Source: a virus | Lineage: Duplodnaviria; Heunggongvirae; Uroviricota; Caudoviricetes | Strand: one strand, 5' to 3' | Virus record (IMG/VR): IMGVR_UViG_3300025073_000001 | Length of the DNA: 64,000 nt | Made by a program: the position numbers and the translations under genes | The notes under the pieces: model-generated | The model's input: the letters and a program-made list of their open reading frames with translations, nothing else | Database searches by the model: none | What the model was told of the DNA's origin: nothing | Shown here: piece by piece, positions 1 to 64,000 of the stretch | Position numbering within the stretch: the first letter of the stretch is position 1 | How the letters are laid out: each line of letters begins with the position of its first letter

Positions 1-136
1 TCCAATTGATCCAAAAGATAGTTTGTCCTTTATCTCCGCCATTCAATTCTTCACCTTCTGGAGTAATTATCAACCAAGTCCTATCTCGTTTAGAGTAGAA
101 ATATTTGTAACCGTGAAGTTCATGAATCTTTTCCAT
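1..136 (-). CDS. hypothetical protein, 5' part (ATG at 136, continues past window start)
   Basis: Open frame read on minus strand from ATG at 134-136 to window edge; promoter-like TAnnTTTA box just upstream (150-180). Confidence 0.35.
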   Translation of the reverse strand, partial: MEKIHELHGYKYFYSKRDRTWLIITPEGEELNGGDKGQTIFWINW

Positions 137-210
137 TGTAAAATTCGTTTGTTAAATTAATACTGTAAAGGTAAAGGTTATCTTTCAATTAATCAAGAAC
201 TTTAACATCT

Positions 211-402
211 TTATACCTTTACGAACATCGTTTCTGGATCAACCGCAAATTTAAGCATTCCAGTTTTACCAGTTTTTAAATCATCACTCGTTCCTATTTT
301 CCAATATCGACGTTGATGATCGTTCCAACAATAAATATCAGTTCGAACTGATTGTTCTGGATTGGTGTTGAGGTAGTCTTGAATTGTGATGAAATTATTC
401 AT
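211..402 (-). CDS. hypothetical protein (start trimmed to internal Met to avoid overlap)
   Basis: ORF 211..510; internal Met at 402 avoids overlap with 413..643. Confidence 0.3.
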   Translation of the reverse strand: MNNFITIQDYLNTNPEQSVRTDIYCWNDHQRRYWKIGTSDDLKTGKTGMLKFAVDPETMFVKV

Positions 403-412
403 TTTTGAAATT

Positions 413-643
413 TTAAAATAAATCGTAATCTCCAGATTTTTGTAGTTTTTGAGCAGTTGATTTTTTACAGTACAGAACGCCTGATTTTTCAAATAAAAAT
501 CCTTGATCAATCGCAGATTTTACAATTGACCAGAAACCATATTCTGGTTTATCAAGCCTTACGCACAACTCCTCAAAAGTACAAGGCTTTAACCACAAAG
601 ATGCACAAGTGTCGTTTTTTAAATCAACTATTGACATGATCAA
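413..643 (-). CDS. hypothetical protein
   Basis: ORF track; compact minus-strand gene array. Confidence 0.35.
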   Translation of the reverse strand: MIMSIVDLKNDTCASLWLKPCTFEELCVRLDKPEYGFWSIVKSAIDQGFLFEKSGVLYCKKSTAQKLQKSGDYDLF

Positions 644-1153
644 TTATTTAACTAAATATCTGTAATGAAGTCTTTGAATTGCTCCAGATGCAATGATTGT
701 AAAGGCTCTGACAGTTTTAATTCCGTCTGAAATTACAGTTTCAAAATTGACTCCAACGTTTGAACTTTTAAGTTTCAAATTATCAACGTCAAGACCTTTC
801 TGTTCAATTCTAAATGCTAACTTTTCAATGCTATCTTCATAATGAATTTCAGCATTTTTCAATTCTTTAGCAACATAATTTGCTTTTCCAAATCTACGAA
901 CGCCATCTATTTCACGTTGTAATTTGTGATAAATTTTACTATTTGCTGTGTTATGGAAATTTCTTGGAAAACACCAAGCCATGTGCCTAAATTCAGGTTC
1001 AATTTTGAAATACTTGCACCAATCTTCTTCTTGCCATTTGAATGTCTTTTCCAATCTTTCAAAATTTGAAGTTGCCCATTCCTCAGTCATCTTGAGGAAT
1101 TTATCCTTCAATTCTTCAGTTTCAACTTTAAGTTTTGCAATTAAATTTTTCAT
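644..1153 (-). CDS. hypothetical protein
   Basis: 169-aa ORF; strong Bacteroidota-type promoter 1165-1204 upstream. Confidence 0.45.
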   Translation of the reverse strand: MKNLIAKLKVETEELKDKFLKMTEEWATSNFERLEKTFKWQEEDWCKYFKIEPEFRHMAWCFPRNFHNTANSKIYHKLQREIDGVRRFGKANYVAKELKNAEIHYEDSIEKLAFRIEQKGLDVDNLKLKSSNVGVNFETVISDGIKTVRAFTIIASGAIQRLHYRYLVK

Positions 1154-1164
1154 ATTGTAATTCT

Positions 1165-1204
1165 TTCAACAAAGGTAAGTAGGTTCGAGTTAACTTCCAA
1201 ATAT
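1165..1204 (-). promoter_or_regulatory. sigma-A-like promoter (TTTGGAAGTTAAC ... TTACCTTTG)
   Basis: minus-strand TTTG-N20-TACCTTTG, 15-30 nt upstream of ATG at 1153; same module recurs across window. Confidence 0.45.
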
Positions 1205-1218
1205 TTTTCAAGAAATTT

Positions 1219-1533
1219 TTAAATCATCCCTAAGTTGACCAATTCATAGTGAACGTCCCAACTCGCTTTGTCTAAATATTCTTTCTTCTCAAGGTTAGTC
1301 TTGTATGGGATGAACCTGAGATTCCGAATATCTCCAATGATTTCAGGATCCAATCCAGAGTTGAAGCCAAAACTGACTGACAAGATGTGATCCAAGTGAT
1401 AGCGATTTCTTCCGCGTTTATCAGAATTATCTAATTGATACAAAGGTTGCTTATTGGTTATTTGAGTGACGGCTCTTCGATATTTCTTAACCGCTGAACG
1501 ATATTCTTCACGGGTCAATTCAAATTTTTGCAA
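1219..1533 (-). CDS. small HNH endonuclease-like protein
   Basis: motif RYHLDHILSVSFG ... NLRFIPYKTN (H-x-D-H ... N) typical of HNH. Confidence 0.4.
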   Translation of the reverse strand: MQKFELTREEYRSAVKKYRRAVTQITNKQPLYQLDNSDKRGRNRYHLDHILSVSFGFNSGLDPEIIGDIRNLRFIPYKTNLEKKEYLDKASWDVHYELVNLGMI

Positions 1534-1549
1534 TTAAAATCTCTTCATA

Positions 1550-1990
1550 TTATTTCTTATTGAATGATGTTAAAATACTGATCAATTTCTTAGTGTTTTC
1601 TACTGATAAATTAAAAGATTTTGATTCATCTTCGCCACTAATAGTGATAGTTTTATCATTTATCTTCGATTGAATAAAAACATCTCCGTCATCAGTGTCA
1701 ATTACCTGCCAATCCTTTTTTCCAACGTTGGAAGATAATCTTCTTAATGCATTAATTACTAAGGATTTATCTTCTATTGAAAAAACTACATCATAATTGG
1801 TTTTATTGTCAACTATAATTATTGCTTTATCATAGTCATTATAACTAATTGAAATATTTCCAATTTTTGAAATCTGCTCTTCACGAGATGGAAGATCATT
1901 GTTCCAAAACTCACTCGTATCGGGTTTTGCTTCTTTTAGATTTTTCATTTCTTGTAAAATGATTTGATTAACTAATTCTTTCAATTTCAA
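1550..1990 (-). CDS. hypothetical protein
   Basis: 146-aa ORF. Confidence 0.4.
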   Translation of the reverse strand: MKLKELVNQIILQEMKNLKEAKPDTSEFWNNDLPSREEQISKIGNISISYNDYDKAIIIVDNKTNYDVVFSIEDKSLVINALRRLSSNVGKKDWQVIDTDDGDVFIQSKINDKTITISGEDESKSFNLSVENTKKLISILTSFNKK

Positions 1991-2059
1991 TTTTTATTCT
2001 CCGTAAAGTTAAATGGATTTTATTAGAATCCAAGATTGTTAACATATTATATTTATTCA

Positions 2060-3946
2060 TTAGATATCAATAGCGCGAATATTTAAATCACGTCTAGGAT
2101 ATTTTACTTCCCAGATTGAAGGGTCCATCGGCGGATAGACAATCCCCCCTCGAGTTGCTGTTTTGATGTCATAGACATTTCCGCTGTAACCACTTGACTG
2201 ATCTATCAAATTAATAAATTCTATGTTATGGATTGATTGAACGCCTTCGACTCTATCTAATACTGAAGTTAAATTTGAAATAATTAAAGGTTCATTTATT
2301 TGACGTTTATCATTATCCATTAACTCAATGAGTTTATTCAATACGCGAAGTAAAACTTCATTTGAATTTTCATTTGGGCGAGTTACCACTTCAACGTTCA
2401 TTCCTATATTGATAATCCACGGATCCTTAATTGAAATCGCGTCCGTCATCATGCGATAATTGCGAAGGTGAGTTCTCAAGTTCTCCTTAATCGCTTCGTT
2501 ACAAACTACAAAATTTTTATTTACGTCGTAACTTAAACAGTAAAGATTAATTGAAAACGGATTAGGAATTCTGTCTTCCGACCAATGAGTCATCTGAGTG
2601 TCTTGAACAGCATAAGCCTTGCATACAGAACCATATTTCGGCGGAAGAGTAAAACACCTAAGTATCAAATCTTCCCTCGTCACCGCTCTATTCTGTGCGG
2701 CAAAGTTTGCCATCGCTTCTTCCCTAATTATTTCCAACGGTTTTCGGTTCTGACCACCAAATGCAGGGAATGGATTATTAATTGACAGTGAATCTTTTAT
2801 CGTTTGAAGTACGGTTGGATCAGTTGTATCACCAGGATCAACAATGGTTGAAGCAACGATTGCTGTAATTGTGTTTGAATTAACGTTTTCTCTCAATCCG
2901 GTTGCAACTGCATATTGAACAGTCAAGACAGTATTTTGTGGTGCTGAACCATAAGTCTTTGAATAGAGAAAGTTTTGTGGATCAATTGAAACATCGGCTG
3001 CTCTCTCAAAATAATTCAATCCTAAACCAACGTTCATTGGATTTGGAAGTATTTCTTCATCTGCTTCACTACTCATTCCACCACCAAATTGAATCTCTAA
3101 GAAATCATCTTTTCTCAATCTTGTGACAAATCTTCGTTCAGTTTGCTTATAGGATAAAATATAAGGGACTGATGATCTGTATTGACTCAGATGAGGATCA
3201 TTGTAAGGTAAGTTTCTAATTGATTGTTGAACCGTATCTTGTGCTAAGTACGGAACTTCATACCAAATATTATTGTCTGAATCAGTTACTTTAACAATTT
3301 CTGTAACATTCGGATCGTTTATCACGACCTTATCATATTGTTTTGGATCAGTGAACGAATACGTCGCTGTTTTTAATTCACCTGAAACTGCTTTGACTTT
3401 CTTTTTGAGTAAGAAATATTCAACTACGCCTGAACCGTCAACGCTATACGTTGTCACGACAGTTGGATCATAACTCGATGAGAATCTGAAATCAACTGCA
3501 TCAACTGTTCTGAATTTAATAGCATCAGTATCAGTGGTTGCGACTTGCATATTAGGTTCAAGATATAAACCATAACGAAAGTCTGGACGAGTGTCTTGAC
3601 CTTGACCAATGGAAGGGATTAACTGAAAAACTTCAAGTTCAACAGATGCTGGAGTTATTGTCTTTGCTTTGTAGCCTAATGATTGTGCAAGATTAAAAAG
3701 ATTCTTTTTTTCTTCAACGAGGTACAAAAGGCTTTCTTGAAGTTGAATATCTGTGTGAAATGACAACACGTCAGAAACAAAAGCAATCGATTCAAGCAAT
3801 GCCCCTTGTGGACTGGCTTCTGAAAAGTCATTTAATTGTTGGGGGAAGTACGTTTTTATAAAATTAATAAGTGCAATGCGGGATTCCGCAAAATCTTTAT
3901 TAACATATTTTATTTCTTTGCGCGATCTATCATTATATGCTGACAT
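2060..3946 (-). CDS. baseplate wedge protein, gp6-like (Baseplate_J family)
   Basis: 628 aa; N-terminal region (NKDFAESRIALINFIKTYFPQ...ASPQGALLESIAFVSDVLSFHTD) resembles T4 gp6/Baseplate_J; sits next to gp25-like gene as in T4-like cyanophages. Confidence 0.55.
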   Translation of the reverse strand: MSAYNDRSRKEIKYVNKDFAESRIALINFIKTYFPQQLNDFSEASPQGALLESIAFVSDVLSFHTDIQLQESLLYLVEEKKNLFNLAQSLGYKAKTITPASVELEVFQLIPSIGQGQDTRPDFRYGLYLEPNMQVATTDTDAIKFRTVDAVDFRFSSSYDPTVVTTYSVDGSGVVEYFLLKKKVKAVSGELKTATYSFTDPKQYDKVVINDPNVTEIVKVTDSDNNIWYEVPYLAQDTVQQSIRNLPYNDPHLSQYRSSVPYILSYKQTERRFVTRLRKDDFLEIQFGGGMSSEADEEILPNPMNVGLGLNYFERAADVSIDPQNFLYSKTYGSAPQNTVLTVQYAVATGLRENVNSNTITAIVASTIVDPGDTTDPTVLQTIKDSLSINNPFPAFGGQNRKPLEIIREEAMANFAAQNRAVTREDLILRCFTLPPKYGSVCKAYAVQDTQMTHWSEDRIPNPFSINLYCLSYDVNKNFVVCNEAIKENLRTHLRNYRMMTDAISIKDPWIINIGMNVEVVTRPNENSNEVLLRVLNKLIELMDNDKRQINEPLIISNLTSVLDRVEGVQSIHNIEFINLIDQSSGYSGNVYDIKTATRGGIVYPPMDPSIWEVKYPRRDLNIRAIDI

Positions 3947-4967
3947 ATTTTATTTTGGCCTCAAAATATTCTTCTTTTGAAATACGCTTATATTTTTCCT
4001 CTTTAACATATCTATCAATAATTTTAGCGGAAACTCCTAAAAATTTTGATAATTCAGAAATTGAAGAATAAACTTCTCGTGTTATTAAATTCATTATTGG
4101 TGTTGATTTTGGACAAGTCATTCCAAATGCATAATTACCACGATGCTTTCTAGTAATTTTAACCTCAGATTTCAATTGTTCAATTTCAACAAGGATTCCA
4201 TCAAATAATAACCATTTAAATTGGCTTTTGGATAAATTTAAATCCTTGACTGCGTCTGATTTGCAATTATAAATAATTCCGGATCGAGTATCATGAATTT
4301 TTTTAATTCTAGAAATTTCACCATTATAAAGTTCATGAGATTCTTTACTTTTTTTAGAAAGTTTTTCTTTAGTTTCTATAGATAAATTTTTCTTTGTTCC
4401 GAAAAATGAATTATTTTCTCCAGACCTCTTTTTGCCTCCAAAGGAAATTGCCCGTCGGGCTTCTAATGTATGAGTCTTACCAAAAAATGGATTTTTCTCT
4501 CCTTGTTGACGTTCACTGATTTCTTTTCGTTCCTTTTCTGTCTTAATTCTACCAAATGTATGATGATTTCTACCAACCATCAATGTTTTTAATTCATCCC
4601 GTTCAACTTTCCAAAATCCTTCAAAAAATTGTTTATAATCTGCCCCATGTTTTAATTTTAAAAATTTGACATGATGTTTGATTATCAAATTTGCTCCTGC
4701 AAGATTTTTTGAATAACCGGAAGTTCCAGAATCAAAACAATTTGCTAATTTTCTATGAGCACGATAATGATCTTCGATTGATAGTGGAATTAAATTATAT
4801 TCTGAATTTGAGCCTTCCATACATCTTGGTAAAATATGATGTCTATGAGTTGCTAAATTTCCATAGTTCTTTTGACTACACTCAATTAGAAAATCTTTAT
4901 ACGGTTTTAATTTTTCCAATTCATAACCTTGTTCAACAAATTCATTCAGTAAGTTTTCTCTGTTCAT
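3933..4967 (-). mobile_element. HNH homing endonuclease with NUMOD3-like repeats
   Basis: HRHHILPRCMEGSNSEYNLIPLSIEDHYRAH HNH motif; NPFFGKTHTLEARRA / NNSFFGTKKNLS repeats; overlaps gp6 start by 14 nt. Confidence 0.65.
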
Positions 4968-5112
4968 TTAAATTCCTTATAGTTTTTAATAGGAGTTTTG
5001 AAACAAAGTCATTTGCCTTCAGTGAATTTTCCTTGCAATATTTCATCACCTCATTGTGAGATTCGATTGAAACTTGGAAGGTTTTAACTTTGTCTTTTTG
5101 CTCCTGTTTCAT
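4942..5112 (-). CDS. small protein (57 aa) upstream partner of HNH gene; paralog of 7969..8139
   Basis: Translated by hand: MKQEQKDKVKTFQVSIESHNEVMKYCKENSLKANDFVSKLL...; homologous small ORF precedes the second HNH gene. Confidence 0.4.
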   Translation of the reverse strand: MKQEQKDKVKTFQVSIESHNEVMKYCKENSLKANDFVSKLLLKTIRNLNEQRKLTE

Positions 5113-5166
5113 ATTCTATAAGTATCTAAATTTTTTGTAAAAAAACTTTGGTTTATTATGATTTTA

Positions 5167-5631
5167 CTAATTAACAATTGTTGAAACTCTTCCACCTTCC
5201 TGAAAGATGGTTATAGTCTTGTTTGCAAGTGAATTTGTAACGCGAAATCGAATAACTATTTGGATAGCATTTTCGGGATCGCCACTTACAATTCCAGGTT
5301 TTGCTCTTGGCATGACCTCAATACTTTCGTTCACAATGTGAGGAAGCCAATATGCGGATTGTTGCCTAATCCTAAACTCAATTTCAGTTCTAATTGCGTC
5401 AGTGTTCTGTTCAAAAAGGAAGCCTTGAATAAAGATTCCAAAATTCGGCTGATGATATCTTTCACCTGGTTTTGTCAACAGAAGATTGATGTAATTCGTA
5501 ACTGCTTGATCCTCAGTCGTTCTTGACACATTGAAGAAACCTCCATTACTTCCAACCGAACTTCCGTTTAGTGGAAATTTTAATCCGATTACCTGAGAAT
5601 CTTCATCTTCTGGATATCTTTTATAGGCCAA
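5167..5631 (-). CDS. baseplate wedge subunit gp25-like (GPW/gp25 family)
   Basis: 154 aa; pattern FP..G.....DEDS...N...LLTKPGER...P.FG..IQ..LFE.......IRF matches T4 gp25 family. Confidence 0.6.
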   Translation of the reverse strand: MAYKRYPEDEDSQVIGLKFPLNGSSVGSNGGFFNVSRTTEDQAVTNYINLLLTKPGERYHQPNFGIFIQGFLFEQNTDAIRTEIEFRIRQQSAYWLPHIVNESIEVMPRAKPGIVSGDPENAIQIVIRFRVTNSLANKTITIFQEGGRVSTIVN

Positions 5632-5646
5632 TTTTCATCCTTACTT

Positions 5647-6240
5647 TTAACTAACTTGATCTAAGAAACTGAAATCTTCTTCATCATCGTAATTATCAGT
5701 TCCTTCAGATATTGATTCCATCCTACTAACAATTGCATTTCTTAGACTTGAATTAGTTCCTTGACCTTGAGGTTTCTGAGCTTTCTCTTCCGTCTTGAAC
5801 ATTCCTGAATAATCTCGGTTCATCGCTTCAATCACTGCTTTTGGTGCTGAAGTCAACGCTCTTCCAGTTTCAGTTGTTGGAACGTTTATTTCTTCACCAG
5901 TTTCTGTTTCAAACATTCCCATGTAACCTTGCTCTTCTTGTGGAACTGGTTCAGTTGATCTCAAAATTTCATTCAACATTGGATCGTTTGCCAAACGTCT
6001 ATTGGTATTTGGCTTTGGAGATTGATAATTTTCCCTGAACCTTTTCTGATTTTCAACCAATGAGTTTGAATCGTTGTTGTTATATTTCTTTGTTATCTGA
6101 GAAACTTTCATTCCATCAATAACAGGATTCTGGCCTGATCTGATTTCAGAAATGATTTCACGTTTCATCACTTGCAACTCTTCCTTGAGTGCAATCTTGA
6201 CTGAAAGTTTTATGAGGTCTGAAAGTTGTTTATTTGTCAT
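5647..6240 (-). CDS. hypothetical protein (low-complexity, acidic C-terminus)
   Basis: 197-aa ORF between gp5-like and gp25-like genes. Confidence 0.4.
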   Translation of the reverse strand: MTNKQLSDLIKLSVKIALKEELQVMKREIISEIRSGQNPVIDGMKVSQITKKYNNNDSNSLVENQKRFRENYQSPKPNTNRRLANDPMLNEILRSTEPVPQEEQGYMGMFETETGEEINVPTTETGRALTSAPKAVIEAMNRDYSGMFKTEEKAQKPQGQGTNSSLRNAIVSRMESISEGTDNYDDEEDFSFLDQVS

Positions 6241-6241
6241 A

Positions 6242-6715
6242 TTATTTTATTTTTTTAGTAGTTGGAATATTTGAATTTTGGTATTTTGAATTCATAAAAT
6301 CAACCATTTTAGTATCGTGTGTTGCCAATTCAAATTCAAGTTTTTGTGAAATGACAATAGCTGGAATTAAATAACCAATTATTCTAAATGCATGAACTCT
6401 ATGAATTCCATCAATAACCTCATAACCAGAACCTTTTTTAACGGCCAAAATTGGAGGAAATTTAGATGGATCCGTCTTTGTCATTCTAATTACCTTCGGA
6501 TCATTTGGATCGTCATCTGAACTATTCCATTCAGATGCTTTGATTTTATTAGGATCAAGTAAGGTTATTTTTGACTCTCGTTCCCAATCGACGTTTGCAT
6601 CATCCAATCGTTGATCTAAATCTTCAGCATATTCATCATCTTCATCAAAATAAGATTCAATCTTGACTAAGTTTTTTAGAGCAATTTCATTTAATAAAGT
6701 TCTGAGTTTTATCAT
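6242..6715 (-). CDS. ParB-like nuclease domain protein
   Basis: GYEVIDGIHRVHAFRIIG resembles ParB/Srx DGxHR motif. Confidence 0.5.
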   Translation of the reverse strand: MIKLRTLLNEIALKNLVKIESYFDEDDEYAEDLDQRLDDANVDWERESKITLLDPNKIKASEWNSSDDDPNDPKVIRMTKTDPSKFPPILAVKKGSGYEVIDGIHRVHAFRIIGYLIPAIVISQKLEFELATHDTKMVDFMNSKYQNSNIPTTKKIK

Positions 6716-7074
6716 TTTGGTAATCTGAACATTAATTCTGAAATGGTGAAATCTTTATTCCTTCCCTTGTTCAAGACAAAATCAAACTTTTTATAAAAGT
6801 CAATTAGCCTTGATTGCGAAGTTGTTCCTTGATAGTCATCTTTTACTGCCGGAGTCAATGTAATTATCTTTTGATTCCTATCTGCGTAATCGCATAATTC
6901 TTCCATCACCTTTGAACCAATTCCTTTTCCACGATCTTCTTTATTGACAATTATTGTGTCTAACTTGATTTTATCCTTGAATTCTGAAACGAAGAAAGAT
7001 TTCAGGTTATATTTTGATTCAATTGATTTTGACCAAGATTCAATATTTTCATTTAATAAAGTTCTAAGTTTCAT
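6712..7074 (-). CDS. GNAT family acetyltransferase-like protein
   Basis: RGKGIGSKVMEELCDYADRNQKIITL resembles GNAT motif A (R-x-x-G-x-G/A). Confidence 0.45.
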   Translation of the reverse strand: MKLRTLLNENIESWSKSIESKYNLKSFFVSEFKDKIKLDTIIVNKEDRGKGIGSKVMEELCDYADRNQKIITLTPAVKDDYQGTTSQSRLIDFYKKFDFVLNKGRNKDFTISELMFRLPK

Positions 7075-8000
7075 TCTTTATTTGCTCGACGTTTATTCCA
7101 AGATGATTTATTTTCTACAACTTCAAAGATTCCAATGTCAACCATTTCTTTAAACACTCCAAACAAAAGTTTTAATTGTTTCATTGCATCCGTTTGTGAA
7201 TTATAAATAATTCCAGTTCTAGTATCTTTTATGATAATCCTGTTACTTAAATGTTCTGGTGGTCTTTTCCGTGTTGCACATTTTTTACATTTTGGATTCC
7301 TTTCACAAAGTTTTTTTAAATCTGCCTGAGTTTCTTTCCTTGAATAGAACATTTTAACACCACAATCTGGACAAAATCTAAATAAATTTTTGTGCATCCC
7401 ATCAACAACTTCGTCACATCTAAAAATTCCTTCTGGTAACACGATTTCAGGTTTCCGTTTAGATCTTGCTTCTCTAATAATTTCTTTAGTTTCTTCAGAA
7501 TGTTTTTTACCATAAAACGAATTTAATTCACCAATCCGAGTTCCTTTTCTAACATCTGACATCTGCTTACATCTCTCTGGCGTAAATTTATCACCAAATT
7601 GGGCATGATTTTCACCTTTATTCAATTCGCAAACTTCCCTATGAGCAATTTCCCAAAATCCTTCCCAATGTTCCGAAATATCTTCTCCGTATCTCTTCTT
7701 CAAATGCTGTTTGACATATCCAACAATCAATTTAGCACTTCCATAATTTTTTCCTCTGAGTTTATTTCCTTTTGGAAAACATTCTGCTAAAATTAAATGG
7801 GCTTTGTAATGATCTTGGTAATTCAAAATTATTAAATTACTTTCATCATCTGTTCCACCCATAAACTTTTTTGAGTAAATATGATGTTTTTGGGTTCCTT
7901 GACCTGAATAATCCTTTTCTAAACATTCAAGTAAAAAATTGTTGTAATTGGTTAAATCATGACCTTCATAATCAGGTAGTAAGTTTTTGTTCTTGCTCAA
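7071..8000 (-). mobile_element. HNH homing endonuclease with NUMOD3-like repeats and C-terminal zinc ribbon
   Basis: QKHHIYSKKFMGGTDDESNLIILNYQDHYKAH; NHAQFGDKFTPE / NSFYGKKHSEETKE; CPDCG...CKKCATRK; paralog of 3933..4967. Confidence 0.65.
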
Positions 8001-8139
8001 ATTGACTCCTTATTGCTTTTGAAATTAATCGTTCAACAAAAAGGTTGATTTTATAGGAATTTTCATTGCAGAAGTTTTTGAGTTCCTCGTGCAGTTCAGC
8101 ATTCAAATTAATTGTCTTGACCTTTTTGTCCTGTTTCAT
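7969..8139 (-). CDS. small protein (56 aa), paralog of 4942..5112
   Basis: Hand translation MKQDKKVKTINLNAELHEELKNFCNENSYKINLFVERLISKAIR...; overlaps HNH start by about 32 nt. Confidence 0.4.
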
Positions 8140-8203
8140 ATTCAATAAGTATGTTTAATAATGTAAAAAAATGTTTTTATTTTAGTTAAGGAAAAGTTAA
8201 AGT

Positions 8204-9238
8204 TTATGGTTGTTTGAATTTGTTAAAGTCAGATGCTTGTAATTGGGTAAAATTTGCTGCCGAAGTTGCCGGACCTGAAGGGCCCGCAGGCGTGGCATAC
8301 TGACTTTGGCCGGTCGCTAATTTCACATCTTCTCCCAACCACTTTTTCAAAAAGTCCATCAGTTCATCCAAGTCAACTTTATATTTCTCAGATTGAAATA
8401 GGACTTTCTTCCCTGTCAATATCGCTTTTTCCTTTCCGATTAATAATAACATATCCTTGTTCGCATTCAGTACAACTCTATTTGAATTAATTGCTATTTG
8501 AGATTTCCCATCGAATTGTCCCAATTTCTTTGCGTCTGCATTTTTATCGAACCCTGCTTTAAAGTTCTTTAACTTTTGATTAGAAGTTAGAACCAAAGTT
8601 GATTCGTCTTTTTCAATGTCTTCAATCGTATATTTATTCGATGCTCCGCCTCCTGTTGGTTTTGCAACTCTCCAAATTGAAATTGGGTCACCATTGTTAC
8701 TGCCTTCCCACGAGGGCTTCTTCGAATATATTGACAAATCTCCTTTTATTGTTGAAGAAAATCTAAGGCTCGCTCCAAATCTTCCATTTATTATATCATC
8801 ACCTTCGAAGGGCTGAATTGGTTCTGTTTTTTTCGGAGGATCTGGAAACGTATATCCCGCTTCTTCCTTATCCGATTTTCGTTCTCCTGGGTTTCCACTT
8901 GGCGGTAAAGCACGTCGTTTCCACAATCTTGGAAATTTATGAAGTACGAGATCATCGGTTGCATTCAGTGCAGAAAAATACATGAATCCACTTCCTTTAA
9001 CCTTAGAAGTTGACCAATCATTTGTTGGAGAAATTATAACAGTGACAATTTCTCCAATCAAAGGGATTCGTGAATTCCATAGAGCAGGCCGACAAAAAAC
9101 AGTTCTCACTTGCCCTAAATTGCTTTCATGTGAACCAATTCTAACCTCTATGCTGCCGAGTGGGAGTAAATTTCCTTCAGGATCCTTCTGATCAGGCTTA
9201 AATGCATATTTTGTTTCCACAACTTCTGCTATAAACAC
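8204..9238 (-). CDS. baseplate hub / central spike gp5-like protein (OB-fold N-domain, no lysozyme domain)
   Basis: 344 aa; N-terminus MFIAEV...IGEIVTV...QPFEGDDIINGRFGASLRFS resembles gp5/VgrG N-terminal domain. Confidence 0.4.
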   Translation of the reverse strand: MFIAEVVETKYAFKPDQKDPEGNLLPLGSIEVRIGSHESNLGQVRTVFCRPALWNSRIPLIGEIVTVIISPTNDWSTSKVKGSGFMYFSALNATDDLVLHKFPRLWKRRALPPSGNPGERKSDKEEAGYTFPDPPKKTEPIQPFEGDDIINGRFGASLRFSSTIKGDLSIYSKKPSWEGSNNGDPISIWRVAKPTGGGASNKYTIEDIEKDESTLVLTSNQKLKNFKAGFDKNADAKKLGQFDGKSQIAINSNRVVLNANKDMLLLIGKEKAILTGKKVLFQSEKYKVDLDELMDFLKKWLGEDVKLATGQSQYATPAGPSGPATSAANFTQLQASDFNKFKQP

Positions 9239-10236
9239 AAGTTATCTCCTTCAACAAAGTACTGCCATTCTGAAAATCTATCAGATTTAGAATTTATTCT
9301 TTTATGAACCTTACCAACATTTATACCATGTTGGCGACCTGCCTCAGCAAGACTCTCATAAATAACTCCTTCAATTATACATTTTATCCGACTTGGTTTC
9401 GTATTTTCTACATATGGAATATCATTGACAAATATCCAATCCTTAAAAATTAAATTGGATGATTTTATTCTATAATTCACGGTATTACAAGATAAGTTCA
9501 AATGTCTTCCAGCCTCAGAAGCACTAAAATAAAAAATACCAAATATTACACATGGGTTATTTCTTGCTGCGTTTTCGCGCAACTTTTTTATTTCAGATTC
9601 AGTTTTTCCTCTACCAAAACCATTTCCCTTCTGAGCATCACTCATCCTTTGTCTTGATTCAATTGAACGTTTTTTACCAAATCCTGGGTTTCTTTCTCCC
9701 AAATTTATTTCTCGTAAATGATTTCGTTGCTCAATTGTTAATTTCATTCCTATATGTGCTATAGAAATTTTCTGTTTACTTTCTTCTGAATGCTTTCTTC
9801 CTTTAAAAGGTGGGTTGAGTCGTTTTTCTTCACGTTGCTTTTGGATAGTTTCTTCTGAATGTTTTTTCCCAGTGTTAGATATTTTTATTTTTAATCGAGT
9901 TTCTAATGATTGAATATATCCATTTTCTCCACCAGTTCTAATATTATAACATTGCGAATCTTTAATCAATTCATCAGTGACAATCATCTGTTCATGCCAA
10001 CTTGCTTCTAATCTGGTTGGGTAATGATTTATTACTTCTTTTTTAAAAGCCTCTTTTCCATATAAACGAATAGCCTCTTTTATGGCTTTTCCAGAACCAA
10101 GATAAGAATCTTTATTTGGGTGAACATTCGTTGATCGAATACCATAATAATATCGACCATTTAACAAATTAACCGTCTTATAGAAATAATTGAATAACTT
10201 TTCTTCTTTAACTTTCAATTGGTTTTCTCCTAACAA
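9229..10236 (-). mobile_element. GIY-YIG homing endonuclease (Seg/I-TevI-like) with NUMOD3 repeats
   Basis: FYFYKTVNLLNGRYYYGIRS...YLGSG GIY-YIG core; NTGKKHSEETIQK / FKGRKHSEESKQKIS repeats. Confidence 0.65.
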
Positions 10237-10239
10237 TTT

Positions 10240-10629
10240 TTATTCCCCACTTGCTGCTGCACCTGGAACAGTTTTATTTCTCATTTCCTTTGCTGCTTCA
10301 ATCAACATATTCCTCTCTTCAATTGTAATCGTTCCAGTATCTTCATGATTAAATTTATTCTTAGCATTTTTCAACAGACCTCTTTGAACAATTGCGGCCA
10401 TTTTCACCAACTGATCGTCATTCCTTATTGCCACATTTTGAAGATCACAAAGACCTGGAAGTAGAATGACAGCATCGTTCAAAGATTGAACGTATTGTCC
10501 AATATGAAGTGTTGCAGTTTCAATTGACTTTTGCTTTGCTTCAGCATTCTCGTATATTTTTTTCAGCAAGTCTTCAAACGTGATATTCTTCCCATCATCA
10601 GTTTGAAACAAGACTACTTCTTTGTTCAA
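10240..10629 (-). CDS. hypothetical protein
   Basis: 129-aa ORF. Confidence 0.4.
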   Translation of the reverse strand: MNKEVVLFQTDDGKNITFEDLLKKIYENAEAKQKSIETATLHIGQYVQSLNDAVILLPGLCDLQNVAIRNDDQLVKMAAIVQRGLLKNAKNKFNHEDTGTITIEERNMLIEAAKEMRNKTVPGAAASGE

Positions 10630-10643
10630 TTTAATTCCTCATG

Positions 10644-10880
10644 TTAGTACAATTCAATGTTATACCTATCTGAAATAGATTGTATAATTTTTTTCTTAAT
10701 TGTGTTTGGAGCATTTCTGTAATACATTTCCAACCAAGAATTGATCAATTCTTTTTCATGCTTTTGGTTTTTAGGAGATTGTTTGACAAACCATTGATCA
10801 AATTTTTTCATTATTTCAGAAATATTAAAAACTTCTTCCTTAATAATGCGTTTTACCATTTCTTTTAATGTTTCTTTCAA
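10644..10880 (-). CDS. hypothetical protein
   Basis: 78-aa ORF. Confidence 0.35.
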   Translation of the reverse strand: MKETLKEMVKRIIKEEVFNISEIMKKFDQWFVKQSPKNQKHEKELINSWLEMYYRNAPNTIKKKIIQSISDRYNIELY

Positions 10881-10896
10881 TTTAATTCCTCATTTT

Positions 10897-11172
10897 TTAT
10901 TCATCGTCATCTAAAAGATAGCCGTCAATTGTTCTTTCAGCGTGTTCAATTGCATCGTTTATTCTATCAAACCATTCTCTGTCACCTTTAAAAACATCTT
11001 TACTTTCAACGTCGTTTCCCATAACTCTATATCCAGAAGGAGGTTGATGAATGATTAAATATTTAATTCCTTCATATTCTCCTCTCTTTTCAATTGTTGC
11101 CTCAGTCAATCTGTTTTTTTTTGCAGTTTCTTCTTTGACAATCTTTTTGATAATCTGCCTTAGTTTACTCAT
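10897..11172 (-). CDS. hypothetical protein
   Basis: 91-aa ORF. Confidence 0.35.
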   Translation of the reverse strand: MSKLRQIIKKIVKEETAKKNRLTEATIEKRGEYEGIKYLIIHQPPSGYRVMGNDVESKDVFKGDREWFDRINDAIEHAERTIDGYLLDDDE

Positions 11173-11174
11173 TT

Positions 11175-11969
11175 TTATTCTCCATTTTGATAATCTGCGA
11201 ACATTTGTTCAATATAAGTATCATCGTCCTGAATTTCTTCTGGAAAATACAGAACTCTGTGCCAATACTTTGTTCCATTGACTTTAAAATCCATGTACAT
11301 TTCTCTGCAAATCGGCCTTAAAACGTTTACAACATCCGTTATTGATTGGGTTTTAACGTTGACTTGTTCTCGGATCATTATGTACAAGGCTTTCTTATTA
11401 AAGATATCAATTGAATGACTGTTTTCAAATAAGTTGAATATTGCGTCCAAAATCTGCAAATCTTTCTTCGCAAAAGGAACGACTTTTCCGTTCTTGAAGA
11501 AGAAAAAATACTCAAGATGAGACATTCCGAATTCTGCAAACTTCTTGCAAAAATCCCTCATCTCTTCGTGATATTCTTCATTGTAAGTTTCATTGTCTAA
11601 GTTTCTATGCTGGTCAATTGATTCAACTTCGCACCTGCCATAAGTATCTTCTCCAACCTTTCTCATATTGGCCCAACACCAATTTATCGCTATTCTATTG
11701 AAGTAAGAAAAACCTTTTAGTCCACGACCAATGTCAAATTTATCTAACCTTTCAACTAAGTGAACGACACACTCATGTTTTGAATCGTGGTAATTGTTTA
11801 TTCCATGATTGTGATGTTTCTTGTTATGAATAACGTTTTCTGCTAACTTATCTAATGCTGGATAAATTACCTTTGAAAACAATTTTTCTTTCTCAATGTT
11901 TGACTCAGACTTGACATATTGATCTATCGCTTCATCAACTTCTTTTCCAAAATAAGGTTTTTTTCTCAT
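11175..11969 (-). CDS. hypothetical protein (weak, unverified resemblance to T4 gp55-type late sigma factor)
   Basis: 264 aa; segment GFSYFNRIAINWCWANMRK loosely resembles gp55 region; not sufficient for assignment. Confidence 0.35.
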   Translation of the reverse strand: MRKKPYFGKEVDEAIDQYVKSESNIEKEKLFSKVIYPALDKLAENVIHNKKHHNHGINNYHDSKHECVVHLVERLDKFDIGRGLKGFSYFNRIAINWCWANMRKVGEDTYGRCEVESIDQHRNLDNETYNEEYHEEMRDFCKKFAEFGMSHLEYFFFFKNGKVVPFAKKDLQILDAIFNLFENSHSIDIFNKKALYIMIREQVNVKTQSITDVVNVLRPICREMYMDFKVNGTKYWHRVLYFPEEIQDDDTYIEQMFADYQNGE

Positions 11970-11990
11970 GTATATTTTTCCTAACTGAAC

Positions 11991-12230
11991 TTATTCATGT
12001 TCTGGTAATGGCATATCTGCAATTGATCTAGGTTCAATTCCCATATAACTCTCTTCATCATCTTCGTCTGGATGAATCCAATCAACGCAAATATTTTCTT
12101 CCGCAATTTCTAAGCATTTTCTTGCATAGAACTCAGCATATTATTTCATAGCATCTTTCAATCCTTCATAGCCTTTTATAAATACATGAGGATCAACGTG
12201 TTCTTGAATTAATTCATATATTTTATTCAT
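11991..12230 (-). pseudogene. LPEHE-family small protein with in-frame TAA (stop at 12141..12143)
   Basis: Hand translation: MNKIYELIQEHVDPHVFIKGYEGLKDAMK*YAEFYARKCLEIAEENICVDW...MPLPEHE*; homologous to four intact paralogs; stop replaces E/K codon before conserved YAE(I/F)YA. Confidence 0.5.
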
Positions 12231-12447
12231 GTTCTGGTAATTCTGTTTCTAAGATTAGTTTTCTCAATTCTTCAACTGAACATTTACTCCAATGTCCCAT
12301 TTTCTCATATAAATTTTCACAGTGTTGCTTGGCATAAATTTCCGCGTATTTCTGCATCAATTTTTTGACTTGAAATTTGTAAACGTCAATTTCATGTAGC
12401 GATAAAGTTCCAAGAACTTGATTGATTACTTCGTCAGTTTTATTCAT
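12223..12447 (-). CDS. LPEHE-family small protein (paralog 2)
   Basis: shares MxK..E.I....YAEIYAKxCLE...LPEHE with 12440..12724, 13086..13340, 19977..20198. Confidence 0.5.
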   Translation of the reverse strand: MNKTDEVINQVLGTLSLHEIDVYKFQVKKLMQKYAEIYAKQHCENLYEKMGHWSKCSVEELRKLILETELPEHE

Positions 12448-12724
12448 GATCTGGTAAATTTATATTTGTAATCGTTCTTTCATCAATAAAGCATTCATGA
12501 AGGATATTATGTTCTGAATAATTTAAACTCGTCAATCGATCAATTCCAGTTCCGTAATTAATTTGAATTCTTGCATTTTCAGCAGCAATTTCAAGACATT
12601 TTCTAGCGTAAATTTCGGCATAAATAATCATACAATCTTTAATAGGTCTATCTTTAAATGTTCCTATTCCAGGTGCAGATTCATTTTTAAAACGGGTTTG
12701 AATTATTTCTTCAATCTTTGTCAT
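12440..12724 (-). CDS. LPEHE-family small protein (paralog 3)
   Basis: MTKIEEII...IIYAEIYARKCLEIAAENA...NLPDHE. Confidence 0.5.
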   Translation of the reverse strand: MTKIEEIIQTRFKNESAPGIGTFKDRPIKDCMIIYAEIYARKCLEIAAENARIQINYGTGIDRLTSLNYSEHNILHECFIDERTITNINLPDHE

Positions 12725-13073
12725 TGTTCACTTCGTTTTCTTCGTTATTATTTTGTTCTTCTTTTAATTCTTTTAACTTTTGAACGACGTTTCCAATGCA
12801 AGTTTTAATTACTTTGAAAGCGAATCCAACTTCATCATCACTTGAAAAAGTTCCACGTTTATCAATCCTACTGATTTCACTATCAGCGTTCATAAACAGT
12901 TGCAGGAAAGCAATGTAATATTTTTCCGCATCCTCATAAATCTTTGCTTCTCGTTTTTCAACTTCAGCAATGAAATCTTCCAATTGTTTAGATTGGTGAT
13001 ATAAGTTGTAAACAAAGAATCCTTGAACAATGATGATTAGGACTGCTAATATTAATAAATAGACGTATATCAT
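12711..13073 (-). CDS. membrane-anchored hypothetical protein
   Basis: N-terminal hydrophobic helix MIYVYLLILAVLIIIVQGFFVY. Confidence 0.4.
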   Translation of the reverse strand: MIYVYLLILAVLIIIVQGFFVYNLYHQSKQLEDFIAEVEKREAKIYEDAEKYYIAFLQLFMNADSEISRIDKRGTFSSDDEVGFAFKVIKTCIGNVVQKLKELKEEQNNNEENEVNNDKD

Positions 13074-13085
13074 TTTAGATTTCTT

Positions 13086-13340
13086 TTATTCATGTTCTGG
13101 TAAATCTATATTTAAAATTGAACCTTTATCAATTGACCATTTGTATTCTAAATCATCAATTCGATTATAAAATCCTTCTTCAAACATTTCAACATTTTCT
13201 GATGCAATTTCTAAACATCTCTTAGCATAAATCTCTGCATATTCTTTCATCAAATCAGTTATAATCTTTTCAACATATCCAAGATTTTCTAATTGATCTG
13301 GAAAGAATTTTTGAGAAATCAATTCTTCTATCTTACTCAT
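13086..13340 (-). CDS. LPEHE-family small protein (paralog 4)
   Basis: MSKIEELIS...LMKEYAEIYAKRCLEIASEN...DLPEHE. Confidence 0.5.
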   Translation of the reverse strand: MSKIEELISQKFFPDQLENLGYVEKIITDLMKEYAEIYAKRCLEIASENVEMFEEGFYNRIDDLEYKWSIDKGSILNIDLPEHE

Positions 13341-14122
13341 TTTTCACCGAACATTTTATCAAAAGCGTCCAATCCAAATACTGGTTTTTCTTCCTTTGCT
13401 GTGATTGGTTTAACTTCTGGTTTAACATTTACATTCGTATTTAAATTGAACTTTTCTGAAGCAGTTGCCCAACGTTCAAATTCAAACCTGAATGCCATGA
13501 TGTCTGCGTGATGAAGAATATAAGGCATTGAATTCCTCAACTTGCTGTCTAAATCAAATCCAGCCAAATACGCTTTATTCGTCTCTTCATACATTCCGTC
13601 AGTGCATCGTATTCCAATCATTTCATTTAATGAGTAGGGAACTTGATAGTGATTTAAGAGGAAGAAACCTTTATCTGTAATTGGAATTTTAGGAACATTG
13701 GGATTCGATTTATAAATCTTACCTTGGTTTTTAACGTGCCAAGTCGAATCATTTACTACATAGTGCTCTTTTCCAATCCCAGGCAAACCAAGTTTCCCCA
13801 AATCGTGATGCATTGCTGCAAATTGCAATTCTTCCAAGGTAAAGTTATCAACTTTCATTCCCATCTTCATCCAAAGTTCCCATTGAACAATTGCAAATTC
13901 ATAGACTCGCAGGACGTGATCAATATATCCACCAGGGATAGCATTGTGAAAGTAATCATATCCAGATGCAGGAGCCATTTGAACCCGCATATCATCTGAA
14001 TCCAAATCATCGTACATTGCATTCAATGCATCTTTCCTCGTTGGAAATTGTTCGTTGATAATCGTTCTGAACGTTTGGTAATTTCTCGCAATTTGTTTTG
14101 CTGTTAAGGTAAATTCTGCCAT
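13337..14122 (-). CDS. HD-domain phosphohydrolase-like protein
   Basis: H...HHDLGK...HHAD pattern consistent with HD superfamily metal-dependent phosphohydrolase. Confidence 0.45.
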   Translation of the reverse strand: MAEFTLTAKQIARNYQTFRTIINEQFPTRKDALNAMYDDLDSDDMRVQMAPASGYDYFHNAIPGGYIDHVLRVYEFAIVQWELWMKMGMKVDNFTLEELQFAAMHHDLGKLGLPGIGKEHYVVNDSTWHVKNQGKIYKSNPNVPKIPITDKGFFLLNHYQVPYSLNEMIGIRCTDGMYEETNKAYLAGFDLDSKLRNSMPYILHHADIMAFRFEFERWATASEKFNLNTNVNVKPEVKPITAKEEKPVFGLDAFDKMFGEK

Positions 14123-14130
14123 TATAAAAA

Positions 14131-14358
14131 TTAAATTTTGTTTATTTTGAATTTTCTAATTCCTTTGAAGACACTGAAATTATCAATAAAATCATCAGTC
14201 CAAGGATCATTTAAAAATTTATGACCATTTTCACAAAACCAATCTGAACAACCGTCTCTTTCTTCATAATTTGGAAAATATTTCATTTTCTCAAGACAAA
14301 CGAAACATAAAATATCTGTTTGAATTGGATCGTCTAAAGTTTCAATGTTGAATTGCAT
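14131..14358 (-). CDS. small Cys-rich (zinc-binding-like) protein
   Basis: CFVCLEKMKY...CSDWFCENGH pattern. Confidence 0.35.
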   Translation of the reverse strand: MQFNIETLDDPIQTDILCFVCLEKMKYFPNYEERDGCSDWFCENGHKFLNDPWTDDFIDNFSVFKGIRKFKINKI

Positions 14359-14412
14359 ATTTCATAGATTTGCTAAAAGTGGTTTCAACTTATTAAGTTA
14401 TAAGATGAATTT

Positions 14413-15594
14413 TTATAAAATATTTATTTTATATGGATTACACTCTAATCCACTATTGACTATCTGACTTACGGCAGAATCACCAATTACTTTTCTTGCT
14501 ATTCCAATTGCTCCATTAATATCTGCATTAATCAACCTTCCAGATGAACTTTGAAATAAGCCTCTTTTCTTTCTTTTTCCTAAATAACTTTCTTGCTTTT
14601 GTAATGGTTCACAGGCTAAATTATCAATTTTTGAAGTATAAGATTCTTCAGTTAAAATAACATCAATACCGACCAATTTTGCTTTATATTGGATTTTCTG
14701 AATTAATTTAGCGTGTGGAATTTGAACAAAATTTTGATTAGTCTTGTGACCAAGGTTTATTCCGTTTTTCCATCCATCATTCTTACCAATAAAAATAGAT
14801 CCGATGTCATTTTCAATGCAGTGATTAATAATATATCTCGAAATTTTATGATTTTTATCTTCTATCCAAAAATTTCGATAATTATTTAATCTGGTAAGTC
14901 TTTTAGAAATTCCTTTAACACCGACATAAGACTTCAATTTAGCATTGTTTTTATTAAACCATTGATTGAAACTTTTAATTATCTTTCCATTAATAATGAA
15001 AGGTTTTCGTCCTACATTATTTATAGTTGAAACATAATTATTCAATCCAAGATCAAGTGATAAGAAGTTTTCTTTGTTTAATTCATGATTAATTTCCTCC
15101 TTTTCATATACAACTTCAACGACATAACAAGTTGCTTGTGGAATGATTCTTACTTGTTTAAATTTAGTTACATTTGTTTTTATAGGTTTTATAATATTAT
15201 TTACAAAATGAATATGACCTCTTTTTAATCTTGATGTGGTAGTTGTGAATGTAATCAAATTCTGTTTATCACCAACTTTAAATTTTGGTAACTTTGGTCT
15301 TCCTTTAAATTTACCAGGATTTTTTTCATATTCCTTCTTTGCTTTCCTCCATGATTTAAAATTTTGAAAAACTTGTTTTATAACTTGTTGAGAAACATTT
15401 GAAGGTAGTGATCTAAAATCTTCTTGATTAAATTCTGCACATAATTTAGAACATTCAAATTCAGAAAAATATTCCTGATTACCAAAGATTGCTTGTCTAT
15501 AATGATAGGTTACAAAGTTGTAAAGTAACCCAGATTTATGACAAATTTCTTCGAACCTATTGTCTAAAATTATATGTCTTTCTGTTAAAATCAT
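14413..15594 (-). mobile_element. tnpB: IS605-family TnpB-like protein (OrfB), solo; zinc finger absent, RuvC-II Glu apparently replaced
   Basis: 393 aa; N-terminal WED/REC-like region; RuvC-I LSLDLGLNNYVSTI; HK-S-YII helix; YTSKID; RuvC-III LINADINGAIGIARK; no CxxC pairs; position aligned with ISDra2 E278 reads IFIGKNDGW. Confidence 0.6.
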
Positions 15595-15606
15595 TTATTG
15601 AAATAA

Positions 15607-15834
15607 TCAAATGTTTGCTAAATTTTGATTTACAATTTTGTGAAATATTTCTTTTTCAATTGGTTTGGCGTTTCTGAACAATTCTTGACTGATTGATTCC
15701 TTTGAAATCAGCCATTTATCTTTGTGATCGTGAAATACAAGTGTCATGTATTTTTCACAATCAGAAATCTTGCCGTAACCTTTTCGCGTTATTCCTGCGA
15801 TGAAGTATTCAACTTGATAGTATTTTTCTTCCAT
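15607..15834 (-). CDS. hypothetical protein
   Basis: 75-aa ORF directly upstream of TnpB. Confidence 0.35.
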   Translation of the reverse strand: MEEKYYQVEYFIAGITRKGYGKISDCEKYMTLVFHDHKDKWLISKESISQELFRNAKPIEKEIFHKIVNQNLANI

Positions 15835-16376
15835 TAAAATTTTTCTAATTTGAATCCTATTGTTTCTAATTCAGTTGTATCTAAGAAAGTTTCGGATGGG
15901 AAAATTGAATATGAGTCAATGAACCTTTGAACGAACTTTCTAAATAAATCTGGTTTCTTCATTAAATTCTTCAATAGTTGATGCAGTGAATCTTGCCTGT
16001 AAATTAACTTCAGGTTCGATTCAACAAATACATTTTCTTCAAATAAAACATGGATGAACGATGGATGAATTATTCCTCTGATGTAGAAATTTAACTTGAA
16101 ATTCATTTGAACCGTTTTCAAGTAGTCAATAAATAGTTCTAAATCAGGATTGCAATTCAAACCACAAACTAAATAAAGGTTCAATTCAAATCCATCAGGT
16201 CTCGATTGAAGTTCTTCTCGTATTGGCTTAATTAATTCTGGAAGTGGCTTGGTTAAATCTAAATAAATAATGACTGAATCTGAAACCAAGTTTCCAGATG
16301 TCTGTTCTGGATTATTAGAAGTCTGCCTATTATCAGGTTCGTCTTCGTATAGATTGAACTTTTTTTCATTACTCAT
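15834..16376 (-). CDS. hypothetical protein
   Basis: 180-aa ORF. Confidence 0.4.
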   Translation of the reverse strand: MSNEKKFNLYEDEPDNRQTSNNPEQTSGNLVSDSVIIYLDLTKPLPELIKPIREELQSRPDGFELNLYLVCGLNCNPDLELFIDYLKTVQMNFKLNFYIRGIIHPSFIHVLFEENVFVESNLKLIYRQDSLHQLLKNLMKKPDLFRKFVQRFIDSYSIFPSETFLDTTELETIGFKLEKF

Positions 16377-16618
16377 CCGTCACCTAATCTAAAATCTCCA
16401 GTAATATTCATAACGTTTCCATGAACAATATTCTTGCCTTGAATAACGACATTTCCATTTCCAGTAATATTGGTTTTATTTGAAGATGAAGTTGAATCAA
16501 TTTCAATCTGATTAGAATCTCCAAATGGGAAATTCATTTGCTTTAAATCTTCAAAAATAATGGTTAGAACCCTTTTGCCATTAATTTCAAGTTCGCCTTT
16601 GTCTAGTTTAATTTTCAT
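16373..16618 (-). CDS. hypothetical protein
   Basis: 81-aa ORF, overlapping start/stop with neighbour. Confidence 0.35.
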   Translation of the reverse strand: MKIKLDKGELEINGKRVLTIIFEDLKQMNFPFGDSNQIEIDSTSSSNKTNITGNGNVVIQGKNIVHGNVMNITGDFRLGDG

Positions 16619-16745
16619 AATTTCTATTTTGTTTCTTACAAGTTAAGTGAATTTTCTGAATTAACCAAGGGTTTAACAGATTTTTAATTATTTTTATTCC
16701 AAGCATCAATTTCTTGATGACTCATCATTCTAATTTGTTCTCGCG

Positions 16746-17870
16746 TTAAACTTTTTTTTTATTCTGAAGTGACTTTGAAATGTGGTCTGCTAAATCAGAA
16801 GTTAAATTCGTATCAACTACCTTTCTCTTCTTTTCCGTTTCTTCCAAATTAACCAGTTCCTCATTACTTTCATTTTCTTCAGTTTCATTAATAACTGGAA
16901 TGACAACATTTTCTTTTACCTTTGTGGTTTGCCCTTTGGGCTTTCTATTATATTTTCTCTTCGGTTTGACCTGAGGTTCTTCAGTTGTATTTAAAGTCAT
17001 TTCTTTAATTTCATCTGGTTGAATTAAAGATTTATCTTTAACTTTTGGAGTTCTTGGTTTCTTTGAATCTCTAGTTAAATAGTGATTATTCTTGAAAGCA
17101 AACATTGAAACCAAAATTAACATAATTGCTAAAGGTTGAAATACAATTACAATCATGAGAATTAACCAGTTAACAATCTTGTTCATTGGAGAACCAGTTA
17201 GCTCAGCCAAGTATTTCAAAGGTCCTAATTCTGATGCATTTGAATTATTGGCTTCAATCTCAATCATTTCAAGTTCTAACCTTTGAACTGAATCTTGCAA
17301 TCCTTCAATTTTGGAGTTCAAAGTTAACTTTCTATCGTTGGATATTGATAACTGATTTTCAATTCCTTTCTTTGAAGTGACTTGAACATTGGTTACAACC
17401 TGACCTTTAATCACTTGTTGAGTCTGTGAATTAGTATTCAATCCAGTAGTCAAAGTTGAAATAGAATTATTAACTCCATCCAATTCTTTCTTGTAATCAT
17501 CAATTCTAAGTTGGAAATTATCTTTCTTTAACTTGACTAACCCTGAACGTCTTTGAACTATTTCATCTTTCATCGCAGTCTTTTGATAACCATCTGAAAG
17601 ATAACCATATAATCCCATTGACGTTATCAAGGTCAGAATCAAAACAACAACGATCAGTGGATATTTCAGGAATGGAGGTAAGAACTTCCAGAAGTATTTC
17701 AACGAAGCAGCAGTAACAATGTTTCCAAATTCAAACGAGAATGCGATGATGGTCGCACCAAGTTGATGTCCACCAAATAACTTTCCTAATCCATAAATGG
17801 AAAAGAAGGAACCTGTGACTGAAATTAAAATTGCTGAAAATAAAATTAAGTATGGGAAGAATTTCTTCAT
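16746..17870 (-). CDS. integral membrane protein with central coiled-coil and basic C-terminal tail
   Basis: multiple hydrophobic segments at N-terminus and around residue 235; Lys/Pro-rich tail. Confidence 0.45.
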   Translation of the reverse strand: MKKFFPYLILFSAILISVTGSFFSIYGLGKLFGGHQLGATIIAFSFEFGNIVTAASLKYFWKFLPPFLKYPLIVVVLILTLITSMGLYGYLSDGYQKTAMKDEIVQRRSGLVKLKKDNFQLRIDDYKKELDGVNNSISTLTTGLNTNSQTQQVIKGQVVTNVQVTSKKGIENQLSISNDRKLTLNSKIEGLQDSVQRLELEMIEIEANNSNASELGPLKYLAELTGSPMNKIVNWLILMIVIVFQPLAIMLILVSMFAFKNNHYLTRDSKKPRTPKVKDKSLIQPDEIKEMTLNTTEEPQVKPKRKYNRKPKGQTTKVKENVVIPVINETEENESNEELVNLEETEKKRKVVDTNLTSDLADHISKSLQNKKKV

Positions 17871-18144
17871 TGAATATAGTTAGCCCGTTATTGTTAATCT
17901 AACTTGGTTGAACTTTTACTTTATTTAAACGTTCCACTAAGGCAAACACACCGTGTTTGATCCGGCAAACCAAATTAAAAATTTGTTTTGGTAATTGGTT
18001 TTCTTTTACTATCTTTAACTAATAAGTATCAACATTCAATTACATTTTCGTTCTTGACAAAGTTAGTTAAAATAAATGACAATTCCAAATTTTGTGAGGT
18101 CTATTTTCAAAGTTTTTTTCTGTTAATAATTTGTTAATGATGGG

Positions 18145-18185
18145 ATGAAATCTGAAAGTAATTAGAAGTTAACTTACCTTTACAG
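18145..18185 (+). promoter_or_regulatory. promoter for plus-strand gene (AGAAGTTAACTTACCTTTA module)
   Basis: same 45-nt module as 42781..42835 (minus) and similar to 137..185 (minus); TACCTTTA -7-like box about 30 nt before ATG 18214. Confidence 0.4.
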
Positions 18186-18213
18186 TATTAATTTAAACGA
18201 AACAAACAAGATC

Positions 18214-18504
18214 ATGAAGAAATTCTTTTTATTTCAATGCAAAGGAATCACGGATAGGTTTTTCTGTGGAAATATTTATGAAGCAGAACCCACTGATGAA
18301 ATTCGATATCATGGTCAGGAAATGACGTTTGAATCTTGTGTAAATTTTGGTGTTTGTAAAGAGTTCAACAGTCGAAAGGAAGCAAACATCTTCAGTAAGA
18401 ATCAGGAAGATTTGATGGAAGATTCAAACAATTACGCCAACCGTGCAATGCATGATGAAGAAACTTTTGGGTGTGAAGGGGTTGATAATTGCTTGAATGA
18501 TTAA
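18214..18504 (+). CDS. Cys-rich hypothetical protein (only plus-strand gene)
   Basis: 96-aa ORF with own promoter and downstream bidirectional terminator. Confidence 0.45.
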   Translation: MKKFFLFQCKGITDRFFCGNIYEAEPTDEIRYHGQEMTFESCVNFGVCKEFNSRKEANIFSKNQEDLMEDSNNYANRAMHDEETFGCEGVDNCLND

Positions 18505-18520
18505 CAGCACTTTAAACTCA

Positions 18521-18558
18521 AAAAGCCTAATAGGATTAAGTTCCCGTTAGGCTTTTTT
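18521..18558. terminator. bidirectional rho-independent terminator
   Basis: AAAAAGCCTAA-(16 nt loop)-TTAGGCTTTTTT between convergent genes 18214..18504 (+) and 18580..18912 (-). Confidence 0.6.
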
Positions 18559-18579
18559 AATGAACAGCAGAATTTAAGT

Positions 18580-18912
18580 CTACATTCCAAATCTATACTT
18601 CTGGAAAAATACTTGCTTGGCTAATTGACAAGTTTCAACAATGCGTTCCAATTCCTTCGGAGTGCAATCATATTGAATTCCATGAATCCAAGCCTCCCCA
18701 AGTTTTGCTTCTTCAGAAATAACGTCCAAATCATCCAACGTACATTTGTAACTTTTGTTCCCGATTAGAAAATCTCCTGCGTGAACTTGGTTTTCTTTAA
18801 TTCTCAATTGAGTTCTGTTGGTAGAAGCGACTTCAAAATCAATGCTTCCAAAATACTTTCCGAGGTGTTTTACTTTTTCTTGGTTGATTCCAAATCTACA
18901 ATTAACTGACAT
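18580..18912 (-). CDS. hypothetical protein
   Basis: 110-aa ORF. Confidence 0.4.
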   Translation of the reverse strand: MSVNCRFGINQEKVKHLGKYFGSIDFEVASTNRTQLRIKENQVHAGDFLIGNKSYKCTLDDLDVISEEAKLGEAWIHGIQYDCTPKELERIVETCQLAKQVFFQKYRFGM

Positions 18913-18946
18913 AAAAGATATGAGGTGGAATCATTTAAGATTCCTT

Positions 18947-19984
18947 TTAGTTGTAACCGCCAATATGCACGGTCAACAAGTAAATATCCTCCAATCTTGA
19001 ATTATCAATTTCATATCTCTTTCCATCGAGCAATCTATGAACAACTTCTGGAATTGGATAGTCTAAATGACCCGATTCCCCGTAACAATTGCCCTGTAAG
19101 ACGAATAAAATCGCTGTTTTTGTATTAGATAATGAATGATTTAAAGTTTTGTTAAAATAATCCCATTTATTGAATCCGTGATCATCATTCAAAGTTCCGA
19201 TGCAAATTGTGTAATCAGTTTGAATTGAAACGTCGTTGAAATCATTGCAGATTAATTTGATTCCTGGATATTTCTGCTCTCCAACTCGACATAGATTCGG
19301 ATTAGATTCAATTCCAAAGTAGTCAATTGCACTTGGTTTTGAAAATTCCCATTCTGGCGGATTAATTAATCTTCCATAGAAATCTCCTCTACCCGCACCT
19401 AAATCTTTAACTGAAAAATTATGTTTTGGTAATTTTGCATTGACCCAATCATAAATCTCTTCCTGAAATTCTTCATCTGGATAACCAACAATTTCAGCAT
19501 CGCTCATGAGGTATAATGGAAGTTTAATTTCAGCAATCTCTTTATCTATTTCTTCTGAAACGGCTTTGGTTAAATCATCTTCAAATTCAAGTAATGATTT
19601 TTGAAGTTCTGAACCTTGAAATGTTTCATCATTGAATAATTGATCAGCATAATCTTCGTGATCAACATAATGTTCATCATCTTCAAGATGTTTGACATAA
19701 TCATCCATTCCAAGTTCTGCCAATTCTCTTTGTTCTTCAATTACATCTTCTGGAATTAAAAAAGAAGGTGCTTCGTCAATTGCTGCATTTGGATAATTCC
19801 TATATTCCAATTCAGATATTTCATCTAAAGTCAACGGAACACCAGTAATTCCTCCATCATCAATTATTGCGTCAATTTCCTGCTTTGTAAAGTTCTGCTC
19901 AATGAAAGAATCTATTTCATTATTTAGTTCTTCCTTCTTTTTCAAGATGTTTGGTGGAAGTAAAAGGTCTTCTAATTTAGTCAT
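18947..19984 (-). CDS. acidic protein with possible SAM-methyltransferase-like C-terminal domain
   Basis: VKDLGAGRGDFYGRL resembles MTase motif I (GxGxG); very acidic N-terminal half. Confidence 0.35.
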   Translation of the reverse strand: MTKLEDLLLPPNILKKKEELNNEIDSFIEQNFTKQEIDAIIDDGGITGVPLTLDEISELEYRNYPNAAIDEAPSFLIPEDVIEEQRELAELGMDDYVKHLEDDEHYVDHEDYADQLFNDETFQGSELQKSLLEFEDDLTKAVSEEIDKEIAEIKLPLYLMSDAEIVGYPDEEFQEEIYDWVNAKLPKHNFSVKDLGAGRGDFYGRLINPPEWEFSKPSAIDYFGIESNPNLCRVGEQKYPGIKLICNDFNDVSIQTDYTICIGTLNDDHGFNKWDYFNKTLNHSLSNTKTAILFVLQGNCYGESGHLDYPIPEVVHRLLDGKRYEIDNSRLEDIYLLTVHIGGYN

Positions 19985-20198
19985 CGTGTTTGGGCAATTT
20001 AATATTTATAATCGAATCTTTATCAACAATCAATGAATAACCGTTTCCAGGAACACGTTGTTTCATTTCTGCTTTTTCAGCAGCAATTTCTAAGCATCGT
20101 TGAGCGTAGAATTCGGCGTATTCTTTTATCATTTCTTGAATTACAAGATAAGGATGATTATGATCTATTGCTGATAGTATTTCTTCAATCTTTGTCAT
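19977..20198 (-). CDS. LPEHE-family small protein (dispersed paralog 5, ends LPKHDD)
   Basis: MTKIEEILS...MIKEYAEFYAQRCLEIAAEKA...NIKLPKHDD. Confidence 0.5.
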   Translation of the reverse strand: MTKIEEILSAIDHNHPYLVIQEMIKEYAEFYAQRCLEIAAEKAEMKQRVPGNGYSLIVDKDSIINIKLPKHDD

Positions 20199-20403
20199 CT
20201 TTCTTTAAATTAAATTTAATGGATAAATCCTCGTTGATATAACAAGGAAAAGAGCAATCAGTTGTCACACCTTCCAATTTTATCCCACGTTCAGTCATGA
20301 CGTTGAAATAAGTAATATCTTTCCTTCGCCATTTTCTAACAATGGTTCCGAATTCTTTTATTCCTCTGTTTTCGAGGATAACTTTGTCGTCTTTTTTTAG
20401 CAT
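20185..20403 (-). CDS. hypothetical protein
   Basis: 72-aa ORF. Confidence 0.35.
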   Translation of the reverse strand: MLKKDDKVILENRGIKEFGTIVRKWRRKDITYFNVMTERGIKLEGVTTDCSFPCYINEDLSIKFNLKKDDKD

Positions 20404-20597
20404 AGACCTTCGTCTTTTTTCCAGTTATTTTTTAATGTCGTTCGTGATTTGATTATTGGAAGTTGAACTTCGGTCTTTTGATTTGGGTTTTCTTTTTTAG
20501 AAATTTCATTCCGCAATTTAGCTGAAGGAATATTCTTGATTTTCCCAAACCAATCATTCCAAAAAGTTCTATTCGTGATTGATCCAAAAGGTTTCAT
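20397..20597 (-). CDS. hypothetical protein
   Basis: 66-aa ORF. Confidence 0.3.
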   Translation of the reverse strand: MKPFGSITNRTFWNDWFGKIKNIPSAKLRNEISKKENPNQKTEVQLPIIKSRTTLKNNWKKDEGLC

Positions 20598-20607
20598 ATC
20601 ATTAAAT

Positions 20608-21495
20608 TTAAAGTGAATTTATTAAATCAATGACCTCGTCTTGAGGTGCTAAATCCCACTTGGAAAATCCACCCCATTTATTTGGACCTGAAACATTTGT
20701 ATGACAGAACAAACCTTTAATTGCTCCAGTTTTAATTTCAGGATCATAACCAAACGCCTTGTAAGGATCCATTTTCTTCAATCTTTCTTTCAATCCCTTG
20801 GTTGGATCAATTCCAGTATCTTTGGCAATTTTAGCAATCAAGAAGTTCATCGCGTGAAGTTGATCGTTGGTTATCTTGTGAAACGCCTTATAACCCCTGA
20901 AATCCTTTGCTAGTTGAACTATCTCTGAAGGAACGACCCTTTTATTAGCCCAAGAAAAATAATCGCTTCCAACCTTAGTTAAGGGGCCAAAATTACAAAC
21001 TTCAATTCCTATTGAATTTCGGTGTAAATGTACGTTTCCAATTCCTAAATGCCAAGCATAATTTTTATAATTCATGCATTCAACAATTTCACCGTCATAT
21101 TTGTCAACTAAGGTTTGACAATTTCTTCCACCAATGACGAATTGAGTTCCAATCGAACCACGAGTATCATTGTTCCAATCATTCACAACATTGTACGGAT
21201 TTTCCCATCCAGCAGTGAAATGAAGGAAAAGATATTCTTTCTTGGTAGGTCCAACTTGGAATTGGCCTTTCTTCAAAGGATATTGATTTATCTTCGGAGC
21301 ATCTTGTTTATCAGTGGTTAAAAATCCAATGTTTGGATCGTGATATTCTTCAGGTTCAATTCCATCTCCAACTAATGGTTCGTAAGGAATATTATTCTTA
21401 ATTGAATAATTTTTCCATGCACTTTGAGTAAACTCGTCTAAGATACCAGTTTGAGGTATTCCGAGTTTTTCTTGGATTTCTTTTATTTGATTCAA
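20608..21495 (-). CDS. endolysin: N-acetylmuramoyl-L-alanine amidase (Amidase_2/PGRP) with N-terminal PG-binding-like segment
   Basis: LHFTAGW...AWHLGIGN...NSIGIEVCNFG...GLFCHTNVS; N-terminus resembles PG_binding_1. Confidence 0.65.
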   Translation of the reverse strand: MNQIKEIQEKLGIPQTGILDEFTQSAWKNYSIKNNIPYEPLVGDGIEPEEYHDPNIGFLTTDKQDAPKINQYPLKKGQFQVGPTKKEYLFLHFTAGWENPYNVVNDWNNDTRGSIGTQFVIGGRNCQTLVDKYDGEIVECMNYKNYAWHLGIGNVHLHRNSIGIEVCNFGPLTKVGSDYFSWANKRVVPSEIVQLAKDFRGYKAFHKITNDQLHAMNFLIAKIAKDTGIDPTKGLKERLKKMDPYKAFGYDPEIKTGAIKGLFCHTNVSGPNKWGGFSKWDLAPQDEVIDLINSL

Positions 21496-21710
21496 GGTTT
21501 ATCCTCCAATTCCTTTATTTTATTTTCGAGATACTTGGCTGCTATCTCCAACAATTTTAAAAATGCATCAATGATCCAAACAAGACCCATTGCCTGAATG
21601 AACCAAAGATGAATTGATTCTGGATGAAATATAGATTTTATTCCAACGCATGAAAATGCTAGGAAACACATAATTTTCCAAGCGTAAGATTCTGTGAAAT
21701 TTTTGAACAT
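21492..21710 (-). CDS. candidate holin (small 2-TM protein)
   Basis: 72 aa, two hydrophobic helices, start overlaps (ATGA) the amidase gene end. Confidence 0.35.
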   Translation of the reverse strand: MFKNFTESYAWKIMCFLAFSCVGIKSIFHPESIHLWFIQAMGLVWIIDAFLKLLEIAAKYLENKIKELEDKP

Positions 21711-21734
21711 TTTATTTTTTAAATTTAATTATTT

Positions 21735-21908
21735 GATTCATGCTTTCGCTCAGATATAGACCAAAATAACAAAACAAAAGATAATACTCCAGTTAAACAA
21801 AACGACGAATATCTAGTTGAGTCATTTTCTATTAATCCTGACATTATACAAATACCTGAACAAATTCCTGAAAGTTGTGATAAAAAATGTGATTTCATAT
21901 TATTTATT
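21735..21908 (-). CDS. small membrane protein (57 aa, not in ORF track)
   Basis: hand translation MKSHFLSQLSGICSGICIMSGL...FVLLFWSISERKHESNN. Confidence 0.25.
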
Positions 21909-21913
21909 TTTTG

Positions 21914-22414
21914 TTACGGAAGGCAACTGAACAACGCTCCTGTCCAAGGAACTGTTGGTGGTGGAACAATTACGGTTGAAACGTAAGTTCCAGTTAATGT
22001 TGTTAAATGAACTCTGCAAGCAGCAACCAAGGCATTTAGAATTACTTGAAAATTAGTATTTGGTGGAACCTTAGTATTTGACCAAGTACCTCCAGAAGTC
22101 ACTGTGGTTATTCCAGTGGGACCAATTATGATTTCTCCTGGCCACATATTCACGAACGCTGGCCCAACTTGACCTAGTAAATCAATATCAGCATGACTTT
22201 GACGATTTAAATTACAATTCATCAAAATCTGTTGTTGCAACAATGGTAACTTTGGAGCAAATGTCGTCACGACCCCCATTCCTGACATTGAATCAAAGTG
22301 CATTGAAATACAAGTCACATAAGCATCTGCAATTGTAAAGGCAAATAACTCAGGAGTGACGTGAGGATTTCCCGTCAGAACATTGCACTTTGCTTTAAAT
22401 ACGCTCCAACTCAA
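21914..22414 (-). CDS. hypothetical protein
   Basis: 166-aa ORF. Confidence 0.4.
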   Translation of the reverse strand: MSWSVFKAKCNVLTGNPHVTPELFAFTIADAYVTCISMHFDSMSGMGVVTTFAPKLPLLQQQILMNCNLNRQSHADIDLLGQVGPAFVNMWPGEIIIGPTGITTVTSGGTWSNTKVPPNTNFQVILNALVAACRVHLTTLTGTYVSTVIVPPPTVPWTGALFSCLP

Positions 22415-22469
22415 AGTTTATTTTCCGTATCCCTTAATGAATCCTAAAAGACTTAAAAGTTTTTTCATC

Positions 22470-23105
22470 TTAACTTGCGTTTGTTGTAACGGTTAATTCA
22501 ATTGCTTCGTTCCTAGATTCATTTCTCAAAGTTCCATTTGAAATTACGGTTCTACCTGAGAAATGACAGTTGGTGACATTTGACGATCCTTTAACTTCCG
22601 ATTGATCAAAGAGTTTACAATCAGTGACAAATGAAGTTCCTGCAACTCTAGAACCATCTCTCATTTCTGAATTGATAACTTTCCCTTTCATGCAAACAAC
22701 ACATGAATTTTTAATTTTTGAACCTTCAACGATTGCTTGATCATAGATGTCAACATTGTCAGATATCATTGATTTTGAAATACAAGCATCTCCCCAAACT
22801 CTAACTTTACCTGAAACTAATGAATCTTCAATCGTTCCACGTTCAAATAGAATTGCATCGTTCGTAATGTATGAATCTTTCAATTGAACTTTGTCCATGA
22901 CTTTCGCCATCTGTGCAATCCAACTTGAATCGTCTTGTGAAAGATTAGATTCTGATTGGATGAATCCTCCAATTTCACCTTCCTTAATTAATCCACCCGG
23001 AGATTCAAATTCTTTTAACGCAATGATGCGATAAAGTTTAACGGGCAATCCAGTCTTCAAATGTTTGAATTGAATTGAATCACCTTTGAGTATTTGATAT
23101 TTCAT
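22470..23105 (-). CDS. hypothetical protein with beta-helix-like repeats
   Basis: repetitive V/I-x-G/S-x-x-x hexapeptide-like segments in C-terminal half. Confidence 0.4.
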   Translation of the reverse strand: MKYQILKGDSIQFKHLKTGLPVKLYRIIALKEFESPGGLIKEGEIGGFIQSESNLSQDDSSWIAQMAKVMDKVQLKDSYITNDAILFERGTIEDSLVSGKVRVWGDACISKSMISDNVDIYDQAIVEGSKIKNSCVVCMKGKVINSEMRDGSRVAGTSFVTDCKLFDQSEVKGSSNVTNCHFSGRTVISNGTLRNESRNEAIELTVTTNAS

Positions 23106-23107
23106 CT

Positions 23108-23338
23108 TTATTTCTTTGGTTCAATTTTCCAATTATTATCAACGTCCTTACTCAATTCCCAACCACAATCAAACAGCAGTGATTTCATTTCTTGATAAAC
23201 ACGTTGAATTCCATAATCAGGTTTGAAACTGAAATCATGGCGCTTCAATCTTTCATTAATGTATTCAATTCCTAACATGACGCTTTTTGGAAAAGCATAA
23301 ACTTCATTCGGACTTGGGAAATGTTTTGTTTCGTTCAT
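23108..23338 (-). CDS. hypothetical protein
   Basis: 76-aa ORF. Confidence 0.35.
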   Translation of the reverse strand: MNETKHFPSPNEVYAFPKSVMLGIEYINERLKRHDFSFKPDYGIQRVYQEMKSLLFDCGWELSKDVDNNWKIEPKK

Positions 23339-23637
23339 AATTCAAATTCCTCTTCCAGTTCTTTGACTGGTTTTTTACTTGGTTTAACTTTTAAATATTC
23401 TTTTAATTTATATTCAGAACCCAAGTCAAATATCTCAATTGGATTCTTTTTATTCTTGTAATTTTTGATGTAACGATTTTTCAAGTCCTTCCACTCGACT
23501 AGATTGATTTCGTTGATGAAATCTTCAAATTCATAATCAAAAAACTTTTCATTCCAAAGTGCTTTAAATGCAACTGCTGGAGAAATCGCTTCTTTGACAA
23601 AGCAGGAACCATCAATGAGTAAAATGTAAATTGTCAT
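23335..23637 (-). CDS. hypothetical protein
   Basis: 100-aa ORF. Confidence 0.35.
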   Translation of the reverse strand: MTIYILLIDGSCFVKEAISPAVAFKALWNEKFFDYEFEDFINEINLVEWKDLKNRYIKNYKNKKNPIEIFDLGSEYKLKEYLKVKPSKKPVKELEEEFEL

Positions 23638-23654
23638 TCAAATATGTTTAATTT

Positions 23655-24167
23655 TTAAGCAACGCCTTGACATAAATGATCAGCAGCCTTAACAGCAATT
23701 AAATCTTCCGTTACGACTTGACCTCTATAAAGGTCATCTTTGAACTTAACCATGCAATGATAACCCATTGAAGTAGCCAATCCCTGCATTTCAGGAATTA
23801 AACCTTTATACAACGTGTCAACAATGTTATTGAAATCTAATTCAAGAATAATCTGATCTTTGGAAAATATTTCTTCAGATAACAGATTGGCAATTGCAAT
23901 TGAAAGTTCAGCCTCATGACGCAATTTCATGAAGACTCCCCATTTACCATTCGTTTTTGAAGTAATTGGAACGACTTCTTTGTGGTAAATGAAGTGAGCG
24001 CCGTTAGTTCCATAACGGAAAGCAACAACGGCGAAATAGGTAATTTTTCCATTGACTGCAATTGAATCACAACCAATGTGAACTTTCAAGTCAGGAAAGT
24101 AACCTAAATATTCAAGACAGTGATCGATTAAATCAACATCTTGCTTCTTGTAATTTTTGAATTGCAT
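23655..24167 (-). CDS. hypothetical protein (possible RNase H-like fold)
   Basis: 170-aa ORF; HIGCDSIAVNGKITYFAVVAF segment. Confidence 0.35.
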   Translation of the reverse strand: MQFKNYKKQDVDLIDHCLEYLGYFPDLKVHIGCDSIAVNGKITYFAVVAFRYGTNGAHFIYHKEVVPITSKTNGKWGVFMKLRHEAELSIAIANLLSEEIFSKDQIILELDFNNIVDTLYKGLIPEMQGLATSMGYHCMVKFKDDLYRGQVVTEDLIAVKAADHLCQGVA

Positions 24168-24281
24168 CTAACTATTTTTTTTAATTACGCCTTTTAAGTT
24201 CATTTCCAAACAAAACTGCAAGAGAAAAAATTAAAATCCAAAAACCAATTAAGAATAAAATATCAATCATATTATAAAATT

Positions 24282-24707
24282 TTATTCGTCATCTTCATCT
24301 TCCATTTCATCCCGTTCTTCCTGAGATACTGGAATGAAAGTTACTTCTGTTCCTTCTTCACCTAACTCTCGATATTGCCCTTCGGCACACATCAATCGGT
24401 GAATCTTACCCATCAACTTGGTATGAGGTAAATTGACAATGATGAAATCGCCATCATCAAATTCCATCAAGGAACGATCTTCATATTCTGGATGTTCTTC
24501 AATTCCGTTTAAAAGTTCAAATTTATCCCTTGGAATCCATCTATTGGTAAATACAAAATCATCAATACCTTCGTTCTTTGCAATTGCAGCAGCAACTTCT
24601 CCAAGTTCCTGATCATGACTCTTAACCCTCTTCGCCTTTTCAATTATATGTTTTGGATAAAACCCGAATATCATTACCGGTAAACACAGCCAATCGTTAT
24701 TCTTCAT
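24282..24707 (-). CDS. acidic hypothetical protein
   Basis: 141 aa, C-terminus EERDEMEDEDDE. Confidence 0.4.
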   Translation of the reverse strand: MKNNDWLCLPVMIFGFYPKHIIEKAKRVKSHDQELGEVAAAIAKNEGIDDFVFTNRWIPRDKFELLNGIEEHPEYEDRSLMEFDDGDFIIVNLPHTKLMGKIHRLMCAEGQYRELGEEGTEVTFIPVSQEERDEMEDEDDE

Positions 24708-24709
24708 GT

Positions 24710-24970
24710 TTAATTACCTTTCTTTAAAATAATATAATAGGTTGAATCTGGATAGAATAAAACTTGGTTTTCTTGCACAATGCAAAATCCTCTTTTTAAT
24801 TCTCTATGAACAGAATATCTTCCAACTTCAATGCCTGTTTCAAGTGAAACGTCCATCCACTTGTTTGAAAAATAATAAGGTAAAATGTGAAACCCAATTG
24901 CCAATCCTAATCCAACGCAGATTAAAGAGTGACCAATTGTCTTTAATTTTTCCTTAAAGTTTTTGCCCAT
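24710..24970 (-). CDS. small membrane protein
   Basis: 86 aa with hydrophobic helix. Confidence 0.35.
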   Translation of the reverse strand: MGKNFKEKLKTIGHSLICVGLGLAIGFHILPYYFSNKWMDVSLETGIEVGRYSVHRELKRGFCIVQENQVLFYPDSTYYIILKKGN

Positions 24971-25058
24971 TCTTCAACTTCTCCGTGGTTGTGAAATTGA
25001 CTTTTGCAATCTTTTTGATTGTTGCTGAAATAATTTTGGCGAGTGATTTTGACATAAA

Positions 25059-25289
25059 TTAATAAATTAAAGATTTTAGATCGTCTCCAGTGAAATTTTT
25101 GATAAACTTTTTTGCCAAATAATCATTTGGAAATGTCGCCGAAGCGGATGAAATATCTTCACAGTTATTTTTAGTAAAAGAAATTAAGACTGAAAAATCA
25201 GTCCATTTCTTCTTCCCAGTTATATGAAACGACAGCCAATATTCGTATTCAGATTCTTCAATCTGAACTTTTCCTGTTTTGATATTCAT
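25059..25289 (-). CDS. hypothetical protein
   Basis: 76-aa ORF preceding tRNA island. Confidence 0.35.
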   Translation of the reverse strand: MNIKTGKVQIEESEYEYWLSFHITGKKKWTDFSVLISFTKNNCEDISSASATFPNDYLAKKFIKNFTGDDLKSLIY

Positions 25290-25310
25290 ATTTAAAAATT
25301 TTATTTTAGA

Positions 25311-25382
25311 AGCCTCTGTTGGGATCGAACCAATGCTTTCCCGCGATCAAAGCGCGGTGTAATACCAATATACGAAGAGGCC
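25311..25382 (-). tRNA. tRNA-Gln (anticodon UUG)
   Basis: hand fold: acceptor GGCCTCT/AGAGGCT (G-U at 1-72), AC arm CCGCG-CTTTGAT-CGCGG, T-loop TTCGATC. Confidence 0.55.
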
Positions 25383-25446
25383 AAAATTAAATATTGATTT
25401 AGGTTCAATATCAAAGACCTACTTATTTTCTAACTAGAATAAAATG

Positions 25447-25520
25447 TCGGGAAAGTCAGATTCGAACTGACACTAACCACGGCTCCAGACCGCGTAACTT
25501 CACCAATAGATCGTTTCCCG
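25447..25520 (-). tRNA. tRNA, anticodon UGG (Pro) with unusual C33
   Basis: acceptor CGGGAAA/TTTCCCG, T-arm GTCAG-TTCGAAT-CTGAC, AC arm CGCGG-TCTGGAG-CCGTG. Confidence 0.45.
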
Positions 25521-25546
25521 AAGAATTGGATTAAAAATTAATTTGA

Positions 25547-25616
25547 GGTTCCGATTGGACTTAAACCAATATAAATGCTTTTGCAGAGCATCACCTTATC
25601 AATCGGACACGGAACC
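25547..25616 (-). tRNA. tRNA-like, probably Cys (GCA) on minus strand; palindromic, strand ambiguous
   Basis: acceptor GGTTCCG/CGGAACC; AC arm ATGCT-CTGCAAA-AGCAT; T-arm ATTGG-TTTAAGT-CCAAT; weak D-arm lacking GG. Confidence 0.35.
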
Positions 25617-25857
25617 ATTTTGGATTAAAAAGAAACGAACAAAACTCTGATGAAACTATGAATAAGTATCTAACCCCAAAGAATTTTCAGTCTCGACTAA
25701 CAGAAAATTTCGTTTCTTATAAAATTAAAATTAATTAGTCAGGATTCGATACCTGAACGATTCATCTCACTGGTTTTGACCGAACCTTTGCAGAATCAAC
25801 TTTAGGTCTGTTGCGTCTATCTTTCGCCACTAACTAATTTTTTCTGAAATTTATTTT

Positions 25858-25891
25858 ACAAAGATACCTGATTAATTTCAATCTACCAAAT
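25858..25891 (-). promoter_or_regulatory. sigma-A-like promoter (TTTGGTAGATTG...GTATCTTTG)
   Basis: TTTG-N20-TAnnTTTG on minus strand. Confidence 0.35.
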
Positions 25892-25908
25892 TTATTTTAA
25901 ATCAAATT

Positions 25909-26178
25909 TCATATTGAGCATTGTTTATATTCATTGGCCGTTTCGCGAATTAAATGCGCCATATTTTCATTAGGCTTTTCAGCAACCCATTTATACCGAC
26001 CATTTAACTTTTCAACGATACCGATTCCTCGAAGAACCGTAGCGACTGACCAATCAATATTCCAAGCAGAACAATGTTTTTGAAGATTGGTAACTTTATT
26101 TTTTTGGCATTTTGTTCTGATCGTTTTCAAAAAATTGGTTAATTCTGGAATTGTTGCGTTTGAAGATCTCGATCTCAT
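25909..26178 (-). CDS. hypothetical protein
   Basis: 89-aa ORF within tRNA island. Confidence 0.35.
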   Translation of the reverse strand: MRSRSSNATIPELTNFLKTIRTKCQKNKVTNLQKHCSAWNIDWSVATVLRGIGIVEKLNGRYKWVAEKPNENMAHLIRETANEYKQCSI

Positions 26179-26203
26179 AATTTTGAAAATTTATTTTAGT
26201 TTG

Positions 26204-26277
26204 AGCCGGGTGTTGGATTTGAACCAACGATCAATTGTTTGTAATACAATCTGCGTAGACCGCTTGCATAACCCGGC
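26204..26277 (-). tRNA. tRNA-Val (anticodon UAC)
   Basis: acceptor GCCGGGT/ACCCGGC, T-arm GTTGG-TTCAAAT-CCAAC, AC arm ATTGT-ATTACAA-ACAAT. Confidence 0.55.
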
Positions 26278-26491
26278 TTAAAAAATCAGAACATCATCTT
26301 TTTTCGATTTACAAATTCGTTGATTTAAAGTTGCTGTTGATGTTCTTTTGGCTCAGGGAGGGCAAAAATAAATTTTAATCAATAACCAAGCCCTTTCCCC
26401 TGAAAGTTGTGATGTGCTGTTCGGTTATTTATTCAGATTTGCATTTTTTAGTTTACAAGTGTTCTACCAACTGAACTATAAAAGGGATTCA

Positions 26492-26566
26492 CTCCTTTTA
26501 GCGAGACTCGAACTCCGACCTTTGCCGTGACAGGGCAACATACCTACCAATTATACGACACGTTCG
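26492..26566 (-). tRNA. tRNA-Asp (anticodon GUC); acceptor/T-stem imperfect, ends approximate
   Basis: perfect AC arm TTGCC-CTGTCAC-GGCAA, D-loop TAATTGGTAGG, T-loop TTCGAGT; T-stem only 3 bp. Confidence 0.4.
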
Positions 26567-26890
26567 ATCAAATATAAATAAACATTTATGTCGGCTTCGT
26601 TCTTTTCAATATTTATTTTATTTACCTCTATGCTACCTTCACGATTAGTGGCTGCACATTGAATGAATACAATCATCTCCAAGTTGACAAGACTGGCGAG
26701 GTTAAATAAATATTATTCGAACAAACTTGGTAACGTTCAAGTTAGACGGTTAAAAAGTTAAATCAATTTTATCGCAATTGCGATAAGGTTTCATAATCAA
26801 GTTCCTTTTAAATCCCCTTGTGGGTTAATTATACGCAAAGATAAACCCTTTATTTCAGACTACCAAGTAAATCTAAAGATCTTTTTCAAA

Positions 26891-27148
26891 TTATTTTCTC
26901 AGATCCTTCCAATCTTCTAAATATTTTTCATATGAACGAATGCAAAAATTTAATTCATTTGTAAATCGTTCTGGGTTCCAATTCTGCAAATTAATACTTT
27001 GACTTCCTTCCCACACCGAACTCCAATAATTGAATCCAAACCAAGATTTTTTCTTAACTTGAAGCCAAATATCTGGATATAAACTAAGAAGCGTGAATCG
27101 TTCAGTTATTAATCTGTAATTGGGATGATCGTTTGATTTAAAAGTCAT
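26891..27148 (-). CDS. hypothetical protein
   Basis: 85-aa ORF. Confidence 0.35.
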   Translation of the reverse strand: MTFKSNDHPNYRLITERFTLLSLYPDIWLQVKKKSWFGFNYWSSVWEGSQSINLQNWNPERFTNELNFCIRSYEKYLEDWKDLRK

Positions 27149-27162
27149 TTTATTTTATTTTT

Positions 27163-27244
27163 GCACGAAGGTAGAGATTCGAACTCTAAACTGCTCTTAC
27201 GAATTACCGGGTTGGAACCGGCCAGTCACGCCAATGAGCCTCCG
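27163..27244 (-). tRNA. tRNA, 82 nt; candidate anticodon CCA; isotype uncertain
   Basis: acceptor GCGGAGG/CCTTCGT (two G-U), canonical T-arm TAGAG-TTCGAAT-CTCTA, stem-loop GCCGG-TTCCAAC-CCGGT; D-arm unclear. Confidence 0.35.
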
Positions 27245-27285
27245 CGTTTGGAACCATCCTGCTACGCTTTCAAGTTCCTTTTACT

Positions 27286-27642
27286 TTATTTCACTGCAAC
27301 CCATTCTGTCTTTTCGACAATTTTGGATTTGACTTGACTCATGTGATTGTATTCTGAACCATGATGACTTGCATACCATCCGTCAAAACTGATGAAAATT
27401 CCGTGATCGATGAAGTGATAAACTTTCCAATATTGATCACCTTGACCTTCTCCTCCAAATTCATCTACCATTTCAAATTTACCTAATTTGGCAAATTCTT
27501 CTTTGAATTCACCTTCTTCATCAATGTCATCGGCTGATTCTGGAACGGCTTCATGCATCCATCTTTCTGGATCACAATCGTTTTCTGAGAAAAGGTCTGA
27601 ATTGATGATTGCACTGATTTCTTCAAATGTAAGTTTATTCAT
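27286..27642 (-). CDS. paralog family A (triplicated 110-120 aa family, conserved C-terminal half)
   Basis: ...YWKVYHFIDHGIFISFDGWYASHHGSEY...VEKTEW; similar to 27903..28208 and 28201..28533. Confidence 0.45.
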   Translation of the reverse strand: MNKLTFEEISAIINSDLFSENDCDPERWMHEAVPESADDIDEEGEFKEEFAKLGKFEMVDEFGGEGQGDQYWKVYHFIDHGIFISFDGWYASHHGSEYNHMSQVKSKIVEKTEWVAVK

Positions 27643-27645
27643 ATT

Positions 27646-27906
27646 TTATAATTGTTTGAAATAATGACTAATTGCAGGACGTCCGGTTCTTATCACACTT
27701 CCGACACCAATATCCATTTTATTATGTTCCCGATAAACAGATGAAATATGTGGAGTTAAATCTTCGTAAACTTCAAACAAAACGTTGGTTGAATCTTCAC
27801 CTAAATATTTCACGATTTGTTCTATTTTTATTCCCTGGAATTCTCCTTGAGCAATTTCCATTTCATATCGATACAACGATCCAATGACTAATTCTGAAAA
27901 GTTCAT
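27646..27906 (-). CDS. hypothetical protein
   Basis: 86-aa ORF. Confidence 0.35.
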   Translation of the reverse strand: MNFSELVIGSLYRYEMEIAQGEFQGIKIEQIVKYLGEDSTNVLFEVYEDLTPHISSVYREHNKMDIGVGSVIRTGRPAISHYFKQL

Positions 27907-28208
27907 TCGTAAATTGTGACTAATTTTTCTATTGGGTTAACGAATTGATATTTAACGTATTCTGTTCCGTGAAATGACCGATACCAGCCAATAAATTTGA
28001 CGTAAAGATCTAAATCTTTGAAGAAATAGACAGATTCAAGTTCGGCTTGACCGTCAAAATCATATTCATTCTTGACATCTTTACATTCAAAGTTTCCGAG
28101 AACGCAACTAACATCTTCCTTAATATCTCCTCCAACTAAGTCTTGAAGTGGAAATTCATCTTGAAATTTATCAAAACTTTCAGCAAATTTTTCCTGAGTG
28201 TTATTCAT
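27903..28208 (-). CDS. paralog family B (start at internal Met MNNTQEKF)
   Basis: ...VYFFKDLDLYVKFIGWYRSFHGTEYVKYQFVNPIEKLVTIYE. Confidence 0.4.
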   Translation of the reverse strand: MNNTQEKFAESFDKFQDEFPLQDLVGGDIKEDVSCVLGNFECKDVKNEYDFDGQAELESVYFFKDLDLYVKFIGWYRSFHGTEYVKYQFVNPIEKLVTIYE

Positions 28209-28533
28209 AAACCGTGATTGTTTTTTCAACTGGGTGAACTTGAGATAATTCTTCAAACTGACATCCATCGTAACTTTCTAACCAGCCAGTAAATCTGATA
28301 AAAACATCATGTTCGATGAAATGATAAACTCTGAAAACTTTGACAGATGAATAATAACTGTCAGATTCAAATCCACCGGATTCAACTTTTTTAATTGTTC
28401 CAAGTGTCAAGGTATAATCTTCGGTTGAATCGACTAAATTTTCATCATCAACATCTAATCCAATGATGAAATCATCTCCCCATTCTTTTTGCTTGATTAA
28501 ATCAGAAATTTGATTGAAGGTAAGTCTTTCCAT
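28201..28533 (-). CDS. paralog family C
   Basis: ...VFRVYHFIEHDVFIRFTGWLESYDGCQFEELSQVHPVEKTITVYE. Confidence 0.45.
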   Translation of the reverse strand: MERLTFNQISDLIKQKEWGDDFIIGLDVDDENLVDSTEDYTLTLGTIKKVESGGFESDSYYSSVKVFRVYHFIEHDVFIRFTGWLESYDGCQFEELSQVHPVEKTITVYE

Positions 28534-29329
28534 AATCTTCGTCGTAATTTAGAAAAAAGTTTAAATTGTTAATTATGTAAATGATCATCCATAAAGGAGC
28601 AAGTCTATCGACCAATCCCTTTAGGCATTTTTGATAAGCAATTTTCTTGTTCTTGATTATTCCAGTTAAAATGAACCTTTCCAACGCTAATGTCTGTGCT
28701 TCTTCAATCACAACCCTTTGACGAATATGTTCTGAAACCGAATTAAACTTTTCTGGATCAACCCAAACAGTTGTCTGGGCAGGTTCTTGGAGAAATTTAA
28801 AAGCAGGAACGTCATAATATTTAACCGCTTCATGCAATTCATCGTGAACGTTTTCGCGACTTACGGCATCATCAAAGAATTCAGATGATTCTTTTGTAAA
28901 ATCTGCTCTCCATTTCTCTCCAAACTTCTCAGTCCAAGAATCATGCAATTCATAGAATAAAGGTTCAATAATTTTACAACCTTCCTCAGCCATTAAAAAT
29001 AAATCAAAGAAAGTTTTATCCTTGTGAACTTTATCAAATGGAACGTGAGATGCTTTCAAGGTGAAATAAATGTTTCTAAGAAATGATTGAGTTGGAAAAC
29101 CTAGTTCACTTCTACGTATTGGACCTTCTATTATTTTCCACAAAATTGGAATCCAATGCAATTCAGTCTTTGAACCATATAATTCCTTGAAATATTTTAC
29201 ATCTTCTGGAGTTGGTTCGTTTTCAACCAAGACATCATAATCAGTATTATCTTTCAAACGTTTTTGAATCTTGCAATTATCAGGGAATAATTTCACGAAT
29301 AACCTGGATCCAATTAGAAAATGTTGCAT
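28502..29329 (-). CDS. possible Pol-beta-superfamily nucleotidyltransferase-like protein
   Basis: IGSRLFVKLFPDNCKIQKRLKDNTDYDVLV fits hG[GS]...DxD NTase signature; weak. Confidence 0.3.
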   Translation of the reverse strand: MQHFLIGSRLFVKLFPDNCKIQKRLKDNTDYDVLVENEPTPEDVKYFKELYGSKTELHWIPILWKIIEGPIRRSELGFPTQSFLRNIYFTLKASHVPFDKVHKDKTFFDLFLMAEEGCKIIEPLFYELHDSWTEKFGEKWRADFTKESSEFFDDAVSRENVHDELHEAVKYYDVPAFKFLQEPAQTTVWVDPEKFNSVSEHIRQRVVIEEAQTLALERFILTGIIKNKKIAYQKCLKGLVDRLAPLWMIIYIINNLNFFLNYDEDYGKTYLQSNF

Positions 29330-29346
29330 AAATTAGATTTAAATTG

Positions 29347-29431
29347 ATCCGGATAAGCGATTCAAACGCTTGATGGGCAAAATGCCGATAGATTACAAAT
29401 CTATTTCCTTCGATCACTCGGACAATCCGGA
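29347..29431 (-). tRNA. class-II-shaped tRNA (85 nt, long variable arm) with anticodon loop TTTGTAA (UGU)
   Basis: acceptor TCCGGAT/ATCCGGA, U8-G9, D 3-bp stem + 11-nt loop, AC arm ATAGA-TTTGTAA-TCTAT, variable arm GGCA-TTT-TGCC, T-arm AAGCG-TTTGAAT-CGCTT. Confidence 0.5.
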
Positions 29432-29440
29432 ATAAAATTG

Positions 29441-29514
29441 TAGCCCACATAGGATTCAAACCTACATCTTCAGAATCCGAAGTTCTGTGCCTTATTCAGT
29501 TAGACCAATGGGCC
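29441..29514 (-). tRNA. tRNA-Arg (anticodon UCG)
   Basis: acceptor GGCCCAT/GTGGGCT, AC arm CAGAA-CTTCGGA-TTCTG, T-arm GTAGG-TTTGAAT-CCTAT, D-loop without GG. Confidence 0.55.
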
Positions 29515-29538
29515 AAAATAAGATTAAAAATAATACTG

Positions 29539-29613
29539 CGCCTCCTGAAAGATTCGAACTTCCAACCCCAAAGTTAACAACTTTTCGCTCTATCCGGTTA
29601 TAGCTAAGGAGGC
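29539..29613 (-). tRNA. tRNA-Asn (anticodon GUU)
   Basis: acceptor GCCTCCT/AGGAGGC, AC loop TTGTTAA, T-arm GGAAG-TTCGAAT-CTTTC. Confidence 0.55.
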
Positions 29614-29712
29614 AATTTAAACTGTCTATTTCATTGGTTAATCTCCCGTTGACTCTCTGCGAAATAGACAATAATCGAACAGATAACATTTAGAGATTTT
29701 CCTTTACAATTG

Positions 29713-29786
29713 TACGGGATATCGGGATCGAACCGATTCTATTTCAGAGTGGAAATCTGATACACCACCATTTATGCGTATCCCGC
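29713..29786 (-). tRNA. tRNA-Gly (anticodon UCC)
   Basis: acceptor GCGGGAT/ATCCCGT, AC arm TCAGA-TTTCCAC-TCTGA, T-arm ATCGG-TTCGATC-CCGAT. Confidence 0.55.
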
Positions 29787-29793
29787 GATTATT

Positions 29794-30114
29794 CTATTCA
29801 ATTCCCCATCGTTTCTTCGTTGCTTCGTAATCAACAATGGTTATTTCATCAACTGCTTTCAACAACTCTTCATCATCTAATGCGTCTTTTAATTTATAAC
29901 CTTTCATTGGTTGAATTTGAAAGCAATAGCCATCACCACTAGCATATATCTCTCTATTCTGAACAACCTCTCTTTTATTCGCAATATAGTCTTCAAAACT
30001 TTCACCAATGTCATCACTGACGTTATCTAGACATTCTGCAATTGAATCATAAATTCCAGTTTCACCAATTTCTCCACCCTTGTAATCGTGACAAGTGACT
30101 AATAAATATTTCAT
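29794..30114 (-). CDS. hypothetical protein
   Basis: 106-aa ORF. Confidence 0.4.
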   Translation of the reverse strand: MKYLLVTCHDYKGGEIGETGIYDSIAECLDNVSDDIGESFEDYIANKREVVQNREIYASGDGYCFQIQPMKGYKLKDALDDEELLKAVDEITIVDYEATKKRWGIE

Positions 30115-30130
30115 AAATTACGTTGTTTTG

Positions 30131-30203
30131 TAGACCTGGAGGAACTCGAATCCCCAACTTTCACCTTAGAACGATGAATTTCTTCCAATTGAATTACAGG
30201 TCC
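30131..30203 (-). tRNA. tRNA-Arg (anticodon UCU)
   Basis: acceptor GGACCTG/CAGGTCT, AC arm TCATC-GTTCTAA-GGTGA, T-arm GGGGA-TTCGAGT-TCCTC. Confidence 0.55.
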
Positions 30204-30210
30204 AATTAAT

Positions 30211-31080
30211 TTAAAATTTCATTTTTCTTCCTTTAATCCATCCTTCTAATAAAAATGAATCAAGTTCTTCTTTCTTTATCTTTTTGTTTTTAAAGTCATT
30301 ATGAATCCAACAAGAACCATATTGAGAATTACCTTCTCCTTTCTGATGAATTTTACTCGCATCGCTTATTCTTTTTTTAGATATGTTTGAGTGAGTCTTT
30401 CCACTAAACATATTAAATAATTCTCCAGATTTTAACCTATGATCATGAATACTTATGTGATAATATTTTCCATGAACATCAACCGCAGTCATTTTATTAG
30501 AATTAATATGTCTTATATCTCCATTTAAAAGTCTGGGGTCATCAATAAAGCACATAAATGTCTTTCCTTGATTATCAATTACTGTGCATTTTCCTTTACA
30601 AGTGTGGGTCAATTCTCCAGAAATCCATCTTGGATCATCAACTGAAATTCTTTGGATATTTCCTTCTTCATCCTTAACTGTCACCTTTCCAACATTTATG
30701 CCAACTAATTCACCACTTAACCAACGTTCATCTGTTTTATGAACTCTGAAACAATTACCTTCGGAATCTTTAACTGAAATTGAATCAATAGTTAACCATC
30801 CTTCTCCACCCAATTTAATGTTATAAACATCTTTTCTTGCAATGAATTTTCTATCAACTAATTCAGATTCTTTAAGAATCATCTCTTCTGCATTATCAAA
30901 ATCAAATAGTATTTCTTTAACGAAATTTTCTATTCCATGCTTTTTAATTGCAACCTTCAAATAACTTCCAGATCCCATATAACCATCATCAACATTTTCA
31001 GTTGAGTGAATTCCTATGTAAATCTTTTGATTGATTAAATTTGTAATTTGATAAACTAAATAATGTCTTTTCTTTTTCAA
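30211..31080 (-). mobile_element. GIY-YIG homing endonuclease (Seg-like) inside tRNA island
   Basis: YLVYQITNLINQKIYIGIHST...YMGSG; NUMOD3-like NMFSGKTHSNISKKRISDA; repeated beta-hairpin DNA-binding-like units. Confidence 0.6.
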
Positions 31081-31221
31081 GTTCGTAACTCCTTATATTT
31101 TCATATAAGTATCGAACTTTTAGAATTTTCACTATCTATTCCGGCCTCGAACCGAACTCTTCCGGGTTTCAACCGGACGCATCTTACCAAAGTGTTGCTT
31201 AAAGGACTTAATTTAATTCTG

Positions 31222-31308
31222 TGAGAGCAGTTGGAATTGAACCAACAACGGCTTATTAGGCTACGATTTTACAGAACGCTTCAACCAACCAATAGTTGAC
31301 TTACTCCC
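31222..31308 (-). tRNA. tRNA-Tyr (anticodon GUA), class II
   Basis: acceptor GGGAGTA/TGCTCTC, D TCAA...TTGA, AC loop CTGTAAA, long variable arm, T-arm GTTGG-TTCAATT-CCAAC. Confidence 0.55.
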
Positions 31309-31504
31309 TTGATTTAGTTTGATTCTTCTATCAATTTAGAACATACTAACAAACAAGAACCAACTCCGTCATTTCTTTAACTCAGTAATTTAAAGGATAT
31401 AATTTGCTCCCCTACTTTATTACACGATCCAAATACGCCTTTGGAAGGCTTTCGTCTTTATTACGGGCAAATACGACAGGGCGCTTTTTCTTCCCTTAAT
31501 TACA

Positions 31505-31542
31505 CTACAAAGATAAGTATTGTTTTTCAATTTAACAAATAA
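31505..31542 (-). promoter_or_regulatory. sigma-A-like promoter module (TTTGTTAAATTG...TTATCTTTGTAGTGTAATTAAG)
   Basis: TTTG-N20-TAnnTTTG; one of three paralogous modules in tRNA island. Confidence 0.4.
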
Positions 31543-31573
31543 TTATCCAAGTTTTTTCAAAATAAATTTTACC

Positions 31574-32386
31574 TTACTGTTGATTGACGATTACTGGAGT
31601 CTTTCCGTCAGTAATGATCACCTTATTATCAGTATTCCGAATTGCATCAATCCATTTATCTTGCAAAATTTCCTTCGTTAAACCTTGAGTTTTGACCAAG
31701 TCCTTTTCCCGATAAATCTTCGCTTTCTCTAATTCCATCCTTGCAATTTCCAATTCATTCTTGGCTTGTTCTGCTTGTTGAATCGTATTGTTTCTATTTT
31801 CAATCGCCTTAATCATTGATTCTGGAGGACGAAGTCCTGATCGCAAAGTCATCAGATTGAAGAACTTTCCAGTAAATGCAGTCTTCAAACGTGCTTCAAC
31901 AGCAAGTTCATATTTAGCAACATTCTTCAAAAGTTCGTCAGTTGCAAATTTCCTCGCTTCTTCTTGATATGCATCTAAAACTAATTGGTTCAAAATATTA
32001 GATTCAATGTTATCCATGAAACCTGAAACGTCTGCCGGATTAACGTGCTTGTAATTAAAAATAATTTCTGGACCTTTTCCTCGAATTGCTTCATAAGCAT
32101 ACGTCGGATCAACTTTATAATAACCTCCATCATTTGTGGTTACACCCAATTCTGGAGCATCCGCCTTTTGCTCATACATTGGCACTTGGTACAACTCACT
32201 ACACGGACCAAGTGGACCTTGACTTCCAGTTACAATTTTGAAATCCGACAATCCATTCTTGCCGCAATTTTCCATTAGAACCCCTTCAAAATTAGGTTCC
32301 GGACGATTGCAGCCAGTGCAACCAGTTTGTGAAAATTGATAAATGCCCAATAGGGCGAAGAAAATAAAGAACTTAATGTGTTTCAT
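31574..32386 (-). CDS. secreted lipoprotein with SPFH/band-7-like C-terminal region
   Basis: signal peptide MKHIKFFIFFALLGIYQFSQTGC; coiled region resembling prohibitin/HflC. Confidence 0.35.
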   Translation of the reverse strand: MKHIKFFIFFALLGIYQFSQTGCTGCNRPEPNFEGVLMENCGKNGLSDFKIVTGSQGPLGPCSELYQVPMYEQKADAPELGVTTNDGGYYKVDPTYAYEAIRGKGPEIIFNYKHVNPADVSGFMDNIESNILNQLVLDAYQEEARKFATDELLKNVAKYELAVEARLKTAFTGKFFNLMTLRSGLRPPESMIKAIENRNNTIQQAEQAKNELEIARMELEKAKIYREKDLVKTQGLTKEILQDKWIDAIRNTDNKVIITDGKTPVIVNQQ

Positions 32387-32593
32387 TTTGAAAATGATTT
32401 TAGTTTGCCCAAAGGGCTTTAAGTGTTAAAAATGTATCGACAATATCTGTAATATCCATATAATGATAGTGGAAGTGTCAGATAAGTCAATTGGAAGATT
32501 TTTGATTGATATAAATAGATATTACCTAGATAAATCAAAAATGCCAACAAAGGCAGTGAAAGATATTTTAATTCGTTTCTCATGTTTTAAAAT

Positions 32594-32893
32594 TTAATTT
32601 ATCGCAACTCTGTCAAAGACGATTTTAGTTCTGGTGATATCAGGTCTTTGACTCAGATAAAATATCTGATCTTTATCAACATCCAAAAACACGGGCCAAA
32701 CTTGTCTGAATGGATCTCTAAACTTTGCGAGAGATTTTTCACAATTACAAGATTCAATTCGATAATCTTTAATCGAATCGGGTGCAAAGTGATTGGCGAA
32801 AATGCCCTGATTTTTAACTATTTCAGGTCTGGATTGCTGTCCAAATGAATTGAACGATACGAACGTTAAAAAAAGAATCGCAATTAATTTCAT
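32594..32893 (-). CDS. small secreted protein (start trimmed to MKLIAILFLTF)
   Basis: signal peptide ...FNSFGQQ; longer ORF would overlap tRNA-Leu. Confidence 0.4.
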   Translation of the reverse strand: MKLIAILFLTFVSFNSFGQQSRPEIVKNQGIFANHFAPDSIKDYRIESCNCEKSLAKFRDPFRQVWPVFLDVDKDQIFYLSQRPDITRTKIVFDRVAIN

Positions 32894-32908
32894 ATTAAAG
32901 AATTTTAG

Positions 32909-32990
32909 TAGTCCGAAAGAGATTTGAACTCTTAATCCCGAAGGCAACGCGGTTTAAGCACGTCATGTATTCCATTTCCATCACCGGACC
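32909..32990 (-). tRNA. tRNA-Leu (anticodon UAA), class II
   Basis: acceptor GGTCCGG/TCGGACT, U8G9, AC arm ACGTG-CTTAAAC-CGCGT, variable arm CC-TTCG-GG, T-arm AAGAG-TTCAAAT-CTCTT. Confidence 0.6.
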
Positions 32991-33002
32991 AAATTAAAAA
33001 TG

Positions 33003-33077
33003 TGAATCACCTCCGACTCGAACGGAGAAAACTAGACTTTCTAAAAATCTAAGGTCTACCAATTGCCTCAGTGATCC
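33003..33077 (-). tRNA. tRNA with anticodon UAG (Leu-type) but class-I length (short variable region)
   Basis: acceptor GGATCAC/GTGATTC, D 3-bp stem + long loop, AC arm AGATT-TTTAGAA-AGTCT, T-arm CTCCG-TTCGAGT-CGGAG. Confidence 0.45.
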
Positions 33078-33360
33078 AAATTTTATCTTTCTCCTTCTAA
33101 GAAATCATACATCAAAAGACAAGGCCGATCAATGGAATGAAATCTTTGAATTTAATGGCAATCAATCTATCTTCAAATAAAGAGATCAATAACCAAACTG
33201 CAATCAAAGTTGAATAACCGTCAATGAGGAAATTCATAATTTTTATTTTAAATTTTATCAGGTTTATTCTATATTCGAGAAGTACGGAACTTATCCTGAA
33301 TTATTCCTTCACGCTTTCGACGTTATATCGGAACTCAAGTTTTTACTTACTGGTGGATTC

Positions 33361-33440
33361 TATGAGCATCAAACTCATCTGTTTTTCCTCTGTGCAAGAG
33401 AGGTGACCACATCAAGCAGTCCCAGAACCCAGATTAATTG
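33361..33440 (-). tRNA. tRNA-Ala (anticodon UGC) with encoded 3' CCA; atypical T-loop TTTGATG
   Basis: acceptor GGGTTCT/AGAATCC + A + CCA; AC arm CCTCT-CTTGCAC-AGAGG; T-arm ATGAG-TTTGATG-CTCAT. Confidence 0.45.
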
Positions 33441-33632
33441 CATTTAATTTATTCTTGATATAATCCAATTCCCCAATCTATTTAAAAAAATCAGTCAGGA
33501 ATCAAACCTGAATTACGCCAACCTTGGATTGGCTGCAACGACCTGGAGTCGCTTCAATATCTGTATTTCAAATCCTCGCCGCCAAGATTGCAATAACTTA
33601 GAAGCCAATTCTCTGAAAAGACGTATCTGATT

Positions 33633-33866
33633 TTATCTTATGAGATAATCTGAATATTCAGTTTTTGCTAGAACTGATTTGACAAATCCTCTGTAACTTT
33701 CCGAATCTTTATCCGGAACAAATTTTTTATTTTCATCTAACTTGGCTCCATAGTGATAGATATTTTCATATCGCTGCGTTCCTTTATGGATCAAATTATA
33801 AATGATGTGAAACCAAATCCTTGGATTCTTTTCGATTTCCACCTTTAATTTATGAAGTTTGCTCAT
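33633..33866 (-). CDS. hypothetical protein
   Basis: 77-aa ORF. Confidence 0.35.
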   Translation of the reverse strand: MSKLHKLKVEIEKNPRIWFHIIYNLIHKGTQRYENIYHYGAKLDENKKFVPDKDSESYRGFVKSVLAKTEYSDYLIR

Positions 33867-34099
33867 TTCAAATCTCGATGAGGATCATTAATATGAACTC
33901 CACTGAATATCAACCCCATACCAAATACAACCGCTAAAATAAAGCAACCCTGCACCCATATTCCTTCTGTGAAGGATCCACCAATTATACAGACTGCTGT
34001 CAACACTGATAACGCTCCATTTCCCTTGGCTTCACCTTCATTGTGATAATCAACGTATCGATTATATCTTTTTCGTTCTTTGTTCGTGAACTTTTGCAT
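33863..34099 (-). CDS. small membrane protein
   Basis: 78 aa, two hydrophobic helices. Confidence 0.35.
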   Translation of the reverse strand: MQKFTNKERKRYNRYVDYHNEGEAKGNGALSVLTAVCIIGGSFTEGIWVQGCFILAVVFGMGLIFSGVHINDPHRDLK

Positions 34100-34326
34100 A
34101 ATTGTTATTTTTGTTCAACAAAGATAAAATCTTTATTTCAGATTACCAAATTATTTTAATAAAAAAATTCTCCAAAGCAAAGATTCGAACTTTGATCGCC
34201 CAATTACGTCAGGTTGTTATGAGCAAAGTGGTTGTGGCGTTGAACCTGAAACTTGACTATTCTATTCATCAAGCCTATCCTTATTCGCTTATGTCCACAC
34301 TCCCGTCTACCAATTCCGGCACGATG

Positions 34327-34399
34327 GAGAATTTAGAGTGATAGGTGGAATTCGAATCCACGACCTTCGGAACCACAAACCGACGCTCTAACCAACTGA
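34327..34399 (-). tRNA. tRNA-His (anticodon GUG)
   Basis: acceptor GTGATTG/CTATCAC, canonical D-arm GCTCAGTTGGTTAGAGC, AC loop TTGTGGT, T-arm GTGGA-TTCGAAT-TCCAC. Confidence 0.55.
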
Positions 34400-34401
34400 G
34401 C

Positions 34402-34492
34402 TACAATCACGGAAGAAGGTGTGAGATTCGAACTCACGGAACGGAATGATTACCGTCCTCTGGTTTTCAAGACCAGCGCCATCGCCCACTCG
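34402..34492 (-). tRNA. tRNA-Ser (anticodon UGA), class II
   Basis: acceptor GGAAGGT/ACCTTCT, U8G9, AC arm CTGGT-CTTGAAA-ACCAG, variable arm ACGG...CCGT, T-arm GTGAG-TTCGAAT-CTCAC. Confidence 0.6.
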
Positions 34493-34797
34493 GCCAACCT
34501 TCCGTGTGCGGCACTTTCTCCGCCCGTCACCATTATCATTTCTTTGCAAATTTCGGCTGACTTATTGGTTACGCCACCGTTTTTTAAATCAATCCTGTCC
34601 AGTTTCAGTCTGGAATTAAGACTCTGTGTCGGTGATTACACTGTCTCAGACACTAGGCTCCGTTTCTTAGTCACCTTTCCGATAGAACCAAATGCCAACA
34701 AATCTTTTCCATAAACAACGATGCTGAAACATCTGGCTTATTCCTTGAAAGGTCTTTCGCATTTCGCCTGTTTACTTCAAAGCAGGATTAAAAATTT

Positions 34798-34870
34798 GTA
34801 GTGCTGAGCGGTTACGATCCGCCGTCTCCGAGTTGAAAGCCCGGTATTCTAACCAATTAAAATACAGCAC
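34798..34870 (-). tRNA. tRNA-Glu (anticodon UUC); T-loop ATCGTAA atypical
   Basis: acceptor GGTGCTG/CAGCACT, D-loop AATTGGTTAG, AC arm CCGGG-CTTTCAA-CTCGG, T-stem GGCGG/CCGCT. Confidence 0.5.
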
Positions 34871-35035
34871 CAAAATATATTCTAAAACAAGTGGAGGGCA
34901 ATTCATCAGTCAAACGTGAAGTTTTGCAACGTTCTTCTATCTCCCTGTGACGTTTTATCCGTCCCTATTGACGGAGGATAAGATTTGACTTCAACTCTGC
35001 CCTGGAGGAAATTTTAATTTCCCCGTACACACTGT

Positions 35036-35230
35036 CTAACGTTCTCTTTCCTTCAAGTTCAGATAAATGAGATAAATTAATTCTACCCACAACAAACTCA
35101 ACATTCCTGTTCCAACTGTTACTGACTTGTTGAAGTTAAATGATAAATATCCAGTTAAGAATAAAAACACAATTACTTCATAAGTCAGCCAAGTATTCAA
35201 TCTTCCAATTCTTTCTTTCAATGTTCTCAT
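35036..35230 (-). CDS. small membrane protein
   Basis: 64 aa, hydrophobic. Confidence 0.3.
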   Translation of the reverse strand: MRTLKERIGRLNTWLTYEVIVFLFLTGYLSFNFNKSVTVGTGMLSLLWVELIYLIYLNLKERER

Positions 35231-35632
35231 TAACCAAACATTTCAGCGAACTTCTTGATTCTTTTCTTTGGAACTGAATAAAGTTCAATTCCGCAAATCA
35301 ATTTGATTCGCTTCTTAATCTTAATGATTTTTGACTTTTTCATATCAATAACCAAAGTTTAAATTGTGGATCAACTGGGATTTGAACCCAATTATTATAT
35401 GACCTCTCGAGACTAAATTCTGTTTTCCAGAAATCCTAATCTATCAAAGTAATATTATTTCTTTGAATCATTGATTAGGTTTTGTTTTAGATCATATTCA
35501 CTACCAAAGTTGACCCAAAATGTAATTTCGAGGCGTTTTTCTCTTCGTTTAAACTATTTCTTCGCATTACACGAAGTAAAGGATTCCCACCTTCCTAAAC
35601 CCGTTTCCAGGTTCTTGTTCCTCTTAATTACC

Positions 35633-35668
35633 TTACAAAGATAAAACCTTAATTTCAATCTGCCAAAT
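35633..35668 (-). promoter_or_regulatory. sigma-A-like promoter module (TTTGGCAGATTG...TTATCTTTGTAAGGTAATTAAG)
   Basis: TTTG-N20-TAnnTTTG; paralog of 31505 and 35856 modules. Confidence 0.4.
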
Positions 35669-35855
35669 GATTTTTGACTTTTTCATTTACTTGAATTTAA
35701 ACTGCAATTAAGTAAGGTCTGAGTCGTTTCCGTTAAACCCGAATTGCTATCTCCCTGCGGGATCATCTCAGAAGTAACTTTGTCTTACCAGTATTAATTC
35801 GAACGGGACAAAGAAATGATTGAACATTTGTTTCCTACTTCCTTCCTTAATTACA

Positions 35856-35891
35856 CTACAAAGTTATAACCTTAATTTGAATTTACCAAAT
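35856..35891 (-). promoter_or_regulatory. sigma-A-like promoter module (TTTGGTAAATTC...TATAACTTTGTAGTGTAATTAAG)
   Basis: TTTG-N20-TAnnTTTG; paralog of 31505 and 35633 modules. Confidence 0.4.
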
Positions 35892-36343
35892 TAATTTGGA
35901 AGTTTTTTAAAAGTTTTTTTCTGAGTGAATAATTGTTGTCTGAACCGAACCTGAACTTGAACGTCTTTAAATCCAGTATCAAGGACGATTGCCAATCTTT
36001 TCTGCCATTGAATCTCGAACGAGAAAGGAGAGTTATAGCCAATTGGATCTAAATTCATGTTCAAATAAGGCATATAAACCCAAAACCCTAAATCTTCCTC
36101 TTTCCAATTCAATGCTCTGATGCCTAATTTCGCATTTAATCGCGACTCTGTTAACTTGAAATCCGTTAGGTAAGTTAGTTGTAACTTGACCCATGATGAC
36201 CGTTGCTCAAATTGAACAAATACGTTTGAGGTGAGATCTGAGTTGACCGAAGTTCCAAGATACAGTGAATTTTCAAGTGGGTAACCTTTCTGAGAAAATC
36301 CAAGGAATGGGATTAAAAGAAAAATAAATATCAATGATTTCAT
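35891..36343 (-). CDS. secreted hypothetical protein
   Basis: signal peptide MKSLIFIFLLIPFLGFSQ (Bacteroidota-like). Confidence 0.45.
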   Translation of the reverse strand: MKSLIFIFLLIPFLGFSQKGYPLENSLYLGTSVNSDLTSNVFVQFEQRSSWVKLQLTYLTDFKLTESRLNAKLGIRALNWKEEDLGFWVYMPYLNMNLDPIGYNSPFSFEIQWQKRLAIVLDTGFKDVQVQVRFRQQLFTQKKTFKKLPN

Positions 36344-36382
36344 TTTAAAATCCTCCTTAAATAATTATCAGAAAATTTATAA

Positions 36383-36613
36383 TTATAACTCATCCCAATT
36401 GAGGATTTCTTTTTTTGTCCATTGCGTATTCAATATCTCTCCATTTGACATTGGCGTTTCTGGATCAACGACGCAATCAGATTCAGATTTTTTCACTTTC
36501 GTCTTGTTATTTGGAAATTTGACGAAAAATGCTTTTTCTGATAGGACAATTGGGCATTCGGAAGTTTCATTGAATGCTGGATTTGGGTGCGGATTGTGAA
36601 TTTTAATTGTCAT
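36383..36613 (-). CDS. hypothetical protein (start trimmed to internal Met)
   Basis: ORF 36383..36670; internal Met avoids frame-overlap with 36615..36821. Confidence 0.3.
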   Translation of the reverse strand: MTIKIHNPHPNPAFNETSECPIVLSEKAFFVKFPNNKTKVKKSESDCVVDPETPMSNGEILNTQWTKKEILNWDEL

Positions 36614-36614
36614 T

Positions 36615-36821
36615 TTATTCAAGTACAATTGGATGAATATTTGTATCTTTCCACATCTGAAACAAATCAATTCCAGAAGAGAATGGACGTGAACCTATGA
36701 TTTCATCAACGAGAAATTTATCATCTTCAGTTGGTCCAAACCATAGCCAGACTCCAATCTCAACCAAAATTAATGGTCGGTTGCAATCTGTGGTCAAGTT
36801 TCTTTTAGGACTGAATTTCAT
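36615..36821 (-). CDS. hypothetical protein
   Basis: 68-aa ORF. Confidence 0.35.
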   Translation of the reverse strand: MKFSPKRNLTTDCNRPLILVEIGVWLWFGPTEDDKFLVDEIIGSRPFSSGIDLFQMWKDTNIHPIVLE

Positions 36822-37003
36822 TGTTTAGAAAAATGTTGATGGGCTGTCCAAACTATTCCAATGACAACTGACATACAAAGCCAACCATGGCGAAGGTCAT
36901 CATTTTCTAATTTCCAGTCAGGTTGTTTCAGAGTAAGTTGGATTAGAAGATAACAGATAATTCCCCAAACGACGAAGGTCAAAATATTTTTAATGAATTT
37001 CAT
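36818..37003 (-). CDS. small membrane protein
   Basis: 61 aa, hydrophobic. Confidence 0.3.
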   Translation of the reverse strand: MKFIKNILTFVVWGIICYLLIQLTLKQPDWKLENDDLRHGWLCMSVVIGIVWTAHQHFSKQ

Positions 37004-37223
37004 GTTACAAAGGTAACGGTTTAAATTGATTTAAACAAGGAAATCAACATTAAAATTCCAAATAAAATCAAAACAAAGAATACTCCAAATTTACTTGATC
37101 CATTGTTCCTTTTTGGGGATGGCTGGAAGTGATGGTTCCGAGTGTGATGTTGCACAGAATATCTGTGTCTGCCATTGTTAGATCCAAGTGACATATTAAT
37201 TTAATTCTTGATTGTGAATAATT

Positions 37224-37475
37224 TCATTTGTCTTCAATCTTTAAAGTTCTGCACGCGTCTGTCAAGGCTTGTTCAAGAGTTAATCCTTTGCCATCTTTGG
37301 AATGTGAAATCCAATCATGTTTCAAATCAAAGGCTTTTTGATCCGGATATTTTGAAACCCAGATTTCATATTCACCTGCAATAGAAGTTAATCCATATCC
37401 GGGACGATGCTCAATTTCAGCAACCATAAATTTTGGTTTTAGAATTTTGTTTAATCTCTCAAGTGTCATGATCAA
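37224..37475 (-). CDS. hypothetical protein
   Basis: 83-aa ORF. Confidence 0.35.
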   Translation of the reverse strand: MIMTLERLNKILKPKFMVAEIEHRPGYGLTSIAGEYEIWVSKYPDQKAFDLKHDWISHSKDGKGLTLEQALTDACRTLKIEDK

Positions 37476-37717
37476 TTTATTTCTTGATTGTTAGATAAAT
37501 TTGTTTCTTCAATTAACTTCAAATCTTCAGGAAATATTGAAACGATTCCAGTTGAAAAATTGACCAGACAAACCGGCAATTCAACTCCAAACATCTGTAA
37601 AAGTCCCATGTGGAACGTTGATTTAAGAACAGTTCCTTGTGAACCTTGTTCTGGTAATTCATAAGAATACATTTCTGTGTTCTTGACTTGAAGTTCAACT
37701 TTATCGCCTTGATTCAT
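37472..37717 (-). CDS. hypothetical protein
   Basis: 81-aa ORF. Confidence 0.35.
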   Translation of the reverse strand: MNQGDKVELQVKNTEMYSYELPEQGSQGTVLKSTFHMGLLQMFGVELPVCLVNFSTGIVSIFPEDLKLIEETNLSNNQEIN

Positions 37718-37728
37718 TCATTTTCCTT

Positions 37729-37938
37729 TTAAAAACTTTCTACCCACATTTTTTCAGATTCTGTCATTCGGTAAATTGACCAATTATCTTCAAACGTTCC
37801 TGTCCAATATTCAAAGAATATTTCTCGTAAATTTGAATTATAAACAATTCCAGAATCCATGATCAAATAGTCTGTGATATTTGGATGAGTAACTTTGCTA
37901 CCGTTGAGCATTGCTTCGATTGCTTCTTGCTTTGTCAT
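37729..37938 (-). CDS. hypothetical protein
   Basis: 69-aa ORF. Confidence 0.35.
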   Translation of the reverse strand: MTKQEAIEAMLNGSKVTHPNITDYLIMDSGIVYNSNLREIFFEYWTGTFEDNWSIYRMTESEKMWVESF

Positions 37939-38252
37939 TTCGTTTTAATGTTAAAATGCCAATGGTGTGAATCAATTTCACATTGTTGAAGAAGCATTGC
38001 TCCTTCAATGACAACGACTTTCTTGAACCTTCCATCAAAACAAACGTCTGAAACTGAATCACTCATTGGAATTTGGTAAATTTCAGATGCTATTTTTATT
38101 TCAGGATGATGATATATGGTAGATGGTTTGGTTGGGTTGTACAAAAATTGAAACAGTATCAACGCAAATGCTCCACCTAACCAGAAAATGAACAATTTAC
38201 TACCCATCTTATTTATTTTTTTATTGGGAGTGAACCAATGAATAAATATCAA
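37935..38252 (-). CDS. membrane-anchored hypothetical protein
   Basis: 105 aa, N-terminal TM helix. Confidence 0.35.
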   Translation of the reverse strand: MIFIHWFTPNKKINKMGSKLFIFWLGGAFALILFQFLYNPTKPSTIYHHPEIKIASEIYQIPMSDSVSDVCFDGRFKKVVVIEGAMLLQQCEIDSHHWHFNIKTK

Positions 38253-38275
38253 TTCACTCCCGATTTTGTTTTTAA

Positions 38276-39097
38276 TTACATTTGACGATCAACTTCAAAC
38301 ATTGCGACTTCATCCAAAGTTTCTGGAACAAACTCCATCGCAAGTTCAAACAGTTCTTGGTTAATACGAAGATCTTCGCTTGCGTTTCCAACCTTCCGAC
38401 CTGTTTTACGCATTCCCTCAAGTTTGATTCCACCTTGTAAAAGTTTCTCTTGAACAACGTTGAAGACTTTCCAAAGCGAGTTTCCTTCGTCTTCTGGTCG
38501 AACCGTTTCAGTAACCATTTCAAAGTCTGCATTCTCCGCAACTTTGTCCCAACGGATTCGAGTTGCTTTCTTTGCAAATTCTGTAATTTGAATCTCGTTC
38601 AAAGTTGTTGCAACCATCTTTTGTTGCAAATCAATGAACTTTGGCAAGTTGGCTGCAAATCCTCGAACCATGTCGATTACTGCGTCAAACGCTGTTTTCA
38701 TGTGTCGGATTTTTATTTCGCCCAAATCTTTGTGTTTGACGCAAAGTCCGTTGGTGCAAACTTGACGGTAAATTCCCATTTCGACAACCAACTGACAAGA
38801 ACCGTCATAACTGTTTTTAATAATCAGTTCTGGAAAAAGTGTATCACCGTCCAAAATGTAAGGTTTTGTCATTCGGATTCTTGCAATGTGAATTCCGCGA
38901 CCGGCCTGATTCGGCTTGCGAGTCCGTTTCATTTGGATTTGACGAAGTTCAAAAACCTGTTCTCCTTTGGATTTCAAATCCAATAAATGTCCGATTAAAT
39001 CCGGAGTTGAGTACTCCTTGTAATGACGTGACATTTGCTTTGTGGTCTGGAGACTTGGTTGAAGATCTGCAATTGTAAGTTCGCGTTGCTGTGTCAT
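38276..39097 (-). CDS. hypothetical protein (273 aa)
   Basis: long ORF; overlapping ORF 38272..38577 in other frame judged spurious. Confidence 0.45.
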   Translation of the reverse strand: MTQQRELTIADLQPSLQTTKQMSRHYKEYSTPDLIGHLLDLKSKGEQVFELRQIQMKRTRKPNQAGRGIHIARIRMTKPYILDGDTLFPELIIKNSYDGSCQLVVEMGIYRQVCTNGLCVKHKDLGEIKIRHMKTAFDAVIDMVRGFAANLPKFIDLQQKMVATTLNEIQITEFAKKATRIRWDKVAENADFEMVTETVRPEDEGNSLWKVFNVVQEKLLQGGIKLEGMRKTGRKVGNASEDLRINQELFELAMEFVPETLDEVAMFEVDRQM

Positions 39098-39132
39098 AAT
39101 TGAAAATTTTGTTTGTTTGTTAACTTCTTACC

Positions 39133-39166
39133 ACAAAGATAAGTGGTGTTGATTTAACTTCCAAAT
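39133..39166 (-). promoter_or_regulatory. sigma-A-like promoter (TTTGGAAGTTAAATC...CTTATCTTTGTGG)
   Basis: TTTG-N20-TAnnTTTG about 25 nt upstream of ATG 39097. Confidence 0.4.
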
Positions 39167-39176
39167 AAAAATCAGT

Positions 39177-39371
39177 TTATTTTTCAAGTTTAAATTCATT
39201 AACAAAATCTACCAACGACTCAAACGTTTCAAATCTACGTCTGGGTGAACTGAGAGAAAACGTCAATAAAAATGTTCCAGAATCAGAAACAACAAATCCA
39301 ACAGGAACGTTCCTGTCAAAAGAGACTTTCCCAAATTCGATCATTTTATCATTGAAGATTTGATATTTCAT
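39177..39371 (-). CDS. hypothetical protein
   Basis: 64-aa ORF. Confidence 0.3.
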   Translation of the reverse strand: MKYQIFNDKMIEFGKVSFDRNVPVGFVVSDSGTFLLTFSLSSPRRRFETFESLVDFVNEFKLEK

Positions 39372-39616
39372 TTTTCAAGTTCTTTAACTCTAAATTGCAA
39401 TTTCTTCTGTTCTGCTTCTAGAACTGAAATTTGATCGCGTAGCCAATCTTCAGCACATGAAGCACGAACGTCAATTGAATAAATCAGGAGTGAAATTCCA
39501 AAATGGTTCAAGATGTGGTCCCAAACATCAAAAGTCCAAGTGAAGAAGAATGCTGCGAAGAAAGTTGGAAGACACCAAAATAGGTTGAATGGAAGGTATG
39601 ATATTTTAGATTTCAT
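39368..39616 (-). CDS. membrane hypothetical protein
   Basis: 82 aa, hydrophobic N-terminus, coiled C-terminus. Confidence 0.35.
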   Translation of the reverse strand: MKSKISYLPFNLFWCLPTFFAAFFFTWTFDVWDHILNHFGISLLIYSIDVRASCAEDWLRDQISVLEAEQKKLQFRVKELEK

Positions 39617-40245
39617 TTTATTAAATTTGATTTGTATTGATATTGATACTCACACCCTTCTAGAAGCCAATATGCGTAAGCCCTGCAAAATTCAGGATGC
39701 AACCGTTTGAATTCTTTACAAGCCTGTTTTGCATCTGGTTGATTTTGAAATATTCCATAGTGAACGACCCAATAATCTTTCAATTCTCTCGTTGAACCAT
39801 CTTTGTAAGTTTGAGTTAAAGCACCTGAAGGCAATTTTGTACACATTGAACCTTCCGGTCGTGATTGTGGAGGAAGAATTAAAAGTTCCATTCTGACTGT
39901 CCAATAACCACCAGTTCCTTCACCTGATTGCCTACCATAGATTTTATTGGAAATTTCAATAGTGTCACGACTCAAAATATTTGTCTGAGCAATACAATTA
40001 TCAGCGTCCCAAGTTGTTTCTGAAACGACTCGAACCCGTTTCTTAATTTCCTGATAACCTGCCTTTGGAGCATAAATTAATTCAGAAACAGTGCCATAGT
40101 CTGCAAGAGCATCACATGGATCAGGTTCCATTGGTGATTGAATTGAATAGGCGATTGGGAATTCAAAACGTTCCAATAGTTCCTCGCATGGATTTTGACC
40201 AAGTAGAAAGGTTGGAAGAAACAGTAAAAAAAGTATTTTGTTCAT
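39613..40245 (-). CDS. secreted Cys-containing hypothetical protein
   Basis: signal peptide MNKILFLLFLPTFLLGQ. Confidence 0.45.
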   Translation of the reverse strand: MNKILFLLFLPTFLLGQNPCEELLERFEFPIAYSIQSPMEPDPCDALADYGTVSELIYAPKAGYQEIKKRVRVVSETTWDADNCIAQTNILSRDTIEISNKIYGRQSGEGTGGYWTVRMELLILPPQSRPEGSMCTKLPSGALTQTYKDGSTRELKDYWVVHYGIFQNQPDAKQACKEFKRLHPEFCRAYAYWLLEGCEYQYQYKSNLIK

Positions 40246-40258
40246 TTTAAAATTTATT

Positions 40259-40525
40259 TTAAAGTTGGATTGTTAACATGACCTTTCCAGGTGTATAGAC
40301 TTTGATTTGACCTTTTTCTCTTCTGGATTGAAAGTCGTGATATTCCTTCAATCTTAAATCTGGATTTGGCGGAATGCCGTAAATTTTGAATTCCCGATCA
40401 GTTACACGAACAATCGCCGTGACGATGAATTGTTCTGAATTGATTGTTCTGATTTGACCAACCTTGTAGGAGGTTGGATTTTTAAATGGTGATGGCATCG
40501 TGTAATCTTTACCTGAAAGGCTCAT
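40259..40525 (-). CDS. hypothetical protein
   Basis: 88-aa ORF. Confidence 0.35.
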   Translation of the reverse strand: MSLSGKDYTMPSPFKNPTSYKVGQIRTINSEQFIVTAIVRVTDREFKIYGIPPNPDLRLKEYHDFQSRREKGQIKVYTPGKVMLTIQL

Positions 40526-40642
40526 ATATTAATTGTTTAAAGTGTTTCGTTCTTATTTAAAATTAATGTTGTTAAACGACAATACCATTTTTCCAAAATC
40601 GGACAATTCGTAAGTCGTGTGCAAGTTTCATAATCAAAGTTT

Positions 40643-40909
40643 TTAAAATTCTTCGTAATAAGCATCGTCGGGATAAGTTCCGTCTTCAAAGAATGACTCG
40701 TAAATTTTCTCGTAGATTTCATCTGAAACTTCTACCAATTCACCATCAACATAGATTTCAATGTTGTCAATTTCATCAGGTTCATCAGGTTCTGCGAAGC
40801 GATCAAAACCATGTCTAACGCCCATCCTTCCACGATGAAATTCACCTGTGGCGAAATAAATGATTTCTGTTTCTGGATCAATCCAAGATGTTTGAATTAT
40901 TTTTTTCAT
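40643..40909 (-). CDS. highly acidic small protein
   Basis: 88 aa, D/E-rich (EPDEPDEIDNIEIYVDGELVEVSDEIYEKIYESFFEDGTYPDDAYYEEF). Confidence 0.4.
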   Translation of the reverse strand: MKKIIQTSWIDPETEIIYFATGEFHRGRMGVRHGFDRFAEPDEPDEIDNIEIYVDGELVEVSDEIYEKIYESFFEDGTYPDDAYYEEF

Positions 40910-40952
40910 TGCAATTGTTTTTGTTCTTTCTTACCAGATTGAAGTATGTTGA

Positions 40953-41132
40953 TTATTCCCTGCAAATGATTTGATAATCGTCCCAACCACCCCAAGGAGA
41001 TATTTCTTCGTGATCTTCAAAGGTAACCAATTCAGAATATACTTTGCCATCAATTTGACAAATCGCTGATCTGAATTCGGATCTTTTTGATAGCTGATTT
41101 TGCTTGGCTGAAAGGAAAAATGCTGCTTTCAT
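40953..41132 (-). CDS. hypothetical protein (start trimmed to MKAAFFLS)
   Basis: ORF 40953..41177. Confidence 0.3.
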   Translation of the reverse strand: MKAAFFLSAKQNQLSKRSEFRSAICQIDGKVYSELVTFEDHEEISPWGGWDDYQIICRE

Positions 41133-41142
41133 ATATTTGATT

Positions 41143-41373
41143 TTAAAAAGATTTAAGTTCTCCGTTTTCAAACACATACATCAAGTTATCATCTTGATCC
41201 GTTATGATCGCATATTGATGAAGTTTGATGTCGTGAAGTAATGGAGTAATGTCAAATGAACAAAACACGGGTTGACCCTTGAATGAACAGAACTTGAAGT
41301 AAGCACCTTGACCAGTCCAAGGTTTGCAATCAAACCCAAAATGTTCAATACCTGAGAAGATTTTCTTGATCAT
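41143..41373 (-). CDS. hypothetical protein
   Basis: 76-aa ORF. Confidence 0.35.
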   Translation of the reverse strand: MIKKIFSGIEHFGFDCKPWTGQGAYFKFCSFKGQPVFCSFDITPLLHDIKLHQYAIITDQDDNLMYVFENGELKSF

Positions 41374-41562
41374 TGTTTTATTTTTATACTGTGAAAGGTC
41401 GAATTTCTACTGTTCTGATTTCTTAATCACTTTATGCAGTATGATCGCAGGAATTACAATCATAACGATGACATAGATGATAATTGCTAGAATTTTTTGT
41501 GTAAGATCCATTTTAAAAAAGTTAAAACTCCAGTGTAAAAAATTGTCCGCGAATGAAGAACT

Positions 41563-41853
41563 TCATGCACGAATATACACTATTGGTTCGGACCTGATAT
41601 TTGTCAATCTTTCTTTGATTGTCAAAAAACCAGTTTTAACTAATTCATTAAGAATCTGATTACAGTGTGATCTGAGTTGAGGTGAGAAAATCAAATTACA
41701 TTCATTCTCCCGCGTATATTCTTTAATCAATTGTGGCGTTATCATTTCAAACGTGTCAAGTATATTTAGGAGCATCGCTTCAATATTTTTACGATTTTGT
41801 TCAATTTGGGCTTTTCGATTATTTGACACTTCTTGGTAATGGAATCTCGTCAA
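41563..41853 (-). CDS. hypothetical protein
   Basis: 96-aa ORF. Confidence 0.35.
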   Translation of the reverse strand: MTRFHYQEVSNNRKAQIEQNRKNIEAMLLNILDTFEMITPQLIKEYTRENECNLIFSPQLRSHCNQILNELVKTGFLTIKERLTNIRSEPIVYIRA

Positions 41854-42322
41854 GAAAATTTAAGTGTGCAAAATTTCCGAAAAAATGAATAGCGGCAGAA
41901 TCATACGCTCTTGCAGCGTCCTCTTTATGATTAAATCTTCCGATTCTAATTAATTTATTATCAACTCCGATGTTTGCAACAAACGCAATGTCTTCACAAT
42001 ACACTCCTTTGAAACCAGTTGTATTTCGTTGATGCTTCTGTTTGTTATATGAATTTTGGGCAGGTGAACAAATCCTCAAGTTTTCTCTTCGATTATCGAG
42101 TTTATTGTGATTAATGTGATCCGTTATAATTTTAGGATCTGATAAATTCAATATAAGACGGTGCATTCTGATGCTCGATCTTTTTTTGGATCCTTTAAGT
42201 CTTCCAACGACGTAACCACCATCTCTAATTTCCCAATTGTATTTAGATATCAAATCAAAATCCTCGTCGTCAAACAATACTTCGTGATTTATTCCTTTAC
42301 TTTTTATATTTAAAATTTTCAT
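41819..42322 (-). mobile_element. HNH endonuclease with AP2 DNA-binding domain
   Basis: HRLILNL...IDHINHNKLDNRRENLRI (HNH_3); TTGFKGVY...AARAYDSAAIHFFGNFAHLNF (AP2). Confidence 0.55.
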
Positions 42323-42552
42323 ATTTTCAGTGTAAAATTTGGTTTACGCGATGAAAGCCGGTATTACGTTGGGGTTTAAACGTTAAAAAACGTATATTTA
42401 ACGGTAAATTCGGCCCCGTATCCACCGGTTTTTAGCCCCTTTTTAACCCCCCTGTTTTCACACATTTTGTTTGAGTTGAACTTTTTTATTGTTTTGTTCC
42501 AACGTACTGTCCAATGTTAGATAATTGAACCTTGGTACGTTTTTGTGTGAAA

Positions 42553-42747
42553 TTAGGCAATTCTGACGTCCCTGAGTTCTTTAGTTATTTCCCAAGACTG
42601 TTCAAATTCAACTGGAGTTAGACGATCGCCATTTGTTAAGATAACTGATCCATCCTTGCGAATGCTAAGAATTGTAATCACTCGACCAGTTACTTTATTT
42701 TTTGCTTGTTGAAAAAGTGTTGCTCCTTTATAAAATCCTTGTTTCAT
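42553..42747 (-). CDS. hypothetical protein
   Basis: 64-aa ORF. Confidence 0.35.
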   Translation of the reverse strand: MKQGFYKGATLFQQAKNKVTGRVITILSIRKDGSVILTNGDRLTPVEFEQSWEITKELRDVRIA

Positions 42748-42789
42748 GTTGTTTGTAATCTGAACCTTTTGTTTGTCGTTCTAATTACT

Positions 42790-42832
42790 CTATAAAGGTA
42801 AGTTAACTTCTAATTACTTTCAGGTTTTGATC
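42790..42832 (-). promoter_or_regulatory. promoter module CTGAAAGTAATTAGAAGTTAACTTACCTTTA
   Basis: near-identical to plus-strand module at 18145..18185. Confidence 0.4.
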
Positions 42833-42921
42833 CGTTATTAACATCTTATTAACAAAAACGCCCCAATCCAAATTAAAGGACTGAGGCATCAAGTTAGTTT
42901 ATCGATTTCAGGATGATGAAT

Positions 42922-43401
42922 TTAAACCATTTGCAATGTTCCTGCTCCGTAAGGAAATTCCTTTCCAAACTCAACTTTAATCAGTTTCAACTTTTCCAAG
43001 TGAAGTAAGGTTGACTTAATCAACCTGTTCCTCATTTTCCCCTGTTCATCAATTAACTCGATTGACTTACTGACTAACATTCCAATTACAAAAGGCAAAC
43101 TTCCGTTCCCCATGTGTTGGATTGCTTGTTGATTTTCGGTCACAATCTTCAAAATTTCACGTTCGTACCGATCCAACGTTTGTTTCGTCCTGTTCTTGAA
43201 GACATAGGAACGTTTTGGTTTTGATTCGTCTTGAACTTCAACATGGCGAGATAACCTTGTTTTGTAACCAAGACGTGCTTTACCTTTGTCTGTGCGTTGT
43301 TTCCGAATTTTCGGAGCAAACGCGGTTTCTTCTTGCACTTTCATAATAATAATGTGTTTGTCCCCTTGCGGGTTGATTTTAACTTGAACACCTTTATTCA
43401 A
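42922..43401 (-). CDS. basic hypothetical protein
   Basis: 159-aa ORF, Lys/Arg-rich N-terminal half. Confidence 0.4.
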   Translation of the reverse strand: MNKGVQVKINPQGDKHIIIMKVQEETAFAPKIRKQRTDKGKARLGYKTRLSRHVEVQDESKPKRSYVFKNRTKQTLDRYEREILKIVTENQQAIQHMGNGSLPFVIGMLVSKSIELIDEQGKMRNRLIKSTLLHLEKLKLIKVEFGKEFPYGAGTLQMV

Positions 43402-43943
43402 GTTCTTGCCACAAAGGTAAAGGGAAACTTACAAACGAATTTACATAATTGTGTAAAATTTTTACATAATTCTTATATTAAATTTAACCTTATATAAAAC
43501 GAACAAGCCCTAAAAAGGAAATCCAGCAACATTGACAATTCAACGTTCTGGTTCAAGTTAATTCACGGTTACGAATCAACCTTATATGACAAATCCCCTA
43601 AATCCAAAACAGGATCAGGTTCATTCCAAACAATAGTAAATGATTAACTCTAAATTTTAAACTCTCTGGAGTTCGATCTTCCCTAATAACTTACAAATAA
43701 GGAAGTGATAAAAGTAAATGGATTTCATCTTACTAATCTACTGGAATTGGACTATGATTCAGCACCACCTGTTAATCGCCTCATCAGCCTAGACTTTCAA
43801 GTTCTTTCCACACAATTATCTATTTCAAGTATAAGTATCCAGAATAAATCTGAAACCACATTCCGTTGAGAATCAACGTTTTACATCAAAGAGTTCCGCC
43901 AAATATTTGCTACTTGAAACGGAACATAGTTACACATAACATT

Positions 43944-44162
43944 TTATTTTAATCCAAAAAACTTCATGAATTCATCTGAAACTGAAACTTTTTGATCCAA
44001 ATTCACGTCCCAAGAAATAATCTTCTCGACTTCCTTAATGCTTTTATCGATGGAATCAAACTTTTTCTCAAATTCCTTCAAGGAATCCTGATCAATCGCA
44101 TCTTTCCAAATCTGTTGTTTTCCGCTGAGGTGAGTCCATCCTCCTGGTTTTTGTCCTGCCAT
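43944..44162 (-). CDS. hypothetical protein
   Basis: 72-aa ORF. Confidence 0.35.
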   Translation of the reverse strand: MAGQKPGGWTHLSGKQQIWKDAIDQDSLKEFEKKFDSIDKSIKEVEKIISWDVNLDQKVSVSDEFMKFFGLK

Positions 44163-44715
44163 AGTTTAAAATCGTAGATCGAGTCCGTTTAAATTTTTAG
44201 TGATTAGATATAATAAGAAAAGTGTCACTCCACTGGATGCTTCAATTGCAAGCCGTGGAAAATGATGTAACTCGTTGAGTTTGAATAAGTTGGAAAGGAT
44301 TATGATCACAATCCAAACGACGAGAAAAAACCATTTTTTCATACTGTAAAGGTAAGTATTGTTCTGGAATTATCCAAATTATTTTCCAAAGTTTTTATAT
44401 ATTATTTTTTCTAAAGTGTTAAAATGCGGCGCGAAAAATTGGAAACAAGGTGGGAAGGCGTAATACCTTTTCTGTTCTTTTCCACTGTATCTTTTATTTT
44501 TACTACATTTTGAGTACTATCTTTCTCCTTTTCTGCTCTTTTCCATTACATCTTCTTCATTTTAACCTATTCTGCTCTATCTTCAGCAACTTTACCTTTT
44601 AAAGTAACTAACTTAAATATAGGTACTGTAAATAGTATAGTTACTGTTAAAAATGTTTGTTACTTTTTTAATTAGTATTTTTGCAATAACGTTGTTAATT
44701 TACTAAACACTGTTT

Positions 44716-44737
44716 ATTAAATAAATTCCGTTTATAA
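44716..44737 (-). terminator. hairpin CCGTTTATAATTAGGAAAACGG followed by U-rich tract (minus sense)
   Basis: 6-bp stem immediately downstream of gene 44738..44947. Confidence 0.35.
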
Positions 44738-44947
44738 TTAGGAAAACGGATCAAAACCATCATCTTCAGTAATCTTCGCCAGCGTGTAACTCATCAGTAA
44801 AATCAAAAGCAGTATCGTCCATGCAGTTGAAAACATTGGAAATCTGTCATGTGCAACTCCAGTGACCAATGCGATGAAAGCAAGCATTGCTAAACCGAAT
44901 GAAGCAATTGCTGAACCGTCAATATCCTTCCATTTCTTAAATTTCAT
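44738..44947 (-). CDS. small membrane protein
   Basis: 69 aa, two hydrophobic helices. Confidence 0.35.
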   Translation of the reverse strand: MKFKKWKDIDGSAIASFGLAMLAFIALVTGVAHDRFPMFSTAWTILLLILLMSYTLAKITEDDGFDPFS

Positions 44948-45257
44948 TGTTGTTTAATTTTACCAACTTATCGTCGCTGTATTCTCTCCTCTCGGATCTA
45001 TAATTTCCTTCACTGTAAAACCATCTGCTATCAATCGATCTCTCGTAAATGGAATCAAATCATCGTAGTAGCGTATTTCAAACTCTCCTTTTTTTTATCG
45101 TCGCTTCTATTTGTTTAATAATTTTGGTGTATTGACCACCTGTTCTATTGAACAATGATATTTCTGTCAATTGTCTCGCTTCTTTTGCTGTCATAATCTT
45201 TGCTAGTGTTTTGTCCAATTGGACTTTTTATTTTTGTGTGTAATTGAACTTTTGATT

Positions 45258-45689
45258 TTATCCAAATGTAATCAAGTCAACGTAAACATCGACTGGAGAA
45301 TAAGTCAATTCAACCTTTTCACAAACCCTTGAAATGTAGAAATCACTTCCACCCATTAATTCCCAATTCATTTCCATGCATCTTTCATATACTTCTTCAT
45401 CATCTTCTACGTTTTCAACTTGACAAATCTGATACAGTGAAGGATTCAATTGAAAAAATGAAATAATTCTCTCCATTGCCTTATCTTCCTTACCTTCGGT
45501 TAGATTACCAATTCCTAATTCACTTCTGTTGTTTGAAGTGAATAGTGTCAAACACATATCTCTCAATAATACTGCTTCATCCTTTGTTTCTACCGTCTTC
45601 GTCTTTGTTCTGTAATTGTCACCATCATTCTCCCATGATGTAACGTGAAGAGTATAACCTTTTTCTACTACTTTCTTTTCTTTATTCAT
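45258..45689 (-). CDS. hypothetical protein
   Basis: 143-aa ORF. Confidence 0.4.
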   Translation of the reverse strand: MNKEKKVVEKGYTLHVTSWENDGDNYRTKTKTVETKDEAVLLRDMCLTLFTSNNRSELGIGNLTEGKEDKAMERIISFFQLNPSLYQICQVENVEDDEEVYERCMEMNWELMGGSDFYISRVCEKVELTYSPVDVYVDLITFG

Positions 45690-45724
45690 GATTTTATTTA
45701 TTTTGTATGTAATTGAACCTTTGA

Positions 45725-45922
45725 CTATTCTTCAAAGCAGAAATCTTTCATCAAATCATTCGCTTCACTGACTGACATTCCTTTACTGTTTCCATTTATC
45801 TCAAATTCAATCTCGGTTTTCCAATCTAACATTTCATCTGAATTATTTCCAAACCTGAACATGACCCATCTCCTCCAATTTTCATTCTTTGTTTCTGCTG
45901 TGTTGTAAGTGAATTTTTTCAT
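45725..45922 (-). CDS. hypothetical protein
   Basis: 65-aa ORF. Confidence 0.3.
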   Translation of the reverse strand: MKKFTYNTAETKNENWRRWVMFRFGNNSDEMLDWKTEIEFEINGNSKGMSVSEANDLMKDFCFEE

Positions 45923-46064
45923 CGTTTTATTTTTCCCTTTAGGGGTTTATTTGTGTTTGAACCTTGACTTGCTTTGGCTTTATTATTCGCGTTCTAAGCG
46001 ATTATCTTTCCTCAGTCAAGGTAAGTGTTTACTCGTGACGTGAAAGTCGGAGAGACGTAAAATT

Positions 46065-46274
46065 TCAACGGCTGTAGGTGATTCTAGCAGTTATTTCTCC
46101 GATGGAGATTCCAGTGACGAAGGAGAATTGTAAAACGATTCCAACTTGATCAACTTGTTTGATTTCGTTCCATTCAGTCAATTCACTGAATTCAGGTTGG
46201 AACACAGCGATCATATCTGCAAATGATTTGAAATCGTCTGGGGAAATGGGTTGGAAGAGTTCTTTGATTGTCAT
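46065..46274 (-). CDS. hypothetical protein
   Basis: 69-aa ORF. Confidence 0.3.
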   Translation of the reverse strand: MTIKELFQPISPDDFKSFADMIAVFQPEFSELTEWNEIKQVDQVGIVLQFSFVTGISIGEITARITYSR

Positions 46275-46417
46275 TGTAAATGGACGTTTGTTTCAACAAA
46301 GGTAAGAGTTATCTTTCAAACTATCAAATTATTTTCACGCTCGTCTGGAGAGGATCCAGAATAGAGCAATTATAATGAACCAAGTTATCATTCACCGAAA
46401 ATATCTAAATCTACTTC

Positions 46418-46438
46418 CATCTCTAAGATGGAAGCGAT
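46418..46438 (-). terminator. perfect 9-bp hairpin CTTCCATCT-CTA-AGATGGAAG, U-rich after (minus sense)
   Basis: palindrome in short-ORF region. Confidence 0.3.
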
Positions 46439-46688
46439 TGTGGTTAGAAGCATTAAAAATAAAATAGTCACAGGTTATTCCTCATGTCATTAAACAGCAA
46501 TTTTAAGAAAATCGCCATAGCAAGAACGAGTATGAACATAATTCCGAGGCATTCAAATAATTCCATCTTTATGAATTTCCAAAGTTAACAGTAATCTGAA
46601 CCTGAATCACTCCAGACCAGAAGAGAATTGTTAATATAATTCCTGTCCAAATCCAACCTTTCCACTTGGATTCAAACAGAATCTTTTT

Positions 46689-46862
46689 AATATCATTCAT
46701 CATCATCGTCTTGTTTGGTTAAAATTAACATGACCATTGTTCCGAACATGAGCAAATAACAAATCTTACTCCAAAGTGGTCCATTGCTCAACAATGCAAG
46801 GACTGTAACCATTGAACAAAGTCCAATTGTCCACATTTCTAATTTGCTTGGATAATGAAATT
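46689..46862 (-). CDS. small membrane protein (57 aa, not in ORF track)
   Basis: hand translation MKFHYPSKLEMWTIGLCSMVTVLALLSNGPLWSKICYLLMFGTMVMLILTKQDDDDE. Confidence 0.3.
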
Positions 46863-47087
46863 TCATTTCGTTCGAATTAAGTTAGAAAAGACATCATTGC
46901 AGCGAAAAACTTCGCCAACTTGAATCCAGTTAGGATCAGACCAACTGGTTGTGATGTCAGCATCAGTTTCTTCTGCGTCAATTATCCCAATTAATGGATA
47001 GGGTGATCGAACCTGTTCGCTGGTATAACAGACGATTGCAGAAGAAACCGAGCCTTCCATTTTCTCTTCATAAACAAAAATAATCAT
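46863..47087 (-). CDS. hypothetical protein
   Basis: 74-aa ORF. Confidence 0.35.
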   Translation of the reverse strand: MIIFVYEEKMEGSVSSAIVCYTSEQVRSPYPLIGIIDAEETDADITTSWSDPNWIQVGEVFRCNDVFSNLIRTK

Positions 47088-47428
47088 TTTTTATTTTTTA
47101 TTTGAAATCTGATCCAAAAATCTTCGTTTGTAGAATATTGAATGCAGACTTTATTAGATGTGAATTGAACTTTGTATTGTTGAACAGCGTTGACAGATTC
47201 TCCATTATGAGTTAGGATTTCTTCGTTGTTTACTTTTATCGTACAAACTCCATCGACTAACCTGTCAAATTCAACCAAGTCAATTGTCTGTTCGTTTGGA
47301 AAATGAACGCAAAGTTCCCTCTCATCTAATTGACTACTTAGAACATGAAGGCTGAATTCCGTCCATTCAATTTGTGCAGATGATATTAATGGGGAAATTA
47401 GGAAAGAGATTAAAAGGAATTTCTTCAA
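47084..47428 (-). CDS. secreted hypothetical protein
   Basis: signal peptide MKKFLLISFLISPLISSAQ. Confidence 0.4.
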   Translation of the reverse strand: MKKFLLISFLISPLISSAQIEWTEFSLHVLSSQLDERELCVHFPNEQTIDLVEFDRLVDGVCTIKVNNEEILTHNGESVNAVQQYKVQFTSNKVCIQYSTNEDFWIRFQIKNKK

Positions 47429-47443
47429 GAGTTGATTATATTT

Positions 47444-47662
47444 TTAATTAAAACCTTCAATGAAATTTTTCATTTCAGAATCAGTTGACAAATTTCCTGA
47501 AAATAGTAACATCGTTCCCATTTCAAGAGCGATGTGATTTTTTAATTCATCGTGTTTGTTCATGTCAGAGACGAAACTGGCATAAGCACCAGTGACATTA
47601 CCTTTGTTGAGGATTTGAATTGCTCTGGTTTTACACCAGTCTAAATGTTCTTGACGATTCAT
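47444..47662 (-). CDS. hypothetical protein
   Basis: 72-aa ORF. Confidence 0.35.
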   Translation of the reverse strand: MNRQEHLDWCKTRAIQILNKGNVTGAYASFVSDMNKHDELKNHIALEMGTMLLFSGNLSTDSEMKNFIEGFN

Positions 47663-47674
47663 TTTAAAATTATT

Positions 47675-48421
47675 TTAACGACGATTGTTTTTGACCCAAC
47701 TTCGATTTAGAATTTGTTTAAATTCTTGTCGCAAATCACATCCAAGTTCCTTCAATATAGAAACGATTTCTTTCCTATCCGTTAAACTCAACGCCGGATA
47801 ATGTTTTTCCTCTTCGTGCATTCCGATCTTAGAAGGAAGATAATGGTAAAATTCATTCCACAAATGATTGAAATCAGAAATTGTTCCGATCTTTTCAACA
47901 ACTTCTGGAACTGAATATGTCCAGCATTCACTTTCTTCATCCCAGATCCTTCCAATTTGAGTTCTGTATGAATCTTGACTGCGACAATTTGAGAGATAAA
48001 TTTCTCCCAAATCTGATTGAAATTTACCAGCCAATTCATCGAAATTAAATTCAGCACTGGTTGAATAATTTTCAACGAAGGAAAATTTCCATTTTCCGTC
48101 TGGATATTTCGCAACATACCAATCGTGAAAATGGTTGAAGGAATAATTTCCTACATTGCTTGACGTTCCCGCTTGGTAATCGGTGAAATCGTCCATAACT
48201 CTGACACTCTTTAAGAAATGCCAAGCTGGAAATTCCTTCGGTTCATCTTCAAATCGGGCGTCCCAAGTTTCAACAAGAACTCCTTCCCGGCACAACCAAT
48301 CAAATTCATCATTGGAGCATTCGCGCAGGAATTCTCCTCTCGGAGATTGGAAATAAGGTTTCTTTAAAGTTTCGTGAAAACGGAGTAAGTTTCCGCCTTC
48401 AGTTAAAATCATCTGTTTCAT
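47675..48421 (-). CDS. hypothetical protein (248 aa)
   Basis: long ORF; internal ORF 47788..48117 in other frame judged spurious. Confidence 0.45.
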   Translation of the reverse strand: MKQMILTEGGNLLRFHETLKKPYFQSPRGEFLRECSNDEFDWLCREGVLVETWDARFEDEPKEFPAWHFLKSVRVMDDFTDYQAGTSSNVGNYSFNHFHDWYVAKYPDGKWKFSFVENYSTSAEFNFDELAGKFQSDLGEIYLSNCRSQDSYRTQIGRIWDEESECWTYSVPEVVEKIGTISDFNHLWNEFYHYLPSKIGMHEEEKHYPALSLTDRKEIVSILKELGCDLRQEFKQILNRSWVKNNRR

Positions 48422-48461
48422 AATACAAAGATAAAATTATTCTTTTAATTTTCCAAATCAA

Positions 48462-48677
48462 TCAATAAAAAATAATATTTTTATTCGTTTTAATCTTTTC
48501 AAGTATTTCATCCTTGAAACCAAACATTATTTTATCAATTCCATAATAGAAATAATCTAAGTTTGATTTTGTCAGGTCGTTGAACCTTATTTCAGTCTCT
48601 TCCAATTTCCTCATTTCCCTATCAACTCCACTATCCAATGTTCCTGCCCATTGAAAGGAATTTATTGACAATTGCAA
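48462..48677 (-). CDS. hypothetical protein
   Basis: 71-aa ORF. Confidence 0.3.
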   Translation of the reverse strand: MQLSINSFQWAGTLDSGVDREMRKLEETEIRFNDLTKSNLDYFYYGIDKIMFGFKDEILEKIKTNKNIIFY

Positions 48678-48967
48678 GTGCTTGGATATTTTTCGTTGAA
48701 GCGTTTCAACGACTCACTTCCTTGATTGCTCAGGCCATTTTTGAATTTTTCTTCAATTTCGTCCGGGCAACCCCAGACTTGGCTGACAACTGTGTCACTT
48801 TGAACGTTATCCCATTCCCAACCCAGTTCACTCCCATTTGGAGTGCAGTCTGTGAAACTGAACTGAATGTAGGTGCATTTACTGCGGTAATTGTCACAAT
48901 CAACTTCCTGCTTTTGACAGGCAAAAAGGGTTGAAAGGACAAAAAGGACAAAAATTAGATTTTTCAT
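48662..48967 (-). CDS. Cys-rich lipoprotein
   Basis: signal peptide MKNLIFVLFVLSTLFAC (lipobox-like), 8 Cys. Confidence 0.4.
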   Translation of the reverse strand: MKNLIFVLFVLSTLFACQKQEVDCDNYRSKCTYIQFSFTDCTPNGSELGWEWDNVQSDTVVSQVWGCPDEIEEKFKNGLSNQGSESLKRFNEKYPSTCNCQ

Positions 48968-49125
48968 GTTTTAAATTGTTTTTAATTTTAGACAACCTAG
49001 AGCATCGATCTTCTTTTTGGAAAGGACGTGAGTCTTGTTTTCTTTCCTGTTGTCGTTTTGTACCATAAAGGTAAACACATTTCAGTCAAACTTCCAAATC
49101 TTTTTAGTTAAAATTTGAAAAAAGT

Positions 49126-49758
49126 TTAAAATGGATCACCAAGTGCGGAAAGAGTGCCTAAGAATCCAACGAGTTTGTTGTTCTTGTCTGGCAATCTGTA
49201 CGCAATGCCGTGAACTTTTTGGATTTTTCCACTTGGCAAGACATAACTGTATTCCATGTCAAAGTTCATGTCGTTTTCAACACAACGCTTCCACTCTTCA
49301 AATACGTCTTCTTTCTCAGAAGGATGAATCCAGTTGCTCCAATTATCACCCTTGATCTCTGATTCAGTCCTTTGCATGATCTTACACAATGTCTTATTCA
49401 AGTCAATACATTTCCCTTTTTCATCACTCAACCAAGTTCCAATTGGAAGTGACTTAATTATGGCAAGTGTTTTTTGGTCTTGAATCGTAACTTTTTCTTC
49501 TATCCTATTCACTGCATCTCTCAAAGTTGATCCACCGTTTGGTCTAAATTCCTCTGCAATCAATTGAATTTTAAGATATAAATCCTTTCCCTCTTCATAT
49601 CTCTTTTTCAGCCATATCTTCCAAATAAACGCAAAAACTAATCCGAATGGAGCCAATAAACTAAGCCACTCCTTCAGCACTTCCAAAATTGATTTAAATA
49701 AATCCAAATGAAACTCCTTATGCTTTAATGATGAAAATAAATGGATTAAAAAAAACAA
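49126..49758 (-). CDS. membrane-anchored PAS-domain protein
   Basis: N-terminal TM helix; PAS-like core ...GTWLSDEKGKCIDLNKTLCKIMQRTESEIKGDNWSNWIHPSEKEDVFEEWKRCVENDMNFDMEYSYVLPSGKIQKVHGIAYRL. Confidence 0.45.
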   Translation of the reverse strand: MFFLIHLFSSLKHKEFHLDLFKSILEVLKEWLSLLAPFGLVFAFIWKIWLKKRYEEGKDLYLKIQLIAEEFRPNGGSTLRDAVNRIEEKVTIQDQKTLAIIKSLPIGTWLSDEKGKCIDLNKTLCKIMQRTESEIKGDNWSNWIHPSEKEDVFEEWKRCVENDMNFDMEYSYVLPSGKIQKVHGIAYRLPDKNNKLVGFLGTLSALGDPF

Positions 49759-49776
49759 AGAAGTGATTGGTTCATT

Positions 49777-50067
49777 TTACTTCTTCTTTGACTTCTTGGG
49801 TATATCTGGCTTGGGCTTCTTATTATAAGCACGTTTTGGAACAAGAGGCTTAACATGACTTCCGTCTGGTTGCCAAGTTGCCAAAAGTTTATCTTCTTCA
49901 GCCGCAGGTCGCCAGTATTTGGCGTAATATCCGCGTTTCGTTCCGTCCGCCTCTATAAATATTGTGCCGCCAAGAAAAAACCCTAACACTTCTCTTGTAT
50001 TAGGGCCAAGCCAGTAAATTAGTTGATTGATTTCTGGCTTTTCAAAGTGAAAATTGTTGTATTTCAT
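49777..50067 (-). CDS. hypothetical protein with Lys-rich tail
   Basis: 96-aa ORF; promoter module 50070-50105 upstream. Confidence 0.35.
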   Translation of the reverse strand: MKYNNFHFEKPEINQLIYWLGPNTREVLGFFLGGTIFIEADGTKRGYYAKYWRPAAEEDKLLATWQPDGSHVKPLVPKRAYNKKPKPDIPKKSKKK

Positions 50068-50084
50068 TTCACAAAGGTAAATGA

Positions 50085-50834
50085 TTAAATTGGAAAAGGC
50101 AAATCTGCCCTTGACTTTTTTAAATCTCTTTCATATTTCATCCTCAAATCAAAGTATTTCTGAACTTTTAACTTGAAAACAAAGAATGCTTCATCCTCTT
50201 TCTTCTTGTTCCATTCCCAATCTTTGTAATAGAATCTTGGACATTGTTTGCCGGAAACGTCATGATGTCTGACAACTCTTCCCAAATCTGGAACTTTTCT
50301 AGTGTAGACTTTTCCATTAACAACAATTGATTGGGATGAGTATAAACTTTTGTCAATTAATTGCCATGCAACGTACATTGCAGTTCTTTCAATTATTAAT
50401 GAATCATTTCTTCCACCACCAAGACACATTTCAAATGACAAGGAATTTTCATTGAATATTTTCCCTTTATGCCAAGGATTTGGAACGAAACCGAACCATT
50501 TCTTGTCACCAACTGCGAAAGCAACTCTGTCTTCCGGAACGCCAATAATGACCCCTTCGTTTTCATCTAAGTTGTCATCAATCAGATAGTGCGCTCCGGC
50601 ATTGCGTTTTCTCTGAAGATATTTCGCGTTTGCCTTTGCAGTTGCTCCAGGATGTGGATTTGCAGTATAATGAACAACAATGTATTCAATTTTTGATTTT
50701 CTCGGTCTTGTGTGTCTGTCCAATATTTCTTTGAAGGAAACTCCACCAATAAAGATGAATAAAATCAATCCGAGAATATATCTCAGTCTATTTCTCTTCA
50801 AATGTTCTTTGAATTTTTTAAAATTAGTTTTCAT
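50085..50834 (-). CDS. membrane-anchored N-acetylmuramoyl-L-alanine amidase (Amidase_2)
   Basis: N-terminal TM; IVVHYTANPHPGATAKANAKYLQ...AHYLID...SFEMCLGG...RHHDVSGKQCP. Confidence 0.6.
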   Translation of the reverse strand: MKTNFKKFKEHLKRNRLRYILGLILFIFIGGVSFKEILDRHTRPRKSKIEYIVVHYTANPHPGATAKANAKYLQRKRNAGAHYLIDDNLDENEGVIIGVPEDRVAFAVGDKKWFGFVPNPWHKGKIFNENSLSFEMCLGGGRNDSLIIERTAMYVAWQLIDKSLYSSQSIVVNGKVYTRKVPDLGRVVRHHDVSGKQCPRFYYKDWEWNKKKEDEAFFVFKLKVQKYFDLRMKYERDLKKSRADLPFPI

Positions 50835-50855
50835 TTGCGTTTCTCCATGTTTTGA

Positions 50856-51425
50856 TTATTTTTGAGTCATTATTATTTTCTGAATTTTGGCTTTATTTGC
50901 GTCAGTTCTTACACGAATTGCATTGAAGTCGTGATTCCAAAGAGCGAGTTCAAATTGTCTCCTTGGATTGTGGGATTTTCTTATATCTCGATTCCGATGG
51001 CCGCAGCCAGATTTACCTCCGCAACATTTTCCAAGTTTCCTTCCATCTTTGGTCAATCCTCTTGCATAAGAATATAATTGTAAAGCAAGGTTTTTCAACG
51101 GATCTTTGTGCAAGGTTCCATACTTTTGAATTTCACGGATTGTAATTTCAGTCGCTTCATCGTAGGTAACTTTGCCGTCCTTGGTAAATTGAGCAATTTC
51201 TTTTCTTCTACAACCTTGATCATTCCAACCAAACCCGATTGAATATGATTGTTTTCCTCTGACGATTCCATCCTTGTACCACCAAGATCTGTAGCCTTCG
51301 TTCGCCTTAATTTCCCATGATCTGATTTGCCAAGTTGAATATGGCAATTTACCTTGTCTATTTGCTGCTAACATCGCAATGAGACATATTGCTCCAAATG
51401 ACAAATGTAAAAAATTAGTCCTCAT
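50856..51425 (-). CDS. T4-type lysozyme (GH24 muramidase) with N-terminal signal-anchor
   Basis: ...IKANEGYRSWWYKDGIVRGKQSYSIGFGW... and C-terminal RNRDIRKSHNPRRQFELALW resemble T4 e lysozyme. Confidence 0.6.
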   Translation of the reverse strand: MRTNFLHLSFGAICLIAMLAANRQGKLPYSTWQIRSWEIKANEGYRSWWYKDGIVRGKQSYSIGFGWNDQGCRRKEIAQFTKDGKVTYDEATEITIREIQKYGTLHKDPLKNLALQLYSYARGLTKDGRKLGKCCGGKSGCGHRNRDIRKSHNPRRQFELALWNHDFNAIRVRTDANKAKIQKIIMTQK

Positions 51426-51454
51426 TTTGGTCTCCTTTTGGTTTATTTTCTGCC

Positions 51455-51892
51455 CTATCTTTGGGCGATTTGGTTTTTACATTCAAAGTATAATTCAACC
51501 AGATTACCTTCAAAACTATCAAAATCCACAGAATTAAGAACAGAAGGAAAATCATGGTTCATCCTTTTCTTTAATTTAAACAATCTATCTACTTCATACT
51601 TTTGATGTTCTTCCCTCAACTTTTGAATCTTTTTGTTATAGACTTTTCTACGATTCATCTTCCAATCTTCAAATGCTTCTTTACTGGCTCTCTTGTTCCC
51701 TTCTTTCCACATAACTATTTCACCCTCAAACTTTGCTTCTTCTTCAAGGGCGATTTTCCAATAAGGACTCTCGTCAAATTCTCCATTTAAAATTTGATAA
51801 TAAACCAATTTTTCCGTTCCGCCTTTGGGAACTTTTGTAATTGATTTCTTACCAATTAAAACTCCGTTTTTCCAGTATGTGAATCTGTTCAT
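51455..51892 (-). CDS. hypothetical protein
   Basis: 145-aa ORF. Confidence 0.4.
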   Translation of the reverse strand: MNRFTYWKNGVLIGKKSITKVPKGGTEKLVYYQILNGEFDESPYWKIALEEEAKFEGEIVMWKEGNKRASKEAFEDWKMNRRKVYNKKIQKLREEHQKYEVDRLFKLKKRMNHDFPSVLNSVDFDSFEGNLVELYFECKNQIAQR

Positions 51893-52071
51893 TTTGTTAA
51901 AATTTTCTTAACGTTTATAAATAGTCATAAAGATATTTAAACCATGTCAATTTACACAAGTATTAACATATCATTAACATATAAAAGAAAAAAGCCCTAT
52001 TGACGGCAATCAATAGAGCAACTGAATAAGTCTTTTGCAGAAGATTATTCTATATAAACACCATGTCCATT

Positions 52072-52287
52072 TTAATCATTTAATATTTGTTTTCCAGTCC
52101 TTGAACGTTCTTGGATTGGATTCAATTTCTTCATCTGCCATTCCAAAAATTGTTCAGTTCCAATCGTCATTTCAACGTAATCTTTTCCTAAATTAGGTTG
52201 AAGATGATATGAATTTGGATATCCCTGTTCACGGATGTTTTTAATTTCGTTATGGTGAACCCATACTTTAACGTGACCTAGTTGCAT
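52072..52287 (-). CDS. hypothetical protein
   Basis: 71-aa ORF. Confidence 0.3.
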   Translation of the reverse strand: MQLGHVKVWVHHNEIKNIREQGYPNSYHLQPNLGKDYVEMTIGTEQFLEWQMKKLNPIQERSRTGKQILND

Positions 52288-52288
52288 T

Positions 52289-52477
52289 TTATTTTTCCTT
52301 TATTTTCTGAGCATTGACATTTTCCATTGATTCCTTAATTCTCAAATGGATTTTCTGCCTATATTGCTCAAGTTGTTCTAAAAAATTACTCGTTTCAATG
52401 TATGTGTAATCAGAGATTCCAAGTTCATGGAACAATTCATCAATTGATAATTTTGATATATCTTTAAATTCAATCAT
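52289..52477 (-). CDS. hypothetical protein
   Basis: 62-aa ORF. Confidence 0.3.
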   Translation of the reverse strand: MIEFKDISKLSIDELFHELGISDYTYIETSNFLEQLEQYRQKIHLRIKESMENVNAQKIKEK

Positions 52478-52659
52478 ATTTTTGAAATGGCGTTGAGTAT
52501 AATTACTACAAATTCCTGCGGAACCTTTGACAAATCATATATTTTCTTTACTGGAATTTCAACTTTTTGACCACGAACAAAGAATGTAACAGTAGACTCA
52601 GTTGAAATTTTATTGGTATTATACATCGTTAAATTTTGTTCTGAATTTAATTCAATCAT
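52474..52659 (-). CDS. hypothetical protein
   Basis: 61-aa ORF. Confidence 0.3.
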   Translation of the reverse strand: MIELNSEQNLTMYNTNKISTESTVTFFVRGQKVEIPVKKIYDLSKVPQEFVVIILNAISKI

Positions 52660-52661
52660 TT

Positions 52662-52850
52662 TTAACTCTTTAATTCGTAAATTGCATAATCAAAATACCA
52701 TATAGATTTAGAGTTTTCATTTTCAGTCTTATACGTTTCCTCGGCAGAACTTTTGGCTTCCTCAAATGAATTATAAGTTTCAAGGAAATCATTTGATGTC
52801 AAGTCTGGGAATGGAATCCGGTGACGATTTCTCCAAATAATGATGAACAT
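52662..52850 (-). CDS. hypothetical protein
   Basis: 62-aa ORF. Confidence 0.3.
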   Translation of the reverse strand: MFIIIWRNRHRIPFPDLTSNDFLETYNSFEEAKSSAEETYKTENENSKSIWYFDYAIYELKS

Positions 52851-52854
52851 GATT

Positions 52855-53367
52855 TTACTTTTTAATGATAATATAAGGTTTTTGTTTCATATCTCCATAA
52901 TTTAAATGGAAACAATTATAACAAACTAGTTCTAAATTATCTCTTGAATGATCTTTCTTGTTCCCATTTTTCCAAGTTAGAACCAACGGAACTGAATAAT
53001 CTGAAATTCTTCTCTCGTCAAATCCGCAAATGTGACATCTCTCTTCCATTGCTCCTTCTGCAATCAACCTTGCTTTTAACTTTGGAACGGGATATTTCGG
53101 ATGTTCTCCGTTGAAAATTGATTCCAAAGTTGCCAATAGAACTGAAGGCTTGGTTGAATGATGAGCCCCTTGGTTCTTGTGTAATTGATAGAGGTTCTTA
53201 CCAGATTCAGGATCAAAGAACATTTCTGCATAACGCTTGTAAGTCTGCAATCCAATGTGAAGAAATGCTGCCGCTTCTCTGTTTGAATTGGTTGACTTCA
53301 TTGCGTACCTAATCTCTTTCTCCGTTAAATGGTACGCTGGTTTGTACCAATGCTTTGCTTCTGCCAT
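52855..53367 (-). mobile_element. HNH endonuclease-like protein (start trimmed to MAEAKHW)
   Basis: CHICGFDERRISDYSVPLVLTWKNGNKKDHSRDNLELVCYNCFHLNYG (C..C...H..N...C..C..H). Confidence 0.5.
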
Positions 53368-53699
53368 TAACTCAATTTTCCTTCTACCAAGTGAATGAAC
53401 CAACAAATGAATGAATAAACCAATCCTGAAATTGCCCAAGTTAAACTTTCATATTCTACAAACTTAGCAAGGTCAAACAACAACCTGCCGCACAAAAATC
53501 CAATCCAAACTGAAACGCACAGGAAGCAACTGAAAAAATTAGAAATTCCCTTAAATACCCAAATTTTAAACAAGTCATTAGTCCGAACTTCATCTAAATG
53601 TCTCAACCATTTAAACAACGGAAACGATGATTCCGAGATAATTGAAGTTACTTGATAACAGACTGCGATCGTCACTAAAAATTGTAAAATATAAATCAT
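53367..53699 (-). CDS. multi-pass membrane protein
   Basis: 110 aa, three hydrophobic helices. Confidence 0.4.
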   Translation of the reverse strand: MIYILQFLVTIAVCYQVTSIISESSFPLFKWLRHLDEVRTNDLFKIWVFKGISNFFSCFLCVSVWIGFLCGRLLFDLAKFVEYESLTWAISGLVYSFICWFIHLVEGKLS

Positions 53700-53974
53700 T
53701 TCTTTGATAATTTAACTTCGTGTGGGATTGAACTTTTTGCCAATTTCAACGAAAGGTCTGTTATTTCAGATTGAACTTTTGAATCGATTAGAAAATGACC
53801 TCTGTCAATTGCAAATTCAACCATCGTCTTAGCCTGTTGTTCAGACACGCTTAAAGATTCCATCAAGTTTAGAACCGTTTGTGCTTGGAAATTAATATCT
53901 TTCTTCTGCCAAGGTTCAAATTTCAACAAAATATTATATTTCGTATCTTTACATCCGTTTGGACATTTGCTCAT
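53696..53974 (-). CDS. hypothetical protein
   Basis: 92-aa ORF. Confidence 0.35.
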   Translation of the reverse strand: MSKCPNGCKDTKYNILLKFEPWQKKDINFQAQTVLNLMESLSVSEQQAKTMVEFAIDRGHFLIDSKVQSEITDLSLKLAKSSIPHEVKLSKK

Positions 53975-54094
53975 ATCGATCTTTTATCCTTGCAAAAATG
54001 TGATTAAATTCGCCTATTTCTGCATAGATTGGAATTTTATCAATGAAAATGTAACCTAACCATTCATCTTTGTACTTTTTAATTTGAATTGACA

Positions 54095-54535
54095 TTAAAC
54101 TTTTCTCCTCTTTGCTTCACTGATTATTCTTCTACCAATATCATACGCTGGTGAATACCAAGATAGATCTGGTTCCTTTTCTGGTTTTTCTTCCGCTGAT
54201 GGCTCTTCTTCTGGCATTTCCTCATCAGACGCAGGTTCTTCTTCACTTTTCTTTTCACCTCCTACTTCTGGTTCAGCAGGTTGTCCTGCCTTCATATCCT
54301 GCAACCCTTTCAAATCTAACGGAGGATTATTTCCAACCTTAATCTGCTGAATATCTCTGTAATCAAACCTGTGATCACCACCATAAACATCATAACCAAT
54401 TCCAGTGATGTCATCTGCCAAATCCCTTGGATCTGCAATCGTGTACCATTCACTGTTTGAAAATACCTTCAATGGCATCCTCGGTGAACACTGATCCAAA
54501 TATTGTGCTAAAATTCCCTTGTCAAAATAATACAT
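54095..54535 (-). CDS. hypothetical protein with acidic P/E-rich C-terminus
   Basis: 146 aa. Confidence 0.4.
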   Translation of the reverse strand: MYYFDKGILAQYLDQCSPRMPLKVFSNSEWYTIADPRDLADDITGIGYDVYGGDHRFDYRDIQQIKVGNNPPLDLKGLQDMKAGQPAEPEVGGEKKSEEEPASDEEMPEEEPSAEEKPEKEPDLSWYSPAYDIGRRIISEAKRRKV

Positions 54536-54701
54536 TATTTTTCCTTTTCTTCTTTCCCCCTCGTGGGTTCACTATAATTATCATCTTGAGATGGATTTTC
54601 ATCGTCAAGTTTCTTCTTTATTTTCTTCTTGATTGGAATTTTCTCTTTGACTGGCATCAAATCGTCCAGTTCGTCCAAATCAACGTTATTGATGTCAATT
54701 T

Positions 54702-55058
54702 TCATTTCAATTCAACGCCGTCAAGTGTATTTAAAAATGCTTCCACCGTGTATTCTTTTCCTCGGTTGGAGATAACTTTTGAATGTTCTAAAATGTCCAT
54801 TCTGTCTTTGGCAATTATGGTTTCCAATATTTCAAAACCTTGTAATTTATTGAATATCATTCTTCTTGAAAATTGACTGTTCTTTAATTCTTTCTTCGGA
54901 TAAGTGAACTTTCCTAATTGGCAAATTTCATAGATGCAATCTTCCTGAGTTTTACCTGGCCAGAGAATATAAATGAAATCTGTTTCTTCGTCAAACTTTT
55001 TTCTCTGTTCCATATAATTTCCAAGAATAGTAAGAGACGAAAACAAGAGTGATAGCAA
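54702..55058 (-). CDS. hypothetical protein
   Basis: 118-aa ORF. Confidence 0.4.
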   Translation of the reverse strand: MLSLLFSSLTILGNYMEQRKKFDEETDFIYILWPGKTQEDCIYEICQLGKFTYPKKELKNSQFSRRMIFNKLQGFEILETIIAKDRMDILEHSKVISNRGKEYTVEAFLNTLDGVELK

Positions 55059-55132
55059 TCACAACCAAACTACTTAAATTGAAAATACCTTCAAGTGTCT
55101 GTGGATTAAACTTTTGAATTATTTGATTCCAG

Positions 55133-56029
55133 TTATTCATTTATTTGACTTTTAATCCAAGTTTCAAGTTTCATCTTTGGCTCCCATTTCAGGACTTTCT
55201 TCGCTAACTCATTGTTAGCCAACGTGATCAAAGGTTCTTTTTTTGCTTCCAAATGCTCTTTTGGATGATTATAATCAATCATATTACACAAAGCATTTAT
55301 TGAATGATTTTGACCTGAACCTAAATTGAAAACCCCTCTACATTCAGTTTGGAACGATTTGATGATTCCATCGACAATATCTTGCACATAGGTAAAATCT
55401 CGTCTCTGTTCACCAGTTCCAAATATCTTAAACGCTTCACCTTTTGAATAATTATCAAGAAATATCCGAATCGCCTGTTGATACTGTCCACCTTCAATCA
55501 TTCTCTCGCCGTAAACGTTGAAGAAGCGCAATATTCGGCAGTTCATTCCATACATTGATTCAAATAAAGAACAGTATTCTTCTCCAATCACTTTCTGCAA
55601 TGCGTAGGGCGAAAGTGGGTCAAGATGATCAAGTTCATGACTTGGAGTATTGTTCCATTTGTTTCCATAAACACTTGACGAAGATGCAAATATGAAGTCC
55701 TTTATTCCACATTTTACACACGCTTCTAAAAGGTTCAAAGTTCCAAACACGTTAACTCTGTCATATCTCAGTATATTTTCAAAACTCGGTTGAACTCTTG
55801 CTTTTGCTGCTAAGTGAATGACAACTTCAGAATCCCTTAAAACATTGCAAATATCAATTTGACTGACAGTTGAAATGTCAAACGGATAATAATGGGCAGA
55901 ATCGTTCATGTAAGTTCCAGAGGAGAAATCGTCAATGACGTGAACGTCATATTCCAATTCAATCAATTTATCAACGAGATGGCCGCCAATAAAACCACTT
56001 CCACCAACTACGATTATTTTCGTTTTCAT
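55133..56029 (-). CDS. NAD-dependent nucleotide-sugar epimerase/dehydratase (GalE-like)
   Basis: Rossmann GGSGFIGGHLV and catalytic YALQK (YxxxK); start set at MKTKIIVVGG. Confidence 0.7.
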   Translation of the reverse strand: MKTKIIVVGGSGFIGGHLVDKLIELEYDVHVIDDFSSGTYMNDSAHYYPFDISTVSQIDICNVLRDSEVVIHLAAKARVQPSFENILRYDRVNVFGTLNLLEACVKCGIKDFIFASSSSVYGNKWNNTPSHELDHLDPLSPYALQKVIGEEYCSLFESMYGMNCRILRFFNVYGERMIEGGQYQQAIRIFLDNYSKGEAFKIFGTGEQRRDFTYVQDIVDGIIKSFQTECRGVFNLGSGQNHSINALCNMIDYNHPKEHLEAKKEPLITLANNELAKKVLKWEPKMKLETWIKSQINE

Positions 56030-56271
56030 TTCTTTCGTTCTTTTAACCTTCTCTGAATATTCCATTCCTTCCAAAAGTTATCCATTTTCTTTGGAAATTC
56101 AATAAATCGTTCAAACCAAATTTTCCACGTTCTTTTACTTGCTTTAAGTTTTGGAACTCTGACAAATGCAGGAACTTTGACTTCTCCTATTGGAGTTTGA
56201 ACAATATTTGTCAAGTTTTCCTGACCACCTTGTTTATAAGTGTTTTTCTTTCCGATATCTGTTTTTTTCAT
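56026..56271 (-). CDS. basic small protein
   Basis: 81-aa ORF. Confidence 0.3.
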   Translation of the reverse strand: MKKTDIGKKNTYKQGGQENLTNIVQTPIGEVKVPAFVRVPKLKASKRTWKIWFERFIEFPKKMDNFWKEWNIQRRLKERKK

Positions 56272-56900
56272 TTTCTCTTTAATATTGTTAAACCTGGGCT
56301 GTCTTTCAATTCAAGTTCAATTTCCCAATCTCCTGCATCTAATAAATCAGTTATTGCAGAACCGTATGCATTTCTAAACAGCATTGTATCGTGAATTGCA
56401 ATGTGATTTGAAACGATTGGAGCGTGAAGTTTTAATTCATTCTTCAAATGTTCTTCTGAATGCAATGAATCTATGAACAAAAAGTCAATTTTATCAAAAT
56501 AAATTTCGGTTGATGAACATTCATGAATATAATATTCCTTTCCATTTTGCCACGCTAATTTATGTGCTTGAATTGCCCAAATATTTTTATCAAATCCCCT
56601 AAGTTTCTGAATTGGTCGTTTATGAACATCAATATCAACTGAATGGATTATCTTTGCTTTTGAAGCCAACAATGCCCAAGTTGAATTGACTTGATTTAAA
56701 CCGAACTCAACTGAAATATTCCCTTTACTTGAATATTTCCTCAGAACATCCATATAATGGCCGATCCATTTAATTGAATCCTTTCCGCCTTGATTTTCTG
56801 GTCTTGACTTGACCCAATTAAAGTTCTTTCTAATGGTTGATTGAAGTTGACACTTTTCAATGTTCTCGTCCGTCAACAAATCATAATATTCCGTCATCAA
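56268..56900 (-). CDS. putative class I SAM-dependent methyltransferase (sugar O-methyltransferase-like)
   Basis: ...VEFGLNQVNSTWALLAS...IHSVDID... resembles MTase fold motifs; weak. Confidence 0.35.
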   Translation of the reverse strand: MMTEYYDLLTDENIEKCQLQSTIRKNFNWVKSRPENQGGKDSIKWIGHYMDVLRKYSSKGNISVEFGLNQVNSTWALLASKAKIIHSVDIDVHKRPIQKLRGFDKNIWAIQAHKLAWQNGKEYYIHECSSTEIYFDKIDFLFIDSLHSEEHLKNELKLHAPIVSNHIAIHDTMLFRNAYGSAITDLLDAGDWEIELELKDSPGLTILKRK

Positions 56901-58153
56901 TCTTCCAAACTTATAGGTTCATTTTTACAAACAATTAAATCATTTTCATAGTGATTCATCGCGTTGATTGTTATCTTCAAGTTACCTAGTTCAAATTGCC
57001 CTATTTCACCTGATTGAGTGATGATTTCTGATAGATTTTGAATCGTTATAAAGTCGTTTTGGTTGAAAGTATGTCTATCAATTTCAACAACTATTTCTGG
57101 TTCAGAATCTCCCCATTCGGATATTACTTTCTTTTCTAAATCGAATTTAGTATTCGGTTGCTCATCTCTAATATAAGCATAGATAAATTGATTGTCTAAA
57201 TTCTTACTGGCTTCAAAATATGCAGTGCAATGATCGCACCAAGGTTCAAGGTGATATAATAGTGCAGAATCACAATTCTTAACTTGGAATCCAACGTTAT
57301 ATTGATGACTTGGTGTAATTGGATGATGCCATTTATCGTGTTGTGGAACTGATTTCCATTTACGAATAAAGTTTCTGAGTGATTTTGATTGTTGGCCATC
57401 CCATTCAGTTGAATTTTGACCAAAGGAAGTTAATGTCGGATTCCACCGTGAACCTGCACAACTTCTATGGTAGACGAATGATTTCCACGATTGAATGAAC
57501 TCACAACCATTGAACAAAAGTCTATTCCATAAATCATCATCTTCCCTTGAAGTTGGGCGAAATAAAGAATCACACCCTCCAATCGAAAGATATTCTTCAG
57601 TTTCCATCAAATATGGAGCAAAAATTCCCTTGGTAAAATTGACAGTCAATGCTCTGTATTTCTCATCAACATAATTTTGAAGTCTTTCTTCATCCAAATC
57701 TTTTGGATCATTTGGTAGCCAATCAAGACTAATTTTACATGGTTCAGGAGGATGAATTGAAGGTTCGCATCTAGTAGCAGAAATAACTCGTTTAGGTTCC
57801 ATCAATTCTAATATTCCATCCAACGAACCTTTTAACCAAACCATATCGGCATGAGCAAGAACGAATAATTTCGTTTTGACTCTTTCAACCAATGAATTGA
57901 AAAGTATAACATGACCTAATCGTTCTGGTCCAGAATTGACAATAAAATCAAATCGTTCGTCTTTTTGACGAATCTCTTCCATCCAAAACTTACTTCCATC
58001 AATTGTACTAAAATCATCAGCACACAGAATAAATGGTTCATTTCCTATATTTCTACGAATAGAATCATATGCAAATTTTAGAAAGTGAAGATTTTCTCTT
58101 GAAGGGATTATGAATGTGACATCTGAATAATTATATTTTTTAATCATTTTCAA
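56897..58153 (-). CDS. family 2 glycosyltransferase
   Basis: N-terminal VTFIIPSRENLHFLKFAYDSIRRN...FILCADD typical of GT2. Confidence 0.6.
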   Translation of the reverse strand: MKMIKKYNYSDVTFIIPSRENLHFLKFAYDSIRRNIGNEPFILCADDFSTIDGSKFWMEEIRQKDERFDFIVNSGPERLGHVILFNSLVERVKTKLFVLAHADMVWLKGSLDGILELMEPKRVISATRCEPSIHPPEPCKISLDWLPNDPKDLDEERLQNYVDEKYRALTVNFTKGIFAPYLMETEEYLSIGGCDSLFRPTSREDDDLWNRLLFNGCEFIQSWKSFVYHRSCAGSRWNPTLTSFGQNSTEWDGQQSKSLRNFIRKWKSVPQHDKWHHPITPSHQYNVGFQVKNCDSALLYHLEPWCDHCTAYFEASKNLDNQFIYAYIRDEQPNTKFDLEKKVISEWGDSEPEIVVEIDRHTFNQNDFITIQNLSEIITQSGEIGQFELGNLKITINAMNHYENDLIVCKNEPISLED

Positions 58154-59000
58154 AGATCGTTATTGTTCCATCATATTTTATTCTAATAAATTTACATTTT
58201 AAGAATTTCATAATTTCACATTGCCTATTAATGTCTTTTTCTTTCAATTTTCCATTTTTATGAAAATGTTTAATTTCATCAAACTCAATCACAACGTTGT
58301 TTTCTTCATCATATCCATCAACCCAATAACCTAATTCTTTAATATGAAATTCTCCGCCATTTTCAGCGTGTTGAAAATTATATTCATTTTCTAATCCATA
58401 TTGTTCAATTATAGTTATTGATTTTGGATTATACATCGGAGAATATTGGCCGATTAATAATTCGCGCTGTCTTTGTGCAGCCAAACGCATTTTCAATAAA
58501 ACACCATCTTGAGTAACCGGATTATTTTCGGTCATTCTTTTTGATATTTTTTCTTTATTTTCAGGTTTAAATGATGGATTATTTTCCTTAAAGTATATTC
58601 GTTTTTGTTCTCTAGATTCTTCCGATATGAATTTTGGCATTTCATGCATCATCTTCATATGACAACTTTTACATTTTCTATTTTCGGAAATAGCTCTATT
58701 AACATTTGCTATTGACATTTCTGTTTTCTTATTGCAACATGGATACTGATAAATTAAAGTTTGGTGATAAATTTTGCCTTTTTTACTTGTCGGTTTACTA
58801 TATCTTACACACGAATGACATAAATTTGTACGTTTCTGAGATATTCCCTTACATTTTGGATTATTGCTGGGATTTGAGCAGATTACGGTTTTATTTTTAC
58901 ATTCTTCACAAATAGTATTATAATTACACGCTTTAGTAAAAATCCATTTATGTTTATAATTTATATTTTCAGCGCATTCTGGACATTTTCTTTCAAACAT
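58140..59000 (-). mobile_element. possible homing-endonuclease-like protein: N-terminal zinc fingers, NUMOD3-like repeat, Vsr/PD-(D/E)xK-like C-terminus
   Basis: CPEC...CEEC...CHSC; NNPSFKPENKEKISKRMTENNPV; GYWVDGYDEENNVVIEFDE. Confidence 0.35.
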
Positions 59001-59152
59001 TGATTTAATTTTCCTTCTTCAATTTTAGTGAAATAATTTTGAAGAAGTGTCTGAACCAACTCATTTATTTTCAATCCTTGTTCAGCACAATGAACCTTTA
59101 GAGTTTTATGTAAATCTAAATCAATTTGAATTGGCGTTTGTTTCTTCTTCAT
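58961..59152 (-). CDS. ribbon-helix-helix (CopG/Arc-like) DNA-binding protein
   Basis: IQIDLDLHKTLKVHCAEQGLKINELVQTLL resembles RHH beta-strand + helices. Confidence 0.4.
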   Translation of the reverse strand: MKKKQTPIQIDLDLHKTLKVHCAEQGLKINELVQTLLQNYFTKIEEGKLNQCLKENVQNALKI

Positions 59153-59210
59153 ATCACTAATAATTATCCAAAATAAAATTAAAAACCTATATTCTTATAG
59201 TTTTATAGTG

Positions 59211-59462
59211 TTAAACTTTATTTAAAATCCAAGTTCCACGATTGCATTGTTTAATCTTCCCTTCTTTTTGAAGCTTATTCAGGAAATAATACGTTCCAGA
59301 AACTGCCCCTCTTCCGGGTTGAACGAATGCTCTGCCTTTGAAAAATTCATCATCCTTGTCATATTGCTCTTTGTAAACAACGTTTCTGGCAATCAATCTC
59401 GTTGAAACTGGATATGATTTACCTTCTAGGTAATTGAGTATTTTCTGGTAATTAGGATTCAT
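59211..59462 (-). CDS. hypothetical protein
   Basis: 83-aa ORF. Confidence 0.35.
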   Translation of the reverse strand: MNPNYQKILNYLEGKSYPVSTRLIARNVVYKEQYDKDDEFFKGRAFVQPGRGAVSGTYYFLNKLQKEGKIKQCNRGTWILNKV

Positions 59463-59533
59463 ATTTAAAATTTAAAAATGGGGAATGATATTTCACACTC
59501 CCCATCTAACTTCACAGTTCAAAAAAATTGATT

Positions 59534-60148
59534 TTATTTGGAATTTACTGCTTGATTAATTTCCTCATCAGTTGGAACTTTTGTTTTAGTTTTAACTCCA
59601 GTGATTGGTTCCGTTTTTCTATCAAGAACTTTGTTTAATTCTTGACCTGAAATCGTCAAAGGTTCTCCCATTGCGACTTTCTTCCAATTTTCACCCGTTG
59701 CTAAGATTGGAACCTTTTCAGGAATTGCTTCCTTAGCAAACGGAATGTAAATGGTCAAGAGTCCATCTTCAAACACAGATTGAATTCCAGATGAATCAAA
59801 GTTTGAAGTAATTCGCCATTCAAGGTCAAAATCTCTCAACGCCAAACCTTTCTTAATGTAGGTTTTTTCTCCGACACTTTCTTTGTCTGAACGGGTGAAC
59901 TTGATACGAAGTTTGTCAGATGTCTTGGTTATTTCAATGTCATCTGCCTTTGCTTTCAACACTGGAATTTCAAATACTAAGAATTCCTTATTGAACCAAG
60001 AATCCAAAGGATAGTCAACTTGACTTGAACCTCTGAACGGTTGAAATTGTGAATGTTGTTTTAAAAGATTCTTGATGTCAAGTCCATCAAAGAATTTGTC
60101 TGCAAAAATTGCTGGATCGTTTGCGAAATAATAAGTTCTGTGACTCAT
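59534..60148 (-). CDS. small heat-shock protein (Hsp20/alpha-crystallin family)
   Basis: ...FEIPVLKAKADDIEITKTSDKLRIKFTRSDKES...GLLTIYIPF; start set at MSHRTYYF. Confidence 0.5.
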   Translation of the reverse strand: MSHRTYYFANDPAIFADKFFDGLDIKNLLKQHSQFQPFRGSSQVDYPLDSWFNKEFLVFEIPVLKAKADDIEITKTSDKLRIKFTRSDKESVGEKTYIKKGLALRDFDLEWRITSNFDSSGIQSVFEDGLLTIYIPFAKEAIPEKVPILATGENWKKVAMGEPLTISGQELNKVLDRKTEPITGVKTKTKVPTDEEINQAVNSK

Positions 60149-60272
60149 AATAATTCTCCTTAGATGAATTAATTGGTTAATTTGTCCAATATCGGACGGT
60201 TTTTGCACTTCTAAACGATAGTGCAGTTTTGCCCTTCAATTTGGGCGATTGTGAACTGTGAAGATTTCTTAC

Positions 60273-60491
60273 TTAGATCAAATCTGAGAAAAAGTCCCAG
60301 AATTTTCTCTCTGTAATTGTTATAATGGTTTGAGCCTTATCCAACCATCCTAACTTTGATGCAACCCGTAAATAAATTACTCTTCCATCAGAATTTGGTG
60401 TATTCTTAGCATTTCCAGTGATGTCAAATACTTGATAGTCATAACTGGTGTTTTTAAGGCGGACTTTGTCGCCAATTTCAACTTTTTCCAT
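60273..60491 (-). CDS. hypothetical protein
   Basis: 72-aa ORF. Confidence 0.35.
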   Translation of the reverse strand: MEKVEIGDKVRLKNTSYDYQVFDITGNAKNTPNSDGRVIYLRVASKLGWLDKAQTIITITERKFWDFFSDLI

Positions 60492-60507
60492 AATTAGATT
60501 TCCTTTT

Positions 60508-60861
60508 TTATTTGTTTAATAATTTTAAATCTTCTGGATACTGCGTTGCATGACCATTGTCAATTAACCATTGATTGATATTTTCACCATCAAGAAAAAT
60601 TTCACATAACCATCTCCCGTATTTATCTTTAGAATCTTTAAACGTTTGAATAATTACCTCTTTTCCTAGAATTTTATCTCTCAATGCGTCTCTTGAAGCA
60701 ATTCCAAGCGTTTTTGACTTACCTCTGATTTCTGGAGCATCGACGTATAATAATCTGAACTTTTGATTAAAAACGTGAATGTAAAATCCCAAGTCTAAAT
60801 CAATCGTAATCGTATCACCATCATAAACTTGTTTAATTGTTGCGGTATATTTAAATTCCAA
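60508..60861 (-). CDS. thermonuclease (staphylococcal nuclease-like)
   Basis: VYDGDTITIDLD...RLLYVDAPEIRG...KYGRWLCEIF matches SNase motifs. Confidence 0.6.
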   Translation of the reverse strand: MEFKYTATIKQVYDGDTITIDLDLGFYIHVFNQKFRLLYVDAPEIRGKSKTLGIASRDALRDKILGKEVIIQTFKDSKDKYGRWLCEIFLDGENINQWLIDNGHATQYPEDLKLLNK

Positions 60862-61810
60862 TAATAGCCTCCTTAAACCTTTCTATAAATATCTCTTCTG
60901 AATAAATTTCAATATATTTCTTATATGCGTATTCAGCGCAATGATCGTAAAAGAGTTGATTTTCCTTCAGATGTTTTGCAATTAAAGTTGCTGATTTCAT
61001 ATTTCCAGTTGGAACTGTCAACTCAGGGAATAAAAGTCGCTGCGTGTCACAGCCTTCTGGATTATTTTCATCAGTTCTTCCCCAACCAATACATGGAATT
61101 TTAAGTCTGGCACACGCTAAACTGAACGATCCTGCTGCAAATGTTCGCATCAAGTTGACTCCAAACTTTCTCTTGTTCAATTCTAAGAACCACTGCTGCC
61201 AATTCATATATGGAAGATGAGTCAACCCTTCTAATTGTTCTTCATTGGCAATTCTTCGACCCATTGAAGGAGCATAGACTTCGTTAGGGCTTAAAATTTG
61301 CCCTACAATGAACGAATCCATTCCTCCGTACCAAGAACACATATTGCCTGAGATCATTGAACCTGAGCGATCCTCCGTAGAAATAAGGGGTAAACTGGCT
61401 TCTATCAGTAAACTTGGAAAGGTTTCGACAATGTGATCTGGAAATAACCCTTCAAAGTAAAGTTTATCCTGTTCATTATGACAAAGAATCAAGTTGACTT
61501 GACTTAGGAGATTGAGATAATTGATTTGGTCAATCATTTCATAATCCATCCACATTGTTTGTGGACCTTCTTGCATGACTGCCCATTTCTTACATTTTTC
61601 TCTGCTCCTCGCAAATCCTTCAAAGGCAACTGATGGATTCTTCTTAGGGACGATGATGATTCCTATATCGTATTCCTTTGGACCTGGTGATTGATTTAAA
61701 GGGCAATGTTCTGCATTCAAAATGAATTGCCAATTCAGGTCAGTCCTGCCACAACCTTCAAGTGGAGGAACTCCCCAATGTTGTCCTTCGGTATAGAAGC
61801 ATATTTTCAT
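60851..61810 (-). CDS. hypothetical protein (possible glycosyltransferase-like)
   Basis: 319 aa; follows sugar-modification gene cluster; no firm motif. Confidence 0.35.
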   Translation of the reverse strand: MKICFYTEGQHWGVPPLEGCGRTDLNWQFILNAEHCPLNQSPGPKEYDIGIIIVPKKNPSVAFEGFARSREKCKKWAVMQEGPQTMWMDYEMIDQINYLNLLSQVNLILCHNEQDKLYFEGLFPDHIVETFPSLLIEASLPLISTEDRSGSMISGNMCSWYGGMDSFIVGQILSPNEVYAPSMGRRIANEEQLEGLTHLPYMNWQQWFLELNKRKFGVNLMRTFAAGSFSLACARLKIPCIGWGRTDENNPEGCDTQRLLFPELTVPTGNMKSATLIAKHLKENQLFYDHCAEYAYKKYIEIYSEEIFIERFKEAIIGI

Positions 61811-62046
61811 GAAATGTGAAATAATTCTTTTAAAGATTCCATTGTAATTTGTGGAACTCGGTGAATTTTTAATTCTTCAACACAATCATATAAATCTAAA
61901 TGAGTGTAAAGTTTAATATAATGATCAAATTGAATTTCACGAGCATCTCTCAGTTTTGAAACGCATTTAAAATATTCCTTGGGATATCTGTAAAATTTGA
62001 TAAAATCATCAAATCTCTTGTGATCTGAAACTACTGCTATTTTCAT
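61807..62046 (-). CDS. hypothetical protein
   Basis: 79-aa ORF. Confidence 0.35.
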   Translation of the reverse strand: MKIAVVSDHKRFDDFIKFYRYPKEYFKCVSKLRDAREIQFDHYIKLYTHLDLYDCVEELKIHRVPQITMESLKELFHIS

Positions 62047-62047
62047 A

Positions 62048-62296
62048 TTATTCTACTTCTCGCAAAAATTTATAACACAATAGAAAATCGTCTTTTTTCG
62101 TCAAGAACGTGGGATCTTGCCAATTTTTAGGAATTGGGAACTTGGAATGATTGGTATAGATTCCTTTCGCATCAATTCCTAATATGCGAACTTCGGCACC
62201 AAAAATGTCAAAAATTGGAAATTGATCTGTTCGAGTCGAAATATTATATGACCAAATTTGTCCTACTTTCGGAGATTTCTTTAAAAAATTAAACAT
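62048..62296 (-). CDS. hypothetical protein
   Basis: 82-aa ORF. Confidence 0.35.
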   Translation of the reverse strand: MFNFLKKSPKVGQIWSYNISTRTDQFPIFDIFGAEVRILGIDAKGIYTNHSKFPIPKNWQDPTFLTKKDDFLLCYKFLREVE

Positions 62297-62307
62297 ATTT
62301 TGAAAAT

Positions 62308-62871
62308 TTAAATGATTTCATCAATTATTCCATATTCAAGTGATTCTTCAGGAGTCAAGTACCAATCTTTCTTCAATGAATTTACTTCTTTGAGTTTCTT
62401 CTTGGTCAACTTGGTCTTTGAAATGATAATTCCTTCAAGAAGTTTCTGCAATCTTTTATATTCAATGACATCATCCTTTATATCTTCCAATCTGCCCCAA
62501 GTCCCTGCTGAAAGTTGATGATATAATTGGGTTGAATATTTGTGTCCGAACCTTTTATGACCTGAAATCAAGAGAATCAAACCAGCACTCATCGCAACGC
62601 CGGTTGAAATTGTATTGATTGGAGTCTTTGAATTCTCCATAATTGAAACCAACCCTAATATCTGGTAAACTGAACCTCCGAAGCAATCAATGTGAATTTT
62701 AATCGGTTCAGGTTCATATTTCAAGTTGTAGACTGAAAACAACCTTCTCAGATGATCATCATCTTCGTTTATTTCAACGATCGATTCGGTTAATTTTCTA
62801 ATTGAATCGTTATCAACACCTTCTGAGAAATACAGATTTCTCTTGAGTGGAAGTGGTAAGTTCAAACTCAT
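62308..62871 (-). CDS. clpP: ClpP-family serine protease
   Basis: IDCFGGSVYQILGLVSIMENSKTPINTISTGVAMSAGLILLISGHKRFGHKYSTQLYHQLSAG matches ClpP Ser/His region. Confidence 0.65.
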   Translation of the reverse strand: MSLNLPLPLKRNLYFSEGVDNDSIRKLTESIVEINEDDDHLRRLFSVYNLKYEPEPIKIHIDCFGGSVYQILGLVSIMENSKTPINTISTGVAMSAGLILLISGHKRFGHKYSTQLYHQLSAGTWGRLEDIKDDVIEYKRLQKLLEGIIISKTKLTKKKLKEVNSLKKDWYLTPEESLEYGIIDEII

Positions 62872-63371
62872 GCAAGTAAATTATTTAAATGATTAACCAT
62901 TTCTTCAATCTTTTCTCCTTCATGGTGAAAATTAGTGAAATCCTCATTTTCTTTCCGATACATTTCCCAAAGTGATTTATTTCCAAATTCAATACACGCT
63001 TCAACATTAGCAATTCTGTCACATAATTTCAAGTAAATTGCATTTATATCACGGTTCAATTTTACTCCAGAATTTATCTTTCTCTCTTTTCTGTTTTTGC
63101 AGTTCTCGTCTGTAACTAAAAAAACTAAATGGGCAATGTACCATCCAAATTCGTCCCAAATTTCTTCAAAACTTATTTTAGTATCTTCTAAAACATCATG
63201 AAGATAAGCAGCAACTTGAACATCATGATTCAGTTTAAATCTAACTGCTACTTCATACGTCTTTTGAAGATGGTAGAAATATTCTTGATCAGCGTAAGTT
63301 TGACCAATATGGGCATTTCTAGCGAAGTCAATTGCTCGGTCTAATTCAGATTGTTTCTGTTCGGTTGTCAT
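62868..63371 (-). CDS. HD-domain (p)ppGpp hydrolase-like protein (SpoT-type small alarmone hydrolase)
   Basis: H...AAYLHDVLEDT motif typical of RelA/SpoT HD hydrolase domain. Confidence 0.55.
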   Translation of the reverse strand: MTTEQKQSELDRAIDFARNAHIGQTYADQEYFYHLQKTYEVAVRFKLNHDVQVAAYLHDVLEDTKISFEEIWDEFGWYIAHLVFLVTDENCKNRKERKINSGVKLNRDINAIYLKLCDRIANVEACIEFGNKSLWEMYRKENEDFTNFHHEGEKIEEMVNHLNNLLA

Positions 63372-63615
63372 CTAATATTTTATTTATTTCAATTAAAACT
63401 TCTTCAAATTCTTTTAACGGAATTGATATAATATGCATTTTATTTTTCCACGCTGAAATTAGCCATTTACCAAGACTATCTTCAAAGAAATATTCAGATA
63501 AATAGAAATGAATCCCTTCTTTAAATCCAAATTGATACAAGTCTTCATCATCTTCAACTCGCGTGACTTTACAATAATCCCAAGTTGTAATTGATTGAAT
63601 CTGTTCTAGGTACAT
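63346..63615 (-). CDS. hypothetical protein
   Basis: 89-aa ORF. Confidence 0.35.
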   Translation of the reverse strand: MYLEQIQSITTWDYCKVTRVEDDEDLYQFGFKEGIHFYLSEYFFEDSLGKWLISAWKNKMHIISIPLKEFEEVLIEINKILDDNRTETI

Positions 63616-64000
63616 TCTTTTAAAGTTTTAAATTCTACTGAATAATTTTCAACTAAATGATCCAAACTCAAGCAAAGTTGATCAAAATTATTTTGATTCC
63701 AAACGTTGTGATTGTGTTTTCCTGCAATGTGCGATTGGAACATAATCATTCCGGTTTGATTTCCTTCACCATCGTCAGTTGTATTATGAATGGAAATATT
63801 TTCTTGTTGAATTCCATCATGACCGAAGAAAGTTTTACAATTCCATTTCATTCCTCGATTGTGTTCATAATGGACTGCGACATATTCAATCTCTCTTCCA
63901 TCGTACCAGAAATTATTAATAGAAGATTTACTTCTATCAGACATGGCCCATCCCGGAGTTCTGAAACCAACTGGATAAATTCCACATTCTGCCCATTCCC
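63606..64000 (-). CDS. hypothetical protein, 3' part (reading frame stays open upstream to window end)
   Basis: frame of ORF 63606..63944 continues without stop to 64000 (...EWAECGIYPVGFRTPGWAMSDRS...). Confidence 0.4.
   Translation of the reverse strand, partial: EWAECGIYPVGFRTPGWAMSDRSKSSINNFWYDGREIEYVAVHYEHNRGMKWNCKTFFGHDGIQQENISIHNTTDDGEGNQTGMIMFQSHIAGKHNHNVWNQNNFDQLCLSLDHLVENYSVEFKTLKECT

Follow-up and report, generated by a model that had tools for sequence, protein, structure and literature searches.

The window, meaning the whole 64-kb stretch of DNA that was analyzed, contains three two-gene cassettes (A, B and C), ordered as ~55–65 bp of conserved non-coding DNA, a ribbon-helix-helix (RHH) gene (52–63 aa) and a free-standing homing endonuclease gene. 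Embedded in the 3′ end of the RHH gene are a Shine-Dalgarno-like AAGGA and the start codon of the ORF that follows. The nuclease is of the HNH class in A and B, and of the PD-(D/E)XK class in C. The three are members of one mobile two-gene cassette family; a previous, sequence-only reading had implied two cassettes and missed the third (58140–59152, minus strand). The source phage is uncultured, roughly 229 kb and myovirus-like. The features were as follows.

2060..3946, minus strand: gp6-like baseplate wedge gene, cassette A flank (phrog_219 and phrog_6)
3933..4967, minus strand: HNH_A, free-standing HNH homing endonuclease (NUMOD3, I-TevI-like and NUMOD1 DNA-binding parts)
4942..5112, minus strand: RHH_A, 56-aa RHH protein, type A (RHH_B homolog, E 9e-13)
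5113..5166, minus strand: putative upstream control region of cassette A (gp25 stop to RHH_A ATG)
5167..5631, minus strand: gp25-like baseplate wedge gene, cassette A flank (Pfam GPW_gp25, 3e-10)
7071..8000, minus strand: HNH_B, free-standing HNH homing endonuclease (NUMOD3, C-terminal CxxC zinc finger)
7972..8139, minus strand: RHH_B, 55-aa RHH protein, type B (phrog_582, phrog_3180 Arc-like repressor)
8140..8203, minus strand: putative upstream control region of cassette B (gp5-like stop to RHH_B ATG)
8204..9238, minus strand: gp5-like baseplate hub gene, cassette B flank (conserved gene order)
58140..59000, minus strand: NUC_C, 286-aa homing-endonuclease-like protein (CxxC zinc fingers, NUMOD3-like helices, predicted C-terminal PD-(D/E)XK domain)
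58961..59152, minus strand: RHH_C, 63-aa RHH protein, type C (Pfam RHH_10, phrog_582)
59153..59214, minus strand: putative upstream control region of cassette C (conserved in L060, L063 and L066)

Two further GIY-YIG homing endonuclease genes were present in the window, both without an RHH gene, which indicates that RHH is inessential for such genes.

For cassette A, HNH_A matched Pfam NUMOD3 (9e-12) and phrog_655 homing endonuclease (9e-17). Its ATG is preceded by AAGGA at 4974–4978, inside RHH_A, and its 3′ end overlaps the start of gp6 by 14 nt. The gp6-like product was 48% identical to that of Microcystis phage Mel-JY01 and 38% to that of Flavobacterium phage immuto. The upstream DNA was identical at 49–52 of 70 nt among type-A cassettes, and carries a near-palindrome, TTTTTTTACAAAAAA, plus ATACTTATAGAAT immediately 5′ of the ATG; no second occurrence of the motif was found in the 64-kb window. 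This DNA may act as an operator or promoter.

For cassette B, HNH_B starts with TTG (ATG in relatives), preceded by AAGGAG at 8006–8011. It matched Pfam HNH (22.6 bits, cut-off 21.4), NUMOD3 and phrog_655 (4e-18), and was 58.5% identical to the nuclease at the same site in L078. RHH_B matched phrog_582 (3e-6) and phrog_3180 (1e-5), and Pfam RHH_7 weakly. Window positions 8205–8005 shared 82.6% nucleotide identity with L056 3936–4135, against ~67% for the flanking gp5, and the upstream DNA was identical to that of L056 at 60 of 70 nt. The gene order in relatives was p264-p129-gp5-(p197)-gp25-gp6.

For cassette C, which lies upstream of a glycosyltransferase gene, window positions 59214–59003 were 87–90% identical to L060, L063 and L066, compared with 69–76% in the flanks, and RHH_C was 88–92% identical to the RHH proteins of the same three loci. 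RHH_C matched Pfam RHH_10 (27.0 bits, cut-off 27) and phrog_582 Arc-like repressor (1.6e-6). The upstream DNA contains CTATAAGAATATAG, which in L060 and L063 corresponds to a perfect palindrome, CTATAAATTTATAG. Sequence comparison of NUC_C with solved structures gave no detectable match. The I-Bth0305I / Vsr-like PD-(D/E)XK homing endonucleases are the closest known kind for NUC_C only, and unlike them, no intron carries the gene.

The small cassette proteins are ribbon-helix-helix (Arc/CopG-like) proteins. The AlphaFold model of RHH_A (pLDDT 89) has an extended N-terminus and two helices, the second of which reaches the C-terminus in the model with no separate toxin-binding extension; the short C-terminal tail was the least conserved part. 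Foldseek matches included MazE6, TacA, Arc and CopG (TM 0.6–0.78), and among the 50 fold matches listed, nearly all were RHH proteins. Pfam scores of RHH_A and RHH_B were under the cut-offs. RHH substitutions per codon position were 219/144/334, and this third-position bias indicates that the ORFs are coding. No RHH homologs were found in 50,697 GenBank phage records.

HNH_A and HNH_B had been called paralogs, and alignment agreed (33% identity over 290 aa, E 1e-37). The HHI...NLI.L..DHY(R/K)AH motifs and NUMOD3 repeats were found in both, and the small genes upstream are homologous as claimed (26/56 identical, 46%, E 9e-13). The ORFs were located where the sequence-only reading had put them, except for the end of the small B gene, at 7972 in place of 7969. 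An overlap between each small gene and its HNH gene was likewise present, with sizes of 26 nt (A) and 29 nt (B) in place of 26–32 nt. In the intervening block, described as gp25/ParB/GNAT, gp25 and GNAT were supported and ‘ParB’ had only a weak PHROG match (E 8.5e-4); the gp6 and gp5-like flanks were backed by PHROG baseplate matches or synteny. The proposal that the unit copied itself within this genome was not supported, with only 46% (RHH) and 33% (HNH) amino acid identity and much nearer kin elsewhere: RHH_A was 88% identical to the L073 RHH, and RHH_B, over the non-overlapping codons, was 82% identical to the L078 RHH and 78% to the L056 RHH. Given the low mutual identity and the closer relatives in other phages, A and B stem from two lineages of a single cassette family that have diverged, and were probably acquired independently. 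Immediately before the small-gene ATGs, A and B have 16 nt in common, ATACTTAT[A/T]GAATATG, with no other copy in the 64 kb.

The cassettes are insertions. The comparison with cassette-free relatives that had been suggested placed gp25 against gp6 (distance <200 nt) in 45 of 47 related loci. Of 8 cassette-free loci checked, 7 had the two ORFs side by side (−8 to +25 nt), the exception being L005 with a 267-nt spacer. Both cassette genes were jointly missing from the same positions in relatives, in keeping with the mobile two-gene unit first proposed. A unit immediately 3′ of gp25 was also found in L004 and L073, with the L004 copy between gp25 and gp6, and a unit 3′ of gp5 was found in L058, L078 and L080. 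The 5′ edge of the L004 gp25|gp6 cassette retains the terminal gp5 codons and stop, and the last 16 nt of the gp5-like gene of the window, ATTCAAACAACCATAA (8204–8219), recur there; judging from this shared sequence, the gp5 remnant is a footprint of movement between the gp5 and gp25|gp6 sites. A further mobility footprint is found in L066, where part of a foreign glycosyltransferase allele lies upstream of the cassette.

Pairing was counted across RHH homologs with readable context (n = 21, one phage clade only). A nuclease ORF lay directly after the RHH gene in 20 of the 21, the single exception being a distant RHH homolog (L075), and the two ORFs overlapped by 17–44 nt in 19. AAGGA precedes the nuclease start in most cassettes, and the RHH codons encoding it differ by type. 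A chance association of the nucleases with small ORFs that are non-coding or encode ordinary phage regulators might be argued from the commonness of small AT-rich ORFs and the low Pfam scores of RHH_A and RHH_B. This was rejected as extremely improbable, as it is contradicted by the pairing, the joint absence of both genes at empty sites and the codon bias of coding sequence, and the RHH model is confident.

The partner nucleases were of HNH (phrog_655), GIY-YIG (phrog_314), LAGLIDADG_1 (25.7 bits, cut-off 23.1), PD-(D/E)XK, phrog_5104 and DUF7487 types, and the RHH module fronts at least five unrelated nuclease families. Type A RHH was partnered with HNH or LAGLIDADG, type B with HNH or GIY-YIG, and type C, at the same site, with PD-(D/E)XK or the phrog_5104 type; nuclease class and RHH type assort independently. 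These combinations bear on a toxin-antitoxin-like pair, in which RHH would bind and neutralize the nuclease, shielding the phage or host genome until RHH decays. The layout, a small RHH gene first and a larger nuclease gene overlapping it, is classic for type II systems, and RHH antitoxins (MazE6, TacA, CopA(SO) and AtaR) are among the best fold matches. The cassettes resemble type II operons with RHH antitoxins (CopG/Arc/MetJ type: MazE6, TacA, AtaR, ParD) in order, overlap and fold, and likely in operon autoregulation. However, one RHH type (72–92% identical) occurs with unrelated folds (HNH vs. LAGLIDADG, HNH vs. GIY-YIG, and for type C PD-(D/E)XK vs. phrog_5104 type), and direct inhibition of all of these by one small protein is unlikely. 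The RHH proteins, at just 52–63 aa with helix 2 running to the C-terminus, have no toxin-binding extension, their short tail is the part least conserved, and the cassette ‘toxins’ are built as homing endonucleases. Such a pair was considered quite unlikely.

The small partner had also been suggested to be a regulator, which is compatible with the RHH fold, or a targeting factor. As a targeting or accessory subunit, RHH bound at or near the homing site would direct or stimulate the nuclease, or shield the cassette-bearing allele; RHH proteins bind DNA sequence-specifically, and the RHH and nuclease genes are always co-inherited. Little credence was given to this role, as a single RHH type can accompany unrelated nucleases, and in more than one place: type A sits at gp25|gp6, 3′ of gp5 and, in L055, at an unrelated site. 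The nucleases checked bring their own DNA-binding modules (NUMOD3, NUMOD1, I-TevI DNA-binding domain, zinc fingers), and the DNA linked to RHH is the upstream region of the cassette itself, not the flanking target genes.

The RHH module spans ~200 bp, comprising the conserved upstream DNA, the RHH ORF, the embedded AAGGA and the nuclease start codon, and nucleotide homology stops 3–8 nt from the nuclease start (three comparisons, unrelated partner nucleases). For types B and C, nucleotide identity was 82–90% in the module vs. 67–76% in flanking phage genes, and silent changes affected 13–31% of codons vs. 37–54% in flanks. For type A, silent changes were at 38–49% of codons in the module vs. 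52–56% in flanks, a divergence only slightly lower, which counts against reading it as a repressor module. The module may instead be a docking platform, i.e., mainly a shared homology arm or target behind which nuclease ORFs are exchanged, with its conservation arising from frequent recombination, instead of or besides regulation. Upstream of the glycosyltransferase, modules of 87–90% identity front non-homologous nucleases with homology ending at the nuclease start, silent divergence in types B and C is about half that of the flanks, and GIY1 homologs have a type-B RHH in L056, L079 and L082, whereas GIY1 of the window has none. However, no RHH gene lacking a nuclease behind it, and hence no ‘empty platform’ allele, was seen in the core family (20 of the 21 contexts), and amino acid conservation and third-position bias indicate selection on the RHH protein itself. 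Exchange of this kind was judged rather unlikely as the explanation; it is compatible with a repressor, not exclusive.

The upstream region is conserved within each RHH type and contains palindromes, and its motifs were not found elsewhere in the window. The sole sigma-70-like match (TTTACA-17-TAGAAT) ends at the RHH ATG and is thus too close to drive RHH translation; promoter-like matches in the upstream region were no commoner than in shuffled sequence. The AT-rich palindromes could be promoter elements, not operators, and plain linkage would also lead RHH type and upstream DNA to co-vary. Nothing significant was found in RNA structure near either start codon, so a structure-based route to coupling is unsupported.

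The analysis showed the homology, RHH fold, nuclease classes, insertion polymorphism, sharp module boundaries and raised module conservation, and the RHH module resembles a portable unit for the control of selfish nuclease genes. On sequence grounds, RHH probably represses its own operon, as part of a portable module for expressing homing endonucleases. In the mechanism that we infer, upstream DNA binding, repression, translational coupling and actual homing would be combined. The nuclease would be the mobility engine, cutting cassette-free alleles of co-infecting relatives, with repair copying the cassette in. An RHH dimer or tetramer, bound to the conserved DNA at the head of its own cassette, would repress transcription of the RHH-nuclease operon, leaving the nuclease low or briefly expressed, and nuclease translation would begin at the ribosome-binding site within the RHH frame and be tied to RHH translation. 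As control would target the cassette DNA, not the nuclease protein, one ~200-bp module could serve any nuclease.

In restriction-modification systems, C proteins are encoded by a small DNA-binding gene directly upstream of the endonuclease gene, often overlapping it, and autoregulate the shared promoter, which sets when and how strongly a dangerous nuclease is made. The cassettes likewise have a small DNA-binding-type gene directly upstream of and overlapping the nuclease gene, but C proteins are helix-turn-helix and the cassette proteins RHH, the cassettes have no methyltransferase, and no C-box was identified in them. T4-like phages carry the free-standing homing endonuclease genes seg and mob. 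As in T4, nuclease domains of HNH, GIY-YIG and other kinds are fused to NUMOD3, HTH or zinc-finger modules, the genes lie between conserved essential genes with presence varying among relatives, and nuclease expression must be limited. Control in T4 is by RNA structure, promoter timing or the DNA-binding domain of the endonuclease itself, whereas here there is a separate RHH gene with conserved upstream DNA, and the RHH module is common to nucleases of different families. I-TevI represses its own promoter (PMC10448857).

In IS605 elements encoding TnpB nucleases, RHH ‘Arc’ proteins bind and repress the promoters of their own elements, and Arc genes beside homing endonuclease genes were remarked on in the same study (bioRxiv 10.64898/2026.09.24.754181), which gives a functional precedent for the repressor reading. 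By analogy, both would be cases of a tiny RHH encoded in a selfish element with a nuclease for element maintenance. Unlike IS605, the cassettes have no TnpA, TnpB, IS ends or guide RNA. They instead pair RHH with protein-guided homing endonucleases, in a phage of lytic type, and the nuclease ORF has its putative ribosome-binding site inside the RHH gene, which overlaps it.

The cassettes analyzed here are two-gene units, in which a small gene encoding a ribbon-helix-helix (RHH) protein, Arc/CopG-like, precedes a nuclease gene. Two of them (A and B) had been described by a sequence-only reading as flanking a gp25/ParB/GNAT block, whose 'ParB' label stands on a weak match only.

4942-5112 (-), small gene A (RHH_A), precedes HNH_A
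3933-4967 (-), HNH_A, 344-aa ORF
7972-8139 (or 8145) (-), small gene B (RHH_B), precedes HNH_B
7071-8000 (-), HNH_B, 309-aa ORF, TTG start
58961-59152 (-), RHH_C, the RHH copy of a third cassette (C), found by tblastn with the small proteins
58140-59000 (-), NUC_C, 286-aa ORF, overlaps RHH_C by 40 nt

Small genes A and B had been called homologs and HNH_A and HNH_B paralogs, and alignment agreed on both: 26/56 residues are identical in the small proteins (E 9e-13), and the nucleases share 33% identity over 290 residues (E 1e-37), the HH...N...DH..H block included. The small gene overlaps the nuclease start in both cassettes, as had been noted, by 26 nt in A and 29 nt in B; small gene B ends at 7972, not 7969. 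Both nucleases match the PHROG homing-endonuclease family phrog_655. HNH_B scored 22.6 bits for Pfam HNH (cut-off 21.4), HNH_A also matched phrog_12434, and its HH...N...DH..H motif aligns with that of HNH_B. The NUMOD3 repeats claimed for both were recovered (9e-12 in HNH_A, 2e-6 in HNH_B). HNH_A has a NUMOD1 match at the cut-off (22.9 bits vs. 22.8) and an I-TevI DNA-binding domain match under it (24.8 vs. 27), and a CxxC finger is present in HNH_B. With a catalytic motif, a modular DNA-binding region and presence in some relatives and absence from others, both appear from their sequences to be free-standing HNH homing endonuclease genes.

NUC_C matched nothing in Pfam or PHROG, and its profile matched no PDB sequence. 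Its homologs (n = 838) have a constant C-terminal domain after variable zinc-finger and NUMOD3 regions, and NUC_C has the restriction-endonuclease-like core fold of a PD-(D/E)XK homing endonuclease. Across 51 homologs D228, D231 and H245 were invariant and E239 and E242 nearly so, making these candidate catalytic residues as judged by conservation in sequence. In domain make-up and presence/absence pattern, the cassette nucleases as a group look like free-standing homing endonucleases, which would cut cassette-free alleles site-specifically and home; the footprints described below are indirect evidence of this.

The small proteins are predicted to have the strand-helix-helix fold (~45 residues) of the Arc/CopG/MetJ superfamily. 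The AlphaFold monomer model, based on 36 homologs, reached a pLDDT of 89, with an extended N-terminus and helices at 16-28 and 33-55. Nearly all of the 50 matches listed by Foldseek against the PDB were RHH proteins (MazE6, TacA, Arc, CopG, ORF56; TM 0.6-0.78), with E-values individually not significant, as expected for a domain this small. PHROG 'Arc-like repressor' families match RHH_B and RHH_C at about 1e-6, and RHH_A is tied to them only via its homology to RHH_B. RHH_C scored 27.0 bits for Pfam RHH_10, exactly at the cut-off; RHH_A and RHH_B were under the cut-off for RHH_7. Substitutions among the RHH homologs fell mostly at third codon positions (219/144/334 by position), which indicates that the small ORFs are coding. 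The model also resembles antitoxins of GNAT toxins (TacA, AtaR, KacA), and HNH_B is followed, with an ATGA overlap, by a 120-aa GNAT acetyltransferase (window 6712-7074, -), an RHH-HNH-GNAT order shared with the related phage locus L078. RHH_B and this GNAT were considered as a TacA/TacT-like pair, which was rejected as the GNAT had no toxin-type match and most RHH cassettes lack a GNAT.

The nearest deposited relatives were Microcystis phage Mel-JY01 (gp6 48% identical) and Flavobacterium phage immuto (38%), in both of which gp6 directly follows gp25. Among 52 IMG/VR relatives the backbone order was p264-p129-gp5-(p197)-gp25-gp6. The gp25-gp6 distance was <200 nt in 45 of the 47 IMG/VR loci having both genes, and at the ORF level 7/8 cassette-free loci checked have them abutting or overlapping (-8 to +25 nt). 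The exception was L005, with a 267-nt spacer; a decayed cassette was considered there and rejected, as no significant similarity was found. An RHH+HNH pair lies between gp25 and gp6 in L004 and directly downstream of gp25 in L073, and an RHH+nuclease pair follows gp5, as cassette B does, in L058, L078 and L080. By this comparison with relatives lacking the inserts, which the sequence-only reading had proposed, cassettes A and B are insertions, at gp25|gp6 and downstream of gp5, respectively.

The L004 cassette at gp25|gp6 starts with ATTCAAACAACCATAA, identical to the final codons of the window gp5 with their stop (8204-8219); neither the rest of the window nor any of the other 75 loci has this 16-mer. 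The cassette therefore appears to have moved between the gp5 and gp25|gp6 sites, carrying a piece of flank. The earlier picture of a two-component mobile unit whose small partner is a regulator is largely right, insertion sites and footprints bearing out its mobility, and what fails is copying within this genome: identities between A and B are low, and each has closer relatives elsewhere.

In L066, the RHH cassette has upstream of it a 59-aa fragment (3771-3950) of a glycosyltransferase allele of the L060 type and downstream of it an intact allele of the window type, which looks like the footprint left when a cassette with its flank took the place of part of another allele. Only one distant relative, L083, came up when empty glycosyltransferase sites were searched for, and it has no cassette. 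The gp5-gp25 interval (window 5647-6240, 6242-6715, -) varies among relatives, with p197 conserved; ParB-like and GNAT genes occupy it in some relatives only, DnaJ-like and other small genes in others, and it is an insertion hot spot.

A profile search of 5.8 billion clusters returned 36 RHH homologs, with 13 representatives at E <= 1e-10 in a 50%-identity library. In 20 of the 21 contexts read, a nuclease ORF directly follows the RHH gene; the sole exception, L075, has a distant RHH. Chance adjacency of the two genes is excluded by this count and by the absence of both at empty sites. Assigned by profile or fold, the partners were HNH/phrog_655 (ten cassettes), GIY-YIG/phrog_314 (four), phrog_5104 type (three), and LAGLIDADG_1 (25.7 bits, cut-off 23.1), PD-(D/E)XK and DUF7487 type (one each). 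By these assignments, RHH types and nuclease classes are combined independently of each other. Type A RHHs (72-88% identical to RHH_A) stand in front of HNH or LAGLIDADG, and type B in front of HNH or GIY-YIG. Type C RHHs (88-92% identical) have PD-(D/E)XK behind them in the window and the phrog_5104 type in L060, L063 and L066, all four cassettes being at one site, upstream of a glycosyltransferase. The phrog_5104-type domain matched neither Pfam nor any PDB sequence, and its motif 'DHI..P...G...NL...N' resembles HNH by eye only.

A small gene upstream of the nuclease and overlapping it (by 17-44 nt in 19/20 cassettes) recalls type II toxin-antitoxin systems with an RHH antitoxin, in which case the RHH would inhibit the nuclease protein directly. 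Here, however, one RHH type pairs with unrelated nuclease folds and no domain extends beyond the RHH core, and direct inhibition is disfavoured by this independent assortment and the minimal size of the RHH. The same two points disfavour the RHH as a targeting factor, a role the sequence-only reading had raised.

What is conserved is a module of ~200 bp that comprises upstream DNA, the RHH ORF and the nuclease start region. Window 59214-59003 is 87-90% identical in nucleotides to L060, L063 and L066, against 69-76% in the flanking genes; the type C nuclease ORFs are not alignable, and homology ends 3 nt from the nuclease start. For window 8205-8005 vs. L056, identity was 82.6% (gp5 about 67%), and for window 5148-4959 vs. 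L055 it was 76.7%, with no other homology around, between these two loci. Silent changes affected 13-31% of conserved codons in type C/B RHH genes vs. 37-54% in flanks, the difference being small for type A. The RHH is also far more conserved than its partner (82% vs. 49% for B vs. L078; 88% vs. 38% for A vs. L073). Relative to the RHH ORF, the nuclease starts in frame +1 in 18/19 cassettes, and in most AAGGA(G) stands 7-8 nt before this start, coded by I-R codons in types A/B but E-G codons in type C. In the window, AAGGA is found in front of 12% of ORFs vs. 2.8% of random positions. RHH-nuclease fusion via frameshifting was rejected, as ATG is the start codon of most nuclease ORFs (TTG in three) and AAGGA stands in front of most; no fused homologs occurred among the long matches. 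The sharp bounds, the conservation and the embedded start region argue that whatever gene comes next receives from the module its upstream control DNA, the RHH gene and a translation start region. A 'docking platform' role, with nucleases being swapped by use of the module as their homology arm, agrees with these data and may coexist with regulation. A short motif, (C/G)TTTAAC, is found repeatedly at the 5' cassette edges (window 8190-8204, 59205-59214; L056, L060, L066, L071). It stands at the 5' boundary in cassettes of types B and C and in that of L071, often sharing bases with the stop codon of the gene before, and could be a recombination junction, part of the target or a promoter element.

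The DNA comparison of cassettes A and B foreseen by the sequence-only reading gave a shared run directly before the small-gene ATG, ATACTTAT[A/T]GAATATG, which is absent elsewhere in the 64 kb. The candidate operators are AT-rich palindromes, a near-palindrome TTTTTT(A/T)(T/C)AAAAAA in type A and CTATAA(A/G)(T/A)(T/A)TATAG in type C. A general phage promoter was rejected for the upstream motif, as the cassette motifs occur at cassettes only. Matches to sigma-70-like and terminator-like patterns around the cassettes were at chance level, and a promoter could be assigned to none. RNA hairpins hiding the nuclease or RHH start, as in T4, were likewise rejected (no significant structure, z-scores -1.5 to +1.0), and RNA structure lends no support to translational coupling of the two genes. 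If nuclease folds and insertion sites vary but the protein does not, it would have to act on what remains linked to it, its own flanking DNA. Arguing by elimination and analogy, the RHH would most likely bind the conserved DNA upstream of its own gene and repress the RHH-nuclease operon. As a counterpoint, two GIY-YIG endonuclease genes in the window have no RHH. A broader proposal, to which we give a little under an even chance, is that the ~200-bp module is a portable 'driver' into which any homing endonuclease ORF can be plugged at its start codon. Its parts would be the control DNA, the gene for the RHH repressor, and a ribosome-binding site with the start codon that the next gene uses. 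Within this phage lineage it would circulate and recombine faster than the phage backbone, giving homing endonucleases of all major families a shared chassis for both regulation and recombination.

Controller (C) proteins of restriction systems and RHH antitoxins are architectural analogues. The C proteins differ in fold (HTH there, RHH here), and no methyltransferase was found among the genes neighbouring the cassettes. RHH 'Arc' proteins of IS605 elements repress the element's own promoter, and the same work remarks, without further study, on arc genes beside homing endonuclease genes and also mentions arc genes beside acetyltransferases (bioRxiv 10.64898/2026.09.24.754181). Unlike IS605 Arc, the cassettes neighbour phage structural genes and protein-guided endonucleases, and no transposase or TnpB matches (Pfam, PHROG) were found near them. 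Beyond that passing remark, no literature description of RHH-homing-endonuclease cassettes in phages was found. RHH homologs were absent from GenBank phages (50,697 records) and, in one pattern scan, from GTDB genomes; RHH loci numbered only 4 in IMG/VR and 5 in a metagenome scan. Window 1-12000 had no nucleotide match in GenBank phages.

In the usual view a homing endonuclease is a selfish element of one gene, its expression being held down either by signals from the host or by its own product. Both free-standing homing endonucleases and RHH autoregulators are familiar separately; a fixed, exchangeable pairing of the two is a novel variation on them. If true, a dedicated exchangeable repressor module across HNH, GIY-YIG, LAGLIDADG, PD-(D/E)XK and other nucleases would be a general way to keep them tolerable in a virus, in parallel with the recently reported control of IS605/TnpB elements by Arc and that of restriction enzymes by C proteins, and the module would be a composite mobile element of a type not yet reported for homing endonucleases of phages. 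Rapid nuclease gene turnover at fixed sites would be explained if nucleases are swapped behind a conserved module. In practice, the module could serve as a compact, self-limiting nuclease expression cassette. RHH genes of 52-63 aa are easily overlooked in annotation, and spotting them flags adjoining unannotated ORFs, such as NUC_C, as homing endonucleases.

A 104-aa ORF (window 1219-1533, -) is a stand-alone phrog_5104 domain (motif HLDHI...G...NL...N, HNH-like by eye), which forms the C-terminus of the RHH-linked nucleases in L060, L063 and L066; the ORF is kept downstream of gp6 in L003, L004 and L005 and may be a domesticated or remnant nuclease. In L079 two RHH cassettes (3001-3976 and 5106-6168) lie on either side of gp5, the upstream one with a type-B RHH and GIY-YIG, the downstream one with a fourth RHH type and an HNH nuclease. 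The window GIY-YIG homing endonuclease genes without an RHH in front lie at 9229-10236 (-) and 30211-31080 (-). The former (GIY1) is between p129 and gp5, and its same-site homologs in L056, L079 and L082 have a type-B RHH module. In L005 a 52-aa ORF between p129 and gp5 (5219-5377) keeps the N-terminus of a GIY-YIG endonuclease (FYKTTNLVNGKYYYGIR) and is a decayed remnant at the site held by GIY1 in the window. The phage genome is probably ~229 kb, as the longest contig in the exact-sequence RHH_A cluster (P0002) is 229,053 bp. The second GIY-YIG gene lies beside tRNA-Arg (30130-30203), within a cluster of 12 tRNA genes at window 25309-34871 (-) (Gln, Val, Thr, Arg x2, Asn, Gly, Leu x2, His, Ser, Glu).

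Follow-up and report, generated by a model that had tools for sequence, protein, structure and literature searches.

In T4-type phages, ORFan genes are shuffled as modules within hyperplastic regions through PeSLs (PMC2839356, PMC4122927). A PeSL is an intergenic element in which a sigma-70-like early promoter is combined with a stem-loop terminator; its 3' end carries a Shine-Dalgarno sequence and a start codon (PMC2839356). The gp38 adhesins of T4-type phages consist of swappable modules around conserved linkers (PMC3157838).

We analyzed a 64,000-nucleotide window (the whole stretch of DNA studied here) of a viral contig, in which an array of small paralogous genes shares features with these systems. 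Its likeness to PeSL-mediated shuffling lies in non-essential small ORFans that are inserted, deleted, or replaced between the core genes of large lytic myoviruses, in recombination at short conserved gene-boundary sequences, and in close relatives that carry different cassettes. Exchange of ORFs at a conserved boundary motif was observed for copy 2 of the family and its counterpart in a related contig (L013), and in a comparison of empty and filled sites. However, what bounds a family cassette is an overlap of coding stop and start codons; intergenic DNA is absent, as are promoter and terminator signals, and the intergenic promoter and terminator that mark a PeSL were not found at the array. 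The adhesins resemble the family in that conserved segments flank hypervariable ones and recombination yields combinatorial variants. They are part of the virion and have an established role as determinants of host range, whereas the family proteins are small, acidic, and probably cytoplasmic, and have no sequence or fold similarity to adhesins.

The array also resembles an integron in its promoterless, single-ORF, co-oriented cassettes, with upstream-dependent expression and variable number and order. It differs in that the cassettes encode one protein family and sit in a lytic phage operon. No integrase was found among the annotated neighbors of the array, and no attC-sized site fits it, because its junctions are 8-nt overlaps. 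Classical morons have their own promoter and terminator. The family cassettes share with morons and ORFans the character of extra genes between conserved neighbors, missing from relatives and dispensable to the backbone, but they form links in the translational chain of the operon that receives them. The literature was also searched in general terms for arrays of this kind, with no relevant result. The explanation that we favor overall, with moderate confidence, is that these genes are mobile, translationally coupled single-gene cassettes of a phage-restricted family encoding a putative binding scaffold.

The original prediction proposed five small-protein genes, four in an array and one dispersed. 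Retranslation of the 64-kb window recovered five homologous small ORFs, each where it had been placed, and bore out the shared motifs MxKIEE.., ..YAExYAxxCLEIA.., and ..LPxH(E/D); the retranslated copies aligned as true paralogs of one family. One of the five (11991..12230) carries an in-frame TAA and, as discussed below, is regarded as a pseudogene. When a profile built from the five copies was searched against the six-frame translation of the window, the matches were exactly these copies (E 1e-23 to 3e-39), and the best non-family match had an E-value of ~1. Copy 1 was matched as two pieces, the short N-terminal one with E 8e-08. As only four proteins of the 229,053-bp parent contig appeared in the database search, we concluded that the genome holds four intact copies and one broken copy.

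All genes of the array region lie on the minus strand, as do all five family copies, the 345-aa gene, and the mini-ORFs described below. Three genes form a backbone, which in related contigs runs from the HD phosphohydrolase to the membrane-anchored protein, the 264-aa protein, and, further on, the baseplate genes. The first is an HD-type metal-dependent phosphohydrolase of 261 aa (13337..14122), assigned from PHROG 28876/5889 and synteny. The second encodes a membrane-anchored protein of 120 aa (12711..13073) with the motif RGxFxSDDEVGF and an N-terminal transmembrane helix; this hydrophobic helix could be read straight from MIYVYLLILAVLIIIVQGFFVY. The third encodes a 264-aa protein (11175..11969) conserved in cultured Flavobacterium phage immuto and Microcystis phage Mel-JY01. 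We defined slot A as the interval between the HD and membrane-protein genes, with the former as its left flank, and slot B as that between the membrane-protein and 264-aa genes, with the latter as its right flank.

Copy 4 (13086..13340, 84 aa) is the sole cassette in slot A; its start overlaps the HD stop (ATGA), and its 3' end is CCAGAACATGAATAA. Slot B begins with copy 3 (12440..12724, 94 aa), which overlaps the membrane-protein gene by 14 nt and has the 3' end CCAGATCATGAATAA. It is followed by copy 2 (12223..12447, 74 aa), which diverges most from the others and has a C-module that is helical (HCENLYEKMGHWSKC...); its start codon is the ATG within the CATGAATAA of copy 3. Copy 1 (11991..12230) comes next. 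Copy 5 (19977..20198, 73 aa) is dispersed and occupies a third site, slot C. Its 5' end overlaps the upstream 72-aa gene by 14 nt (ATGACAAAGATTGA), and its 3' end, CACGATGACTAA, contains the start ATG of a 345-aa gene (18947..19984). The N-terminus of this 345-aa protein, MTKLEDLL, mimics that of the family, to which the protein is otherwise dissimilar. Slot C has a positional equivalent in L022, where the order is Amidase_2, a 69-aa gene, a family member, a 273-aa gene, and a 110-aa gene.

Codon 30 of copy 1 is TAA (12141..12143), in the context 'MK*YAEFYARKCLEIA', at a position occupied by E, K, or I in the paralogs. The result is a 29-aa open ORF followed by 49 open orphan codons that retain all motifs (YAEFYARKCLEIA...LPEHE). 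The same TAA was present in a second, independent assembly (Logan SRR3989314), and exact-pattern searches of viral and genome contigs recovered no further strain of copy 1, whether TAA-bearing or not. Within the window, TAA is the commonest terminator (76 of the 114 genes) and also terminates family genes, and none of the 13 tRNAs found in the 64 kb is a suppressor. An extra Rfam tRNA (25546..25616) was considered as a suppressor and rejected, its anticodon being GCA, i.e. Cys. Because TAA is the main terminator and no suppressor was found among the 13 tRNAs, we read copy 1 as a recent pseudogene. It is highly improbable that copy 1 is alive and that its TAA is read through or recoded, by a suppressor tRNA or by programmed readthrough, to give a 79-aa protein. 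The open tail with every family motif and the recurrence of the TAA in two assemblies would fit such a protein, but a recent nonsense mutation would equally leave an open tail, no second case of an in-frame TAA was seen, and the terminator usage and tRNA set stand against it. None of the signs of TAA reassignment (TAA unused as a stop, multiple in-frame TAA codons, a suppressor tRNA) was found in the 64-kb window.

The membrane-anchored protein had been described as an ORF that interrupts the array. The ORF is real, but it is a conserved backbone gene and not an interruption. Relatives of this protein were confirmed 276 times in metagenomes, and homologs also occur in immuto and Mel-JY01, both of which have the same backbone without any family copy. 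Among 80 metagenomic loci with a homolog of the membrane protein, 79 had no family copy within 2.5 kb, and the sole family-bearing locus was the same contig as L016. Since the backbone occurs in relatives mostly without the family (1/80 with it), we regard the membrane ORF as backbone and the small genes as accessory inserts. The suggested comparison of copy number among related phages revealed that cassette number and position vary between relatives: slots A and B hold one and three cassettes (one of them dead) in the window, one and one in L013, one and none in L015, and none and one in L016.

The last codons of the membrane protein in the window, DKD*, come from the 5' end of the following cassette (ATGACAAAGATTGA), and an alignment of membrane proteins showed the ending (N/D)DKD* only where a slot-B cassette comes next. 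That a cassette completes the C-terminus of the membrane protein, and that copies in the lineage of the window flank and overlap its gene on both sides, could suggest that the small proteins and the membrane protein form a dedicated unit, for example for superinfection exclusion or lysis control, or as a toxin and its neutralizer. We consider this very unlikely, given the co-occurrence at only one of the 80 metagenomic loci (2.5 kb), the cultured relatives that have the membrane protein without the family, and the presence of the family in at least five other contexts without the membrane protein. These contexts include positions after a ResIII helicase, after Amidase_2/glucosaminidase clusters, and before YopX-like genes. 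Our searches found no conserved gene partner of the family.

At the stop/start junctions, the cassette end on the 5' side (ATGA..., or ATGACAAAGATTGA) provides the stop codon of the upstream gene; ATGACAAAGATTGA does so at slots B and C, and the 72-aa gene before copy 5 terminates like the slot-B membrane proteins. On the 3' side, an ATG lies within the cassette end (…CCAGAACATGAATAA, which encodes …PEHE*), and the gene that follows takes this ATG as its start codon. This junction reads ...CATGAATAA, or variants with ..TGA or ..TAG, and the identity of the downstream gene varies. The original prediction, which had noted CATGAATAA at gene junctions inside the array, was right about the array 3' ends, but its exclusion of the 13086 copy was mistaken, as copy 4 also ends in CATGAATAA. 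The motif occurs five times in the window, against 2.0 expected by chance, and four of the five occurrences are 3' ends of array copies. In the window the embedded ATG starts the next family copy, in L010 it starts YopX-like genes (twice), and in L009, L019, L022, L104, and L107 it starts unrelated genes. In these contigs the genes so started, including the two in L010, all begin MN…. As the embedded ATG serves any gene that follows, each insertion regenerates the same junction.

After copies 4 and 1, the embedded ATG opens only mini-ORFs, MNKRNLK* and MNKFS*, respectively. The former (13070..13093, 24 nt, 7 codons) starts at the ATG in the CATGAATAA of copy 4, and its TGA overlaps the ATG of the membrane-protein gene. 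An ORF of equal length, MNKRNKK*, lies behind a different cassette type in L013, and we infer that the mini-ORF may act as a translational relay. MNKFS* (11981..11998) is a relic start at the ATG in the CATGAATAA of copy 1; with it slot B ends on its 3' side, 11 nt ahead of the start of the 264-aa gene.

Overlaps at these sites are 4, 8, or 14 nt; the remaining gaps between the backbone flanks of slots A and B are at most 12 nt, with 21 nt after the last cassette. Overlaps of 8 nt and of 14 nt each occur at three of the 113 junctions in the window, and two of each are family junctions. Promoter-like sites were not above chance (29, compared with 47 expected), no terminator-like sites were present in 11900-13400, and promoter/terminator and Rfam scans revealed neither a promoter nor a regulatory RNA in the array. 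Upstream regions are rich in A (49%), and the frequency of Shine-Dalgarno-like motifs is only slightly above background (19% vs 13%). The overlaps imply that the cassette genes would be translated through termination-reinitiation coupling, which fits the A-rich starts and the few Shine-Dalgarno-like motifs.

A trace of movement is seen in copy 2, whose counterpart in L013 lies in slot A although copy 2 itself lies in slot B. The two are 94.1% identical at the nucleotide level; the identity begins exactly at ATGAATAAAAC, stops at CATGAATAAAA, and is bounded by ATGAATAAAA on both sides, with unrelated flanks. The pair showed a dS of 0.26 and a dN/dS of 0.09. In the backbone genes of the same two contigs, dS was 0.77, 1.0, 1.3, 2.0, or saturated. 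This contrast indicates that the copy 2 cassette was exchanged long after the backbones diverged, and the dN/dS of 0.09 indicates purifying selection on the protein that the cassette encodes.

The boundaries were also read from empty and filled sites. The empty slot A of L016 has the sequence GAAAAATGATATAC / GGAGAAAAATGATATAC, and there the HD stop overlaps the membrane-protein start. Filled sites have the form GAAAAATGA[cassette...CATGAATAAAAG(A/G)AAT..AAAATGA]TATAC. Comparison of the empty and filled sites revealed that AAAATGA repeats bracket the insert, the sharp boundaries being defined by one high-identity pair (the window and L013) and one empty site (L016). The difference at a slot represents an insertion or a deletion, the direction being unreadable from three genomes. 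As judged by genome comparison, these data show that cassettes move between slots and between phages.

We propose that cassettes would be inserted, exchanged, and lost by short-homology recombination at ATGA-centered junctions (AAAATGA / ATGAATAAA), probably during co-infection. The end of a cassette resembles its own start, and every insertion would recreate the landing site; arrays could grow for this reason. At least three GIY-YIG/NUMOD3 homing-endonuclease-like genes were found in the window, and such genes would promote double-strand-break repair. No recombinase was found linked to the cassettes. Constraint on the protein together with an AT-rich codon bias could by itself account for the identical 3' ends, and for this reason a dedicated recombination site is only putative.

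The original prediction took the array as a sign of serial duplication, which the divergence of the copies does not support. Pairwise protein identity between the window copies was 31-43%, and closer relatives were found in other phages for each of them (47-70% identity by BLASTP, and 96% for copy 2). Even in the DNA of the central helix, the most conserved part, identity between copies was 53-78%, and the longest exact DNA matches lay at the 3' ends (18-19 nt) and at the 5' ends (21 nt). In a recent tandem array, neighbors are mutually closest and highly identical in DNA; the window copies are neither. The best hits also suggest that the window copies would not group as a clade in a tree of the family.

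The variable parts of the protein point in the same direction. Across ~200 members, the two variable segments sorted into 29 and 38 types with more than one member each, and the types of one segment occur in free combination with those of the other. The N-type of copy 1 (HVDPHVFIKGY..) was found with six different C-types, its C-type was also found with the unrelated N-segment of P0006, and the five window copies have five different C-segment types. This pattern suggests that recombination inside the conserved core and at gene ends has shaped the family. A recent in situ tandem duplication, arising head-to-tail via ATGAATAA microhomology and followed by divergence in place, might be argued from the adjacency and co-orientation of the copies, the identical CATGAATAA junctions, the identity of the 18-19 nt 3' ends, and the fact that expansion of a family must involve duplication at some time. 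We consider it unlikely here, given the low protein identity and the DNA divergence of the most conserved helix, the closer relative of every copy in another phage, the five C-segment types in five copies, and a counterpart of copy 2 in the other slot of L013 with a dS three- to eight-fold below that of the backbone.

The family extends well beyond this genome. A profile search of 5.8 billion proteins returned 103 family clusters, and an exhaustive HMM search of 1.84 billion representatives returned 272 clusters (50% identity, E<=0.001). Nearly all members are stand-alone proteins of 62-120 aa from metagenomic phage contigs, with a median length of 81 aa and a median pI of 4.75. The 936-aa protein P0190 ('10 stretches') was considered as a fused array and dismissed as a false positive, being an unrelated low-complexity repeat protein. 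Among 185,579 bacterial and archaeal species genomes, none yielded a family relative, and no match was found in 50,697 cultured-phage records by megablast (11 kb) or tblastn (copy 4). We searched Pfam-A and PHROGs v4 with the five window proteins and 94 aligned members and found no recurrent family: the best E-values (0.002-0.003) were below curated cut-offs, and no family was matched by more than two members. PDB sequence and fold searches and BFVD gave no credible relative. The statement that no function can be assigned accordingly holds, Pfam, PHROGs, PDB sequence and fold searches, and BFVD all being negative. This is a new, previously unnamed, phage-restricted family of acidic proteins of ~80 residues.

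In the alignment of 94 sequences, Y34, A35, Y38, and H83 were invariant, and M1, K3, E36, A39, L43, L80, and P81 were at least 90% conserved. The LPxH tail had been singled out as the hallmark of these proteins, and the alignment supports this choice, with an invariant His and with Leu and Pro at least 90% conserved. The AF2 model of copy 4 (pLDDT 90) contained helices at 3-11, 20-49, and 72-76 and a beta-hairpin at 52-70, and that of copy 2 (pLDDT 84.6) contained helices at 3-12, 19-50, and 58-67. The two models have a common two-helix core and differ in the C-module.

These observations bear on the idea that the conserved ends are DNA or RNA signals for initiation or coupling, with ORFs that serve chiefly as spacers or leader cistrons and a protein product of little importance. 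It is true that the embedded ATG starts unrelated genes in many phages, that upstream regions are A-rich with Shine-Dalgarno-like motifs at the near-background level given above, and that a non-family gene begins with the family-like MTKLEDLL. Nevertheless, the idea appears quite unlikely: dN/dS was 0.09, a confident fold was predicted from covariation, conservation is strongest in the internal helix YAExYAxxCLEIA and not only at the ends, and the His is kept as CAC where there is no ATG (in L015, in L016, and in slot B of L013). The genes are under selection as proteins.

As to what these proteins do, we tentatively propose, with low confidence, that each is a small soluble binding scaffold, a putative, diversified accessory factor for host takeover or anti-defense. 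In the predicted architecture, the core would consist of the N-terminal helix, the long helix with YAExYAxxCLEIA, and the LPxH tail, and the exchangeable inserts, of which one copy has a beta-hairpin and another a helix, would recognize a variable host or phage target. A binding or inhibitor role fits because a conserved core carries exchangeable inserts, the copies are multiple and divergent, turnover is fast, and the family occurs only on lytic-phage contigs. That the searches yielded no sequence or fold relative and no conserved gene partner, and that charge spans -3 to -14, weighs against such a role. Y34, E36, Y38, and H83 could equally form a small-ligand- or metal-binding site or a catalytic site, and copy 2 also has an H-C...H...C motif.

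A bolder version, which we regard as unlikely, is that the family is a library of binders in which the start and stop codons of a conserved two-helix scaffold are a portable joint for recombination and translational coupling and the inserts hit variable host defense or takeover targets. If so, co-infecting phages could stack, swap, and discard cassettes with different recognition inserts without a promoter, terminator, or recombinase, and the family would represent a new class of anti-defense or host-modulating proteins as well as a new mode of cassette mobility.

In large environmental phages, most genes are small ORFans of obscure origin and turnover, and this locus provides a clean sequence-level example of the gain, movement, and loss of small genes. 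The principle is not new, as modular accessory-gene shuffling in T4-type phages is already established. Here, cassettes without regulatory DNA plug into stop/start overlaps and leave the translational chain of the operon intact. Exchanged variable segments are what one would expect where phage and host are in an arms race, so functional screens could reasonably include this family.

Charge varies among the copies, from -14 and -11 in copies 1 and 4 to between -3 and -4 in copies 2, 3, and 5. A DNA-mimic role was considered and set aside, strong charge being present in copies 1 and 4 only; because copies 2, 3, and 5 carry only -3 to -4, DNA mimicry is not a trait of the family. Separately, a distant member of the family, in L020/L021, has a Pfam Gad2 gene ~5 kb away, a weak hint of anti-defense.

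The copy 4 cassette, a single family gene slotted between conserved backbone genes, is followed in the window by a 7-codon mini-ORF (MNKRNLK and a stop codon; 13070..13093, minus strand) that spans the interval from the cassette stop to the membrane-protein start and overlaps its neighbor at each end. An equivalent mini-ORF (MNKRNKK and a stop codon; about 5040..5063) was present in L013, a metagenomic contig sharing the window backbone, and had the same length although the preceding cassette types differ. This mini-ORF may act as a translational relay, or it may merely be a relic.

The 345-aa gene that follows copy 5 (18947..19984, minus strand) starts within the stop region of that copy, and its N-terminus, MTKLEDLL, resembles the family N-terminus MTKIEEIL. 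This suggests that the 345-aa gene captured the 5′ end of a cassette. Its homolog in contig L022 starts with MNRLEDYL at a CATGAATAG junction. In a different phage group (contigs L010, L011, and L012), a YopX-like gene (…GNIYENPELL) follows a family gene via a CATGAATAG overlap. This pair is present twice (about 2142..4167 in L010 coordinates) with a spacing of 1.1 kb, and both genes have diverged between the pairs.

The C-module of copy 2 (12223..12447, minus strand) carries an H-C-x9-H-x3-C pattern (KQHCENLYEKMGHWSKC) at residues of about 41–56, which is also kept in the database family member P0067 and in the L013 copy. The pattern could be a small metal site specific to the copy 2 cassette type.

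Upstream of the array, the phage operon encloses a 393-aa TnpB/OrfB_IS605-type gene (14413..15594, minus strand), which matched Pfam OrfB_IS605 and Cas12f1-like_TNB and a PHROG transposase (1e-38). As L013 and L016, which share the window backbone, lack this gene at the equivalent position (flanked by the 75-aa gene and the HD phosphohydrolase gene), it is an insertion, and the site is another variable spot of the operon. Three free-standing homing-endonuclease-like genes of the GIY-YIG/NUMOD3 (I-TevI-like) type (9229..10236, 7071..8000, and 3933..4967, minus strand; PHROG homing endonuclease, 1.5e-49) lie no more than 10 kb from the array, scattered among genes for recombination and for the baseplate. 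The 264-aa backbone protein (11175..11969, minus strand) had no match in Pfam or PHROG and is conserved, at 32–33% identity, in Flavobacterium phage immuto and Microcystis phage Mel-JY01. In location and in some traits of its sequence, it may resemble the T4 late sigma factor gp55.

In contigs L020 and L021, a distant family member is followed, about 4–5 kb downstream, by a gene that matched Pfam Gad2 (anti-Gabija; 9637..10221 in L020 and 5156..5740 in L021) and lies inside a small-gene block. This weakly hints at an anti-defence neighborhood.

The window also carries a cluster of 13 tRNA genes (25309..34871, minus strand), 12 detected by ARAGORN and one, with anticodon GCA (Cys), by Rfam only (25546..25616); none of the 13 is a suppressor tRNA. 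All ORFs of at least 120 aa are on the minus strand, excluding shadow ORFs that overlap a longer minus-strand ORF. Across all window start regions, which are A-rich (49% A in −15..−1), Shine-Dalgarno-like motifs were barely enriched (19% versus a background of 13%). The start regions and strand bias would fit a host that initiates translation independently of SD sequences, for example a member of the Bacteroidota or the cyanobacteria.

Follow-up and report, generated by a model that had tools for sequence, protein, structure and literature searches.

The tRNA island and its setting

The window (the whole 64,000-nt stretch of phage DNA analysed here) carries on its minus strand, between positions 25,300 and 35,500, 17 tRNA genes with good support, 2 that are degenerate and about five tRNA-like remnants. 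Interspersed among them are small ORFs, six promoters of Bacteroidota type and a gene for a GIY-YIG homing endonuclease. ARAGORN with default settings called 12 tRNAs, every one on the minus strand, and a 12-kb scan with the Rfam tRNA model (RF00005) gave 13 matches that reached its gathering score of 29 bits. A second covariance model (R2), derived from 150 tRNAs of the phage family, was applied unfiltered; its best 24 matches were all on the minus strand, 17 of them scoring at least 28 bits. A preliminary description, read from the letters by eye, had counted at least 18 minus-strand tRNA genes among small ORFs, a GIY-YIG gene and promoter modules. All 18 of its calls match a real element. 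Two calls need amending: its "Asp" has no acceptor stem, and its "CCA?" is a non-canonical 83-nt tRNA-like gene. The features are as follows.

25310..25382, minus: tRNA-Gln(UUG), canonical GG/C56 (ARAGORN default, Rfam, R2)
25447..25520, minus: tRNA-Pro(UGG), GG/C56, C33 in the anticodon loop (Rfam 33.8 bits, R2 29.7 bits)
25546..25616, minus: tRNA-Cys(GCA), G18-A19 and U56 (Rfam 53.1 bits with alignment, R2 47.6 bits)
25859..25889, minus: promoter module upstream of Cys-Pro-Gln (TTG-N20-TAnnTTTG match)
26204..26277, minus: tRNA-Val(UAC) (ARAGORN default, Rfam, R2)
26428..26560, minus: tRNA-Asp(GUC) remnant without acceptor stem (26498-26560), then a fragment resembling a tRNA 5' half (26428-26485)
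26836..26866, minus: promoter module (TTG-N20-TAnnTTTG match)
27164..27245, minus: Trp(CCA)-like non-canonical tRNA, 83 nt (ARAGORN 80% threshold, R2 19.3 bits)
28502..29329, minus: DUF7275 gene, just downstream of Thr (Pfam PF23940, 4e-29)
29347..29431, minus: tRNA-Thr(UGU), 85 nt, long variable arm, G18-A19 and U56 (ARAGORN default, Rfam 45.7 bits in a narrow scan, with alignment)
29441..29514, minus: tRNA-Arg(UCG), G18-A19-A20 and U56 (Rfam 48.3 bits, R2 67.9 bits)
29539..29613, minus: tRNA-Asn(GUU) (ARAGORN default, Rfam, R2)
29713..29786, minus: tRNA-Gly(UCC) (ARAGORN default, Rfam, R2)
30131..30203, minus: tRNA-Arg(UCU), canonical GG/C56 (ARAGORN default, Rfam, R2)
30211..31080, minus: GIY-YIG (SegE-like) homing-endonuclease gene (Pfam PF19835, E 6.3e-5, below the curated cutoff)
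31133..31207, minus: Phe(GAA)-like tRNA, 3' acceptor strand lost (ARAGORN 80% threshold, R2 24.4 bits)
31222..31308, minus: tRNA-Tyr(GUA) (Rfam 29.8 bits, R2 28 bits)
31508..31538, minus: promoter module upstream of Tyr (TTG-N20-TAnnTTTG match)
32909..32990, minus: tRNA-Leu(UAA), long variable arm (ARAGORN default, Rfam, R2)
33003..33077, minus: tRNA-Leu(UAG), short variable loop, class-I-like (ARAGORN default, R2 45.8 bits)
33351..33430, minus: tRNA-Ala(UGC), non-canonical core, G18-A19 and U56 (ARAGORN 85% threshold, R2 29.4 bits, E 1.4e-6)
33487..33576, minus: weak, doubtful tRNA-like element (ARAGORN 85% threshold, R2 16.2 bits)
34119..34149, minus: promoter module (TTG-N20-TAnnTTTG match)
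34170..34328, minus: tRNA-like element, D-arm and T-arm with 103 extra nt at the anticodon-arm position (R2 18.5 bits)
34337..34410, minus: tRNA-His(GUG) (ARAGORN default, Rfam)
34413..34503, minus: tRNA-Ser(UGA) (ARAGORN default, Rfam)
34799..34871, minus: tRNA-Glu(UUC), T-loop AUCGUAA (Rfam 54.2 bits with alignment)
35636..35666, minus: promoter module (TTG-N20-TAnnTTTG match)
35859..35889, minus: promoter module, upstream edge of the island (TTG-N20-TAnnTTTG match)

Several of the irregular elements could be described further. The region of the Asp remnant matches Rfam partially (23.7 bits) and R2 twice (30.5 and 14.7 bits), with the R2 alignment lacking the acceptor. The Trp(CCA)-like gene lacks a regular D-arm, its variable region is long, and its orthologue in a related contig (L006 7514-7596) shows compensatory stem changes. 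The Phe(GAA)-like tRNA lost its acceptor strand where the endonuclease cassette begins: homology to the cassette of relative L013 starts at window position 31125, and the GIY-YIG gene with 45 nt upstream is 80% identical to L013 3004-3423. In the element at 33487..33576 the T-arm (UCAGG-UUUGAUU-CCUGA) leads into a stretch of T, and there is no D-arm; the element has no match to the Rfam tRNA model and no homologue in the relatives searched. tRNA-Leu(UAG) is 97% identical to L012 3369-3430.

Related phages were found using the DUF7275 gene as anchor, which yielded 66 homologues, the longest contig bearing one being 229 kb; no close relative was found in the reference phage collection. The Bacteroidota-type promoter module TTG-N20-TAnnTTTG occurs 15 times (2.4 expected), 14 of them on the minus strand, so that these promoters are enriched on the gene strand. 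The region would be the tRNA island of a phage of about 230 kb whose host is most likely a member of the Bacteroidota. It would supply roughly one U34 or G34 tRNA per codon family: its anticodons fit the A-ending codons preferred by the phage genes in four- and six-codon families (GCA 51%, GGA 52%, CCA 56%, GAA 88%) and read the U/C-ending pair in most two-codon families.

Large lytic phages such as T4 and T5 carry tRNA gene clusters, and the T4 tRNA region contains the GIY-YIG homing endonuclease SegB. The island resembles these clusters in its many co-oriented tRNA genes among small ORFs and a GIY-YIG gene; it has one tRNA truncated at the cassette border and anticodons suited to phage codon usage. 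It differs in its Bacteroidota-type promoters and in its unusual combination of elbow variants with several variable-arm architectures.

Four island tRNAs carry A19 and U56

Four of the 17 solid tRNAs have U at T-loop position 56: Cys-GCA (D-loop AUUGAUA, T-loop UUUAAGU), Thr-UGU (AGUGAUCGA, UUUGAAU), Arg-UCG (AACUGAAUA, UUUGAAU; G18-A19-A20) and Ala-UGC (GCUUGAUGU, UUUGAUG). The T-loops had been read correctly in the preliminary description, and the alignments to Rfam and R2 leave U in place of C56. It had further proposed that the G18-G19 pair is missing from the D-loop of at least two of these tRNAs. The D-loop is indeed changed, and in all four, but each reads ..UGA.., so that G18 is kept and only G19 is replaced by A. 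ARAGORN and the two independent covariance models (Rfam and R2) place the loops alike, with no shift that would restore C56. Another public record (Logan contig L001, run SRR3989314), which may not be independent of the source of the window, contains the same four sequences.

All four genes appear to be functional. Their stems are intact, with compensatory differences from orthologues (96.6% of cells are paired in the Arg family alignment), their anticodon loops are of 7 nt with U33, and identity elements are kept (G3:U70 and A73 in Ala, A20 and C35 in Arg). The other elbow contacts are also present: G18 with U55, the U54-A58 reverse-Hoogsteen pair and the purine at 57. Ala-UGC has an encoded CCA and an odd core (G8, G14, U21, 8-nt variable loop); it gave no match to the Rfam tRNA model, and its minimum-energy fold is a cloverleaf (z -2.64).

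Positions 19 and 56 change together

G19-C56 is described as conserved across all three domains of life (PMC7912444, PMC4810234). Among 236 tRNAs of the phage family, GA occurs with U56 in 8 and with C56 in none, and GG never occurs with U56 (Fisher 4e-14). Mutual information between positions 19 and 56 is 0.232; for 19 paired with each of the remaining T-loop positions it does not exceed 0.041. An alignment-free count over the 150 best covariance-model matches gave 138 with GG and C56, 4 with GA only and U56, and no mixed case. In the Arg family alignment the 19:56 pair is G:C six times and A:U five times, the one exception being a misaligned row. Two relatives have C19:G56 instead (L006 Lys-CUU and L002 Ser-GCU), the form expected if pairing and not base identity is conserved. 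Together with the strict coupling, this indicates a tertiary pair maintained by compensation. The swap of G19-C56 for A19-U56 is real and compensated, as had been suspected: it holds in all four genes, and orthologues differ at both sides together. From this covariation we infer that A19 and U56 physically pair.

The A19:U56 state is derived and recurrent

Among the closest relatives, the Arg, Thr and Cys orthologues have the canonical pair. In the closest relative (L183, neighbouring protein 85% identical), the orthologues of Arg-UCG and of the long-armed Thr are GG/C56. The Cys orthologues of L012 and L013 have acceptor and D stems in common with the window gene but AGUGGUCUA with C56; the long-armed Thr tRNAs of L016, L003 and L183 have AGUGGUCGA or GG with C56; and the Ala homologue at L008 6662-6738 has the same odd core but GG/C56. 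Window Arg-UCG is itself nearest to phage GG/C56 tRNAs, at 74% identity to that of L017 and, in a separate pairwise alignment, 74% to that of L183. More distant relatives show A19:U56 independently on tRNAs of different isotypes (L018 Asp, Met and Arg-ACG; L006 Asp), and L018 Arg-ACG has the same loops as window Arg-UCG on diverged stems (62% identity). Arg and Thr may represent one replacement event and not two substitutions, as they are adjacent genes with the same T-loop.

The state also occurs in cells. The tRNA-Arg(ACG) genes of two Flavobacteriales (L100, L089) and one Chitinophagaceae (L067) have exactly the D-loop AACUGAAUA and T-loop UUUGAAU of window Arg-UCG. These genes lie on bacterial contigs of 42 to 300 kb and score 54-60 bits with Rfam; the other tRNAs there (Ser, Pro, Arg-UCU, Met, Gln) are canonical. 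They differ from the window gene in anticodon (ACG instead of UCG) and in their stems (57-61% identity overall). For Arg, then, the state is common to the phage and its likely host phylum, and it looks like parallel change, since the phage gene's nearest relatives are phage G19-C56 tRNAs.

The preliminary proposal of a lineage-specific tRNA-core variant is not supported by these comparisons: only 4 of 17 tRNAs are affected, the closest relatives are GG/C56, and the state recurs in distant isotypes and in Bacteroidota tRNA-Arg(ACG). A19:U56 is a recurrent alternative state of single tRNA genes and not a phage-lineage trait.

Interpretation of the variant

We consider it likely that A19-U56 in the island tRNAs is a recurrent tolerated state reached by compensatory change. 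In Cys, Thr, Arg-UCG and Ala, the outer-corner Watson-Crick pair G19-C56 would have given way to a same-shaped, isosteric A19-U56 pair that is probably slightly weaker. With the G18-U55, U54-A58 and purine 57 contacts retained, the D-loop and T-loop should still lock, and a flat pair with one hydrogen bond fewer would still be presented for stacking by RNase P and the ribosome. Such pairs would have originated as compensatory substitutions in fast-evolving, often replaced phage tRNA genes. The four tRNAs are presumably expressed, processed and charged, and the change is presumably close to neutral.

An adaptive role is possible, though we regard it as unlikely: A19-U56, perhaps with other elbow or body variants, may have been selected because some factor then reads the tRNA corner differently. 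Such a factor might be a nuclease or toxin of host defence directed at tRNAs, an enzyme that modifies the T-loop, or a phage factor needed to distinguish phage from host tRNAs. The frequency of the variant in the window genome exceeds the family-wide rate (4/17, binomial P about 5e-4), which suggests a genome-specific cause beyond plain neutral drift. AT pressure alone fails to account for the distribution, as the most GC-rich locus (L018, 40%) has three cases and L021 (30%) none. In comparison with L012, the bodies of the tRNAs have often diverged further than the spacers that flank them (Pro 41%, Gln 45%, spacers 70%), and unusual elbow and body states are found across the family (A54:U58, C19:G56, gain or loss of the variable arm). 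Evasion of anticodon nucleases by loop changes in phage tRNAs is an established precedent; however, known tRNA-directed defences mostly target anticodon loops. A search of the window for nuclease, toxin, repair and tRNA-modification genes found none, the closest relatives thrive with canonical elbows, and a pair present in a housekeeping tRNA of the host phylum cannot alone mark a tRNA as phage-derived.

We think it improbable that the U56 genes are pseudogenes drifting under AT pressure, with the A19/U56 coincidence structurally meaningless. Decayed tRNAs do exist in the island, namely the remnant of Asp, the Phe-like gene with its truncation and a number of weak tRNA-like pieces; genome GC is 33.5%, and Ala, unmatched by Rfam, departs further from the tRNA core. 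Yet decay would yield neither perfect coupling of two distant positions nor C19:G56, and the intact, compensated stems, the retained identity elements and the Rfam scores of Arg, Cys and Thr (45-53 bits) argue against it, as do the loops preserved in L018 Arg-ACG despite its diverged stems and the same pair in a cellular tRNA-Arg(ACG).

That phage tRNAs copy host elbow states, by gene capture or by selection to fit host enzymes, is very improbable; on that reading the true host's Cys, Thr and Ala would also be A19:U56. Although the Arg loops of the window and of L018 are exactly those of the bacterial tRNA-Arg(ACG), window Arg is nearer to phage GG/C56 tRNAs than to bacterial genes, a sign of parallel change rather than capture; the other tRNAs on the three bacterial contigs are canonical, and a GG/C56 tRNA-Arg(UCU) on the same bacterial contig implies that the host arginyl-tRNA synthetase does not need A19.

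Comparison with other divergent tRNAs

Because A19:U56 recurs sporadically and is also found in a normal tRNA of the likely host phylum, it represents a modest variation and no novel class of tRNA. Like canonical tRNAs (RF00005), the four genes form a cloverleaf whose acceptor and T stems are 7/5 and whose anticodon and T loops are 7 nt long, with G18, U54, U55, a purine at 57 and A58; Arg, Cys and Thr pass the Rfam gathering score. The four differ in A19 and U56, and Ala further in positions 8, 14 and 21 and in the length of its variable loop. In animal mitochondrial tRNAs, D-loop/T-loop contacts are weakened or lost (PMC4394434). The departure from G19-C56 in an AT-rich genome is similar, whereas here another Watson-Crick pair takes its place, G18, U55, U54 and A58 persist, and the elbow is retained with loops of normal size.

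Thr-UGU resembles allo-tRNAs and other non-canonical cloverleaves (Mukai et al, 2017, PMC5389517) in pairing a long variable arm with an anticodon other than Leu, Ser or Tyr. It lacks the hallmark of allo-tRNAs, acceptor and T stems of 8/4 or 9/3, its own being 7/5. Thr identity is likelier, because in both the acceptor stem and the anticodon arm the gene matches ordinary tRNA-Thr of phages.

Other features of these tRNAs were observed alongside. Thr, Lys, Asn and further tRNAs carry long variable arms, and among Leu tRNAs many have a short one. A54:U58 stands in for U54/A58 in some T-loops, as in window Glu(UUC) (alignment, with counts at 54 and 58), and tRNA genes have been replaced between conserved flanks. 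The variable arms, A54:U58 and gene replacement may be more unusual than A19:U56.

Inventory of the tRNA island

With default settings, ARAGORN called 12 tRNA genes in the 64-kb window; they lie between 25,309 and 34,871, every one on the minus strand. The Rfam tRNA model (RF00005) placed 13 genes at or above its gathering score of 29 bits in a 12-kb scan. A covariance model (R2) that we built from 150 family tRNAs was also run, with its filters disabled, over 24,500-36,500; its 24 best matches all fell on the minus strand. Seventeen scored at least 28 bits (Arg-UCG, Arg-UCU, His, Asn, Glu, Val, Cys, Leu-UAA, Leu-UAG, Ser, Gln, Gly, Thr, Pro, Ala, Tyr and an Asp remnant that lacks the acceptor stem), and below these came a Phe-like gene at 24.4 bits, a Trp(CCA)-like gene of 83 nt at 19.3 bits, and five pieces that resemble tRNAs. 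Each of the 18 tRNAs listed in the preliminary description corresponds to something real in R2, ARAGORN or Rfam, with amendments of detail: the "Asp" is the remnant, the "CCA?" gene is non-canonical and Ala is invisible to Rfam. Small ORFs, the gene for a DUF7275 protein and a GIY-YIG gene, a putative endonuclease, are interspersed with the tRNA genes. The region thus has the form of a phage tRNA island with a homing endonuclease, at least 17 co-oriented tRNAs enclosing the GIY-YIG ORF.

A reference phage collection contained no close relative and gave generic tRNA matches only, and the Arg tRNA alone as query matched nothing in it; IMG/VR searches with the single DUF7275 protein and with the exact Arg T-arm string returned no match. 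Relatives were reached solely through a protein database and contig look-ups, with the DUF7275 protein as the anchor. It has 66 homologues, the longest contig that carries one is 229 kb, and the window is an accessory region of a jumbo phage. The related phage loci gathered in this way (L002-L021 and L183) all have large co-oriented tRNA islands, and ARAGORN at default settings found 200 tRNAs across them and the window.

Four tRNAs carry A19:U56

The G19-C56 pair is regarded as almost invariant among tRNAs. Known structures show it as the outermost Watson-Crick pair at the elbow, stacked on purine 57, G18-U55 and U54-A58, with a flat surface exposed to RNase P and the ribosome (PMC7912444, PMC4810234). 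Other factors stack on this surface as well. Four genes of the island have A19 and U56 at these positions.

tRNA genes of the window with A19 and U56
25546-25616, minus strand: tRNA-Cys(GCA), D-loop AUUGAUA, T-loop UUUAAGU
29347-29431, minus strand: tRNA-Thr(UGU), D-loop AGUGAUCGA, T-loop UUUGAAU
29441-29514, minus strand: tRNA-Arg(UCG), D-loop AACUGAAUA, T-loop UUUGAAU
33351-33430, minus strand: tRNA-Ala(UGC), D-loop GCUUGAUGU, T-loop UUUGAUG

U56 was placed without any shift of loop boundaries in the Rfam alignments (Arg, Cys and Thr) and in the R2 alignment (all four), the latter giving GG and C56 for the remaining 13 solid tRNAs of the window. A replaces G19 and U replaces C56 in 4/4 genes, with G18, U54, U55, R57 and A58 all present; what differs is a single tertiary pair, and the motif as such is retained. 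The earlier reading of T for C56 in these T-loops therefore stands: for Arg, Cys and Thr the covariance models neither reject the genes nor move the boundaries so as to restore C56, and Ala is simply not called by Rfam.

Three of the genes pass the RF00005 gathering score of 29 bits (Cys, 53.1 bits; Arg-UCG, 48.3 bits; the 85-nt Thr-UGU, 45.7 bits in a narrow scan). Ala gave no RF00005 match at E ≤ 10 in a 301-nt scan; its support comes from R2 (29.4 bits), ARAGORN at an 85% threshold and a minimum-energy fold that is a cloverleaf (z -2.64). All four sequences are identical in L001, a second public record (Logan contig, run SRR3989314) that may not be independent of the window's source. The tRNA finders under-call the variant genes, with Cys and Ala absent from the ARAGORN default output and Ala from that of Rfam, and phage tRNAs in Bacteroidota viromes have probably been undercounted as a result.

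By score the genes are members of the Rfam tRNA family (Ala excepted) that depart from it in one defining elbow feature. They are not allo-tRNAs, which have a 12-bp acceptor branch divided 8/4 or 9/3, because their stems are 7/5 (for Thr-UGU, a 7-bp acceptor stem and a 5-bp T stem), nor do they belong to the mitochondrial type, in which the elbow is lost, since all their remaining elbow contacts are in place. A19:U56 is a modest departure within a known tRNA family. An A19-U56 pair would have geometry equal to that of G19-C56, with one hydrogen bond fewer. In the searchable literature, neither A19-U56 nor G19-C56 in phages led to an earlier description of the variant; exceptions of this kind are probably tabulated in tRNA databases and in older papers.

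Positions 19 and 56 change together

In a structure-anchored parse of 236 tRNAs, GA at positions 18-19 occurred eight times, always with U56, and both mixed states (GG with U56, GA with C56) were absent. The association gives a Fisher value of 4e-14, computed on cases that are phylogenetically non-independent yet involve at least six isotypes. Mutual information between 19 and 56 is 0.232 bits, against at most 0.041 between 19 and any other T-loop position, and position 18 shares little with any T-loop position. An alignment-free count over the 150 best covariance-model matches gave 138 with GG and C56, 4 with GA only and U56, 7 with neither and C56, and 1 with neither and G56. Column-wise pair counts on A5, a 150-sequence covariance-model alignment, were discarded, as differences in D-loop length displace GG by one column and produce false mismatches; the alignment-free count and the structure-anchored parse supersede them.

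In an alignment of 12 Arg sequences, 19:56 is G:C in six rows and A:U in five, the sole exception being a row misaligned by MAFFT; the cloverleaf stems of this alignment are 96.6% paired and both sides have changed in 19 of 22 pairs. A third state, C19:G56, is found twice, in Lys-CUU of L006 (2929-3001; AACUGCUA / UUGGAAG) and Ser-GCU of L002 (13442-13533). These two tRNAs have D-loops of the form ..UGC.. and T-loops of the form UUG...., a transversion form of the 19:56 tertiary pair. Across the family, then, 19:56 covaries, with G:C in the majority, A:U 8-10 times, C:G twice and no GG/U56 or GA/C56 mixtures.

The variant is derived and recurrent

The closest relative, L183, has a neighbouring protein that is 85% identical. 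Its Arg-UCG orthologue shares the 5' acceptor strand, the 5' strand of the D-stem and the variable loop with the window's gene and reads AAU-GGAUA and UUCGAGU, and its long-armed Thr-UGU has GG and C56. The Cys genes of L012 and L013 have the acceptor and D stems of the window's Cys but AGUGGUCUA with C56, the long-armed Thr genes of L016 and L003 have AGUGGUCGA with C56, and the L008 Ala has the odd core of the window's Ala (G8, G9, G14, U21) but GCUUUGGGU with C56. Because the orthologues in all six loci have C56, A19:U56 is the derived state in the window's genome. It also occurs in L018 (Asp, Met and Arg-ACG) and L006 (Asp), the orthologues elsewhere being canonical.

The preliminary description had proposed a coupled, compensated change and a lineage-specific variant of the tRNA core. 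The strict 19/56 coupling in the family bears out the former. The latter fails, as only 4 of 17 window tRNAs carry the variant and their orthologues in L183, L012, L013, L016 and L008 are GG/C56. These 4 of 17 are nonetheless an excess over the family-wide rate (binomial P about 5e-4). The GC content of a locus does not predict the variant, and AT mutation pressure as its only cause is accordingly unsupported.

Cellular tRNA-Arg(ACG) genes of Bacteroidota have the same elbow

A degenerate Arg-loop pattern, AACTGAATA..GTTTGAATC, was run against viral and genome collections. Nearly all of its roughly 160 matches were chance occurrences in coding DNA; the real ones were Bacteroidota tRNA-Arg genes and pseudo-copies of them.

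Cellular tRNA-Arg(ACG) genes on three bacterial contigs
L100, Flavobacteriales: 59.6 Rfam bits
L089, Flavobacteriales, 300-kb contig: 54.3 Rfam bits
L067, Chitinophagaceae, 207-kb contig: 53.6 Rfam bits

All three have AACUGAAUA with UUUGAAU, and the window's Arg-UCG and the L018 Arg-ACG equal them in both loops; the adjoining bacterial Arg-UCU, Pro, Ser, Met and Gln genes are canonical. As cellular tRNA-Arg(ACG) has it, an A19:U56 elbow does not, on this comparison, stand in the way of an essential role in decoding. The window's Arg is 74% identical to a phage Arg with GG and C56 (L017) versus 57-61% to the bacterial genes. This greater closeness to phage GG/C56 Arg genes sets aside a recent capture of a host tRNA-Arg, and the loops common to phage and bacteria are better read as a putative parallel change than as gene capture.

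The bacterial genes are accompanied by repeats. A tandem array of 363-nt units (L067, 697-5146; 11.6 copies, 96% identity) adjoins the true tRNA-Arg(ACG), and each unit contains a tRNA-Arg-like element with a long stem and tetraloop instead of an anticodon arm. Shorter arrays flank the Flavobacteriales genes (L100, 3803-4262; L089, 4524-5000). In the phage locus L183, the "anticodon" loop of one tRNA-like gene (1620-1689) is 3 nt long. All of these are tRNA mimics that lack an anticodon.

Origin of the variant elbow

The four genes show features of functional tRNAs: intact stems that differ from those of their orthologues by compensated changes, a 7-nt anticodon loop with U33 and purine 37, and isotype identity elements. 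Ala retains G3:U70, A73 and an encoded CCA, Arg retains A20 and C35, and Thr matches canonical phage tRNA-Thr in its acceptor stem and anticodon arm. The island provides one U34 or G34 tRNA per codon family, and its anticodons fit the dominant A-ending phage codons of four- and six-codon families (GCA 51%, GGA 52%, CCA 56%, GAA 88%). We consider it likely, from sequence comparison, that the four are working tRNAs in which a compensatory substitution has exchanged the 19:56 pair, the genes themselves being of a kind that evolves and is replaced quickly.

Adaptive remodelling of the elbow, against or for a factor that reads tRNA shape, would fit the excess of variants in one genome and the rapid divergence of tRNA bodies; we regard it as unlikely, since no candidate gene backs such a factor and A19:U56 is also found in a tRNA of the host phylum. 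Decay of the four genes is less probable still, given the perfect 19/56 coupling, the intact stems and the Rfam scores. Matching of elbow states to the host, which has a weak fit for Arg only, is very improbable.

The phage family forms a natural mutational series at 19:56 (G:C, A:U and C:G, no mixed states), and A19:U56 appears fixed in a housekeeping tRNA-Arg of an entire bacterial clade. The two together argue cleanly, by comparison, that the elbow requires a pair of the right geometry and not particular bases, and the variant tRNAs are ready substrates for measuring the cost of one elbow hydrogen bond. The A19:U56 finding alone opens no new question; variable-arm architecture and tRNA gene replacement may merit more attention.

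Variable arms, tRNA replacement and other unusual tRNAs

Long variable arms were present on 18 of the 200 ARAGORN-default family tRNAs in isotypes other than Leu, Ser and Tyr (Lys 4, Thr 3, Met 3, Asn 2, Asp 2, and one each for Gly, His, Pro and Trp). Examples are 29347-29431 and 27164-27245 in the window, L012 6288-6374, L008 8980-9069, L013 4267-4358 and L002 12503-12591. The searchable literature yielded no account of long variable arms in phage tRNAs. The window's Thr joins the acceptor stem and anticodon arm of an ordinary 73-nt L012 Thr to a D-arm, variable arm and T-arm of the long-armed type, and is on these grounds a mosaic. Conversely, 13 of 20 family tRNA-Leu genes have a short variable loop of 5-8 nt where a long arm is expected of a bacterial Leu; these include Leu-UAG of the window (33003-33077) and two genes of L012 (3363-3438 and 3497-3571).

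The window's tRNA-Glu (34799-34871) has the T-loop AUCGUAA, where positions 54 and 58 are A and U and not U and A. The swapped state occurs in 14 of 185 default family tRNAs, versus 168 with U54/A58 and almost no mixed states, and is a second compensated T-loop variant, which the preliminary description did not remark on. The tRNA-Pro(UGG) at 25447-25520 has the anticodon loop UCUGGAG, with C33 and not the near-universal U. At 26428-26560, an Asp(GUC) anticodon arm and T-arm without an acceptor stem are followed by a hairpin and then by a flawless canonical D-arm (UAGUUCAGUUGGUAGAAC), behind which the tRNA structure breaks off; the whole may be debris of recombination between tRNA genes. Directly after His, 34170-34328 holds a Leu-type D-arm and a good T-arm with 103 nt at the site of the anticodon arm (R2, 18.5 bits), and ARAGORN in intron mode calls a 161-nt gene there; the extra stretch may be an intron, an insertion or debris. 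The "Trp" element at 33487-33576, with its U56-like T-arm, is doubtful: it has no D-arm, no Rfam match and no homologue, and a run of T follows the T-arm.

Between 25290-25760 of the window and 13450-13900 of L012, tRNA bodies diverge beyond the spacers (Pro 41%, Gln 45% and Cys 66% identity, versus 70% for spacers), and BLAST alignments to relatives often end at the borders of a tRNA or inside one. It appears that tRNA genes are exchanged cassette by cassette while the scaffold around them is conserved. Relatives also carry tRNAs with stop-reading anticodons (L002, 11321-11398; L012, 4952-5028), namely UUA, which would read UAA, and UCA, which would read UGA; neither was seen in the window. 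They raise the possibility that some members of the phage group suppress or recode stop codons.

A more ambitious proposal, which we think improbable, is that in this group of Bacteroidota-infecting jumbo phages, and in some measure in their hosts, the "body" of a tRNA serves as a variable module, made up of the elbow pairs at 19:56 and 54:58 and of a long variable arm that is present or absent. A19:U56, A54:U58, the odd long and short variable arms and the replacement of tRNAs between conserved flanks would then be products of selection, not tolerated drift, and the selection would come from something that senses the shape of tRNAs, for instance a defence nuclease or a discriminator encoded by the phage.

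Promoters, mobile genes and conserved non-coding blocks

The pattern TTG-N20-TAnnTTTG (-33 TTG, -7 TAnnTTTG), which is that of Bacteroidota sigma-A promoters, occurs 15 times in the window versus 2.44 expected, with 14 copies on the gene strand and 6 in the island. Promoters of this type make a member of the Bacteroidota the candidate host.

The GIY-YIG ORF (30211-31080), a putative endonuclease, has a weak Pfam match (E 6.3e-5, below the cutoff), and its cassette is common to the window and L013. The adjoining Phe(GAA)-like tRNA (31081-31207) has D, anticodon and T arms and no matching 3' acceptor strand. Homology to the L013 cassette (3004-3423) starts at 31125, where that strand is expected, which suggests that the cassette truncated the tRNA. 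Elsewhere the window has genes for further homing endonucleases, a TnpB, amidases and sugar enzymes; no tRNA-processing enzyme was found among the window's proteins. The mobile nuclease genes outside the island are an unusually dense set: 3933-4967, 7071-8000, 9229-10236 and 14413-15594 hold two GIY-YIG/NUMOD3 and one HNH/NUMOD3 endonuclease genes and one TnpB gene (OrfB_IS605 with a Cas12f-like TNB domain).

Two non-coding blocks (33251-33357 and 26567-26755), neither with an Rfam match, are better conserved than the adjoining tRNAs. The first, about 100 nt downstream of the CCA of Ala, is a tentative candidate for an HDV-like "theta" ribozyme (bioRxiv 10.1101/2023.06.13.544163), with no Rfam match and no nested fold seen by eye; it is 93% identical to L013 1137-1243, also just after an Ala tRNA. 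The second, a 190-nt block after the promoter at 26836-26866, is 85% identical to L012 9534-9744.
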